A DNA stretch of 63,102 nucleotides, counting the filler, from Diploschistes diacapsis (lineage: Eukaryota), in assembly GCA_023645945.1 (NCBI GenBank). It is 5 parts of 5 records of this genome, joined end to end, with 100 filler letters (N's around TTAATTAATTAA, not from the genome) between each part and the next. Parts side by side here need not be neighbours in the genome. Positions count along the whole stretch, not along the records: positions 47,177 to 55,093 come from JALAIB010001223.1; 4 more parts are not named here. One strand, 5' to 3'. The notes below the pieces were generated by a model, which was not told the origin of the DNA, did not search any database, and was given only the letters and a program-made list of their open reading frames with translations. Below are positions 1 to 63,102 of this stretch, piece by piece (the stretch's first letter is position 1; each line of letters starts with the position of its first letter). The position numbers were made by a program, and so were the translations under genes.

Positions 1-25
1 AGGTGGGGGCTGGCGCGGCGGCCAT
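1..25 (-). CDS. Possible 5' end of a gene running off the window (MAAAPAPT...)
   Basis: ATG at 25-23 in CCAACATGG context followed by GC-rich codons; too short to identify. Confidence 0.3.
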
Positions 26-573
26 GTTGGGTTGTCTTTTTGTGCTGGAGGTGCGGTTGCGGGGTAGAGCGTGTGGCTGTCTAGATGGGTCTGCGGAGGA
101 GCGCGACCTGCTTTCGGAGGGATGATGCTGTTGTATTGAAGCGAAGGAATGGCCAGAGCGCATACTAGGTGTTATACCTATTTTTGAAAGCAGAGCGCGA
201 AGGGGGAGGAGAGATCAAAAGGAGCCAGCGCGCGGTTTGTTATTGAAATGGGATAAAAATGTATTATTAATACAGAAGACGAAACTAGCAAGTGAATGTA
301 TCTACGTCCCCATGACTGCGAGTAGTGGTACTTTAAGCAAATACTAGGTAATGATCAAAATCTTTATTGATCTCTGTACTACCTACGGATGCGTGCTGAC
401 GTTTGGGCAATCAAGATGCCGAGAATTGTGTCTTTATATTCCCTTAAAGCTTTTTACACTTCACGAGAACTGTTCAGCTCTAGCTCACCCAGTCGGATAA
501 TACACTTCTATTCCTACCTCGAATTTAATGTGTTATATAGCCATAGCTCATAGCCGTGATGGTTCTTAATCAT

Positions 574-2391
574 TCAATACTCCTCAGCAATTCTTTTAGC
601 ATTTGCCGAAGGCTCCGGCCAGCTCGTCCGTTTTCTAGCCCGCACATAGAAATTCATCGGACGGATGAGCTGAAACTCGGGCTACAAATCGCGGTCAGCA
701 TCAAGAAGGACGTTCATGTTCTCTGAGAAGACGTACATCGTATGTCACGGCCTCTTCGCCCTCCTTGAAGAACTCGTATCGGTACACTAACTCTGGCAAT
801 AGTACCTTGACTTCACCCAGCGCAAAGTTGAATCCGATGCATGATCTCGGTCCCGTACCAAACGGCATATACGAGTTCTTGGGCCGGTTTTTAGTTTCTT
901 CGGAGCCCCAACGATCCGGGATAAAGCGGTCAGGGTTTGACCAGATCTTTGGGTTGTTGTGGATGGCATGAAGGGCGCAAATAACGACCGCTCCGGCAGG
1001 CAGCCTGTAGCCGCCAGGCACAATGCAGTCTACCTTTACTGTTCGGCCCGGCTGAAAAGATGGGTTGTGTAAGCGCTGTGTTTCCTTGACGAATTTATCC
1101 AGGAACGTCAGGCCGTCTGATAGTTCAGGTGTCCATTTGGTCTTCTCACTCACTCCAGCGTCAACGAGCTCCTGGACGAGGCGGTCTTGATTGCCTTCAT
1201 ACACGCACAGACTCAATAGCTATTAACATTGTACTACGCATTGGGACGGGAGTCATCGAAGGATCGGAGCACTTACGAGTAGATCAGCCACGATAGCAGT
1301 GCAGAAGTAGTGGTGAAGCCTGCACCGGAAATGGGCAGCATGTTTGGAATCACAAGCTCGCGCGGTAGCTTGTTGCCCTTGTCGTCTGTCGCCCGCTTAA
1401 GATAGTCGACCACACAGCTCGCTCCTAGAGCTGCCGAGTTCAGTTCGAGATCGGCGTCGGTGTCTCCTTTCGGCGCCTGCTCAATTGCTTCGTTCAAAAT
1501 GGTCCAGAGTCTTTTCTGGATACTCTGTAGCTCATGCGCTGCGGTGTATGGTATCGCTCCCAGCTTCGCATACCAGGATCCTCGAGATGTTACTTTCTTA
1601 TTGAGTGAGAGCGACTGGGCAATGAGGACGACCAACTCGCTCAGACGCGAGTCAGGGCTATCGAAGTGATGAGCATCATAGCCGAGTGCAAACTTGAAGA
1701 CCGTCTGCGAAGCCAACTTGAGCATATACTGGTACACGTTCCACGCCTCATCCTCTTCGTCTAGCTTGTCAAAGACTTTGAAAGAGTCCTTTACCGAGTC
1801 CTGCATCAATGGCGTGTAATGTCTTATCGCTTTTGGAGACATGGAAGGGGGAATGAACTTGTGCGCCTGACGCCAGGCGTCGGTGTCGGTGTCACCAATG
1901 AAAAGGGCTCTATTGTCTTTGACACCAGCCAACGGATGATCGGGCGTAATCAGTTTGCTAAAGAAGGCGGACTCCTGGAAAGCAACGGTGGCGATTGCGG
2001 GATCGTTGGTCAGATAGTTGTTCTTGCCCATGGTATCGTACCTGATGAGCGAGCCATACTTTTGGAACAACCTCGCGTGGTTGCCCAGATGATCCGGGAA
2101 GACTTCATAGTAGCTTCCGACCAATGGCAGGCCTTCCGGTCCGGCTGGATCACGAACGGGTTGGCCATCGACTGCAATTCCTATGTCTTCGTCGCAGTCG
2201 AGCACCGCGTCCAGGTCTTCGAGAATCGAAGCGTTAGAATCCTGGAAACTAATGCCATTAGGATCAATGATATTATACGTGCCGGCAACTGCGAGTTGGA
2301 GGGCCTCGAGGTCGTGGTATGGATCTATATGGATGTCCTCCCTGTAGACGTCCTTGCTTTGCCCGATCAGATAGAAAGACTTGATAGTCAT
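574..2391 (-). CDS. Cytochrome P450, no N-terminal TM anchor, CYP540-like; exons 2391-1277, 1211-737, 681-574
   Basis: I-helix GAGFTTT, ETQR (ExxR), PDRW, heme motif FGTGPRSCIG; GTAAGT and GTACGT donors restore a continuous frame ending ...RIAEEY*. Confidence 0.93.
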
Positions 2392-2951
2392 ACTTGAAAG
2401 TACGCGGAGATTTGGAAGGATAGGGGGAAGATAACAGGAATACTAATATACTTGGATTGGTAATACCTGCGTGTCTGGATCTACTGATCCTCAAGCCTGA
2501 TCATCTGCAGGTGGCGGTTCCGGGCTTCCCGATACTTTTCTGATTTCTGAATATTATATATCGCACATTGTTGCGAGATCCATGAATATTGTCAGAATGA
2601 CGCGAAATCCCCAAGTTCTCGCACAAGTTATGAGCCGAGGTTAACACTTGACTACTTCCTACAAGGCAGTCTTCCGAGGCTATTACCCAAGAACTATAAT
2701 GCAGCGCTGCACTGCATCAGAAAAACCCTCACCCCTCATAACACACAATCGGCTGGTATCTACCTTTTACCATGACGCTGGCAGGGTGTAAGGTGCATAC
2801 ATCTACATAGACAGGCTCGAGGTAAGCCTGGTAGCTCTCCGAACCTCGCCCTGCTTTTCTCGCCCCCCAGCACCTGCTGTTTGTTCCCTGCACTGTCTCT
2901 CTGTCCAGCTTGCTTCACCGTGCAGCACAGTAAAACCAGGAGCCCTTCAAT

Positions 2952-4346
2952 ATGGCTCCGACAACGAGAGAAACCCCGGCCAGCAGCGAAGGTGTCTACA
3001 GCCTCGTGGAGGTGAGTAAACACAACAATGCCAAAGATATCTGGGTCGCTATGTGGAACCACGTCTACGATGTGACCTCGTATCAAGAGGACCATCCCGG
3101 AGGCAAGGAGTTTCTCATTGAGAACGCCGGCATGGACGCTACTACAGCCTACGAGGATATTGGCCATTCGACAGATGCGCGGGAGATCCTCGAGACTTTC
3201 CGCATCGGCAGGATTGCGGATGAGGACTGGGCGGACTATAGCACGAAGAAAATACCTGATGTCACGCCCTCTAGCACACACATCGTGAATAATCTTCCAC
3301 CGCCCAAGAGCTACAGCTATCATATTCCTCTAATAAGTGCTGGTTTGCTGTCTACAGTTCTGGCCGTCGTGTTGGGAAGACAATTTTCGAACGTGATGCA
3401 CCGTTTGCAAAGCGGAGGCTTCTGGAAAGGCTTCGCTCTTTCCTCCTTGGCCAGTCTTTCGTTCGCCTTGCTCGCAAGTCAATGGGCGGTCAGGAATCTC
3501 AACATTGCCCATCGTGACTTTCAGTCTTACCCCGCTCATTTCAAGTCTAAGCAATCTGTGTCGAGGCGTCCTGTCAAGAAAGACATCAACCTCGGCGTAT
3601 TGAATGCGCGAGAATATCAGCCGTTCCCCCTCGTCAAGAAGTATGCATTATCACATGACACCTATCGCTTTGTATTTGGACTGCCTCACGAGAATTCTGT
3701 CCTCGGATTGCCGACAGGCCAGCACATTGCCATCAGACACGAGGTCAACGGGAAGCAAATCGCCAGGTCTTACACACCAACCTCTAGTAATAAGGACCTC
3801 GGGCGTTTGGAGCTCACGATCAAGATCTATCCAGGTGGTATGCTGACTCCTTACCTAAAGAGTCTCAACATCGGGGATATGGTGGAGATCAGAGGGCCAA
3901 AAGGCGAGATGAAGTATCACAAGAACCTGGTCAAAGAGTTGGGTATGATCGCCGGAGGGACCGGAATCACACCCATGTTCCAGATCGTCAGACGTATCTG
4001 TGAGGACTCTTGGGACGACACGAAGATGAGCCTGCTATATGGGAACAAGACGGAAAAGGATATCCTGCTAAGAGAAGAGCTCGAGAACTTAGCCAAGGCC
4101 CACTCTGAACAGCTGCAGATCTATCATGTCCTCAGTGAACCGCCGGAGGGATGGCAGCAAGGCTCAGGCCGCATCGACAAGAACCTGATCAAGGAGCGTC
4201 TTCCTGCTCCGGCAGGGGATGAGACTAAAGTGCTAGTATGCGGCCCTGACGGTATGATGATTGCAATGAGGGATACTTTGATGGATCTTGGCTTCAAGAA
4301 GCCTAGCAATATCTCCCATCCACGAGACGAGATCTTCATGTTTTGA
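2952..4346 (+). CDS. Cytochrome b5 / NADH-cytochrome b5 reductase natural fusion
   Basis: b5 heme motif HPGG plus GHS; two hydrophobic segments; FAD motif RSYTPTS, NADH motifs GGTGITPM and CGP; intronless 464 aa. Confidence 0.95.
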   Translation: MAPTTRETPASSEGVYSLVEVSKHNNAKDIWVAMWNHVYDVTSYQEDHPGGKEFLIENAGMDATTAYEDIGHSTDAREILETFRIGRIADEDWADYSTKKIPDVTPSSTHIVNNLPPPKSYSYHIPLISAGLLSTVLAVVLGRQFSNVMHRLQSGGFWKGFALSSLASLSFALLASQWAVRNLNIAHRDFQSYPAHFKSKQSVSRRPVKKDINLGVLNAREYQPFPLVKKYALSHDTYRFVFGLPHENSVLGLPTGQHIAIRHEVNGKQIARSYTPTSSNKDLGRLELTIKIYPGGMLTPYLKSLNIGDMVEIRGPKGEMKYHKNLVKELGMIAGGTGITPMFQIVRRICEDSWDDTKMSLLYGNKTEKDILLREELENLAKAHSEQLQIYHVLSEPPEGWQQGSGRIDKNLIKERLPAPAGDETKVLVCGPDGMMIAMRDTLMDLGFKKPSNISHPRDEIFMF

Positions 4347-5274
4347 TCGCCGGATGCAAACCTTGGAGTGTGGAAATAGCACAAGACAAGGAGCTTGCGG
4401 CACGACGAGCATCATTACTGGGTACAGAATCGCAAGCGTTGAGAACAGGGCACCTTAGCGACTCATGGTTACACGACCGAATCGACTTGCAACGCTATAT
4501 TCGGATCTCCATACACGGAATATCTCCATACAGTCCTGTATATAATAAACACTCCCTCTATCGAAGTCGAAAAGCTGTCGAATATTATTAGCATGCGAGA
4601 TATGAATATTTTCTTCGCTGAAATCTGTTGAACCACCCCTCTTCGCCCCTATTGATTTACCTCGCATTCATTTCCGGCGAAGCACACAAACTTCGGTACT
4701 ACTCCACTTAACCATCAGCAAGTTGGAGGGTGTCGAGCTATCCGGAAGAGCGGATATTTACCCAGCGATGGTTCTAAATCAAGCAAGGGCTCGACTAAGC
4801 CATGGATGATCTACGACGGAGGCTACCTACTTCTACGACGGCCAAATTAGTGTTGAAGCTGGGGGGCACTAGGACTGCTTGAAAATTGAGTTAGAGATTT
4901 CAACATGGAGCGGTTCGAATGAAAGTGAACAATGCGTTATCCATCACCATTTATGGCACTGGAACATGTTATGTAAGCATGCATTCTTGTGTACAAACTG
5001 ATGTTAATGTTGATCAATCAAGTGGAAACCACCGGAATACCGTTCAACTTGTACCCCGGATTGACCGTGAAGAAGTATCAAGGCAGACCTGCGGAAGCCC
5101 TGAGTGCCGTGGCTTTCGCCGCTATGACTCGCCTAAGGCGACCTTGTCTGGCTTCTTAAAGCTTCGTATAACATGCTGTAGCAGAATCTTTTAATAGATA
5201 CAAGCACACACCATCCTCTTCACCAGGTTGATGCGTTGATCATTGTTAGGTTCTCCATTCTCAGAGCTGGTCGA

Positions 5275-5807
5275 TCATTCATCCTCGGGTGCGTCCTCGC
5301 TTTTTTGGTTTTCTCTCGGCTCCTGGTAACCTAATGCCGTCGCATATGCTCCTCCCCTGCTCTGGTGTCCCTCTAACGAGCGCTGGAAAGATCTTGCAAG
5401 CGTTTCTTTCGAGCTCATGCCTGGGCTCTGGTCTGGGCCCAGGCTTAGGGTTGGGGTGCCGGGGACAAGTGCCCGACTCTTTGCTCTGCCACGCTCACTT
5501 GACGATGTTCCGGGTACATTCAAGCTCTCTCTGGCCTTGCTTCCCACCATTTCGGGTTCTCGATCGGGATATTCCAAGTTGTTCGATCCAGAACCTTCAC
5601 CTTTTGGACATCAGCGCATATAAGTTCTGGAAAGGGAAAAGACGTACCTTGCTCAGAAACTGAAGATGGGGGTATGAGCGACTTGCTTCGGTTCCTACGA
5701 TGCTTGCTGGTGGAGGACACGGATACATTTGAGCTTAGGTAGGCCCTATTTTCTGGCTTCTTCAGGACCGGATTGACATCCTCTTTATTCCGAGGCCTAG
5801 AGCCCAT
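5275..5807 (-). CDS. Hypothetical low-complexity protein (possibly degenerate), intron 5647-5601
   Basis: GTACGT...GCTGAT...AAG intron joins the 5520-5870 and 5275-5577 ORFs in frame; no recognisable domain. Confidence 0.3.
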
Positions 5808-7694
5808 GCTGAATAGAAATGTGTGTAGAAAGGGGCTCTGAAGGTAATGGATAGTCTGGAAGAATAGCACAAAAGGAGGTAAGGCAGATATCAGGTGGAA
5901 CTGTTAGGTGTTTGAATACTTGTTATGGAGTAAAGCTTTAACAGGCCCCCTATGTTTGATGCGATAGAAGATGGAGATGAAGAAAGGTAAGTAAAGGAAA
6001 GAAGGAAAGAGCAAATTGGAGAGTAAACTGTATAACTATTGATGTGTGACAGATCTTACCCAGGACTCATCTTTTAGACGATATAATTCGACTTGTACAC
6101 GCCTTATCAGCGAGTTACAACGTTATGTCTTTGGAGATAACTTTCTTCAGCATGGTGTGAAAGCTCTGTTTGACCGTGCTTGACAGACCACCATAGAGCC
6201 TACACTGCAAACGAGAATGAAGCTTTTCTTAAAGGCTGACAACATCTCAAACGCCTTATAGAAAAGGGGTAGAGCAATCCACTCATGTAAGTTACTTTGT
6301 AAGCCCCTTCTGGGGAGAAAGTCATTTTTGCCCATTTTGTTTGAATTTCTATCCTTCATGTTTGAAAAGAAGCCATTTCAAAGCCTGTTGGCAATCAACA
6401 ATGCTGTCACAGGACGAGGTTCTTCCCATGTGTCTGCGTCACGGCAAAGGCTACCACTTACTGGCACGCCATCGTAGTCGTCACCAACATCTCTTTTCCC
6501 GTCTGTTGAAGCCATGCTAGACTACCTGTTTATGTATGAAGTTAACAACGTCCATTGTTTCAAGCGTTTCGGCGGGAATTTCGTTGTCAAGCTTTGGTAT
6601 TCTCTTGAAGCTGGCAATACGAATCTTGGTGCAATACATGCCTGACCGTCAAAACGTATCATTACTTCGGAGGCCCTACCTTACATGGTTCAACGCACCA
6701 GAAATGTACACAACGCAGCGCCTGTCAATACTATAATACGCCAGGCTACTGTAATGTCCAGTCCCAAGGTGAGAGTTACTGCATGACGCAGATCCCAGGA
6801 GGATCTATCCCAACCCTTGAAGCTCCCCTGGAATACTGTTACTATTACATTGTCTCGCTGTGGGCATTCACCGCCTACCAATTCAGTGGCCGACTGCGAG
6901 GCGACGAGCGCTCATCCAGTGGACCAGCTTGCCAATTCCAGCATCATCCCCTTCGTTTCGTATACTCACAAGAGCCCGGCAACACACATGCCCAAAAAAA
7001 ACTTAGCCATATCCGGAACTTTTCTACCAGCATATCGACCTCCGCGACCGTCTCGCACGGGCTTCCCCTCTTCGCGGACAACGTCGTCGGGACTCTGCCC
7101 GTTCGGAGGCGCCCGTCTCCTTTACCAAGAATCGAATTAGGCATGGGCTCCAATAGACGTTGATAGTTGTGGAGGCTCGGCCAACACGTTTGCTCTAGAC
7201 GGCCAGAAACTTCGATTAACGCAGCGTGTGGCCTGCAGGCGTGGCGTCGAAGATTGTGGCCTCGTATGAGGGGGGCTCTTCACCTGCTGCTTCGAGAGTT
7301 CGGCAAAGGCCGTTGCCTCGTCGATGCCTGGAATGTTGCTACGGTGTCGGCGGCAGCTTCCCATAAGCTGTTGAGCACTGTTTTGGCCTGCGGACAGAAA
7401 AGCCTGGGATGAAAGGAGGTGATGACTGCGAGTTGAAAGGGAACCTAGCTGCAATTTCCGGAAAGCAGGGCTCTCGGAGTAGAGGTAAGGCTGTAGGGAA
7501 GGAGTTAAGAAGTCTGTTCAAATTAAAAGATTATCCAGTTTGTCATTACAGCACATTGGTATGATCAGCACTAATTTCAGTTATCTACATGACTGCATAT
7601 CCAATCAAGCTTAACCTGACAGGCATCTTCGGTAAAGATACAGAAAAATGATATAGTCGCCCATAGTGGGATAACAAGTTATACTCGAGCCCCC

Positions 7695-8807
7695 TCAGCC
7701 CTGTTGCCACAGTTTAGTCGCCTTGCCCTCCAGACTAACGCCATCCAGCTCTTTGATCTCATCGTTGGTGAGCCTCCAGCCCAGCGCCGCCAGATTATCC
7801 TTCGCCTGCTTCGACTTCCTGATGCCGACGACCGGCAAGATACCCTTGCATATGTTATAGTTGAGCGCAACGGCGCTGACGGGCTTTTCACGGCGGGCTG
7901 CGATGGACTTGAGCACAGCAAGCGTGGGCTCGAGATCCTTCATCGGATAGGAGCTGAAGCGGTAGCTCTTGGGCGGCTCATTCTCGGCGTCGTACTTGCC
8001 CGACAAGCGGCCCTGAGCGAGAGAGGAGTAGGACTGGAAGTGGATTCCCCTTTCGCGGCACGCGCGGAGGAGGTCGCTTGTCTCGGGCAGGCGCCGCAGG
8101 ATGCTGAACTCGCACTGGTTCGTGGCGAGCGGGATGCCGTATTTGCTCAGCTCGTCGGCCATGTGGATCATGTCCTCTTCACTGTAGTTGGCCACGCCGA
8201 CCGTCTTGGTCATGCCGCTTTCGACGCACTCCGCCAGGCCCTTGGCCACTTGCTTGATGCTGCTGACGTGGATGGGACCGTGCACGAGATAGCTGTCGAT
8301 CTGGTCGATGCCCATACGGTCGAGAGACTCGCGCAGCATCTTGGCTGGCGCTTTAGAGGGCGAGAAGAGGTTAGTGGCGTTGTCGGGCACGACGTACCAT
8401 TTGGTTTGAATTTGGTACGAGTTGCGAGGCAGGCCCTTGATGAGATCGCCGATGATGCGCTCTGACTCGCCGCTTCCGTAGGCTTGTGCGGTGTCGATCC
8501 AGCCTTGGCCGGCTTCGACGACCATCTTCCAGGCTTCTTTCAGCGCGGGAAGCTCCTCGGGCGACCAGTGCCATGTAGCTTTGTCGCCCCACGACCAGGC
8601 GCCCCAAGATAGGTATGGCATTTCGACATTGCTGTGCTTCCCCTTGAATATCACACGGGATGATGCGTTCGGAACGAAATCTTGGGGAATGGCGATGGCT
8701 AGGCCATCAAATGATGGATCAACGCCATTAGTCTTTTTGTTATGAATGCCCTCGGTGGCGGAGAGGCCAGAGCTTAGAGCAGCTTGAAGGACGTGTTGTT
8801 CTGGCAT
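7695..8807 (-). CDS. Aldo-keto reductase (intronless)
   Basis: IDTAQAYGSGESE, catalytic TK, GVANY, NQCEFS, YSSLAQGRL. Confidence 0.93.
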   Translation of the reverse strand: MPEQHVLQAALSSGLSATEGIHNKKTNGVDPSFDGLAIAIPQDFVPNASSRVIFKGKHSNVEMPYLSWGAWSWGDKATWHWSPEELPALKEAWKMVVEAGQGWIDTAQAYGSGESERIIGDLIKGLPRNSYQIQTKWYVVPDNATNLFSPSKAPAKMLRESLDRMGIDQIDSYLVHGPIHVSSIKQVAKGLAECVESGMTKTVGVANYSEEDMIHMADELSKYGIPLATNQCEFSILRRLPETSDLLRACRERGIHFQSYSSLAQGRLSGKYDAENEPPKSYRFSSYPMKDLEPTLAVLKSIAARREKPVSAVALNYNICKGILPVVGIRKSKQAKDNLAALGWRLTNDEIKELDGVSLEGKATKLWQQG

Positions 8808-9666
8808 AGTTTTCGGACATTAACAAACTATCAATGCCAGACCAACGAGCTCGATAGCAGCTGAGCGAGTAATAAAATTAAGAATTGCAGAATAAGTAAT
8901 CCAGATATTCATTCTCTAGCAAACCTATATATTCGGTATTGCGTGTTAGGGTATTCTGGGAGCTCGTCGTCATAGACGCACAAGCAACTACAAACCATGT
9001 CTGCTGATTTCGCACGCCTCCTTCTTCCTTTACCGACAAGGATATGGAAGATCATAGCAGCAACAGCGACTATTACTGAAGGATGTCTGTTATCAGTACT
9101 GGCAGGCGAAGAAAGAACCTGGTTGGCCTTCAGTGTCTAGAGTCACTCAATTGTCAACAGACTCGTTACTATGGGGCAGAGTGTACACTGCTGGGGACTT
9201 CCTTCCCACCGCTGATGCACCTTGTGGGCACGTTTAAAGGTGGATAGATATGTAGCTTCCGGCACCCTGGGAAAATCTCAGTAGAGAAAGGAGAATCTAT
9301 GATTCGGCTTGCCTCGTACGATATTGTACCTTGTAAAGTTGCATGTGTGTGTGTGTGTGTGTTTGTTTGTTTGTTCTGCCGAGTTCTGAATGACATCATG
9401 TTGAGCCTTCTTGTTTACTCATTTCTTCCCATATGTATCCAACACCCGATAATGCACGAGACCGAAGCAACGTAGACCTAAAACACCTATTAATTTTTGA
9501 GGCGAGATGTTCTGATAGGTAGGTAGGTAGCGTGTTTCTCTGAAGTGTTTGAATATTCTACCCTTTTCGTGGTAATGCTTTGCCGGTCTGCCTATGCTTC
9601 ACCAAGGCATCCCCCAAATTTCATATAAATTCAACAACAGAGATACCTTGCATTGCTTCTATGTGC

Positions 9667-11004
9667 CTAAGCCCCCTCCTCCTTTGTGTCCAATAAACCA
9701 CTATGTCCAGTCGGGTTACGGTGGCCAACAATCTCCGCATTCTCCACAAACTTCCTGATTTCTGCTTCATCCTCATCACTTAGTACAACGTCCAGCGCTC
9801 CCCAGTTCTCCTCCAAATACTTGATCTTCTTCGTTCCCGGGATCGGGATTATATCATTCCCCTGCTTCAGCAACCATGCCAGCGCCAGCTGGCTCGTGGT
9901 GCACCCTCTTTTTTCCGCGAGCGCCGCGAATTGGCTTACCAGCTTCATATTGGCGTCGCGGTTCTCCTCCATCAGCCGGGGGAAGAACTTTGTGCGCAAG
10001 TCCGTAGAGTCGGTGCCAAAGGAACCTTGCTGGAAGGTCGTCGTCAGGAGACCGCGGCCCAAGGGCGAATAGCAAACGACGGCGACACCGAGCTCACGGC
10101 AGGTTTGGAGGAGGTTAGTGCCCTCAGCGCGCTCGATATCGAGGACGAAAGCGGAGTACTCCACTTGCACAGCGGCGACGGGGTGTATCTTATGGGCGCG
10201 CCGGAGGGTGGCAGAACTCACTTCTGAGAGGCCAATATGTTTGATTTTGCCTTCACTGGACGGGAGACTTAGGCATCGGCATTTGATACTTGGGACTGGT
10301 GAAGCTTACGCTTTGAGTTCGCCAAGGGCCCGCATAGTTTCCTCAATAGGGGTCTCGGGATTTACGTGGTGGACGTAATCTATGAGGAATTTTGATAAGT
10401 GTTTGCCAAAGGTAGCGCATTGACGAGCACTGATGAGAGTGATCATATCAGGAACCACGCTAGGCTGAGTGATGTACGCAACCATCACAGAAGAGCTTCT
10501 TGATGAGCGCAGCAACAGCCCTAGAAGTCAATACAGTCCAAGAGGCAACTTACAAAGGTCAATGTAGTCGATGCCCAGAGTCTTGAGGCTCTTTTCACAA
10601 GCTTGTTTGCAGTACTCGGCAGAGCTGTTAAACTCCGGCTTGGTCATGACGCTGGGGGCCACAATGAATCCAAATTTGGTCGCGAGGAAGACATCTTCTC
10701 TCTTTCCTGTGCGCTGGAACCACTTGGCCAGAAGTTCTTCACTATCAGCATACAAACTTGAATCATCCGATCGTCAGCAAAGTCTTCGGCCACGATTGGT
10801 GGGCATGGTTTGGATTCCCTACTCGGAACTGTCCCACATCGTGGCACCCAACTCAGCGGCACGGTCAAGAACCTTGAGGCGCTCCTCGGTGCTGCCGACC
10901 GCTCCATATTGCAGTATAGATAGGCCCATAAGGCCGAAGCCCAAGGCTGGCACCATGGGACCATCTTTACCCAGCTTGCGAAGGGGAATAGGTTTGCTGG
11001 ACAT
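9667..11004 (-). CDS. Aldo-keto reductase (YakC/AKR13-like); exons 11004-10823, 10756-10554, 10379-10310, 10255-9667
   Basis: LGFGLMG, WDSSDLY, FLATKFG, IDLYYVH, IGLSE, QVEYS, YSPLGRG, IPGT; three GT-AG introns in frame. Confidence 0.93.
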
Positions 11005-11541
11005 GTTGGCTAAAAAGTCTAGGAATGAGAGTGTACGAGGTACTCAAGAATGTACCAAAGTATAGCTATATATCTCGGGGAAGAGTCTGTGGTCCTCAGC
11101 TCAGAGGAGGGGAGCGAGATATTTATACCTCGAGCTCTCAGCAGGCATGACTGGAGTATCCCCCTTCGGAACCAGTTCACGTCTCATTGTCCGATAACAC
11201 CAATTTGGAACCTAGTAGAGGCTCCTGCCATTGCAACACAATACATATATCTGCCGTCTTCTTGAGTAATCTAGGGGTTGATCTGATGCTTATTTTATGG
11301 CAGTGTTAAGGAGTGCTCCACCGAGACTTGGCACACGCTGCTTAACCAATGAGAGTGAGCGGAATCCGAGCTACCCAATCACAGTCGATGTTCGCTGCTT
11401 ACACGTTCGAACGACCTCAGCTTCCTTCACTTTGGCGTGCATGTACCTAGTCGGTATGTTTTTCTCGCACCTTATATGAAATCAAAACTCCTTAGTATCC
11501 CATTACCATGGCATCCTTTTACTTAAGTGTATCCTACTTCC

Positions 11542-13301
11542 ATGGATGTGGATCGTCAATCGCGGAAAACTCCTCACAGGACGAAAGCTAAGGTGAAGTC
11601 TGGCTGCTGTACATGCAAGTGAGAGAATTCGGAGCTATGCTTCCCTCTTGGATTGATAGCGTACTTACCGTTCATAGAATTCGAAAAGTTAAGTGTGACG
11701 AAGGTCGCCCTTCATGCCAGCGCTGCATATCTACAGGTCGAACCTGCGATGGCTATGGAATATGGGGCGGAGGGGGAAACGCCCTTAACCATCGTTCAAC
11801 TAATGCAAGAAACGGTGTAAAAGACAGTGGCACCCCATGCTGCCCTATGTCGGTCAGCAATCTCTCTACTGTTGTGGTTAGCGCCAAGGAAAAGAGCTAT
11901 CTTGAGTGGTTCAAATGTCGGACTGCCGTGAAACTACCTGGAATCTTCGTTTCGACCTTTTGGGATACACTAGTGTTTCAAGCAACTGTGGACGAGCCCG
12001 CCGTGTTGCATGCAGTGCTGGCCTTGAGCGCCGTTCACAAGAACGAGATCCTTCACGGCAATCGGGTTAGAGGCCAAGAAAGCCTCCTAGATGCACAAGA
12101 AAAGTTCATGTTATATCACTACAGCAAAGCTATCAACTGCCTCCAGCCTCATTTCTCGGCAAAGAACAGTGCCTCTGTTCGTGTGGCTCTTGTCACCTGC
12201 GTAGTCTTCGTTTGCCTAGAACTTCTCCGCGGCCATTACCAGACAGCTCAAGCTCACCTCCGGAACGGCGTCGAGATTCTCAGAGAAATTCGGGCTTGCC
12301 CCAACTCCGGAGACAATCAACTTCTTGCTCTGCAGTTCTCTCACGCGCCTGTGGATGACTGGATCGCCGATGCGCTGTCTAGCTTGTTTACAGGGGTGGC
12401 CCTTTTCAATCCGGCTGACCAGAATACTTACTTGTGCTTACATGCCGTTGAACCTGAGCTTCTGGGCACGAAGTTCGAAAGCATTAATCAAGCAAAGCAA
12501 CATCTAGATCATTTACTGAATGAAGGCTTTGTCCTAAGTAATCAATATCGCAAGCAAGGGAATATGCAAAGTTCTTCCAACCTAATGAGCCGTCAGCGGC
12601 ACATTCGAGCAAAGCTTTCGTCCTGGCTCCTGGTACATAATGCATCCAAGGCAAGTCTTCTAGCCCAACTGCCAGTTCAAATGGGGTTTGCCCACCAGCT
12701 GCTGCGAAACTACCACACCATGGCCAGTATCATGGTAGACACCTCTCCCACTCCAACGTGTGAAGCAAGGTTCGACCCACATGCCGAAGATTTCGTTAGC
12801 ATCATAGACCGCTCCATAGGTCTCTGGAAAATTATCTACAACAGCAAAGTCACCCAGACGATATACGGCCACCCTCCGGAAGAGGCAAACGGCATCATCG
12901 AGATGGGTTGGATTCCCCCGCTCTACTACGTCGCACTCAAGTGCCGCGTGCATCGAGTAAGACTTCACGCCATTCGACTCCTCGAGGCATCTCCACATCG
13001 GGAGGGAATCTGGGTTGCGACCATTGTGGCCGCCGTTGCGCGAAAGGTAATGCAGATGGAAGAGGGGCATTTCTATGAGGGTCTGTCCCTGGAGGACGAC
13101 TTCCCCATCTGCAGCTCTCCTAAGGAGTCGCATCTGCTGCTGCCTGCGTTGCCTGAGCAGCGCAGGATTCAGGAGGTACAGTTAGTGCTGCCAGATGATC
13201 CAGTCGGGAAGGTCCTGTTGCGGTATAGGCAGAGGAATGAAGCTGGCTTGTGGGAAGTCTACGAAAGAGAATATGATGTGCGGTGTCGATGTTGGAGATA
13301 G
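11542..13301 (+). CDS. Zn2Cys6 fungal transcription factor; intron 11619-11677
   Basis: Spliced GCCTCKIRKVKCDEGRPSCQRCISTGRTC binuclear cluster, followed by a fungal TF middle region (HAVLALSAVH). Confidence 0.92.
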
Positions 13302-13412
13302 GAATCTGGGTATTGAGCTAACCTACTGACGACCACACAGAACGACAATGTGCATCTTGTATTGCTAGCTGGGCTACCTTTGCTGGAGTGATACAGAATA
13401 ATAGAACCTTGT

Positions 13413-14845
13413 TCACAATTCTGTCATCCAAGTAGGCACAAAGACTGGTGCCAGCTCGAGCTCCTTCATCATCTCCTTCCATCTTCGGCCCTCAACACCA
13501 GGCCGTTCGGCAAGATGGAGCTGCTCAAGCCACGTACGGATAGCCTTGTAGTCCCTCTTCGCGCGCTTCTCGCACCACCATATATCCTCGAAGCGACACA
13601 TGAGCCCGAGCCAGTACCCGATCAGCCACAATGCCTTCTCGTCTTTGTCGCGCACCAACTCGCGAAGCTCTGTGTCCACCTTCCCCAAGAACTGCAGGTT
13701 CTGAAACACGTTGAACCGGACAGGCGCGAGATTCCGCAGTTGCACTAGAATCAGGAGTGGTAAGCGGAATATGTTCTTGGGGTTCATGCTAGAAATTATC
13801 CCTTGGCGGTTTTGGGAGATGTCGACAGCGCCCGCGGACCCAGTTGCTTCGTCGTAACGAGTGCGGCCAGCGTTGTCCAGCTCGAAAACCTCCCTCCACG
13901 TGGCGGGTACCTCCTCGAGATCTTGACCTTCTCGCATTAATGTCCAACTCTCTTTATTGGAGCCAAGGAAAATCAGGCTTAGGAAGTGCAGCGTTTGGGG
14001 AAGGTAAGTGGCCATCGACTTGAGCAGAGGCCTGAGGCCCGCCTGCAGCGACAGCCAGCCTAACAAGTCCTCGTCCAGGCTGATAATCGAGGACGTCCTC
14101 GGATCAGGTTCGTCGTCACCCCTACTCACAGTCTCCGAGCTCGGTAGCGCGAAGGCGATGATGTTTAGCAGCACGGCGCTGAGCAGCAAGGCGTCTATGC
14201 CGGACTGGCCCAGGTCCTTCTGGGGTGTGCATAGAGCTTTTCGATATTGCTCAAGCGCGAATGATTGCTGAAAATGGTCAGCGATTCGATGCTGCAAGAC
14301 TCCTGGCGAGGCGTGCCGGAGATGGCACGCCGTCATAGCTAGCATGGTGTTGCGGACCAGCGGGTCGGATTTAGAGAGCGAAATGATCTTGTCACTGCGA
14401 GGCATGTGGAAGATTTCAGTCCAGTATCTCTGACAGTGCTGCATGAGATGGGTGCTGGACGTCCCATTTTTTGCGCTGGGCGAATAAAAGGGCACCAAGG
14501 TCACGGAATTGAGAACTGAGAAACTCGCAGTGTTACTCATATGCACCTCTGCCTTCGTTCGGCTCGATTCTGTGCCATAGTTGTCAGACTGGTCAAAACC
14601 ACACTGCCAACTATTCCTTCGACACCTCAGGCAAACTGGCCTCGTCTCATCACACTACAATTGTTAGCCTCTCTGGCCTTCATCTCAGAACTCCTTCGGA
14701 GCTACAGACAAACCTTGACTCTCTTCGCTTTGCATGTTAGGCATCCAGTCTTTGTCTTTTTGTGCACCTTGCGCTTCGTGTAGTATCGAGCTCTCAAGTC
14801 AGAGTCATTGAGCGAAATGACTCGAAAACCGGTCTCGGAATTCAT
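13413..14845 (-). CDS. Zn2Cys6 fungal transcription factor (Upc2-like architecture); one intron at about 14713-14655
   Basis: Spliced HKKTKTGCLTCKAKRVKCDETRPVCLRCRRNSWQC continues in frame into ORF 13413-14546. Confidence 0.9.
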
Positions 14846-15766
14846 GCCCAGGACCTTGGCGTTGACTTCTTCATTGCTTCCACTGCAGGTCTAGGTCCCT
14901 TTGGCCGAAAAGAGTAAACGAGCGTGAGTGATTTCACGGTTCCGGATGGAAGTTGCGGGGACTTAAGGATTGTTGTAACAAGCCCCTGATCGTGTATAGA
15001 TGGTCTGGTCTCTATTGATGGCGTTCGGAGCTTACAATATTGCAGAGAACTTTTGGCTGAGCACTGCCCAATCAAAAGCGCAAAATACGACGATCCCTGC
15101 CGTGCTGAGCATCTTTGCTCGTTTATCTCTTTCGGACTAGCGTGGCGATCTCTACCACCCACAGTACAATGGTAACATTGTATACTACTACAAGGTCTCT
15201 CCGCGATGTTAGATGCACTTTTACCACGCCCATTGGCGCTGACCCCGTCCCGAGAAACTCAACATGGTCATGGGTCTGGGATAATCTGAGAATGTCCGAT
15301 GCCTCAGCCGTGGAGCACGCATCACGCCCTAAGTCCTCCGAGCAATGTCAATTATCAAGGACCACCTCAAGCTTATGGTCAAGTGCTAACGTCCAAGGTC
15401 CAGAATCAGTTGCCTAATCCTCTATTATTGGCTTCCTCGTTTTGGGATTGTGAGGATGCATGGCTTCGGCACAACAGGCAAAGCATGCTCTCCCACAGTG
15501 ACCCCAAGTATGATACTAAATCTGCTGTCTTAATTATCAGTGGTTTGCTTATCTTTAGACGGGGATGATCGGAATGCTAAAGTCTTTGAGTCCGCGAGAA
15601 GAGCGAGTGTAGTGCTAAATGAAATTAGCAGAAGGTTCATAACATAAAAAGCCCATGGTATCGATTTTCACCTGTTCTACTTCTGCTCTTAACTAGAGAA
15701 AGAGTATCATCGTGAACCCGCATAGCAAATACCATTTCGCCCGGCAACCAAGCAATACAATCCAGC

Positions 15767-16875
15767 ATGTCTTTCCTTGCAGCTTTCATCAACCGCCAGT
15801 TCATCTACGTACCGCCCGTCCCAACGGCATCCTTTACGGGCAAGACTGTCATAGTTACGGGCAGCAACGTGGGCCTAGGTCTGGAAGCCTGTCGTTGGAT
15901 CGTTCGTCTTGGAGCGTCTCGAGTCATACTTGCTTGCCGAAACATCGAAAAGGGAAAGGCTGCCGCAAAGGACGTCCAAGCAACCACATCGTGCCTGCCG
16001 AAAACTCTTGACGTATGGCACCTCGACATGAGCTCGTACGCCTCCGTTAAGACTTTCTCCGACCGTGCCAAGGCAGAGCTGCCGCGTCTGGACGTGCTCA
16101 TCGCGAACGCTGGCGTATACAAATCAAAGTTCGAGATGACCGAGGACAATGAGGAGACAATCACCACTAATGTGGTTTCACTCGCCCTGCTCGGCTTTCT
16201 CCTCTACCCTAAACTCCGCGAGACGGCCGCGCGATTCAACATCCAGACCCACTTCACCGTAACCGCGTCGGAGCTCTACGAGGTCGCTAAGTTCAAAGAA
16301 CGCCAAGCCCCGCCGGGCCAGATCTTCGCGACTCTCAACGACAAATCCCAAGCCAACATGAGCGACCGCTACAACGTCTCGAAGCTGCTCGAAATCTTCA
16401 TGATCAAGCAAATGGCCGTCCTTTCCCCCCTGAGCTCCAACAACGTCATCATCAACTGCGTGGCTCCCGGGTAAGCCCCAGCTCCCTCTTCTCTCCCCTT
16501 CTTCCTCTTTCCCAAAGATCCCTCCGTCCACATGCCCTCAATAATCTCCAAATCCAAACCGCTAACCCCTTCCTCTCTCCTCCCTCCAGCTTCTGCCACA
16601 GCAATCTCGGGAATGAAACGAATAACAACCGCGCCGTCCGCGTCGCCAAGAACATCCTCTGCCGCCCGACGGAGATGGGCGCGCGCACGCTAGTCCACGG
16701 CGCCAGCGTCGGCCCAGAGTCGCACGGCCAGTACGTGCCGGACTGCAAGATCACACCGACGAAGGGCCTCTGCAAGGGCCGCGAGGGGGCGGAGCTGCAG
16801 ACGAGGGTGTGGCGGGAGTTGAGGGCCAAGCTAGAAGGGATTCAACCGGGTGTGACGGATTTGGATTTGTCGTGA
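15767..16875 (+). CDS. Short-chain dehydrogenase/reductase (retinol-DH/WWOX-like); intron 16471-16589
   Basis: TGSNVGLG, NAG, YNVSK catalytic motif, spliced VAPGFCHS. Confidence 0.93.
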
Positions 16876-17809
16876 GTTTGAGTTTTCTGGCGTGCGGATG
16901 GGGGTGGCTGTGGGCTGTTTTTTTTTTGGTCCGAGGTGGAGAGAGATTTGTTGCGGAGATGAGAAATTGGGTAGAATCATAGCAAAATAGGTATCAGATA
17001 AGCTTCCAAGGAATTTTCTTCCAATTTACGAAACAGTTTTTTTTGCGCCCTTTTTTGAAAGATCCATCTTCTGCTCATCGGAAAGTGGGGGCGGTTGCAC
17101 CAAGTTCCTCTAGACTAGACAGCTGCAACTTGAGGCTCCCTACAGTGATTGGAGGAAGGATCGATCCCACCTGGGCGTCTTATAGCAAAAAAAGGATGCG
17201 GGAGGCAGGGCGATATTTAAGAATAAATTACACATCATCCAAGAAGCTCGAGCGATGCTTTGAATCAGTTACTAAATCAAAATTTTGAAAGTCCTGGGGA
17301 GAATAGCTCAGGCCTGTTGTATTCTTGACCTGAAGCATCCCGCAAAAGCTCTTTCTTGTGTGGGCATAAAGTTGGTTGGAAGAGGTGTCCGGTGTTGCAA
17401 CATACATTATTTCTAATATCGCCTGCGAGTGTGTAAGCGTTACGGCAGGGGCCCGGATAAGCTGTGACATCCCGATATCCTCGAATCGACACAGCAGTCA
17501 ATGGCTGTCCGAACCCAACGCTCAAAGTTCACGGATAATAATTGATTACATAACGCTGGCTTGGGATTTTGCCTCTTGAGTAGCCTCCACATTGCTGTGC
17601 ATGGCGAATCGAAGGCAACCCCCATCAAAACGCAAATGGGTATCTTCGCAAGAACTTTTCCATGGCCAACGATCCACCATCACCATATTTCGCCCGCCCG
17701 CCCAGGAATGCTCGCTACCAACGCCGCAACCCATCGCAAAATGCCCGAGTAAGCAGAACTGTCATCAACGCTGGCCAGGTTCTTCGTATGGAACAAAGAG
17801 CATGGCCGT

Positions 17810-19864
17810 TCAATAAGTGAACATCTTGATAGCCGCGGGCCCATCCGCATTGTATTGGGTCCTGGTCAAGTAGGCTTTTTCATTGTCGACGTCGTACTGG
17901 AAAACGCCGTGGGCGTGCATGATGGCTCCGAAGAAGGCGCCCTCTTCGAAGCCGTGCTCGCGCCACTCAGGAAGGTAGTCGTAGGGATTGGCGTACTTGA
18001 TGCTCGTCGGCGTCTGGGGGTACACGTGCTTTTCCTTTGAGCGACCTTGGGGCGTGCCGAACTGTTGGTACTGCTGCTGTCCTGGGGGCGCGAGGGAGGG
18101 GTTTGAAGCGTGGGTGGCGGCGACTAGGAGGGGATTGACGCCAGGGGCGTGGTGGCCCAACGCGCCAGCATTGGAACCTTGAGGGTTTGGCGTGTTGGCG
18201 CCAGTAGGGATTGGGGTAGAGAAGTCGGAGGGTAGCTCCGAGGTGAAGATAGTTCCGGAAGAGGGTGAAATCAGGTACTTCGCGTGGAGCATGGCCATGA
18301 GGGACTCTTTGAAGCCTATACGTAGTGGTCAGCCTAGGACCGCAGGGGCGTTCGGGGAGTGCTAACTGACCTTTAATCTTCGACCCGTTCCCGACAACCA
18401 TGATATTTTCCCACATTGCGCTACGCTGCTCAACTGGAGCGTCAGAAACACAGCGCTTGATAGAGTCAGCAATGATCCAGATCAACTCATGATTAGGTCC
18501 GTCGGCCTGGAAACGTTCGGCTCCGACTTCAACCTCCTTGCGGACCATTGCGGGAAGTGGCTGGGCTGGACGGGCTTGGTCCGAAGGGTTGCCTTTCTCT
18601 GCGGGTAGGGTTGCGGTAGCCGTTGCATCTGCGTCTTTGGCGTGAGCACTACCGCTGGCAGCGTTGAGGCATTGTGGCTCATCATAATAGAACGTTGCCT
18701 TAGCCTTCTGAAAATTGGGCAGTTTGACGGACTTTGAATCATTGGCTGCACCGGCTTTGGCCTTCTTAGCCGCCTTTTCTGCCTTCTCTCTCTCTTTCTT
18801 GGCGAGTATCTCGCTGGTTTTTCCGCTGGCTACTATGCTAGCGACATCGAGTACACCCTCGTTCTCTTCAAGCTTCTCATCCCCAGCCTCTGTCCCCGGT
18901 CCTGGGCCGCGTGGCAGTCCACTTGGGGTATCAGCAGCTTTGGAAATAGGAACATTCATACCGGTAGAGGCGGCAGCAGCAGGATTCATTTGACTAATGC
19001 CATTGCTTTCCGCCGGAAGAGCCGAGCTGACAGGCAAAATCTCGCATATGCTGCTGCGCTTCAATTGTTCGCACATGTCGTAGGTAAAGCCCTTGTGCCC
19101 GAGGAGACGATGCAGGTTATTTGTCATGGTACGACCGCCGCAGTTCGGAATCGATATAAGGCGCCCGAGCGAAACTGGATCATGAAGTCCCATGGCTGTA
19201 ACGTCGCATTTATCGTATCCGACATCAACGATAACGCCCATGCCAGTACCTTCCATAGCGTCGCCAATGTTGAACGCCGAGGCAGCTGCGCTAGCTGCAT
19301 CAATCAAGTACAGCCCCGGGATCTTGAACTTCTCAAACAGAAACTGACAAATTTTTTCCCGACACTTCAAGGTGAAAGCAGGTTGTACAGCAATGACCAT
19401 CGGAGACTTGAGAGTTGGGCTCAGGGTATTGTAGATGTGGGTGAGAAGAGCGAAGAAGCAAGACCAATTGACAATATAGCCTGAAACGATTGGCCACACA
19501 GCACCTTCGTCGGTTTCGCGATCCTCGTAGTATTGGATTTCTTCGACTTCTTCATTCTCAACCTCGGCAGTACCACCCATGACGGCATCGTCACTTGTTG
19601 TCGCTTCCGGGTTCTTGGGGAACTTCTTCTTTACCCTGCGTTGTAGCACTTTGTATGGTTCCCACTCGCCTTTCTTCTCCGCAGGGAACATGCGACTCTT
19701 AAACCGAAGCTTCGGCGGCGACTTGGTCTCGGTAATACCGAATTGGGCCAGTGTGGTCTGAGATCCTGGGAAAATAAACTAATGAGCGAATTAGACTGGA
19801 TGTTTCCGTAGGCTTCTATAGGGAATGAAGAGTTTACCAGGATGTCTTCATCCTTTATTGCCAT
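17810..19864 (-). CDS. ARP9: Actin-related protein Arp9 (RSC/SWI-SNF subunit); two introns
   Basis: KDEDIL|FIFPGSQTTLAQFG, WPIVSGYIVNW, FEKFKIP, VDVGYDKCDV, VGNGSKIKGF, FFGA, YNADGP: actin fold with Arp9-type N-terminus. Confidence 0.85.
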
Positions 19865-20324
19865 GATGTCCTTTTTCTTCTTTTCCTTCTTCTTCTTCCC
19901 ACCCCGCCGTGCTTTGAATGTGGTGTCGTCAGAGCGGTCACAGTTACTCGGCGGTGAATCAAGGGCTCTCTCTATATGTGCATAAAACTCCTCGTCTGTG
20001 AGGCCCTGTAGCTCTAAGATATCGACACCTTGGCATGCCATCACGTAATCAGCGTTTTGGGGATAGCGGATAGTCCGTGCTCGAAGCTCGCTTAATGGGC
20101 AAATCAAGACTTAGGGCTGCGCTTCTCTTCAGTACTTACGTGTATAGCACGAAAAGACAAAAGTGTCCGATTTAATATATCTTTGTGTTAAGAACGCTCG
20201 TTAAAACATTCAGCATATCTGAATAAAGGTACATGGTAATTGTCATTCCTATGCCTGATGTCTTGGGTTGACTCCAGTGGTATCTCCATTCTTGATGTAC
20301 AGACACGCTCCATATTATGCTTTA

Positions 20325-22129
20325 CTAGTTACCTCTATACTCCCTAAGCCTGCCTTGCAGCCAGTTTCTGGAATGAAGTTCAAGCTCGTCGAGTAATTGA
20401 ACGGTCTCCGTAGGGTTGGCAACCCAAGCGGTTGTGCATGCAAGGCGGGCCTAGTCTCGTCAGCTTTGTACGCCTTTAAGGAGAAGTTGAAGACTTACTC
20501 GAAAGTCGTTCGAGGATGACAGGGAAAGAAATTGATCACCACAATGGATTGTTCGTTCTGGTGGGATCCCACCGAAATAGTTACGACAAGCTAAAACACC
20601 GAGGTCTTTGCCGCCAATGTCAACAAAGATGTCATTGCCCCTGGACAGATCATCAGAAAGGGGAGAGCTAGGAATACCAGTTCATGACCACTGACCCGTT
20701 GAAAGCCGAAAACGGAATCTTCGGGTTCATCATCTCGATCCTTTGCTGCGTAACAAGAACTGTCTCCTCGAGTTGCTCCCTTGTAAGTCTTGGAGCACCT
20801 GGCTCGGAGCTTGGGATGATACCAACCGCCCGCTCTTTGCGTAGAACTTGCGCCGATAGATCAAGGTTAGAAATGCATTCGTTAAGCGCTTCTTCAGCGG
20901 CATCTAGCAGGGCCTCAATCTCTTTCTCTGTCCATGTTTTCATTATGTCTAGCTTCCAAATAGACCTGGGAACCATTCTGAGCAAGTGTGGCTCCTCAAT
21001 GTCGAACACGAACAAATATTGACTTTCGCCTCCCATTACCGCAAATTGTGGCTGTACGATTGACCCTGAACAGATGCCTTCCTTTAGCGCTTCAAGCAGG
21101 CCTAGTAGCCGTTCATAGTACCGTTGGGCGTCCGTATAGCCAGCGGCGGTCACGATAGCAACGCAAGTCTTGTTCATCAACAACCTCAGAATCCGTTGTA
21201 TAACCACGTCACCTGTGGCAAGAGATTTTCCGTCGTCATAAAGCGTCAGATCTTGACAATGCCCAATTAGTCGCTGCACTAACTTACTGACCGTAGGTTA
21301 TTACAAGGAACCTTTACCTCCGTCGAATGTCACCAGTTGGGGCCCCCCTGTGGCCACCAGCCCCATTATTTGAGCTGTGTTTAGCGTTCTAAAGATAACT
21401 GTCAGCTTGTGCCCTCCAGCGATGTCCATCAAGCATAACGCTTCGGAACCTTACAATCGAATGTCGTTGAACGAAGGCGGCACAAAGCGTCTCGCGCTTA
21501 TCTTCCGTCGCTCATCTTGGAAGAGGAACGCCTGCTCCATCGGAAGAGGCGTAAAAAAGAGTCCAATTGATGGGACGAGAAACTTAAGCTTTGACCTGTC
21601 GCGAGTTCCATCTTTCTGGTGAGCAACTAGCTAGACCATCAGCAAATGTCTGTAGATTACCTTCACAAGAACTGCTTACTATGATCCTGGACTAAATTCT
21701 CAACGTCTCTCATGATCTCTGCATATCTGTAGCTGGCTACGGGCGCCATCTTGGCAACCATATCCTCTCGTCCATCGTAAGCCGCGGAGGGCTGCGAGTG
21801 GAGGACGAACGGAACGGCTAAGAGCCCCTATCATCGAGTTTGTGAGCATGATGTCCGGCAGCCCGATGAATAAAGTCTGTCGAAGCCTACCTTTATCCAT
21901 TCGATCTATACAGAAAAGCTTTAGTTGCTTCCCTTGGCGATGGTCGAGGCTGCTTACCAATTGATCACGTCGATGCGACTAAAAAGGAGGTGACCCTCAG
22001 CGTGCTCCTTGTAGATGGGAGGCAATGGCGTCCACTCACCTTGAGGGCATCTGCACGAACCTGTCAGTGACTCAAAGCGCTGTAACTTGTAAGTGAAGAC
22101 TGGCATTCTACTCGATACTTTGAAGTCAT
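20325..22129 (-). CDS. ISN1: IMP-specific 5'-nucleotidase (HAD family), 10 exons including 11-, 21- and 15-nt microexons
   Basis: Spliced MTSKYRVEYALKSHRRDQLIEWIKGLLAVPFVLH, RRFVPPSFNDIR, TFDGDLTLYDDG, FNGGNDIFVDIG, HCGDQF, ARLACTTAWVANP. Confidence 0.93.
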
Positions 22130-23194
22130 TTCCTTGTATTGCGTACAAGTATAACGTGGAAGGTGGGATAAGGAGCGGTCCCGTTGTTATCCGTATACAC
22201 AGCTCTACCAAAAAGATTGATGCAGAGCCCATTACCATATTCTCATGGATGAGGCCTAGGAGATACACTCGCGGGGTCGTAGCCAAGAAGCAGCGGTGTA
22301 GTACAAGAAGGTGGTGGGTTGCTCATAGAAGATTCATCCTCGCACCACGCGTACACTGCGCTAAGATGTATGAGCAGCGAATCTAGCGGTCCTAAACGAC
22401 CTTCACCATAGTTCATTTACCCCCAAGCAATCGATCCTTGAGAGCGTTTAGATGCTTGTTGAATCGCTCTATGTCATTATCACATTTTTTTCCCGAGTAT
22501 ACGCAATTAGGTGTGTATGAAGCACGAATCTAGCCGCATGGGCATGGTGACCAGTATCTACGAATGTTTCCAAGGCAAATAAACTGATATGAAGGATGCA
22601 GAGAATGTCACATAACGCATCGGTGTGCGTATCTATTGCGCACTCAGTGGCCGCTGGCTGTCTCTGGCTGTTCCAAGAAGGCCCGTTGTTGTTATGCCAA
22701 AGGCATGCGAAACAAGAAGGTGCCGCTGCAGCAGACTGAGGACGCAATCTCTACAGCGTCCATGCTTCAATTCTCCAACATAGTCTTCACTCGTCAGGTT
22801 TCTTACCCTTCTCGAGATCGCCATTTAGCAGTGTGATCGGGGCTCTGTCAGCCACAGACTTGCCCACCTAGTAATTTATGAGTACATCTAACGGGCCTGG
22901 ACATGCGCGGGTCCAAACAAGGCTTCAAAACCTCGTAGGGGAGGGCGAACATCCAAGCCCGAACGGGAACTCGTGACGGGCAGTCCTTTGGACTATGGGT
23001 CTTCTAGAATTGATTGCACGCTTCATACTAGTGAGTATAAAAGTATTGTATCAAGCATGTCCTTACTGAACCAAAGATATACATCCTCAAGCTGCTAGAA
23101 CGGAAGAGATCCCATCCCTGCAGTTTAGTAAGAGTGATAGGACGTTCTTTGTACGTAGGAGAAACACTGATAACTCGGCGCGAGAGATTTTTCA

Positions 23195-24090
23195 ATGACC
23201 TCCCCTCATGATGAACCAAGTTTGCTTCCAGTTGAGGAGCAATCCGTCCTAGAAGACGTCTCAGCATTTCCGCGGGCATTCGAGGAGAATCTCAACAGAG
23301 AACTCCTTATTGCTTCTCTCGACGACGGTCCACCTCCTTTAGGATCAGGATCCTCTGAAGAAGGGTCATTCTCGACAAAGGAGCCTTCAGCACTCTTGCG
23401 CGGTCTGCAGGTGCCTTCTAGAGCCAAGTCACCAGCATCAGGCTTCGAGTATCCGCCCATACTTGAGAAAATGGGGATTTCGAAGGAAGACTGGGAGAAA
23501 TTCTCAGATGAGATCCGATCCCATGCGCGAATGAACCAGAAGCAATGGAGAGATACCGTGGGGGCTGCAGTCGGTACAATCTTCGTGGGCGGCTTTATGG
23601 TAGGCTTCCTGTCAGCAGTGCGTGATTCCCGGGACCTCTTCGTAATCGCTCGTCTGACTTGCCTTAGATACCCGGTGTAATCATTGGGAAGAAGACCCGT
23701 AACAAAAAAGAAAAGGAGAACTTCAAAGCAGCCGACCGTTCTGGGGCCCTCGTGAAGTGCATCGGGCGATGGAATAGAGACTTCTTTTTCCAGCGAGGCC
23801 TAGCTGTTCGCGTCGATGTCCCTGGCTCTGCAGCTGACATGGCAAGGATGGACGTCAGCACGAGCAAACATTACAAGGAGGGATCCGAAACGGGCAGCAT
23901 TTCGACCCAGTCCAGTCACACTAAGTCTGGATATAGCGACTCGATCATCGAAGAGGGACGCGTTCGTAGGAAAGCTGCTGGACGAGGTCGAATTGTGTTG
24001 ATGCCTTTGGACGAATCCGCTTCGGTCGCAACGGATCCCGAACAGCTCATGTTATTGCCAGAAACGCACGAAGGTCAATCCGCAGAATAA
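23195..24090 (+). CDS. Conserved-looking fungal hypothetical protein with one hydrophobic segment; intron at about 23618-23668
   Basis: Two ORFs joined in frame by a GTGCGT...CTGAC...TAG intron; motifs GFEYP..GISKEDW and WNRDFF..RGL.V.VD.PG. Confidence 0.7.
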
Positions 24091-24357
24091 CACAGCTAGC
24101 TACTTTTTGAAGGCTGGGTTTGTTAGCAAAAATCACTACCATTGTGCATGAACGATTGTCTATTAGCAAAGATTATCAGAAACGCATTGATTGCCTACGT
24201 TGCACTCAACAAATCGCAGCAGTTTTGCTTCCATCGTTAGACAGATCTTGTATGTACCATCAACTTTATATCGCTTCAACCTCATCACATATGGTCTCGG
24301 GAAAGAACGAAAGATAAGTACACAAAGTGAAGTTGTTCTATCCAAACTACCTACCGA

Positions 24358-25408
24358 TCATAAACCATCGGAGATGCCTGCCATCCTCTCCGCAATCTTT
24401 CGGTGTTGGTCGATCTCATGCCACCAAGCAAAAGGTGCCTCGTCTATCTCCCCAGGCTTTACATCCCACGGTTTGGGTCCAAAGATATAATGCACGTTCT
24501 TCACTCGGTCGTCCCGCCAAATCGCAGTGTGCACTCCTTCCCATCGAAGAGTCTTAAAGGCGTTGTAGACATACGACAATGGTACCCAGCGATCCATGAA
24601 AACGTCGGATAGTAAACCCTGGTCCGGAAAATCATATTTCTGCATTGCCTCGGGGTTCTCCATTTGCTTCACGATCAGGTTATAAATAGGCGCAGAAGGA
24701 ACGGCCACGATGAGGCCGCTGTTGAGCATCTTGATGCAATTCGTCATGGGCGAGCCTTCAATCTGTGCTTTCTCGGGGTCACTATGCTGCGCAGTGAATG
24801 CACAATTCTTGGGTATCCTAAGCAAGCGTCAAGAATGCAAACCATATGTAGATTCAACTTGGTGTCGACGAACCACTCCTTTGGATAATGAGCCTTCTTG
24901 GCCGGGTTGCAAGCGCATGCCGGTGCAGCAGCAAAGATCCGAGAGCCGTTTTCTTGCATATTGACGGAATCGAGTTGAAGATCCATAAGCTCATCCATAT
25001 TGCGGCGCACAAGCATGTCACTATCCAACAAGACTACGCGCTCGTACTCCACAAGCGAAAAAGCCATGAGCTTTGTCCATGTGTCATAGAAGCGTGGGTC
25101 GTTGCTGTAATCTTTCTGCAACGACGGATTCAGAAATTCGACTCTTCTTCCGTGTATTCCGCGAGCTTGCAGGGCTTTGTGGCCATCTTCAGGGAACTGG
25201 TCCGTATACAGAGCAATCAAAGGGTACTTTGTCCCAGCTTGCTTAAGCGAATAATCCAGAGTAAGCAGTCCAGTCAAATAGTCCTTGTTCGTAATCAGAC
25301 TCGCCCAAACTAGGGCTAATCAGAGAAATGTCGATGGCTTCGGATCTCTCCACTACCTTTCGATGAGTCCACCACCCGAGGCGCTCCTAAGCTTGCAGTA
25401 TCCGCCAT
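24358..25408 (-). CDS. Glycosyltransferase family 8 (glycogenin/galactinol-synthase-like); two introns
   Basis: YLTGLLTLDYSL, TWTKL, LDSDML (DxD), LNSGL, DQGLL, YNAFK, HYIFGPKPW. Confidence 0.92.
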
Positions 25409-25900
25409 AGCCGCTGCACTGTGCGCAATGTTTGGGGCTTTGCGCAGTCTAACAGCAGCATAGAACCAGCCACGGCTATTCCCAAAGAAGGTAGCAAAGA
25501 AGCCCAACGCTTTAAAGGCAAAAACATGTACTGGAGTTTGGTGTATATGATAGCGCTTTAGAACGACAACACTATACAGGCCACAGCGAAGCCATCCTCA
25601 AAGACAATTTTGATATGTAGACCGTATCGGACGAGGGAATAGGATTAAATCTGCTTACAAACTGTCTTTGCGGGAAGTTGCATACACCCCAGGTCCCAAG
25701 ATTCAGGGTAGTACTACTGAGATTGACGCTGAAAATAGAAGCGAAGATCGTGATCGTCATCATTTCCTTGCCGAGATCGCAATCTCCATTCATATCTTCC
25801 CAGGGCCTATCACTAAATAGATTTTATGGGCTTAACATCTTTGTATTCCACTCATGCCGACAGCTAGAGCACCGTTCCTTCGGTCCCTCTTCCCCTGCCG

Positions 25901-27201
25901 ATGTCAGTAGCTCCTGCCATCATAGGCAGCTCCGCTGAATCTCCTCAAAGCAATGCAATAATTCTTGAAGTATCTGCTGGGAAGTTGGAGAGCAAGAGCG
26001 GCGGCAATGGGGACTACAAAGGTTTCGTAGCGGGAGTCGCCTCCGGGATCACCAAGTTAACCAGTAAGCCTGAATTCTTTCGTTGGTTCGAAGCCCGAGA
26101 AATCAACTAACTCCATCAAGTCGGGCATCCGTATGTCTCGAAACACAACTCACCGATGCTCCCGAGCTCGCGCAGGGACTAAAACATTGCCAGATTCGAC
26201 ACGATCAAAGTGCGCCTCCAAACCACGCAAAGGAGCCGCTTCACCGGCCCCATCGACTGCGTGCTGCAAACCGTGCGAAATGAAGGGGTACGGGGCCTGT
26301 ACAAGGGCGCGACGCCACCACTGGTCGGCTGGATGTTCATGGACTCCCTCATGCTGGGCTCCCTGACCGTCTACCGGCGGCTGCTGCACGAGAACGTCTT
26401 TACGGAAGGGAACATGCGGACGCTCCTTCCCTTGACGTTGCGCCCGTCGGAAGCGAACCTGCAGCGATACTCCAGCCAACTGCCTGATCTCGGCCACGGC
26501 ATAGCGGGCATGATGGCCGGCTGGACCGTGAGCACCATCGCCGCGCCTGTCGAGCACGTCAAGGCACGGCTGCAGGTGCAATACTCGGCCGACAAGAGCA
26601 AGAGGCTGTACAGCGGGCCCATAGACTGCGTCAAGAAAATTGTATGTTTTGCTCAACCTCTCCTCCCACCCCATTCCCATTCCCATTCCCATTCCCCCGG
26701 ATCCCAGCAAAACCCAGAAGCTCGAACTAACACCACTTCCCTCGCCCACCCAAGCTCCGCGCCCATGGCTTCACCGGCCTCTACCACGGCCTCCTCTCGA
26801 CGCTGATCTTCCGCTCCTTCTTCTTCTTCTGGTGGGGCTCCTACTCCCTGCTCTCCTCCTACTTCGCCCGCCACACGACCCTCAGCACGCCGGCCATCAA
26901 CTTCTGGGCCGGCGGCCTCAGCGCGCAAGTCTTCTGGCTGACGTGCTATCCGTCCGACGTGGTCAAGCAGCGCATCATGACGGACCCGCTCGGCCCGTCT
27001 CCGCGGCCGTCGTCGGCGGCAGCACGGTTCGACGACGGCGAGAGAAAGTACAAGAGGTGGAGGGATGCGGCGGGGGATATCTGGAGGAAGGAAGGCTGGA
27101 GGGGGTACTGGAGGGGTTTCGTGCCGTGCTTTGCCAGGGCCTTTCCGGCGAATGCCATGGCTTTGGTGGCTTTTGAAGGGGTTGTGAGGAGCTTGCCTTG
27201 A
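25901..27201 (+). CDS. Mitochondrial carrier (SLC25; carnitine/ornithine/YMC-like); 4 exons including a 10-nt microexon 26121-26130
   Basis: Three PX[DE]XX[KR]X[RK] repeats: PFDTIKVRLQ, PVEHVKARLQ, PSDVVKQRIM; RAFPANA. Confidence 0.93.
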
Positions 27202-27599
27202 TCGCTGGTGGGAAAACACAGGGCATCACAGCAGATTGGACTGAACTTTCCTTTTCTTTTTTTTTGGCGGACGGAAGGCTTTGGTAAAGATACCCTGCTC
27301 ATTATTCTTGGCCTACTTGATTGTATCCGACACATTGTTGGTTCCCATGATATTTTGGTCATAAAATGTATTATCACAGCTCCTAGTTTTTCGCATGCCA
27401 TTGCTCGCGGGATCAAAAAACCAATGCACGCCTCGAATATACGGGAAAATGAAAGCCCCCTCTAGATAAGACCCTTCCAAAAGGTGTGATCAACCCTCGT
27501 CACATCGGAAGCGCCATCATGAAATACACGCTTGCAACCCTTATGTACGACTGACCGAGGTTCCCTCCCCATTCAATGTGCAGTTATCAATGTGTCCAG

Positions 27600-29115
27600 T
27601 TATAGCAGAGTAGCGCCAACGCCGGTCCAGAAGAGGACAACGAGGGTGCAGAGCAGAGGACCAAATGAGAAGTCAGGGATTGTGGTGCCAGCAGCAGCAC
27701 CCTTTGAAGAGGACCCGGGAGAGCCGCCGCTGCTGGTGCCGCCACTGCTAGAGCCCATGGTTGGAGTCGTCGAGGGTGCACCAGAGCCCGGAGTAGCAGT
27801 AGCAGTACTGGCGCCAGCAGCGTTCTGCGAGCCAGCGCCGCTGTTTCCTTTCAGACCGGGTCCGGTACCGGCTCCTTTCTGGAGGTATTGCTTGGCACCA
27901 ACTGGCATAGCAGGAAGAGCATCACCGTTGGGAAGCCAGGTAGAAGACTTAGTGGGACAGCTAGACACCTTGTTGCTGGTGGTATATCCACCGTCTCCAG
28001 TGGGGTTCGAGGTGTTAGAGTATGCAGATTTTAGAGCGTTGAAGTCGGGGCGGAGGGTGACGGAGCTGCCGCTGATGGTGACTAGACCGTAGTTGGATGC
28101 TTCGTTTGAGTATTCGTAAACGAGACCACCAGAGTAGACAGCCGTCATTTCGGTGTTGTAGAGAGCTGCCACTTCCTGGAAGGAACGAGTGTTGGTATTG
28201 CAGCCATACTCAGAGAGGCTAATACTATGATTAGTTGCTGACTTGTGACCATCAGTGGTCAAGGGGGAAAAATTAAAAACTTACAAAATGGGCAGACTGT
28301 AGTTCTGGAAAAGCGCGACCTTTTGGTTCCAGCCAGACGTCTCGAACGAGGAAGGGTCGCACCAAGAGTAGTCGTTAAACGCGAAGAAGTCGCTGCGCTC
28401 GTCATCGGTTCCGCAGTTCATGAACTCGGCCGTCTCGTAACGGTTGCTCGTGACATCAGCCGCGGAGTAGCCGATCGGGATCTTCCTCTGTTGCCTGTCA
28501 CCTTGGTACTGCTTCATGTCACGCGTGACGGCTTTGATGTATGGAGCGGCAGCGGTCGAGGCAGTCGTTTCGTTGATAACCTCGTTTCCGGAGAAGAAGG
28601 CAAGGGTGTTGTCGTACTGAGAGAACATGTCCATGGTAGCGAAGATGCTCTGGAGGTACGTCGGGTTGTAGGATGGGCCTGGGTCCACTCGGTTGAGAGA
28701 GTAGAGAGGGCTGTTCACATCGAGAATAAGATAGATGCCCGCATCATCCAAAGCGGACATGCAAGCATCATGACTTTGCGAGTTGTCGACAGAGTAGACA
28801 CGAATGGCGTTGATGCCAAGCTGCTTGAAATACTGGATGTCTCGTGTGCATGTCGATTCATCGGCGAGAGGGTCTGTGAGTTGAGACGATCCACCTAAGA
28901 TTCAAAGGTCAGCTCCATATTCATAGTATACGAACTCAGTGGGCATTGGCTGCTTTACCTGGCTGGTAGTCGACTCCACGGATATAGAATCGCTGTCCAC
29001 CAGCAAAGAAGGCAGTGCCGTTGGTAGAAACGGGAGGAAGAGCTGCGCTGGCTGTCAGGAGGAGACCGGCTCCGACAGCCATGGCGGCTGGGAGGATAGA
29101 GCTGATTCCCTTCAT
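27600..29115 (-). CDS. GPI-anchored beta-1,3-glucanosyltransferase, GH72 (Gel/Gas, no X8 domain); two introns
   Basis: Signal peptide, FYIRGVDYQPG, FSGNEV, YSWC, SEYGC, SGGLVYEY, Ser/Thr/Gly-rich stalk and hydrophobic GPI tail. Confidence 0.94.
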
Positions 29116-29624
29116 GATGTCGATAATGCTGGCGGGTAATAGAAAATGACTATCGACGCGTTCCTGAAGCTGGTGATCAGAAGAAGTTGGGTAGTTGGGC
29201 TCGAAGGACGAAAAAGCCTCGAAAGAGTGAGAGGCGTTAGCAACGAGAATGGTTATTACAAAGAGATAAAAAGTGGATGAGCGAGAGTGCGACTGTAATG
29301 GGGGGTTAGTTAAGAAGTTGAAAGGAAGAAAGAGTTTGATAGGGGGAGGTGAGAGAAAGAAAAGGTGTTGTTGTCGGGAGAGTGTCAGGGGGGTGTGGGA
29401 TTGCCGCAAATAGTATGTAAGGTGGTTTTGGATTTATTGGCCCTGAGCCATGAGCCATGAGCCATGAGAAACCCCCGGGTGGTGGTGGGCCATGGGTCAC
29501 TCCAACGGAACTGTGGCGAGTCACCCAATAGGAGAACTCCCCGCAATGGGATCTTCGTCCTCGTAATCTCCCTTATCCCCACTGTGGAGCTCCAGGTAGA
29601 AATAGTATATGCACTAAGGCTTAA

Positions 29625-29674
29625 GTATTGGATTCGTATTGGATTCGTATGGGATTCGTATTGGATTCGTATTG
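29625..29674. repeat. 11-bp tandem repeat (GTATTGGATTC) x4.5
   Basis: Read directly; the third unit is GTATGGGATTC. Confidence 0.9.
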
Positions 29675-30979
29675 TATTTTTATGATTGATTCCGGCAAGC
29701 ACTAGCCCAGAAAGGGTTAAGCGCCCAGCCGATCCCTCTCAACCTGAAGTTGGCTGTGTTTTGACTATTCCAGATTTGGTTTATAGTTAATGTGGGAGCT
29801 ATAGAAGTGGGGGCATGCAAATTACAAAATCTTACCACGTTTGCGAGGGTGGCCGTTCGTAAAGGCGTTATCTTACCGAGGTAGAGCTCGCCTTATAGTC
29901 CAGGATGAATTGCACGTAAGTTGGCGTTATGCGAAGCGCTGTTCGAGTTTGAAGGAACGGGTGTAGTGGGGATGGAAGATATCAAACATTATCCGCAAGA
30001 GAGTAGTAGTTGCTTCTCATGCCCAAGAAACACAGCGTAAGAGACTAAAACAGTATGAAAGAGAGAAGCCCGTCACCCCCTGGGTATCAAATCCTTTAGC
30101 AGCTAACTTGCAAGTATGGAGAGATATGACAGAGTTAGCGGTAGAGGGTCTTGAATGGGCCTGTAAAGGAAGTAAATTCCTGCGAGTATTTCGGACACTG
30201 AAAGGGCAGGTCCAACGCTACCCAATTGCCGTGAATCTTTAAACCCGCAACCGACAGCCTTACAATCGCTCGACCTAAGCCCTCGCTCCCAGACTCCCTG
30301 CCCGCCATGCCTCACGCCGAAGCCACCAGCTTCCGGCCCGACCTCACCAAAGCGGAAGCCTATGGCCAAGTTCTATTGGAGATGCGCTCCCTGATGGAGG
30401 GACAGCGGAACTGGGTGCGGCACAAACATGCTCCATCCTGCCACAAGTAGACACAAGCACTGATGAGATGGGCGCAGGTGTGGTGAGAAAGATCTCCCTA
30501 TTGCGGTCTCAAAAGCTCCTGGCTCCGTTACATGTATCCTGGTAGGCGATGTCGATGATGGTTTGTGCTCCAAATACCCTGTTACGCCACTCTATGCGCA
30601 AGCAAGAGAGCTCGAAAGATGCTTCAGATCAATCGCGAAACGATCCCCGAGATACTCGAATCTTTCCTCGAATTCTGAAGATTATTTCCGCGATTGATCC
30701 GAAGCAATCTCTCAAAGCTCTTCGGCGGGGGCGTAAGGTAACCAAAAAACAAACAGTAGCATCGCCTGCCAAGCCCATTTACGTTCAAGGATTCAGCATG
30801 AAAAAAATACACCACGCTTCCATCCCTTTCAAAAAAAAAACCCCCCGCAGTTCGCTCTAACCACCTCCCCCCACCCAGCAACCTCGCAAACGCCGCCTCC
30901 CTCCTCTGGCACGCCTACAAATCCCTCGCTTTCCCCTCGAGCGAGGTAAACTGGGCGGGTACCACTTCCCCTCTTCCCC

Positions 30980-31079
30980 NNNNNNNNNNNNNNNNNNNNN
31001 NNNNNNNNNNNNNNNNNNNNNNNTTAATTAATTAANNNNNNNNNNNNNNNNNNNNNNNNNNNNNNNNNNNNNNNNNNNN
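30980..31079. other. Assembly gap with artificial TTAATTAATTAA linker
   Basis: N-run around a six-frame stop spacer; identical at four places. Confidence 0.97.
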
Positions 31080-31116
31080 GGGTGGGGGGGGAGGGCGTTA
31101 CGAAGTTACCCCCACG

Positions 31117-31410
31117 AAGGTTAGCACCGCGGTAGTCGACGCGTCGACTAGCGAGGCGCTAACCTTTTAACTTCGTATATATCCAGTTCTTTTGGCGAGC
31201 GGAAGCTGAAGGATCAGCACACACACACACACGATAAGTTGAGTCCAGAAGCCGGCCTACTGGAGAGGTTCAGCAGCCTTTATAAATGCCCTTAGTAGTC
31301 GGCGCCGCACAAGCAGGGGGTCTTTTATTAGTGAGAGGAAGTTGAGCTTATTTTTTGTAGGCCAAAAGACCACTGCCTGTGTGGCGCCAACTAACGTGGT
31401 GCTAGCCTTT
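31117..31410. repeat. Palindrome plus inverted-repeat element, related to 59100-59345
   Basis: Perfect 18-bp palindrome TAGTCGACGCGTCGACTA (31133-31150); imperfect IR 31296-31326 / 31364-31393. Confidence 0.7.
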
Positions 31411-31661
31411 ATTATGGGGCCTACTCTTCCCAGTTACCTAGAACATCGCTACTGGGATGGGTGATCTTGCAAGGCTTTATCTGCCTCGGCATGGTACCGA
31501 GTACATACATGCAGAGCCTAGCCTTGCGATGTGCAAGGCTGTGAGCGCCTTTCTATCGCAGCCTTGTCTAATGTCTAGATCATTCACAACTGCCAGCACT
31601 TGTTCTATCGTCAACCTGGTCTCAGTAGAGTTCAGCTCTATCGATCTTTACGATCAGAGCC

Positions 31662-34600
31662 ATGTCCAAACTTCCTCTTACCAACGATGACTATGTTGTG
31701 GGCTGGATCTGCGCGCTGGAGGTGGAGTTGGCGGCGGCCATGCTGATTTTGGACGAAGAGCATTCAGACTTACCGTGTGCAGATAACGACTCTAATGCGT
31801 ATTTGCTTGGACGTGTCGGTCAACATAATGTTGTCGTTGCCTGTCTCCCAGCAGGTACAGTGGGGACAAGCGTTGCAGCCACCGTTGCCAATAACCTACT
31901 CCGAAGCTTTCCAAAGGTCCGATTTGGCTTGATGGTAGGCGTTGGAAGTGGAGTGCCAAGCAATCCTAGTTCGAACGCGCGGGATGACCTTCATCTCGGG
32001 GATGTCGTCGTGAGCAATCCAGTTGGCGAACATGGTCAGACATTGTTCATTAAGTAAACCGTGACGAAGCTAATTCACAAATTAAGGTGGCGTTTTGCAA
32101 TTCAATTTCGGCAAAACCATCAAGGAGGGCAAATTTGTTCATACTGGTTCCTTGAACAAGCCGCCCACAGTGGTTCGAACTGCCGTAACAAAACTTCGAG
32201 CACGACAGAGGATTAAGCGCAATCTGATTCAATCACGCATCGATTGTATCATGAAAACCAACCCAGGCATGAAAACAGAGTTTGGACACCCTGGCCCCGG
32301 CAATGATCACCTGTTTATGACCGATTACGAGCACGAAGATGGCCAAAGTGACTGTGAGCTGTGCGATGTTGGAAAGCTTGTGCATCGGCAGCCTCGAGCT
32401 CGCCCTGATCCGGTCATCCATTACGGGCTGATTGGCTCCGCTGACAATTTGATCGGGCATGCCGCAACCCGAGAGAAGCTTCGACAGGAGAAGGGCATAT
32501 TGTGTTTTGAGATGGAAGCTGCTGGCTTGATGGACAACTTCCCTTGTCTTGTGGTTCGTGGCATCTGCGACTATTCAGACAGCCACATGAACAAGCAATG
32601 GCAGCCATATGCCGCGTTGACAGCAGCCGCGTACGCAGTGGAGGTTCTGGCTTGCGTACCAAGTGGTGATGGGCTGAGGATTCCCAAAGCCATTGACGTT
32701 GTGAAGGATAGTTAGTGTTGCAAAATCCTCTGATTTGCCAGCCTCGAAGTTGACATTCAAAGTTGCTAAAAATATTTATACAGCTGTGGTAGAAACGCAT
32801 AATGCTGCACAAGGAGAGGGTCTAGCCGACCATGGGAGAAGAGTCATCCAGTGGCTCAGCGCGCCAGACCCTTCCACCAATCTCCATGCCGCTACGGCAA
32901 AACACCATGCAGACACAGGTTCATGGCTTCTGGAGCATCAGGCGTTCCTCGAGTGGCAAGCTGGTGAGAGGAATTTCTTATGGCTGTATGGAACACCCGG
33001 ATGCGGTAAGACTGTTTCGAGCTCGACTATCATTAATTACTTGCGTTTAAAGCAGAACGATGCTGGCACTCCTGTTCTATTTTTCTTTTTTGACTTTAAC
33101 AATAAGGACAAGCAGTCGCTGGACAGCCTACTACGTTCGTTACTTGCACAACTCTATTCAAACTTTGAATACTCTCGAGAGGATATAAACTTGTTGTATC
33201 AAGAATATGGCAAAAGAGGGTCAATGGCATCAACTGACGATCTATCTTCCACTTTCATGACTGTGCTTCGGAAGGCCCCTACGCATTATTTAGTCCTTGA
33301 TGCTATGGACGAGAGCACTACGAGACGAGATCTGCTCAACTGGATGAAGGCAACACGCGCGTCCGTAGTGGACCACCTGTTAATTGTCGCTACCAGCCGG
33401 AGTGAGCATGACCTGGAAACTGGAATCAGAAACTTCGTGGACGAAGAGAACTTTATACCTCTTCAACAAGCGTCAATGGATCCTGACATTTAAACCTGTA
33501 CGCAAGCTATTCTGAACGTCGCACAAGGGGGCTTTAAGCGATGGCATTTGCAGCCTACTGTCTGGAAGGAGATCGAAGTCGAAATGACACGCAAAGCTGC
33601 TGGAATGTGAGACGCATCCATCCGTACAAACAAGTAAAGCTCGACTGACTGATTTTCGCAGGTTTAAATGGGTCGCTTGTCAACTCGACGTGCTGAAGGA
33701 GTGTCTGAATCTCCCGCAATTGCGCAGTGCGCTCAAAGACGTGCCAGCAACGTTAGATGGAACATATGATCGTATCCTGGCTAGTATACCGGCGCAACAT
33801 AAGTCACTAGCTATAAGAATTTTACAGCTTCTCACCTATTCCCGTAGGCCACCGATGCTGGAGGAGATCATCGATGCCATTGCCGTGTTTCCGGACGAAA
33901 AACCTTGCTTTGATTCTAGCTGGCGTATGCCCGATCCTAGTGAAATTACGAGGTTATGTTCGAGCCCCGTGTCCAAGGTGGACAACCAGAAGGTACTGAA
34001 AGCTACTCTAACATACCCATATCACTCAGATCGTTGCTGCTCAATCCTTCAGTTGGCCCACTTCTCTGTCAAAGAGTATCTTGTCTCTGATCGTGTCGAA
34101 GAGAGACCCCGATCAAGACTGGTTGAAAACAACGCTCATAAGGAATTGACTCAAGTTTGCACAGCATACCTCACCCACGCATTTGAAGTAAACACCAGGT
34201 GGCAGGAAGTTTCACTCGGTAAGGGTGTTGGGCTACCTCGGATATCGCTTCTATGCTGACTTGGAATTGAAGTTGACTCTACGATGGACCCATGCATTCC
34301 CTATGCAGCAAATATAGGACTTAATTTCTTTGAATATAGTGCAGCGTGCTGGATGAGTCACGCCGATGAGGCAGTATGTTTCGAAAATGTCGGAGAGCCG
34401 AGTCGACGAAATATGCTACGGCAGGCAGGCAGGCGACACCTCTACGATATCTGCGTTCTCATGCTAAAAATTTTCTCGTCTGACTTCTCTCGGGTTTGGG
34501 AGGGATTGTGCTCAGTACGTCTGGCTGGCTAAGTCCTGAACCAGCCTTGCATTCTACATCCATAAGGGGCTTCGGTGGCATTAATTAAGCGTGGTTTCTG

Positions 34601-35496
34601 ACGTCAATGCAACAGCACGTGATGGCCAGGTGGATTTGATAATCAGAACACCAAGTTCAAGATTAAAGCTTTTTCTGGACAATGGTGCGGCATTCTATAT
34701 GCAGAAGTATTACCTGGACATGGCGTTGGAAAGCGCCGAAGGGAGATTCTCGAAGAATGTTATCCAGATCCTTCAGGATTATGGCACAAATCCTAGAGTA
34801 AGCTATGAGACGAACATGAAGGTTCTTCAGTCTCATGGCCTAAGTATCGAAAATGTTACTAAACACCTTTATGTTCAAGCCGCCGCCGAAAAAGGCCAGG
34901 AAAACTTAATTCGGGCCCTTCTGAATCACGGCGCTGATGTTAATGTGATTGTGCGACACTTTTACAGTGCTTTACAAACTGTCACAGCAAAAGGCCTCGA
35001 AAACATAGTTCAGCTCCTTGTGGATTATGGCGCTGATGCTAACGCAGCACCAAGTGCTAGCACTGCTTTAATAATCGCGTTCTCGTGTAGGTACGAAAGC
35101 ATCGTACGGATGCTTCTGGAACATGGTGCTGCTGCTAATGCGATAAATGTTTCAGGGGAGACTCCTCTGATACGCGCATGACTGTTGGGCCATGCAAGGA
35201 TTATACGAATACTGCTAGAACATGGTCCTGACGTTGCTGTCAGAAGTCAAGAGTATGGTACTGCTATGGAAGCTGCTTCCAAAGAAGGCCGCAAGGATAT
35301 TGTGCAGATACTCCAAGCTGATGGTGCTAGCTTGGATACTGACGGAGAAGGCAGTGGTTCAGCTAGGGACTGTGATAGTGAAGTGAATAGCTCATGCGAG
35401 AATCCTGACAACGAAGGATGTAAACGGTTCTGTGGCTTTGACGCTGAAGAGCCAGAACCCTCTTCAAATGGGAAAAAAAGGAAAAGACTAAATTAG
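31662..35496 (+). pseudogene. Fungal NLR-like gene, PNP_UDP phosphorylase - NACHT - ankyrin repeats; disrupted
   Basis: VGWICALEVE, GLMVGVGSGVP, CFEMEAAG, RGICDYSDSH; Walker A GTPGCGKT, Walker B VLDAMDE, LAHFSVKEYL; ankyrin LLNHGADVN; in-frame stops at 33491 and 35179, broken frame around 34250-34590. Confidence 0.85.
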
Positions 35497-36438
35497 TTCG
35501 CCAGAAGCGAAATCCAGTTCTACATTTTTAACAACAATTCTGACATTGATATTCCCAAGTTCCTCCGGCAGGAAAGACGTCGTTCCCTCCCCTCTCTCCT
35601 TGAGCCCTAAGAAATTCCCTGAACCAGATTAGCGTGGATGGTACGGTTTCCAGATATACGCGACCTCAAGCTCCCGGTCAGTCTTCTGCGACGGCAAGCT
35701 CGTCTTTCCCTTTCTTTGCTGATATCAAAACTGCGTATCTATATCTCCATAGACAAAGCGTCTCGTTGGTTCCAGACAACCTCATACGTGCGTACTTGTT
35801 AGGGTAGATGTATTTGGCAAATAGAGGCCAATTAACGAGGATTTAGGGCTGTATAAATAAGTTCAATTATGATATCGTCAAGCGCGATGGATCGGAACAC
35901 GCTGTGTTTAACCGCCACAACCTGTAGGGTTTTCCCATGCGCGCCGCCAGAGGTTGGGCGATGCCTTCAAGGTGTGGCCTACGCCACGCAGTTGCCGATT
36001 TGTTACGTGTCTTAAGTGCATTGTCTTACATTCACAACAAGAGACATACGGGACAGGCCTCCATGCTAGACTATATGGCCTTGAGTTAAGAACCTCCTTA
36101 ACGAAGACCATGAGCTGGTCCACACTAATGGATGAACACCATAACCGGACACATAGGATCGCTCCCAGCATAGTGCTGCTCGACAGCGCAAGATAAAGAG
36201 AATGATTGAGACCTGTTCCTGGGCTGGTGACCTGAATGACCGCGACTTCGAAGGATCTGTCCAGACTGCGATCGCTATAGAGACAATATATGATAGGTAC
36301 AGATCTTCTCTTTAACCTTTTGTTTTGCTTAGAGCCCAATGACCAAACAAACGCAACTGAATAAACACAACCATCTCACTCTTATGACTATTGTGCACTA
36401 AACCCTTTCCATCTCCTCAAACGCATAGCACCCCCAAA

Positions 36439-37002
36439 ATGCATTACATAACTGCTTCTTGCCTCACCACCCTCTCCCGCGCCGCGTTCTCTAGCGCCTG
36501 CCGGTCCGACTACACCTACGACGTCTACCGGCACGGCGCCTACGACGAACTAGACCTGTACGAGCGCGGCCTGTACGCCGACGACGACCTCGACAGCATG
36601 CTCTATACCCGCGACTACATTACCTTGACACGCTGTATGCCCGGGCTGCAGAGGCGGCTCTCGACTCGAGCCAATCTGCCAACTCCTCTGGAAATATTCA
36701 AATGACATTCAACGTCCAACAGATGGGTGCGCATACCGCGGCTATGAACGAGGGGGAACCCAAAGGCTCAGGCAAGGGGGGAAACGAAGAGCCGGCGCGG
36801 CCTGGATGCCGACGACGGTCTCGATGGCATGCTCTATTCCTGCGCCTAGGACGACTGCCTCTTCGAGGGCCCTCTACGCCCGTGCCGCAGAAGCTGCGCT
36901 TGACTCGCGGCTATGAATGGTGAAGACCCTCAGAACCCTCTTGCGTCGGGCTCGAGCCGTGAGGGGTGGAAGAGGGGCAGTAGTGGCAAGAAGAAGTCGT
37001 GA
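36439..37002 (+). pseudogene. Degenerate small secreted repeat-peptide precursor (two internal repeat units)
   Basis: Signal-like N-terminus; acidic LYER/LYTR/LYAR spacers; LYARAAEAALDS encoded twice; frameshifts and a stop. Confidence 0.6.
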
Positions 37003-39029
37003 TGGGAGCAACGAGATGTTTTGGGAGGAGGGGCAGCTGCGGGAGTTTGTGGGAAGTGGTCGGTGTTTTGGTTAGGATGTGTGTTGTGAGATTTGGGGAT
37101 GGATCATGGGTGTTGAGACTATGGGCTCGAGATTGGGGATGTACGACTCTGGGACTTGGGTTTCTTCTTTTGTAAGGTGCTTGCTGGTACCCGGCTGTAT
37201 ACGAAGATTTTTTATCAAGATCCCGAGGAAATAGGGTAGAAGACAGCTTTACTATAAATTACTAGTTTGGTAGACTGTATTCAGCCATTCAGCGCCCTCA
37301 ACTACCTCAGATCTTGCTTCATCTTATCTTATCTTATCATATCTCATCACACTTGAACCTCCGCCCTATTCCCATCTTACTCTTTCCCTTCCTTTCCCCC
37401 TCTTCGCCATTTACACTTCTTACACGAGCATAATCTTTCCCACAGCCTTGATTTGGCTCTGCAGTATGGCTCTACTCTGCTCTACCGTTGAAAGCCACCG
37501 AAGCTCGAGCTCGCAGCTGAAGCACATGAAGCGCCGCGCCTCATTTCTCTGGTCCATACTGCTTGAGCTTGAGATGTTGGGTGCCAGCTGTTTTCTGGAC
37601 CCAGTTGCTGCCGGCGCAAGGAGCTGGGGTGAAGGACGTGTGCCTTCGCATATTACCACCCTTGGGAGCCGATGAAGGGACTTGAGCCGCTGGGCTTGAG
37701 GACCGCGGAGAGAAAAGAATAGAGAAGAGAGAAGACTTCAATGGTGTGTGTACTATCATACTTTCGCCATTATCATCAACGCTACTGCTGCTGCCACCGG
37801 CGGGAGGACTGGCGAGGGAAAAGCGAAGCATGTATCACCCCCTGAGAAGGAAACAATGTGGGGGAGAACTGAGAGTTTCTTTTCTGGGTGTGCTGTTGTG
37901 CTGTTTGATTTTATCATTCGGAATTGTATGCATTATACTATGAGAGCTGCAGAGGTAGCAGTGTTTCTCTCAGGCCGACGATCTGCTGTTCGATGTGTTT
38001 TTGAATACTATTATGAAACAAGAGGCGATAAGATTGCGGCAGCTACAGAGTCTCTAGTTCCTACCCTTCACGTACAACGATGAGGATGAGAATGGCAGTG
38101 GACGATAGTCAGTCGCAGCCGGCGGTGGTTGGATGTCAAGTGCCAGATCCCTTGGGGCTCGAGCGTTTCAAGCATTGCAAGCATCACCAGCAGGGTCCGA
38201 CCCTTTCTTTGGGTTCTTGCCATCGTGGCCCTTGCATCCAGAAACCGGGCTCACGTACGCGTGCATGTACGAGCTACATCATTTCGGTGCACCACTTGAG
38301 ATAGAAGTACCAGTGTCACATATGAGTTATTCTGATCACACTTTCTCTTCCCTCATGCTTCTTTCTCAATCTGATCAACCTTGTGCCTACCCCTCACCCC
38401 CCTCTTCGCCAAAATTTTCACCCGCAGTCGCTATTTCCATTTCAACAACAACACCCACCACCCTCATCAACCTCACGTGCCTCACCAACCCCCCAACCCC
38501 CCCTGTTCCAGTCCACACACACACACACACCGCACAGCAACACAGCAACACCCCCCCACTCCATCAAACGCCGCTCTGAGAGAGAGTTTGTCCAGCGCCA
38601 GGCCCAGCACCAGCACCACGAAGCACGAGCACGAGCACGAGCAGCAGCCATCTCCCTCCCGCGACGCAAATCCGCGCAGAGGCACGCACGGGGGGGGCTT
38701 CAATCAATCAAGCCAGGCCAGGCCAGCAGCGCCGGAGCGCGCTGGTATACTATGCGCGGAATACGCGCACAGAACATGCCCCCTGGGCGGGAACGCCCAG
38801 GGACAAAAGGGCCGAGGTTCTGGAACGGGTCTGAGAAGGTAGGGCAGGGGCGTCGAAGCGATGATGGGGGGGATTTTTTTTTAAAGGAGAGAGAGAGAGA
38901 GGTGTGGACGGCATACCCATGTGAAATGTGAGGGGTGCGAAAACCCGACGGCTGGAGCAGGGCAGGGGGGCTTTTCCGGGGCGCGCTCTGTAGGGGCTGG
39001 AGATGCGGGATAGGTGCAGGAGGGAAGGG

Positions 39030-39129
39030 NNNNNNNNNNNNNNNNNNNNNNNNNNNNNNNNNNNNNNNNNNNNTTAATTAATTAANNNNNNNNNNNNNNN
39101 NNNNNNNNNNNNNNNNNNNNNNNNNNNNN
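39030..39129. other. Assembly gap with artificial linker
   Basis: N-TTAATTAATTAA-N. Confidence 0.97.
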
Positions 39130-40052
39130 GGGGAGAGGAAGAAGGGGAGAAGGGCGCGGGGTAGGTGAAAGAGGAGGATCGATTCTTGGGGAAAGAAGAG
39201 GTAGAACGGGCATAGCCGCGCGAGTTAAAGGGATTTGACCGGCAGAATCATGCAGCGGAAGCAGAGGGGGTTTGGTCTGTGGACGTAGAGCTTTAGCTAT
39301 TAGAAAATGCTAGGGATTATGCTCAATATATGTGGGCTAGCCAAGGGGCTGAATGTAACGGTGGCAATGCTATAGAGAAAAAAACTAAACATAGTAGAAA
39401 TCCTAGTATGCGTGGTGACGGGCGGTGTCAGGGGATGCATAACGCTCCTAGTAGGGCAGGAGATACAGCAAGCAGCATAACAAGTGTTACTAATCGTGAT
39501 CTCTTCCTTTCCCATTTCAAGTCAGCTATGGAATACGTAGGCGGCCACTTATCTATCCCGTCCCGTCACATACCCCATCTATCCACTCTCCGCTTTCCGC
39601 CTGGTTGGTCGCTTGCCGGAATCGGCTATATATAGCAAGTTGTATGCGCTATCGATGTCTTTCATGGGGGCCGCAGGGACATTTGGGCGACCGCTGTCGC
39701 CCGTTCTCAACGCTTCAGCCTCCTCCCTACATAGGTCGGTTGATTCCATAGGGCTTCCTTTCCTTTTTACTTACGGAGACATTGAAGAGAACAAAGTCCA
39801 CCAATCTGCCGCCTTTCCAACCCTTGGATCCGGAATGCCAGATATAGGTAAAGTCGTTTCACATCCAATGCAGCATCCGAGTCGTAATAAATTGCTGTCA
39901 ACGCCAAACGAACGACTTAAGCTCGTTGCTGGCCCAGAATCTAGTACTCCTGGTATGCAGGACTCGACCACGTTGTAGAGAAGTAGTATGTTTCAAGGAT
40001 TTGAACAAGAAGAGATCGTTTTCGAGCCTTGTGGTTTGATGCCTTTGCTGCC

Positions 40053-41561
40053 TCATCGTAGGTCCAGGTTAAGGGGTTTGTATCTCACACCAATGACTCT
40101 GCACCTTGGACAAGGCCGGCCGTCGGTCCTGGGCTCGCTGTTCAGCAGATAGACACAGTTCGCACAGAAGCCGCTTATGCATCCGTTGCATGCATAGCTA
40201 TCTTTAAGCACAGCGAGTTGCCGGCAATTGGCGCAATAAATCTGCACTGGCTGAGAGAACATGGGCGAAGAGTCGGAGTTCGAGAGACCTGTTGATCGCA
40301 TATGGAAGTTTGTGCCCGATTGCATGGAATTGGTGTTGGAGTCTAGAGATGATTCGACGGAAGGGAAGGGATCAGGCATATCATCGGCGGGCGGAGGAGT
40401 AAGAGCTCTTTGAAGGGGTGATGCTTTGTAGGCTTCGCTGCTGTGAGAAATGTTGAAAGGAAAAGGAGGCAAGGAACTTCGTTTGGTGGATGGCGGGGAT
40501 TGGGGTATCTGCAACGTATCAGCAAGGGCAATTATACTGCACAGCCTCTACGTACCGGCGTCAAATCTCGATCAGAGTCTGCCTCATTCGCCGAAGTAGC
40601 AGCTTCGATCAGATCTTCCCATCGCTTGTATTGGCTCACAGGCTCGACGGAAAAAGCTTTGCGACCCTCGACACTTAGCCGTCTGGCGTGCTCTTTCGAC
40701 TTTGTTCGCTCGTGCCTCGCTTTACGAGCGCTCTGTGTCACAGAAAGCTTGCGTGGTCGGGGTCTTGGGATTGGTGGCAGGGTTGTTGAACGTCCCGGAG
40801 GAGACCGGGACATCATTGAAGGCAGAAGCTCCCGGGGACGAGGCGAAGAAAACGGATTGAAGGATTCTGATTGCAGATGATCGCGTAGCGGAGGAAGACC
40901 ATACGAGGAGTTGGTGCCAGGACGAGGAAGCTCGTGTTCTGATAGGTTGTCCTGCCTCTGCTTTAGACAGCCCTTCCTACACCCCCTTTTAGGAATAACT
41001 CACAGCTTCAGAAGCCCAGTCCGAGTCCTTGCCTGCTCCATGTAACTGCGCCAGCGCAACTGCAGCTGTTGCAGCCGCAGGGAACTGATCCTCGAGTGAT
41101 CGAGCGGGAACCGGTGAGCCAAAGCTTGGAGGCCTCTGGTCATGGCTGTACGGTGACGAGCCAAGTCCCCCAATGTTCCTAGGTACTGAGTCTCCTCCAC
41201 TGCTCATAAATGAATTGTTTGTAGGATTAGATGTGGGCGGCGGTTGAGGTCGAGATGAGGGTGGGGTATTGACCATCGCTTGAAAGCTCTCTTCCGTGGC
41301 CGGTAGCTTTGGAATGTAGTGATCGGGATGAGCTCGCCGTATGTGCTCTTGCATGGATCGAAATCGTTTCTCCTATTTAAAGTCAATTGGTGTACCGAAA
41401 GACAAAAAGGCCGGAGCAAGACCAAGTCACAGAAGAGCACTTACCCCGATGCATCTCTTGCGACAGTGTGTTCCATCTTGATTCTTGAGAGGGCAAATTA
41501 CTTGCTGCGACTCTTGGGAGACCGAGAATGAGCTTTGTCCTTGACTCAGCCGAGGCGGCAT
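40053..41561 (-). CDS. RfeD-like putative regulator (N-terminal Cys/His motif, C-terminal RING-like Cys cluster); multi-exon
   Basis: VICPLKNQDGTHCRKRCIG|EKRFRSMQEHIRRAHP; AAVALAQL; RKARHERTKS; KRWEDLIEAA; CANC..CNGC..CANC..CPRC. Family name is from recollection. Confidence 0.8.
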
Positions 41562-44057
41562 GACCGCAACGAGATCAATGCAGGCGCCAGCCAAGCGGAT
41601 GCTTGCATGCAGCTACGTCGAGACCGGGGCCGAGACCGAAGAGCAAGGTGCGGGTGTGTCGCAAATTCGTATGCAATTCAAGCTCGCACTGCAGTAACAA
41701 GACAGAGTCTTGTAATGCGAGGCTGTGAAGTGAGCTTAGTCGATATTGGCGAGTGTGTGCAAGGATTTGTATATCTTCTGTAAGGAGCTCTTGACGCGGC
41801 TGTCGGTTAAATGATAATTGTTGGATGTCAGGTGGGACATCAATGCACCACACTAATGCCAGCACGAAGCTCTGATGACGGCTTGAAAGGGAGAGCAACT
41901 GGGTAGTGAAAGCAGTTGAAACTGTGAATAAGTGAAAGATGGTTTGTGCGCAGGAGAAATGAGCTCGAGCTGTGCTGGTTGGATCGAGCTCTTCGCGTAC
42001 TGTGCCTGAGGGAGCTGAAAGAAGAAACATGATGCGACTTATCGGGATTCGACTATCGTAGGAGGGGGGTGGGGTAAGAGGGAGAGAGACTCGAGTGGCT
42101 CTGGAAAAACCCCGGGGTGGCAGTGATTAGTGGTTAGTGGTGAGTGGTGGTTGGTGTTTATTGCCTGGGGATTCCCCCACTGGAACCCCTCCGAGTCTCT
42201 CTCGAAGCTCCCAAAGGGCAAAGGGTTTGATTATCCGTTTCCGTCCAGGACTCAAGACAGACTCAAGGCTGACTAACCTAAAGCTTCAGGATGCGTCATG
42301 TGATGGTCATGTGATGGTCATGTGATGCCCTTCACCGCCCTTGTGACACCTCGGTCTTCCTTGTTCAAGTTGGATAGTAGCCAACACGTGTGACATTTCA
42401 CTCGATCAAAATTCCAACTCTGAACTAGTCTCTTTGTTCTTTTAACGTTGCGCCACATGGGTCGGTAAACGTGCGCCATGTCGGTCGGTCGTTAGCCCCA
42501 TGGAGGACCATCCGTAGAAGACATATCGAACAAAGCCTCGAGCATAACAAGAATGGTAATGGAGAGGTTCGCGGCTTGCCGCTAGCTACACCCACCGTAA
42601 TATAGTCTTTCTGCCGACAAAACGTGGAACTCGCTATGTGAACGTGTATGTGGGAAGTATCTTTCAAAGACTTGTTCAGGAGCTGAATTTGAGTCGACAC
42701 GAAGTGACATGTCTGGATTTCATTTCTGTTATGTTGCTTCTGATTGGCAAGTTACTCATTTTCCTTCTTTTCAGATGCGGCCCTCCTTTTGTATGATGTT
42801 TCTAATATCAGAAGCTGCTTGATTATTGATTCACAGAAGAACTGAGGGAACCCGGATCTTGCCCTGGTTTCAACAGCGGATTCGAAAAGAGGCAGTGGCC
42901 ATTACCAAGGTCAAGCTTATTGTAAATTCGATGTGACAGGGTCTGAGCAGAAACAACAGCTGTTACATGCTCACCAGCTAAACTCTGCTTCTGGGTTTCT
43001 TGTTTTCTTAGACAATTTCGTGTTGCGCGTCATTAGCTGCTGGTGCTTGCTGATGGTCATCCATTCCTGTTGAAGAGAGTCTGCCATTGTATGTGGGTCA
43101 AGAGTGTACCACAAAGTCTCCCTCGAATTGTACCAAAAGGAACTGTTCCACCTTTTGGGGCATTCGGTGCCTGCATTCTTGGAGATAATCACCTCTTGTG
43201 TTTCGAAACGTTCTTGTCGCACACCCAGATCTGGTATATTGTATCTGGTGTGATCATCGAAGCTGGGCGGGACTCCATCTGGTGCTTCAAGATGGTTTTG
43301 CCCGCGTATCCTCAGACTATTAGATCTGGCGCCAAATCTGGCATGAATGACGTGCATAGTAGATCGAAGTTTAATACTGTACCTTGTCCCGAAGGCATCG
43401 CACACAGATCCACAGGTGGCCATCGTTGTTAGAGGAAAATCAGCACTTCGTTTTGAGGAAAAGTTTTCCAATTCTGGGTCAGCTCAAGTATTCTCGTGCA
43501 ACAATTGGCTCGCTTATATTTCCGCATGCAGAGCACAAACCAAATGGGTGGAACAACTTTTTATGCATGTTTTATGTTTTGCGCAGACCGGTCCATCTTT
43601 CTTCCTTACCTTGCAAACACTTTGTTTCCATCTGCTTGCACTAAACCAGCGATCACTTTCCCCCCCCCCCAACCCCTGTCAATAATTGTCTGCATCAACT
43701 CTTAACTTGAATATAACAACTTTTTGACTAGCCGTCACCTGTTTTTCTCTTCTCTTCTCCTCCTCTCCTCCTTTTGCATCCCTACTTGTGTATACTCATG
43801 TCCATTTGCAGCCAGTTGCAGCACCAAAGGAATGTCAAAGTTTTGTTGACAAGATGTGATCGATGTGATCGATGTGATCGGTCTGATGTCTTGCGGTCCT
43901 ACCCCCATATGTCGTCATCCTGAACTCGTCCTATCCTCTTTCTACAGCATTGTCTCTCTTTCTTGTAGCATGAGATCAGAATCTCCCACAGCTACGTCTG
44001 GAAAAATGCTTTGATGTCCAGCATTCGACCTTGCGCGATTCTCCAAGTCGGCCCAAA

Positions 44058-45830
44058 ATGACGGTCACGATAACCCATCTCAATGGTGGTATGGGACGAT
44101 CCTCCAATCTCGCGCGCGGCAGTATCTTACTGACAATCCTTCTAGATACCACCTTTCTGGCGACATTCTCGTCCCCCGATCCCGCCCTTACACAATACCA
44201 AAAGAAGCTTTCTCAAGTTACTATACTCATTGACCCATGGATTAAGGGGTCAAGTACAATTTTCCACCGCTTCCTTGCGCAATCCAAAAGGACCGTTCCT
44301 GCCTCGATCAGGCATCTTTCAGAAATCCAGCCAGCTCCGCAAATCATCTTGGTCTCCCAGGACAAGCCGGATCACTGTAACGAGGAGACACTGAAGCAGC
44401 TTCCACAGGATCTTCCAGGAGTCGTTATCATTGCACAGGCCAGTGCGGCGAAGAAGATCAAAGGCTGGAAGTATTTTGATGAACGCAAGATCTGGAGCTT
44501 CAAGGATTACTCGCCAAAGCGCTCGAACGCACTGTACGATTTGCAGGTTCCTTTCGATCCCAATGCCAAGACTGTTGTTGAGCTTGGACAGCTCACCTTG
44601 GCCTTCATGGCTCCAAAACTTGACATTACTGGTGTGCACAATGCCATTGGCATTACATACAGATCCCCCGTGTTCACAAACACAGATGAATCACAGTTCG
44701 GCTCAGGGGTTCTATTGAATCCTATACTCAATCCACCAACCCATTTTCCGGCGCTCCTGCCCACACCACCCGACTCTCCGGATGGGATGGCACCGGTGAT
44801 GTTCGAAGACGTTCCGTACAGTCCACAGCTCCCTCATCCTCCTTATCCCTACAATCGCGAGGATGCCCCGTCTCCGCCACTCTCTTCCTACCAAGCACCG
44901 CCGATTTCTGACGAGACGGAGTTCCATGCCTTAAAGAGCCAAAAGTCAGCATCAAGTGTACGTGACGTGTGCAATCGAGTGACCCGCATTATGACCAAGT
45001 CGACGCCAGACCTCCGCGGAGCGGCCAGGTTTCACCGCAAAAGCAAGACGTCCACATCTACGTCTACCCAAGCTGCCTCACGAGACTCTGGACAGACAGG
45101 GCCATGGATCACTCACCCATCAGCTGCTCGCAGCCCTTATACTGCGTCTCGCAACCATCATCCCCTTGAAAATGGTCAGATACAGTCGAACAATGTTAGC
45201 GCCTTCAACTTTGGCCAATTGACTCCCATCACGCCAATCCACACCAGTTTCTCGACTTGCCACCATTCCAGTTCTCAATCTTCCTCGAACCGCGACCCTT
45301 CCTCCCCAATGTCCATTTCTCCACCCGTGCCGAGGCCCCAGACCACCCAAACCGGTGATTCTCGTAATCATCACCGCACCGTCTCGGTTCTTTACTCTCC
45401 CCACGGTGTTCAATGTTCTACCGTTCTGCCATGGGCACAGTCACACCTCGTTCGCCATTGTGCCTTGCCTCTGACTCTACTTCTGCATCCCCTCACGAGA
45501 ATTCAGAACGTTTGGATACTGGGAGGAAACATACAAACCGGCTGGCGCGGCGGGCTCGAGATTGCGCAGAACCTGATGGCCAGATGCTGGATCGCGGCTC
45601 ATGACGAGGTCAAGGAGGATAGCGGAGCGCTCGTCAAGACGGTGAAGAGAGAGGAGGCGAAGAGGGAGGCTCTCGAGAAGATTCTAGGAGGAGGGGGTCC
45701 CAGCTACGCGAAGAAGAAGAGGGGCTGCGAGGTTGTTGACCTGGGAGTTGGGGACAGCTGGCGCATTCACGGAGATGCAGGCAAGGATTTGAAGGGCTGG
45801 CGGGGCCAGTATGCGAGCCTGGAAGTGTGA
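44058..45830 (+). CDS. Metallo-beta-lactamase-fold protein with a long Pro/Ser-rich insertion; intron 44089-44145
   Basis: HLNGDTTFL, ILIDPW, ILVSQDKPDHC, LYSPHG, LLLH, WIAAHDE. Confidence 0.8.
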   Translation: MTVTITHLNGGMGRSSNLARGSILLTILLDTTFLATFSSPDPALTQYQKKLSQVTILIDPWIKGSSTIFHRFLAQSKRTVPASIRHLSEIQPAPQIILVSQDKPDHCNEETLKQLPQDLPGVVIIAQASAAKKIKGWKYFDERKIWSFKDYSPKRSNALYDLQVPFDPNAKTVVELGQLTLAFMAPKLDITGVHNAIGITYRSPVFTNTDESQFGSGVLLNPILNPPTHFPALLPTPPDSPDGMAPVMFEDVPYSPQLPHPPYPYNREDAPSPPLSSYQAPPISDETEFHALKSQKSASSVRDVCNRVTRIMTKSTPDLRGAARFHRKSKTSTSTSTQAASRDSGQTGPWITHPSAARSPYTASRNHHPLENGQIQSNNVSAFNFGQLTPITPIHTSFSTCHHSSSQSSSNRDPSSPMSISPPVPRPQTTQTGDSRNHHRTVSVLYSPHGVQCSTVLPWAQSHLVRHCALPLTLLLHPLTRIQNVWILGGNIQTGWRGGLEIAQNLMARCWIAAHDEVKEDSGALVKTVKREEAKREALEKILGGGGPSYAKKKRGCEVVDLGVGDSWRIHGDAGKDLKGWRGQYASLEV

Positions 45831-46748
45831 AACCGCTCGGCCGCGGTAAAAGAGAAGGGCACCAAGCCTGATGAACAGGTTGGAAGGGATGGATACCGGG
45901 AAAACTGGACACCAACGGATGATACCCAAGGGATGGATGGATGGATTATAATACGATATGAAATATTTTATTAGCGATTATGACGGAACTACATGGAGCC
46001 CCGAAACGAAGGGAGGCTCAAGGCCTTATGAGCTGTAGCTTCTCGCGGTGGTTTATATGGACATTACAACCCCATAAAAGAGGCCACGATGGGGACCCCA
46101 GATACTACTAGTAGTAATGAAAACACGATGTACGAAATCCAGGCCCAGGTGATGAGCGGTCTGTGTAGTATTGTCCACTATAAATGTGCGGGCAGGTCAA
46201 GTGTTACAGCGCGAGACCTACTGAGTTAAGTTTGGCGATTCAGGTATGCTCATTATGAGCAGATTTGAAGCAGAACAAGGTATGTCAAATAGACAACTTG
46301 AATTCACGTTGTGAAAGTTAGTCCAAGGACCATAGTCTAGCGTAAGTGGCTTAATGAACTTAGTAGTAGATAAAATAAAGCCCCCCCGGCCACCCCGCAA
46401 ATGCCAATAAAACGTAAATCAACCCATTCCAAGCCCGAAGCCCAAGGACCAATAATGTCAAAGTCAGGCCCATACGTCCATCCATTCATACAATACAATA
46501 CAATATATACAGACATTTCCGCCCCTCTAGTCCCACCCCAAGCAAGCAAGCAAGCACCATCTACCCATCCCTCCATCCCAGCACCTCTATCTATCTCCGT
46601 CTCCACCTCCATTCCCATCCAAACCACCACCGCCGCGACATATCCCGCCCCCTCCCAGCACCCACGACCGCACACACGCACCTCCACAGCACGCCGAACG
46701 CGAGCGCAAGGCCGAACACGGACACGAAGACGCCGGTAACGACTCGGC

Positions 46749-47076
46749 CTAATATCCCAGAGCCCCAAGACATGCACGAACTCCCCAAAGTCCCCGAAAG
46801 TGCAGCAACGCTCGCGCGATACCGTGCGTCGTGAAAAGGGGCCAGCCTGGCCCCGCGCTCCCGAATCTTGGAGGGGGACTCGTCTCGGGCTTGGGCTTAG
46901 GTGCGGGGGCTGCTTCCGACACCCCCGCTCCGGCTCCAACGGGCGAGCCGAGGTTCCGCATGGCCGCTCGCCGCGGCTGCTGTTCGCGGATGGCGGCGAG
47001 GACGGCGCGCGCGATGGCGGCGTGGCCGGCGGGCGTGGGGTGGAAGACGCGCAGCCAGCGGGGTGGGGGCCAAACA
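46749..47076 (-). CDS. 3' fragment of an SGNH/GDSL hydrolase, truncated by the gap
   Basis: Minus frame reads WLRVFHPTPAGHAAIARAVLAAI (SGNH block V) with high GC3; stop at 46749. Confidence 0.6.
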
Positions 47077-47176
47077 NNNNNNNNNNNNNNNNNNNNNNNN
47101 NNNNNNNNNNNNNNNNNNNNTTAATTAATTAANNNNNNNNNNNNNNNNNNNNNNNNNNNNNNNNNNNNNNNNNNNN
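47077..47176. other. Assembly gap with artificial linker
   Basis: N-TTAATTAATTAA-N. Confidence 0.97.
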
Positions 47177-47707
47177 GAAGGAGAGTGCTGGGTAGAGAAT
47201 GTGTGTGGCGTGTGGATGGGTAATGTGCTGTTGTTGTTGTTGCGGGGAGTGGCGAGTATAAGTTCCTTGGAATGCAGCTTTCTTGCTTCGGAAGCCTACT
47301 TTGTCGCGGTAAGGATTCCCTGTGAGGGCTCTTCTGTGAGGCCGGGAGTACTGTGGTTGATCTTACAAGCCTGCCTAGCGGTGCGACATCTGGGGATCAA
47401 CTATGCAATAGAGAATACCAATGCGGTCTAATACATTGAATTGATTTACACTATTATTCATCTCCGATATCCATTACCACCAATGCAATGTTTTTTCCGC
47501 TCGTCGATCGGCTGCTCCAGCTTCAAGTATTTGCGTCTTATCCTTTTCATCCCAGCCATTGGACTAGTTGGAAAGGCTCCATCTAGCTCGACTGGAACTC
47601 GAGCAGCCCCCTTGACTCTTCCTCCCCCGGGACCATCGAATAAAAAGCGAGGCCGGTCCTCCGCCTGAAAAAAAAAACTGTAGCTACTTCCCCCCTCCCC
47701 TTTGAAA

Positions 47708-47975
47708 CCTCTTTAAGAGCTTATCCTTGGTCCCCAAGGGTCTTCAACCCACCACGTGGGATAACGCAAGGGCTGCTCCGCATCACCTGTGTCTTCGGCC
47801 AAGGAATTTGGCTGGTATGCAGAGGCACGTGCCCCTTGCCCGGGAGATACAACTCCCGTTGCTGCGCACCCTTGCGCATGGGCTCTGTACGGCTATCTAT
47901 TCGCGCTCCCTGTGAATTCCAGTAGATGCGAAGGGGACCCCTGTCATGGTTTGGGTAGGCCCGGCAGCTCAGAGG
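47708..47975. ncRNA. Candidate multi-branched structured RNA immediately downstream of RNH202
   Basis: Nested closing stems and at least four internal hairpins read by eye; no known family motif recognised. Confidence 0.3.
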
Positions 47976-47985
47976 GGGGTCTCCT

Positions 47986-49350
47986 TCACTTCGTCTTGAA
48001 GAAGTCGCTCATCTTCTTCATGCCCGTGACGTCGACCTTCTTCAGGTCCCTCACGCCCCGGCTCTCGTTCACTTTCTTCCTCCTCTCCTCTTCTTCCTTC
48101 TTGCGCTTCTTCTCCGCTCTGCTCTCTGCGTCTTCGTCTTCTTCGTACGAGCGCTTGAAGCTGTCGCCCGATGCTTGGAACGAGCTGCGCGTAGCGGCTT
48201 CGGCGCGGAGGGCGGCGAGGGCGGCAAGGTGCTTTGTGAGCGGTGCGAAGCCAATGACCTTTGATGTCTCTGGGTCGGCGAGGAGGGCTTCGAGGATAGA
48301 TGCTAGGTGCTTCGGAACGTAGGAGGAGAAGAGGTAAGAAAGCGAGGTGCGGAGACGGAGAAGGTGCTTGATCTCCTCTGTAGGCTGCAGGGCAGAAGCT
48401 GAGACCGAGGACTGAGAATTGTTGGAAATCGGGACAGTGATGGCCGTGTAATCTGTTGTGGCGGAGGACTGTGACTCGCCTCCTGAAGCGTTGGAGCCCG
48501 CAGATTGTGAATCCGTTGATTCGGTAACAGAGAGTTCCGCGCCGCCGAACCCTGCAATTGAACCCTCTTTCCTGAGTCTGATTGTCTCTTCCTCCACCAG
48601 TATACTAGCCATGGGCACGTCCAGCGCGCGTTTCACGAACCGTTCCTCCATGCTGGGCGGCAGGCCTCCGTCCGACATCCGCTCGGCTTTCCGCATCAAT
48701 TCTTGTAACAGCTTGACGCTACTCAAACGATACATCTTCTCGTCTCCAGCTTCCACGGCGTCGCAAACGGCCATAATCCGGCCCTCGATCATATCTCTGG
48801 TCGCTTGGTGCCTCGTTACATATTCCAGATGCTTCGAGAGCTCGAAGACGTTCTCGAGCAAATCGTCCGCACTCTGGAAGAGGACCTTTCCCCCTGATCT
48901 GGAACCGGTCTCTTTGGGCCTCGGGCTCAACGCAGGCAGCACCAGAAACAACGAGTCGATCGCAGTGACGGTGAAGAACGCCGCGGTTTGGCAGACGTAG
49001 CCTTCCCTGGGCGGCGACGACTGTGCGTCGGCCGTCTCGTTGTTTTCGTCTCCAGCGCTCTCGAGCCCGTCGATGCTTTGTTCTGGAGCTAGCAGCAAGC
49101 TCCGCGGCGCAGACGATGGTGCTGCTATGCGCTTGATCTCGTAGAGGCCGGTGCTCGGACAATGGTAGTATCGTGTGGGTACCAGCGAGCGGGGGTGGGC
49201 TAATGTCACGATTCGAGCTTCTTTGCTGAGTGTTTTGGGCAGGATGAAGAACTTCGGAGGGTTTTGGTCCGGGATGGGGAGGGGTTTCGGTGGGGACTCG
49301 ATGGGCGGCGCGGTCGTTGTGGCCTTTGCGGGCTTCGAGCGCGTTCTCAT
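47986..49350 (-). CDS. RNH202: Ribonuclease H2 subunit B
   Basis: FILP..L.HPR, LYEI, D.LFL.LP, CD.VEAGDEKMYRL; C-terminal PIP-like GMKKMSDFF. Confidence 0.9.
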   Translation of the reverse strand: MRTRSKPAKATTTAPPIESPPKPLPIPDQNPPKFFILPKTLSKEARIVTLAHPRSLVPTRYYHCPSTGLYEIKRIAAPSSAPRSLLLAPEQSIDGLESAGDENNETADAQSSPPREGYVCQTAAFFTVTAIDSLFLVLPALSPRPKETGSRSGGKVLFQSADDLLENVFELSKHLEYVTRHQATRDMIEGRIMAVCDAVEAGDEKMYRLSSVKLLQELMRKAERMSDGGLPPSMEERFVKRALDVPMASILVEEETIRLRKEGSIAGFGGAELSVTESTDSQSAGSNASGGESQSSATTDYTAITVPISNNSQSSVSASALQPTEEIKHLLRLRTSLSYLFSSYVPKHLASILEALLADPETSKVIGFAPLTKHLAALAALRAEAATRSSFQASGDSFKRSYEEDEDAESRAEKKRKKEEEERRKKVNESRGVRDLKKVDVTGMKKMSDFFKTK

Positions 49351-49466
49351 GGTGTGGGGAGTCGGGCAGATTGAATTACCGCGAGGTTGAAAGGCTTCTT
49401 TGAGATTCTGGATATGATCGATCCTTGATTGCAATTCCAAGTTCCTAGTTAAGCATCCTTTGGGCG

Positions 49467-49515
49467 ACGCGTTAAAGCGCGTTTAACTCAACTTGTACGG
49501 GGTTTAGGTCGCGTC
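49467..49515. promoter_or_regulatory. MCB-like (ACGCGT/CGCG) cluster upstream of RNH202
   Basis: ACGCGT at 49467-49472 plus two more CGCG cores within 50 bp, about 120-165 bp upstream of the ATG. Confidence 0.5.
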
Positions 49516-49617
49516 AAGCTAAGCCCAGCCCTACTACACTCGGGACAAAGCTCTCACCCGCTCAGTTACTGATTAAAGTAAGGTGGCAAGAACGCTACAT
49601 TTTTTGTGTCAGTCAAA

Positions 49618-50226
49618 ATGGTGAAGGTACTATGGCTCAGCCTGTGGGACGAAATCGACATGGACGAGATGGGTGTCGATCTCATGGAGGCGCTCAAGGA
49701 GAGAGCCGAAGTAATCAAGTGCACGACCCGAGAAGTTACTTTTGAGGCCCTCCAGGATAATATACGTTCCTCCCTCTTCATCTTTGAGCCATCTCTCATC
49801 AACAAGAAGGTCAATAAAAAGCTGGCCAGAGCCATTAAAGAATGGACCAAGGCAGGCGGCACGACAGTCTTTGGGGGATGCTGCGGCAGTTTCGTTAAGC
49901 CACTATCCCTGAAACAGTTCTTCAGTGAAGTCTATGGTCTGCCTTGGGAAAGTGGATCCTATCACAGAGCAGACTTCGCCGCCAATAATGCTGCGAGGCT
50001 ACGATCAAGCGTCGCCAATATTGCAACAATCAACGCCAAAGCTCTGCACCTGAGGAATATCACTACTGGAGATGCTCTGTATCTAGAAGACGGGGTGGCG
50101 CCAGAAGATGTGTCCGAAAGTCCTATCGTTTTGAGAGCATTTGGTGATGGCAAGCTTGGTTGGATAGGCGACGTGAACAACGAAACGGAACTTATACCGC
50201 TTACTCTTGCAATGTTGGGCGTGTAA
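49618..50226 (+). CDS. Conserved-looking fungal hypothetical protein
   Basis: Intact ~202-aa ORF with GGTTVFGG, GLPWESGSYHR, G.G.LGWIGDVN. Confidence 0.7.
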   Translation: MVKVLWLSLWDEIDMDEMGVDLMEALKERAEVIKCTTREVTFEALQDNIRSSLFIFEPSLINKKVNKKLARAIKEWTKAGGTTVFGGCCGSFVKPLSLKQFFSEVYGLPWESGSYHRADFAANNAARLRSSVANIATINAKALHLRNITTGDALYLEDGVAPEDVSESPIVLRAFGDGKLGWIGDVNNETELIPLTLAMLGV

Positions 50227-50945
50227 GGAATTTATCCTGCACGAAGATAACGAAACTCTACTTTGTCGGAGGTCTGATCTTGTTCGACTGTCTGTCGCAT
50301 GGTACTAGCAACCTATGGAACGACACGCTAGGCTGAAGACTTGTGTTGGAGAATCTCTGAGTGTGTGCCAAGGCAATAGGGTGCTAGAAGCGATCCAGAT
50401 TGCTGTCTGCTTATAACCTCTATCCTATCAGGAAATAAACTAGATTGAGTCCATTGCACCATAGCTCATGGAAACCCGTGACGGTTAATTTACTGGCGAG
50501 AGACAACCCTGGCTAATAGATGCTATCAGTAACAGCTACTGTCACCAACAGATCTGTCAGCTCCTGGTGCTGTCATTACATACAAATAGTATAATGGTAG
50601 AACAGGTCTTCGAGGTCACGTGGTGGCTTCTGGTCCTTGCTCGTGGGAGTAGCTAAGGCTTTGGCAGGTGGAAACTGGAGCATGTGTGCTTTCATCCCTT
50701 TTCCAAGTCTGCCTTCTTTTGAAGCCAGATTTGGCTTTCTGTGTGAAGGCAATGCCTGCTAAAGACTATAGGGACAAGTGTACATATGCAAAACATTTGC
50801 CCGCCTTCTGAGGTGTTTCTCGTTTGCAAAGTTCTGAGCTTCTATATCGCTTCGAGTTTGTAAAGCCTTAGTATGTCTAATTTACTCTCTCACAACCGAG
50901 ATCGTCATTGTCGGTCCTTTCCTTGCGTCTTTTCTCCTTATCCGC

Positions 50946-52500
50946 TATGGACGTTCCTCCTGTGCCGTTGCGGTTCACTATAAAAACTCAACTAAGTGTT
51001 TTCTCCAGACGTTCAGTAAAGTTACCGTTTGGCCCACCCAGCCTCCCGGTCATCGGTAATCTACTCCAGATTCTGAGGACACGCCCAGACCCGAAGCGGG
51101 AAGCAGCTTATGTAGGTCCACCCCTATTCTATATGACGATCACACTCACAAACCCTGTGGTGCACTTGCTGTCTTTGAAAGGATATGGCGAAATGGCGAC
51201 GTTGAAGATGGGCGAGAGGACCTGGTTGCTGCTGAACGGTGACCGCGTCGTTCATGAAATCGTCTTCAAGCGCACAAACGTAACACATGAGCGCTTAGAT
51301 CCTCCATTTGCGAGCGGGCTCATGAGTTAAGGGACGGGAACGATACTTCGTCCAACGGCAGGATGGGCCGGTGTTAGAAAACTCATGCATCATATGCTGA
51401 GCGGCATAGCGTTAAAAGAGTATGGCAGGCTGCAGGATTCAAAAAGTATTCGTCTCTTGACAAATATCTTCAATGCCCAAGCGCTTGGTACTCGCACCAC
51501 CGTGGATACCCATACTCGATAATCCATCGTATCGTTGCACGCGAATCAGTTCAGCCTACGAGGCAGCAGCGTGATGAGTTCCCGCATATGACCAAGGAAT
51601 TTATTCGCAGCATCAACGCTAGTCTACTCGACTTCTATCCATCCATGGCCAAGTTTCTCAACTTCATGCAGCCCGGCAGGTAGTCCGTGATCATCAACCA
51701 TATCGAGATCCTGGTGGACGTCGGTCAAAGAGCATTTGGCCTGAGATCAAGAACCCCAATTTTTCATAATCGATATACTCATGCACGACCCTAAATACTC
51801 CAAAGACGAGAAAGAGGCCATGTATCTTGTGACGGCCATCATTGCTGGTGGACGGGACAAGAATGACCATGACATTCCAAAGGCGAGAGAAGAACTGGAC
51901 AACGTCTGCGGGGCCGATGCTGAGCGTCTCCCTCGCCTTGATGATATACGACATCTGCCTTATATTTCCGCTACGATCAAAGAGCGTCTCCGCTGGCGCC
52001 CTGTCCTACCTTTGATACCCCAGCATCGTCTCACCGAGGATCTCGAATTCGAGGGCCGCTATTTCCCTGCCGGACCAGACTTTGTCATCAACTCGCTAGC
52101 AGTCAATGCTGAATGCGAAGAGCTCGCCATCCTCAAGCCGGAAAGATGGATGGACGAGCGAGTCTTCAACGTTGTGAGTGGGCTTTGGCAGTTCGGTGGC
52201 GGACGACGTGTTTGCGTTGGCTACGCTATGGCACATCAGGAGCTCTTCTTGGCAACTCGCGCGCTTAATGTACTGTTTTGATTGTGCAGTTGTCAGTCCA
52301 ACAGGCCCTGAAAACCTTAGACCGCGTTAATTTGTGATCTTGCTGTAGAACGAGCCTTTTGAAGTCGTTTACTAAATCATTCTGCGTCCGGTGAACCGTT
52401 TCCGGTCAAGGTTACAGTCCGGAACCAAGCTCACACGGACTTGATCAGTCGAGTAGCGCGTGGCATGGAGAGTTGGCAACAACCAATGTGTTATCTTCGC
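50946..52500 (+). pseudogene. Cytochrome P450 pseudogene
   Basis: GPPSLPVIGNL, KERLRWRP, PERW, FGGGRRVCVG; stop at 51328, frameshifts, and apparent deletion after IIAGG in the I-helix; boundaries approximate. Confidence 0.82.
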
Positions 52501-52882
52501 CATCCTTAATATTATGTAGCAGGTTTAGGGGGCGCGAATCAAGAACAGAGCTAGTTGTGCCACGGGAAGGCATGCTGGTAAGAATGATATGGAGGTAGTG
52601 TTATGGTCTTCGATAGCAAAGCTCTTGCGTACTCTGCGGGGGCTCTCGGGGTTTACTAGCCTTGTTGGGACATGGCAAGTCGGGCTGAGATCTGATGTCT
52701 TCAGCTTCACAGACCTCTTCCTCCCCCAACTCAAACCCCGTTAATCTCGATACCTCTGGGAATCTGCCATTCTGAGCCCATATTCTGATCGAACAGCAAT
52801 CTACATTAGACTCTTCAGCTCGATACCACCAGTTTATAACATGGGATGGCCATTCTCATTCTTGTGCGGGAGCAGGACCCGT

Positions 52883-53372
52883 ATGACAGACAATCGCGAG
52901 CCGGACAAGAATGGTACGTTTTTAACCACTGCACCTATGATGATACATCTTAGCATAATTGTTAATATTCTCAGGGAACATCAACTGTAAGAACTGCAGT
53001 AATTGCACGGATTGTGTAGACTGTACCAAGTATGTTCTATGCTCATAGAAGAGACCACCTCGGATCAGTGCTGATCCACAACATAGTTGCTCGAATTGTG
53101 ACAACTGTACAGATTGTTTGAAGTGAGTGGGCCACACATGCCACAAGCTTATTCTCGCAAATGCTTTTCACGCGCTGATAACTGCTTGTCCTAGTTGTTC
53201 CAATTGCGACGACTGTGACCGCTGCGTAAAGTTCGTATTACACGTGGCGAACTCTGGGGCCTTGAGTTGACTGACATTCTACTCTAGCTGCAGCAATTGC
53301 ATTGCTTGTGATGATTGCTTAAACTATTCCAACGGAGACCACGTGAAAAAGGGCAGGAACGGAAGTGGTTGA
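52883..53372 (+). CDS. Small Cys-rich (Cys-X-Asn/Asp)17 repeat protein, metallothionein-like or beta-solenoid; exons 52883-52913, 52975-53029, 53087-53122, 53195-53230, 53288-53372
   Basis: Four GT-AG introns with branch-like motifs give an uninterrupted 80-aa ORF: MTDNREPDKNGNINCKNCSNCTDCVDCTNCSNCDNCTDCLNCSNCDDCDRCVNCSNCIACDDCLNYSNGDHVKKGRNGSG. Confidence 0.88.
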
Positions 53373-53823
53373 TGAGAGTCCAGTCCTGCTCATTCCATGC
53401 AGTGACCCTTATTAAGCGAGTATCATTGGAACGATGTCGGTATAGAATGAACGTGATGTTCAAGAATGTATCCTAGATTTCAAGCAGCGCCGTAAAACAA
53501 ACCGACTGATCGTCAATAAGATCTGCGCGTTTTACCAAAGGAAAAGCTGGCGAAGCACCTGCCATGAATGAGATGTGAAGAAAAATCCTGACCCACTCGA
53601 TCTGGTAAGAAGACTGGAGTTGTACGAGGTACAGAGTCTTCATCAAGTTGAAGTGGTGGTTACGGTGGTTGAGGGACTCATGCATTTGGTAACTTCATGG
53701 GTAGATTCCTATTCTACAGCCCCCGAATATGATCTAAACCTTAGCACGTTGCATCATATTCTAAGTCCTGCCCAACAAATCATTTGTGGCGTGCTAGCAT
53801 TTTTCGACTATGCTATCTATGTA

Positions 53824-55093
53824 CAGTACTAGTCCAAAAGTAATGGTCCCTCGGTTAAATCGGTGCAAATAAACAATAAATGCCTACTATTATTTCTACA
53901 ATAATGCCACCATATCGTCGTTTGAAGCTCTAGGAACGCTCTGAGCTTATAGGCGCATATAGATCAGGTGTTATCCTAAAAAATATAATCAATAAGCTAA
54001 ATATTCCTTATTCTACAGCCAAAAAGATAATAATAAAGGTTTTAAAACGTAATGAAGATTAAGATGATTTAAAGCGTTTCGGAAGACCTCGAACAACGTT
54101 CGAAAATTAAAAAAATAAACTTTATCGAACGATTAAACGCCATTTAAAATCTAAATAATCTAAATTACTCGATATCTCGTCTATCAGCAAAAATATAATG
54201 CGCCGAAAATTCCGCGATATCGACTTCTCTTTCAAAAAATATAAAATGCGGTGGAAGCCATATTTAAAGTCTAAAGATACGGAAAAACGTCTGAAATATT
54301 CCCGAATATACCGAATTTAACGCGTCGAGGATTTTATTAATATTTAATTTATCGACGAATGCTCTATAATAATAGGAAATAATGAAATACGAAAATGAAT
54401 ATAAAGATATATAAAAAAACAATGGTTTCCCGATTATCTAGCAAACACGACTAGAAATAAAGAAAATATTATGTTTTAGGCTGGTATGAAAGCCGATAAA
54501 CGCGTTATATAATATTTTTTCGAAAATTATTATATAAATAGACGAAGTGCTACCGCCGAAGCCTATTGTGTTTTATTAAGAAATATTTTGCCCTAAATTT
54601 ACGAACCTGGGTAAGGTTTTTTGTAGGATAATACTCCTATATACACTGCAAACGCTGTTAAAACGCTTTTAGAAAATCTCGGCGTCTAGGTTCTCGATTA
54701 TTCATTATATAGTCTAGATTTGAACGTTATAGAACATCTTTGGTTTAAATTAAAAGAGGAGGTATTTCGGCTTTATCCAGAGCTTAAAACAATGCGTGGG
54801 AGTAAGGATAATAAGAAACAGGCTTTAAAAGCTGCTATTATCGAGGCATTTGGTCAAATTACGGTAGATAGGGAGTGGGATTTACCTGCTTGATTAATCT
54901 ACTCGATGCCTACGCGAATTCAGGCTGTATACGACGCGTAGGGGTGGCAAATAAAGTATTAATAGATACTACGAATAAAGGGCATCAAAATGATCTAAAA
55001 AGCGCATTTGTAGGACATTATTTGGGTGCGCATCGCATCTCCAAAGTTGGTGATGTCTACTGCAATTTAGGTAGGGACCATTACTTTTGGCAC
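53824..55093 (+). mobile_element. Tc1/mariner DNA transposon, RIP-inactivated
   Basis: TA|CAGT start; 18-bp IR 53834-53851 / 55073-55090; transposase relics FIDEC, F.*DNTPIHT, YSLDLNVIEHLW; AT-rich with many TAA/TAG stops. Confidence 0.9.
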
Positions 55094-55193
55094 NNNNNNN
55101 NNNNNNNNNNNNNNNNNNNNNNNNNNNNNNNNNNNNNTTAATTAATTAANNNNNNNNNNNNNNNNNNNNNNNNNNNNNNNNNNNNNNNNNNNN
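55094..55193. other. Assembly gap with artificial linker
   Basis: N-TTAATTAATTAA-N. Confidence 0.97.
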
Positions 55194-55465
55194 ATTTAAA
55201 AATATTTCGATAAATACACGGATACGAATATTATAATAAAAAAATTTTCGATACGGATATTAATACGAATATTATATTATAATAATAACACGGACACGGA
55301 TATTATAATTAAAAAATTTTAAATATTAATACTAATATGGATATTATATTTCCGTAAATCTACGGACACGGACACTGCAGCTAAAAAATCTAAAACACTG
55401 ATATTAAAACTATCAGTGTCCGTGTCACTGACACGGCAGTGTCAGTATCAGTGACGGCCAGCCTA
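55194..55465. mobile_element. End of an AT-rich (RIP-like) hAT-type or MITE element
   Basis: Multiple ACACGGAC/ATACGGAT subterminal repeats in both orientations; terminus ...GACGGCCAGCCTA (reverse TAGGCTGGCC). Confidence 0.55.
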
Positions 55466-57158
55466 CTTTTCTCCTGGGCATCTCGTTTTTTCTCAAACCC
55501 GTCGTGGCGTTGAATATAATAAATATGATAGTCCCGAACCTCTATCTAAATTTATAGCTGACTTTACTGTCTGGGTCCGGTTGTAGGTTTATATCCCCCT
55601 CAAATCTATCCTTTCGTGGACGCTCGCAGACCTTACTTACGAATACATCAAAATCTATTTTTATCGCATCGTCCAATCTTTTTTTGAAACTCGCGGAATC
55701 TTTTTCGGTCCCTCAATTGGGCGCGAAGAACGACGCCTTTGTCTCCAGCGTCTCAATCTTAGTATGATATAATTGTTTGGTACTTGTCCAAGGGATTGGG
55801 TAAAGGAATGTCAATCTCAAGGGATTCTGGTAGCAAGGAGGACAGCTTCTGGTTTCTAGGACCTGGTACGATTCAAACCCCCACAGGATCAATAGCCCCT
55901 GGTAAATGGATGGCGCCCTCTAGGCCTATTGATCCCGTAAGTGTGTGATTTGAGCTGGGCAATTAAACAGCAATTTTAGGGTAACTAGCAGACGCGCCAG
56001 AGTAGATGCGACGAAGTCTCTGACTATGTGCTGTCCTAAAATAAATATGTCTTTGCTCTCCAACTTGAATCTGTTTTACAATCCTTTCGTCACTTAACCC
56101 TGTTTTGCCACTCAAATTGCGGATCTGTTTCACCAAAGCGTGCTCGCCCGGTCGGCATCCAAACCCTATCAAATGCGCGTTTCTACTATGCAGGAGGAGG
56201 CCTTCCGAAGCTATAAAGACGATCGATTACCTGGGTACAGTCTTTGTGCAACTTCAATCTCTAGATTTAAGGCGGGCTCACATCTTAATGTCCCATACCT
56301 GTTCTATTCCCAGTTTTATCGCATGATGCACAGCGGCTGGTCCTGCTCTTACCTGGGACCGCTCAGTTAGACTTCCTAGGAGCAATTGGCATTACCGCCA
56401 TCACTTCAGGAAGTGTCGAAGTGAAGAGTTGCCGTTAATGATGCTCTTGTACCCGAGTCTATCGTCACGATCGCGATCTTCCAGCTCATTTGCGTTCTGT
56501 ACGAGTCGTCACTAGGGGTTTCGACCTAGTTAAAGGTAGCAAGGTCAATAAAACATTCTATGCATTCTTATTAGAGACTGTCCATAATGCGAAGCGCTTC
56601 ACTGCAACGTGCCAGACCGGGTGCTCCAGGTGTTGGGTATAGCGCTGTGTGTTTCAGCCCTGCGGCTGCTGTTTTAGTGCCACACCTTCCTTGGTATCTC
56701 CCGCCAGATCATTCCAGCGAGTCCGTTTTTTATGAATTAACTTTTATATCCATGTCATCATTACTTTAAACTTTCTGCCATCAAGTCTGACTTAACAAGT
56801 GAACTACCTACAACAACTAGCCATTGATCTCTGCTCCTAGTTGTCTGCTTTCTAACAGCACTAGCTTACTACATCAGGCTACACTCTAATAACGCAGCGC
56901 TCTGAAAAAAGGTCAGCTAAACCTCCCTATTGAGCTCGTTCGACTGCGCCATTTATCGTGTCAACCGAGTTGAGAACCCTACACCCCGATCCTGTGTGCT
57001 TCGCGTGACTATAATAATAACCAAAATTGACTTAACAGAATCGGCTGCTTTGCCGTAAGACGGTTCACGAACTTCGCACTAAATGTCTACCCTGAGAGCG
57101 TGACCAGGAGAATGCTCGTTGCGCCAGATGGGTAAGAGACCTTAGATGTCTCTATACT

Positions 57159-59008
57159 TCAGATTTCTTCAGGCTGCTTATAACTTCCAGATCTTAGGAC
57201 TCTCCTCATGGCGTCTAGTATTTGATGGCGGCGACGGCCAGCAGATTTGCCTGCCTCTTCCTTCTTCAGTTCAGCTGCCTCCTTTCCTAGTTTAGCAGCT
57301 TTGGCGTCCTTCTTTTCTTGTTTTCGGTGCGCTGCTCGTTTCAGATTTCGCTCCCATTGTGGGCGATAAGTCTGAACTGCTCCCTCGAACCAATCACAGA
57401 GCATCTTTGACGGTATCTCGAGTTGCGGGTAGTCGATAGTTTCCAACCTGCCCTCTTCTGTGCACAACTTGCGCACTACTGCTTCGCATAAAAAATCTTT
57501 TAAGGAGAGCACAAGGCTAACATCTGAGTTATGTTGCTGATTGGCACATCGAAAGATCTATTTAGAAATCATTAGAAACGGAATTCCGTAACAATTTGTA
57601 CGGCTTGGGAGAGCCACCTGATCATGGACGCTGTCTTTCCCGATGGTCCCCTCCTCCGCACGCCATACTGAGAAACTAGCGCATGTTGCGGCTGCGGCGG
57701 GAGCCAGGAACGTAAGAGGTCCCGAAAATGAAGACAAATCACTTTTGTTCTTCCTCCTTTCCTTGTCCCTAGCCCACTGCTTTTCGGCGGCCTTCTGCTC
57801 ATTGAAAATATTATGTAAGTTGAAACAAATCACAGTTCGTACTTCCCCTTCAGTACTCTCAAGATAATACTTTGCCTTCTCTTCTAGTTCTGACTTGTCC
57901 TGGGACCATGCTACCTCTATTATCAACCCGGGGTAATCACACCCCCGAAGTTGAAATGATGCGTCTGGCCCCTTTCCTCCATACTTTGGCTCAGGTGGTG
58001 AGATTTCTCCATCGCCCATCGCTTTCATGTCCCTAGCAATCTTAGCAATGATGCTTTCATTTGTAAGAGACGCGTGTTCCTCTAAGAAATTCCGGATCTT
58101 ATACTCAACGTCACTCACAAAGGCGGAATGAACCCCACTAGGCATTTGAATAGTGAACTGTTTTTGGACATATGAATACTCAAATCTGGCCAATCAGTTA
58201 TGAGACCAAGTATAATCACTGCAGTATATGCTCACCGAAGTTTATCGTTAAAAAAACCATCCAATTCTTTATCGGCCTCAATACGATCAAGGAGATCTTG
58301 ATACTCGGAAGGATTAAGCTTTCTCCTAATCAAGAGCTGTGGGCCTGAGTATGTTCCATCCCGAACCTGTTTGAGCAATCTGATAACGTTTTTTATTCGG
58401 GTATCCCGGGCCTGAGCCCGATGGCGGTGTTTGGAGGCCAGAATGGGGAATTTGAAAAGAAAGGAACGCTCGGTTGCAGGAGAGTCTGAGCTTGTCGAGG
58501 GTGATTCCTCGGGGTCGCTCTGAACTGAGCTTGTGGAGGATGATGATTCCGGCGAAACCGTATTGGAGGCAACGGATTTAGACGTGGTCGCTTCAACAAC
58601 CGAGAGTCGCGAAGGGCACTCTGTAATCTGGATGGAATGTTCTTCTGGTAGAGGCTGAGAAGGGGGGCTTTCGAATAACTCCGGTAATTTTGGCAAGTCT
58701 AAAGCTAATGTCCGGGCCTCAGGCTTCGGACTTGTGGAAGGTCTGTCTGGCGTCTGTGGTGGCGAGAGAGGGTATGTGAGGCGTGTAGAAAGCGGAGGTG
58801 TAGTAGCATCGCCGACTGAAGTATTTGAGTGAAGCTCTGAGTCGGTAAAACTGCGGTCGTTCTGACCTAGCCCAGTATAGGGTGAATCGGGCCAGGTCCG
58901 GGTAGTCGTAACCGACGGGGATGTCGTCGCCTCAGAGAAAGACAGTTGGGGTGAACATGGATTTGGGGGAAGTGGTTTCTTGGTAGAATGGCTGCTTTCC
59001 AAGGGCAT
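57159..59008 (-). CDS. Hypothetical protein with PD-(D/E)XK/restriction-endonuclease-like motif; two introns
   Basis: MPSGVH, KGPDASF...YPGLIIEVAWSQ...KAKYYL; disordered S/P/T-rich N-terminus; GT-AG introns join three ORFs. Confidence 0.72.
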
Positions 59009-59099
59009 AGTCAACTCTCTTAAATCATTCAAGAAGGACGGTTGACAACTTAAGGCGGACCATTACTACGAAGTGAACCGAGAAACAAAGGTGAGCGCT

Positions 59100-59345
59100 G
59101 ATTAGAGCGGCGCCATACCAGCATTGGGTCTTTTGACTACGCAAACGTTCCTCTCACTGAAAGATATATATTCCTACTTATGTGGCGCTGACTAGCTCGG
59201 TGTTAACCTTTGTTCTAAGGATCACTTCCTATGGTAAAAGGCCCCCTCTACTTGTGTGGCGCTGGCTAGCTGGATGATAATCTTTGTTCTAAAAGTCATT
59301 TCGTTCTAGGGGTCACTTTGCCCCTGCTTGCAGCGCTAACCCTTA
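59100..59345. repeat. Degenerate direct/inverted repeats (TGTGGCGCTGRCTAGC..., 74-bp spacing)
   Basis: Copies start at 59181 and 59255; similar to 31296-31410. Confidence 0.65.
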
Positions 59346-59934
59346 AACTCTTTGATTTCAACTTTCAAAAGCATATTTATTATATAGAGATTTGGCCTCC
59401 TGCATAGTTATTTAGGCGGGTTCTATTGCATTTGTTTAATCGAGGTGCCATGATATGTCCTCCTACTTTGCGCCACAGTATTAACTTCTGTTTCTATAAA
59501 CAAGAATAACTTCGTAGGATGTAAAGAATAAATAAAATCCACGCTACGGTATGGTGCGCTCACATAGGATGCTTGGTTAATTAAATGTCAATACCGATTG
59601 CATGTAGTCAAAGGAATCTTGTTCAGTTTCCGGCAATGCTTGTCGCGAAGCGTCTTTCTGGGGGAGAAGGGTCTCTGCCTGGCGTTCCTGCTTCACCGCT
59701 ATCTCTTCACGTTTGCGTCTTTGCCTTACTGCATCTCCTTTTTGCTTTGGTGTCTTTCTTTATTCTGGCATAAGTTCTGTCCTGGGGAGATATCATAGCG
59801 GGTTAGCGTCAGAGGCAGCAATGCCACGATTTGTTTGTTTATTTATGTATCTGCATTCTTTGATACGCTGATATAAACCTTTGGAAGTTTTGATCATGAT
59901 AACCGCTCTGGAAAAAGCCACCCGCAATCTGCTC

Positions 59935-60149
59935 GTCCTTTGTCTTATTGCCATACTGCCTTCTTTTCCCGCTTTTATACCTTTATCAGGTTGGGCATAT
60001 GTAGCTTGTCTAGCTGCATCCCTCTGCTGTTCTAAGCAATCTCCTCTTTGTCTTGTTGCCTTACTGCACTCCCTTCCCGCTCTTATGCCTTTCTCGAACT
60101 GGGCATAACTAGCTTGTTTAGCTGCATCGCTCTTCTGTCCTGAGCATCG
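59935..60149. repeat. 108-bp tandem duplication (2 copies)
   Basis: TGGGCATA..TAGCTTGT.TAGCTGCATC at 59992 and 60100. Confidence 0.85.
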
Positions 60150-60292
60150 ATAGCATAAGCCTAATTTGTGGGGTGAGTTGTCAAATAGATGAAGTTAGTT
60201 TCCTAGATCGGTGTAAAAACGACACGACTTTTGTCTACTTTCGGAATCCATGTCATAATGGAAGTTGGCTTTGGCTTATTTTTCCGTTCTAG

Positions 60293-62176
60293 ATGAGTCC
60301 AGCGAAGGCCACGACAAGAAAAGAGCGTCCTGTGACCAGGTCTTCTGGGACGAAGCGGCTCATTGAGCTCGTGGACGGAAAAGCTCAAGTCCAGCAAAAG
60401 CAAGGATACTCGAAGCAAGCCAAACGAACTGCATCCCGTGATAAATCCAGAAAGGAAGCAACTGGCAGAGACAAAGGCCCGCAAGAGAAAGGTGCACAGC
60501 TAAGTCGTGCAAAGGGGGCAAGCAAGAATCAGGGTAGACAAAGTGTACAGCAGAATCGTGCAGCTGGGAAGCGTACTGGGAACGCTAGAGCTACTGTTAG
60601 TCCGAGACAAAAATGGTCAAAAGGTAGGTCAAAGCACGGAACCACCATCCCAGGCAACAGCGTTTAATGAGTTCGACAGTTGATGAAAACAAGAAAAGAA
60701 GGCCACCAGGGGTCGGGTCAGTGATTCAGGTATATATTCTACCCATTAGTGCTCTGATATGATAGAAATTAACGTCTGAAGGCTTCCAGGATTTGGAATT
60801 GGGCACAAGAAGTTAGGCCTGGCGGACCGCCACTTTTGCCAGAACGGCGGCGATCAGAAACACCAGGAATTCGCAGTTCTTCGTTAGAGCTAGAGAGTCA
60901 ACCTTATTCGTCCGAATCCGAATCCTCCTTGATCATGACTGAAAAAGGCAGTAGGAAGACATTTACGGGCTTGCGTCGGGCCCTTCAAGATCGGCAAATC
61001 CTGTTGGACCCCTCAAACTCAAAGGATAAGCGGCTAGAGGAACTACAGGGCAAATTGAAGGCAAAGTTGAAACCTCAATCCAAGGAGAGTACAGTCCAGC
61101 TTCTGGAACGTCTAAAGTCAGGCATTGTTAGCGCGATGAATTCAACAAGCAATCTTATGCTTTTGGATGCGCTGCTTATGCAACTGGATCAGTTCAAGTC
61201 CGAAATCAGGTATCCATTTTCACATCCAAAATACTTCAAGAGTCAGTTAAAGAAGTGCGCTTCAAGGTCTGAACATGTTCTTCAAAGGACTGTTATGATG
61301 AATTTGTTTCATACCTACTGGCTTCCGAAAATCTTCGAGTGGAATACCGAGGGGTTGTGGGAAGTCGATCCTGGCGCTCAGGTATTTTTGTCGTCTAAGG
61401 ACGAGACATTCACACGTCCCAAACCTGACTTATCGTTCGGGTTTGCGCAAGAGGCTTTCACCGACAAGCTCAACACTGCTGTAGCAGTTCCAGGTGACCT
61501 TGAAGTGGCGATTTCACCTGATGGTTATAGACAGCAAGTGTTTCCTTTCCTATTTGTTGAAGTTAAGAAAGGGGGTTGGGGTCTTGAGGAGGCCAAACTT
61601 GAAAATCTCCGAACTGCTGCCCGGGCGCTATATAACATTCACCGATGGTTTGAGCGGGCCAAACACTGCAACCTAGACCAGGATAAGGCCATTGAATTGA
61701 ACCAGTCTTTTCATGGTATTCGAGTTTTTACCTTCACATTCAATGCATCGGAGTTGGTCGTGCGAGTGCATCGAGCAGAAATTCTGAGGCCTGGCACGCT
61801 TGGATTTCCCGGCACACTCGCATATCACTTTGCCGACTTCTTTACTGTTGAACCAGGAGTGTACACTAGGGACCAGATATGCAATCTCTTCAACAATATT
61901 ATCAGTGATTACGCGGCCGAAGAGCTTTTCCCAATGCTACAAGCTGTTTACGAGGCAGTCCTTGACGGTGCTTTGAAAACCATAGTTGCTGCTGCTCCTA
62001 GTGCAGGCGTAGGAAAAAGTGGACCAGACCAGCAAGCGGGAAGATCCGACAATGGCGATGCTGATGAGGATAGACAAGAGTATGAAAAGAGTAGCGAGGG
62101 TGTTAATGACGAGGAACATGATGATTATCCAATGTCACCACAGCGTGGACACTTCTCCCAAGGATACCAGATGTGA
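60293..62176 (+). CDS. Hypothetical protein with PD-(D/E)XK-like nuclease motif and basic low-complexity N-terminus; 5' exon structure uncertain
   Basis: RPKPDLSFGF...VFPFLFVEVKK...AKLENL in a 446-aa ORF; upstream K/R-rich ORF 60293-60667 is a probable first exon. Confidence 0.72.
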
Positions 62177-62749
62177 CAGTTGACGCAGGACCCACACGCA
62201 TCTCAAGCAAGACGGGGCTCGCAGCCAAAGCGTAAGAGGCATGGTATCAATTACGGCCCTCCGTAAAGATCAAATAAGAAGAGCAGAGGAAACGGGGGGG
62301 GTAGAGGAAGTAGGAGAAAGAAGAATTAGTTCTCCCTCGCGCTAGCTGCGCATCAAAGTTGTATAACCTCAAAGAAATCTCGCTCACGAATGAGATTTAC
62401 ATACTATATTTCTATGATCATCCGGCCTTCATTTCAACAATTGCTCCAGTACCTTCACGAACATGAATACGTAGATGCGTGCTACTTTAACGATTTCGAT
62501 GTTGCCGGGACCGATTATTGGGTTCGTCGGTTCTTGGGGAAGTGTTATTCTGCCTTGTGGAGCACCTGTAATTTACAAGTAAGTTGGATTTTCCGGGAGT
62601 ACTTACCTGCACCATATAAATTTGTATGGAGCATCAGGTACTTCGGAAACCCTTTCTTGTTTATTTACTTTTTTGTTGCTTACTTCAATTTTTTTAGAGT
62701 AACGTGTTTCACAAGTCATCCGCCCACTTACCTTTCCTTTTACATGTTT

Positions 62750-63102
62750 TTAACCTTATGATAAAATTAATTCAGGCTATAATCAAATTTTTTATTTATT
62801 TAATTAGTACTATAGCGTTGCGAGTATGTACGAATAGTATATTCGTACGAATTATATAAATTATATCGTGATAGAACGCGCGTTTTTTGCGGAAGGGCAA
62901 TATGTTTTTTCGTAATTAAAATAATATTTATACTTGATTTTAAACGATTCTATCTTTTTTATACGGTTAAAACATTTTCTTATGATATAAAAGTAATTAG
63001 ATTCGATCGTTTTCGTTTTTACTTTAATTTGCGACGCGTAAAGCGACGTTGTCGTTAACGAGAAATATGGCGTTATATATCGTTATTTGACAGCCTTTAA
63101 AG
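62750..63102. repeat. AT-rich RIP-like repeat relic running off the window
   Basis: Abrupt AT enrichment with TpA excess and retained CpG, as in the Tc1 relic. Confidence 0.55.

Follow-up and report, generated by a model that had tools for sequence, protein, structure and literature searches.

Can a gene lie intact in a tract of DNA where ORF lists show nothing, and if so, what kind of protein might it encode? The question is raised by a 490-nt locus (positions 52883 to 53372) from the lichen fungus Diploschistes diacapsis, for which the original prediction described five exons specifying a product with a Cys residue at every third position. The locus was analysed together with its surroundings in a stretch of 63,102 nt, filler included, referred to here as the window. 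The reading that we favour, with a probability of about 40%, is that of a live gene encoding a metal-binding, metallothionein-like protein.

Exons, introns and splice signals

The five-exon model, with its four donors and its CAG or TAG acceptors, could be reproduced exactly from the sequence. All of its elements lie on the + strand. Exon 1 (52883 to 52913) comprises an ATG plus 10 hydrophilic codons and ends in phase 1. It is separated by intron 1 (52914 to 52974; 61 nt, GTACGT...CAG) from exon 2 (52975 to 53029; 55 nt), which specifies five Cys residues at period 3 and terminates with the first unit of a repeat (52994 to 53029). Intron 2 (53030 to 53086; 57 nt, GTATGT...TAG), intron 3 (53123 to 53194; 72 nt, GTGAGT...TAG) and intron 4 (53231 to 53287; 57 nt, GTTCGT...TAG) are all in phase 2 and contain branch-like motifs, CTGAT in the first two and CTGAC in the last. 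Introns 2 and 4 include an in-frame stop codon, and in intron 3 the GTGAGT donor itself generates an in-frame TGA. Between these introns lie exon 3 (53087 to 53122) and exon 4 (53195 to 53230), each 36 nt long, each with four Cys codons and each made up of a single repeat unit, the second and the third, respectively. Exon 5 (53288 to 53372; 85 nt) opens with the fourth unit (53288 to 53323) and continues with a 16-residue tail and a TGA stop codon. Altogether, a CTGAY motif is found 13 to 17 nt 5' of the acceptor in three of the four introns.

Splicing the five exons yields a coding sequence of 243 nt, free of internal stops as had been claimed, which specifies 80 amino acids followed by TGA. 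The start codon, the stop codon, the eight splice sites and the frame are all intact across the 490 nt. That such a gene would go unseen in an ORF track is borne out as well: stop-to-stop pieces in the exon frame measure 25 to 47 aa and introns 2 to 4 each carry an in-frame stop, so that the gene is absent from ORF lists. An ORF on the reverse strand (52922 to 53167; 81 aa, rich in Gln and Leu) overlaps the locus.

Scanning the 600 nt upstream identified a single donor (52914) producing a first exon phase-compatible with the acceptor at 52974. Two start codons are usable with this donor, the ATG at 52883 and an in-frame ATG at 52841. The candidate 5' extension of exon 1 defined by the latter (52841 to 52882, + strand) would add 14 residues; its ATG has an A at position -3 and is found just 3' of a TATAA sequence at 52835. 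Translation may start at either codon, giving a protein of 80 aa (52883) or 94 aa (52841). While the sequence and splice-signal anatomy of the model is plain, transcription and splicing are what we infer; the locus looks like a genuine five-exon gene of a filamentous ascomycete.

The cysteine repeat, chance and selection

In the 80-aa product, Cys occupies every third residue from 15, 18 and onward to 63, making 17 consecutive occurrences at period 3, in line with the original prediction. The Cys codons are mixed (9 TGT and 8 TGC), and of the 17 Cys residues 15 have Asn or Asp two places later, both points agreeing with what had been noted before; the other two have Arg and Ala there. Four copies of a 12-residue unit, N-C-S-N-C-x-x-C-x-x-C-x, make up the core of the protein; they are arranged so that unit 1 ends exon 2, units 2 and 3 are the whole of exons 3 and 4, and unit 4 starts exon 5. 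The units are separated by three introns, each in phase 2 and each splitting an Asn codon after its second base (AA/Y). Unit exons are thus symmetric, with phase 2 on both sides, and their tandem duplication keeps the frame. Past unit 4, the tail sets out like another unit, the fifth, that has decayed: Tyr (TAT) and Gly stand at the next two positions where Cys would be expected.

The product has a mass of 8.65 kDa, a pI of 4.3 and a GRAVY value of -0.89. It contains 17 Cys (21%), 16 Asn, 12 Asp, one Tyr and neither Phe nor Trp. Its Cys residues form sixteen overlapping CxxC pairs, and an N-x-S sequon is kept in every unit, with 8 sequons in total. A signal peptide was looked for with a Kyte-Doolittle hydropathy heuristic, as distinct from a dedicated predictor; none was apparent at either N-terminus, the best 9-residue mean being 1.12 in the longer form. 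Nor was an alternative first exon coding for a signal peptide found within 600 nt upstream. As judged from hydropathy alone, then, the claim that the protein has no signal peptide holds, and we infer a cytosolic location for the product.

The Cys pattern does not result from chance. The 63-kb window, read in all six frames, contains 4 runs of four Cys at period 3, all of them in the same frame and within 340 nt; in 200 block shuffles of the window, the mean number of such runs was 0.095 and the maximum was 1.

Comparison of the units with each other suggests how the pattern has been preserved. Pairwise identities in DNA range between 53% and 69%, and third codon positions are the least conserved (4 to 6 out of 12, versus 7 to 11 out of 12 for the first two positions). 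Pooling the six unit pairs, which are non-independent and comprise 11 codons each, gave Nei-Gojobori values of 1.01 for pS and 0.30 for pN. The invariant Ser of units 1 to 4 is encoded by AGT, TCG, TCC and AGC, respectively, hence by two codon families that cannot be interconverted by one synonymous change, and TGT and TGC are mixed at the invariant Cys positions. Among the introns downstream of the units, alignment scores stay within 1 to 2.5 SD of those for shuffled sequence. The units are therefore old: silent sites and introns have become random, whereas the framework of Cys, Ser and Asn has persisted, the mark of selection on the translated product. To judge from these comparisons, it is long-term selection at the protein level, and not repetition of the DNA, that has kept the repeats. 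By this internal signature of selection, the gene model is well supported as a predicted coding sequence.

Genomic neighbourhood and a related copy

Selection in the past leaves room for an alternative in which the locus is a silent relic, formerly coding and by now unexpressed or non-functional but not yet disabled by mutation. We consider this unlikely, but not so unlikely as to be set aside lightly. The setting of the gene speaks for it. A P450 sequence upstream (50881 to 52281) has a Pfam match in its C-terminal third alone, and the gaps between its ORF pieces are devoid of canonical introns; both features fit the decayed gene that had been proposed at this place. The transposon affected by RIP that had been reported downstream was confirmed, if weakly: HTH_SB, HTH_Tnp_Tc3_2 and DDE_3 fragments broken by stops make up a Tc1/mariner relic (53934 to 54890), and a stretch of 34% GC with RIP-type bias starts about 500 nt downstream of the gene. 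Relics are common in such a setting, which counts against the favoured reading and in favour of a silent relic. So does the search for RNA sequencing runs matching positions 52600 to 53700, which listed none. The lack of an annotated homologue in two very large protein collections and the resemblance of the C-terminal tail to a decayed fifth repeat point in the same direction. Against a relic stand the start, the stop, the eight splice sites, the three branch-like motifs and the frame, all of which are intact over 490 nt. Moreover, the five-exon locus is free of the RIP-type dinucleotide bias seen in the neighbouring transposon relic.

The two readings can also be weighed on a related copy, the existence of which is a matter of observation. 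A profile was built from the ORF pieces that contain exons, and the protein search was split into two length classes. Among proteins of 13 to 83 aa there were no candidates, whereas proteins of 84 to 2000 aa gave 41 candidates, one of which passed. The latter (P0005) is an 89-aa ORF from an ENA contig of 1153 bp. Called as if in a prokaryote, this ORF spans intron 2, exon 3, intron 3, exon 4 and intron 4 of the related copy without a break, and it aligns to the window first in frame +1 and then in frame +3. At exon 3, 10 of the 12 overlapping codons are unchanged, and at exon 4 the same residues are found at all 12 codons; neither exon has an indel. The region of intron 2 is present with substitutions, and intron 3 contains an 18-nt insertion, with a net shift of +1 nt. 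As the indels in intron 3 shift the frame, exons 3 and 4 of this copy stay in one Cys register only if intron 3 is spliced out.

Codon changes relative to P0005 number 2 out of 24 in exons 3 and 4 combined and 11 out of 52 in the intron parts, a contrast that by rough estimate is not significant. Deduced from the amino acids, the two exon changes would be a synonymous TGT to TGC substitution and a Leu to Phe replacement at a variable position. The first five residues of P0005 may correspond either to a 12-nt insertion after a conserved GTATG, from the donor of intron 2, or to the diverged end of exon 2, and the copy as a whole could be an orthologue or a paralogue of the five-exon gene. Exons 3 and 4 being free of indels in this copy while its introns have three is a further point against a relic. 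The comparison is too shallow to prove present-day constraint, which leaves something to the relic reading; with moderate support, it appears consistent with a live gene without amounting to proof of one.

Of the 161 window ORFs of at least 90 aa, 79 were covered by a Pfam scan. They represent genes ordinary for a fungus: P450s, aldo-keto reductases, a Zn2Cys6 factor, GH72, ISN1, a mitochondrial carrier and an NPHP3_N-ankyrin NLR-like gene. On the - strand, the neighbouring intronless gene for RNase H2 subunit B (47989 to 49482) specifies a protein that is 57% identical to that of Thelotrema lepadinum, the best among the named relatives, 48% identical to that of Gomphillus americanus, about 47% identical to those of Xylographa species, and up to 64% identical to the best ENA proteins. 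Taken as a single marker, this gene puts the fungus among the Lecanoromycetes, most of which form lichens, and there in the Ostropomycetidae. The region upstream of the five-exon gene was scanned for promoter motifs, with little information gained overall. Mac1-type and ZRE motifs were each found 0 times and Ace1-type motifs twice (0.47 expected), so that no copper or zinc element is prominent in the scan. A Yap1-type palindrome, TTACTAA, is found at 52369 (2 strand hits versus 0.36 expected).

Candidate functions and known systems

Searches of Pfam, NCBIfam and homologue collections were made with exon-sized pieces or read-through ORFs as queries. With the four exon-containing pieces and E values up to 10, Pfam and NCBIfam returned chance-level matches alone, and TIGR03601 did not match any of the four window pieces at this threshold. 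Pfam AFP (PF02420) scored 9.4 bits (E 2.1; cut-off 36.5) on one of the four pieces, that of exon 2. Among 81 pattern matches in prokaryote genome contigs, 0 were confirmed, and the exon-4 stretch gave no usable match in the ESM Atlas. In metagenome contigs from JGI there were 172 pattern matches, two of which (L001 and L002) passed tblastn and were rejected as chance; judged by eye, their C-S-N-C-D-N-C stretch is presumably the zinc-finger-like part of a bacterial RecQ-type helicase. No eukaryotic protein with a uniform repeat of the Cys-X-X type was found in the open-access literature and preprints searched, nor was there such a protein among the matches listed for mycobiont metallothioneins. 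The cysteine-rich repeat of a Neocallimastix preprint (10.64898/2026.06.07.730663) was set aside, being a different one. The protein thus appears to fall in no characterised family tested. The novelty that had been claimed for it is upheld by searches, with exon-piece and read-through queries, of protein collections, metagenome contigs and prokaryote genome contigs.

Our favoured reading, a live gene encoding a metal-binding metallothionein-like protein, would account for the locus as follows. The gene would have grown as a symmetric phase-2 exon, coding one 12-residue unit, was duplicated in tandem, after which selection would have held the framework of Cys, Ser and Asn residues. The product would be a small acidic polythiol, probably cytosolic, and its thiols are expected to be reduced because there is no secretion signal. 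At i, i+3 spacing and with Asn or Asp ahead of each of them, these reduced thiols would chelate soft or borderline metal ions (Cu(I), Zn and Cd) in thiolate clusters, each exon unit supplying about four Cys, i.e. two overlapping CxxC pairs. The protein would serve as a metallothionein-like metal buffer or detoxifier. Metal binding by the predicted polythiol is suggested by its composition and by established knowledge of metallothioneins and CxxC motifs. As to function, a metallothionein-like role seems the most plausible reading of a protein that is small, acidic, modular, 21% Cys and predicted to have no signal peptide.

Several observations go against this reading. The protein searches, with exon pieces or read-through ORFs as queries, returned no homologue. 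The CxxC pattern is uniform, with neither CxC nor CC in the predicted protein, and the promoter scan showed no prominent copper or zinc element. A sequon in every unit would be better explained by secretion.

CxxC is the motif of thiol-disulfide oxidoreductases and of many Fe-S sites. We give rather little credence to a role as redox buffer or Fe-S carrier, in which the overlapping CxxC motifs would alternate between dithiol and disulfide states, or carry Fe-S clusters, and so protect the fungus from oxidative bursts when it dries and is wetted again. The sixteen overlapping pairs and the Yap1-type palindrome at 52369 agree with such a role, but the palindrome is a single weak occurrence and Pfam, run on the exon-containing pieces, places the CxxC motifs in no domain, thioredoxin-like folds included. 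Furthermore, the observations do not distinguish such a role from simple binding of metals.

A different fate for the Cys residues is suggested by the one match obtained when a 17-position repeat profile was run against 1.84 billion representative proteins (E 1.1e-4). The matching sequence, a 93-aa Aneurinibacillus protein named by NCBI as a heterocycloanthracin/sonorensin family bacteriocin, matches TIGR03601 at 3.9e-16. It has 18 Cys at period 3, repeated C-S-N-C, and mostly Asn, Arg or His before Cys. The nearest sequence pattern on record, that of the bacterial Cys-Xaa-Xaa cores of heterocycloanthracin-type RiPP precursors, had been omitted from the original prediction. On this analogy the five-exon gene might encode a RiPP precursor, i.e. 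a short leader and an enzymatically processed Cys core, as the fungal counterpart of thiazole peptides of the heterocycloanthracin and sonorensin type. The idea draws on the match being the sole one in that collection, on a common layout (hydrophilic N-terminus, a run of 17 to 18 Cxx, short tail), on the recurrence of the C-S-N-C tetrapeptide, mostly with Asn before Cys, and on the description of Cys-Xaa-Xaa as the functional unit of a bacterial family whose genes routinely escape gene callers (Haft 2009, PMC2674419).

Weighed against these points, an HMM of six members of the bacterial cluster aligns to residues 15 to 68 of the spliced product with model positions 35 to 88, thereby covering the core alone; it scores 39 bits, with 33 of them put down to compositional bias by HMMER. 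The family-defining leader (model positions 1 to 34) is unaligned, and a leader would be expected to be longer than the 14 (or 28) residues of the fungal N-terminus. No YcaO, cyclodehydratase, dehydrogenase, scaffold or other peptide-modifying domain is present in the 79 of 161 window ORFs (at least 90 aa) scanned with Pfam. The arrangement of one repeat per exon speaks for a eukaryotic origin and not for bacterial transfer, and no azole-forming RiPP pathway is known in fungi. The resemblance to TIGR03601 is one of pattern, not of membership. A fungal RiPP precursor is thus quite improbable, and the specific proposal that enzymes turn the Cys residues into thiazol(in)es, or modify them in another way, to give a polyheterocyclic natural product is a long shot; if true, it would represent the first Cys-Xaa-Xaa RiPP pathway in fungi.

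The 12-residue coils of insect antifreeze proteins have Cys at i and i+6. That the product is a disulfide- or metal-stapled beta-solenoid of the Tenebrio antifreeze type, with 12 residues per turn and Asn, Ser and Thr ladders binding ice, mineral or carbohydrate (in a variant, each exon-coded coil may provide a Cys4 metal site), is very unlikely: the 12-residue period that equals one exon, the Cys at i, i+6 in each unit, the regular Asn or Asp, the N-x-S/T sequon kept in each unit, the weak Pfam AFP match on exon 2 and the importance of freezing tolerance to a lichen fungus agree with it, but neither a signal peptide nor an upstream exon for one was found and oxidative folding is therefore not expected, four Cys per coil is twice the antifreeze number, and the AFP match (9.4 versus 36.5 bits, E 2.1) involves one of four pieces. 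The beta-helix and antifreeze role that had been offered as one option thus seems the weaker one, in view of the AFP score and of the predicted lack of a secretion signal.

If the predicted metallothionein-like protein is expressed, it would stand for a family of Cys-rich proteins whose thiols form a uniform i, i+3 lattice, of which no eukaryotic example was found in the open-access literature. Its gene would also be a clear example of a repeat, with one unit in each exon, that expands via exon duplication. Metals build up in lichen fungi, which also withstand desiccation and frost; a dedicated polythiol would be a testable candidate in these organisms. Short multi-intron genes with Cys repeats escape gene callers, and related genomes may hold many more.

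How, then, does the predicted protein compare with known systems? Like the insect antifreeze repeat (PF02420), it has a 12-residue Cys repeat with Ser, Thr or Asn between Cys residues; unlike it, it has twice the Cys per unit and no secretion signal found, and the organisms are taxonomically unrelated. With the heterocycloanthracin and sonorensin precursors it shares an uninterrupted Cys-Xaa-Xaa run (18 versus 17 Cys), C-S-N-C, frequent Asn before Cys, a length of about 90 aa and a tendency to be overlooked by gene finders. Those precursors, however, are bacterial and intronless, with a conserved leader of about 35 residues and spacers rich in Phe and Arg, whereas the fungal spacers are rich in Asp. 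Haft 2009 defines the TIGR03601-type family by a conserved leader, a Cys-Xaa-Xaa core and co-occurring modification genes; a cyclodehydratase, a dehydrogenase and a scaffold convert Cys into thiazoles, and in Bacillus the precursor can be as far as 1.27 Mb from its enzymes (PMC2674419).

The composition of the protein agrees with that of metallothioneins: low mass, few aromatic residues, and 21% Cys within the range of about 15 to 35% for the class. The CxC, CxCx3-5CxC and CC motifs of fungal metallothioneins are absent from it, and its spacing is all CxxC. In addition, Asn or Asp before nearly every Cys is unusual for fungal metallothioneins, and no sequence similarity to them was detected. 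The nearest parallels in gene architecture come from Tremella mesenterica TmMT and Cryptococcus CnMT1/2, which are modular fungal metallothioneins arising from tandem amplification (PMC4755600). TmMT has amplified Cys units and 10 exons of 63 to 105 bp, and metallothionein genes are often mis-annotated owing to short exons and Cys repetition (PMC4755600). These proteins have in common with the five-exon product a high Cys content, no signal peptide, tandem Cys units and many short exons, but their unit is of the 7-Cys CxCx3CSCPPGxCxCAxCP type, related to Neurospora metallothionein, instead of four Cys at i, i+3. The predicted protein is best described as one of the Cys-rich metal-binding kind, with a uniform CxxC pattern.

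Flanks of the Cys-repeat gene

The gene directly upstream of the Cys-repeat gene, on the plus strand at 50881-52281, is a P450 gene that is probably decaying. In a Pfam scan of its ORF pieces, the p450 match (1.9e-23) was confined to the last piece (51745-52278), where PERW-like and FGGGRRVCVG heme motifs are present, while the first two pieces had no Pfam match at an E value of 0.01. No canonical intron was found in the gaps separating the pieces. Downstream, Pfam fragments mark a broken Tc1/mariner transposon on the plus strand (53934-54890), with AT-rich sequence continuing to about 55090. The fragments (HTH_SB, HTH_Tnp_Tc3_2 and DDE_3) were matched with E values between 2e-4 and 2e-3 and have stops in between. 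GC content of the stretch is 34%, and the dinucleotide ratios, 1.0 for TpA/ApT and 0.88 for (CpA+TpG)/(ApC+GpT), are RIP-like.

Promoter-side motif, reverse strand and chance matches

A palindrome, TTACTAA / TTAGTAA, a Yap1/AP-1-type site, lies at 52369, about 470-510 nt upstream of both candidate start codons (two strand hits, where shuffled sequence would give 0.36). Across exons 2-3, the reverse strand is open for 81 codons (52922-53167, minus strand) in a Gln/Leu/Val-rich frame, which arises as the mirror image of the TGY-NNN-AAY repeat. Two JGI metagenome contigs retrieved by the repeat pattern search, L001 and L002, were rejected as repeat relatives. Each encodes C-S-N-C-D-N-C within a Cys-rich, zinc-finger-like stretch (L001 140-217 and L002 3001-3078) of what, judged by eye, is presumably a bacterial RecQ-type helicase gene, and this heptapeptide is the source of the false positives.

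Other features of the window

Runs of N, 45 bases each, occur in pairs 11 bases apart at 30979-31079, 39029-39129, 47076-47176 and 55093-55193, with a spacing of about 8.05 kb; their appearance suggests masking or scaffolding, not a biological feature. Positions 700-16500 form a possible metabolic gene cluster, comprising a P450 (704-2442, minus strand), a cytochrome b5 / FAD / NAD reductase fusion (2934-4343), two aldo-keto reductases, a Zn2Cys6 regulator (11592-13298) and a short-chain dehydrogenase (15716-16471). At 60773-62173 (plus strand), an ORF of 467 codons carries a DUF7924 domain (1e-12). It adjoins Lys/Arg-rich ORFs in a stretch of lower GC and may belong to a further element that is mobile or associated with repeats. 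Finally, an NLR-like gene (32705-35178, plus strand) encodes a protein in which an NPHP3_N NTPase domain (4e-39) precedes ankyrin repeats, an architecture typical among fungal non-self recognition genes.
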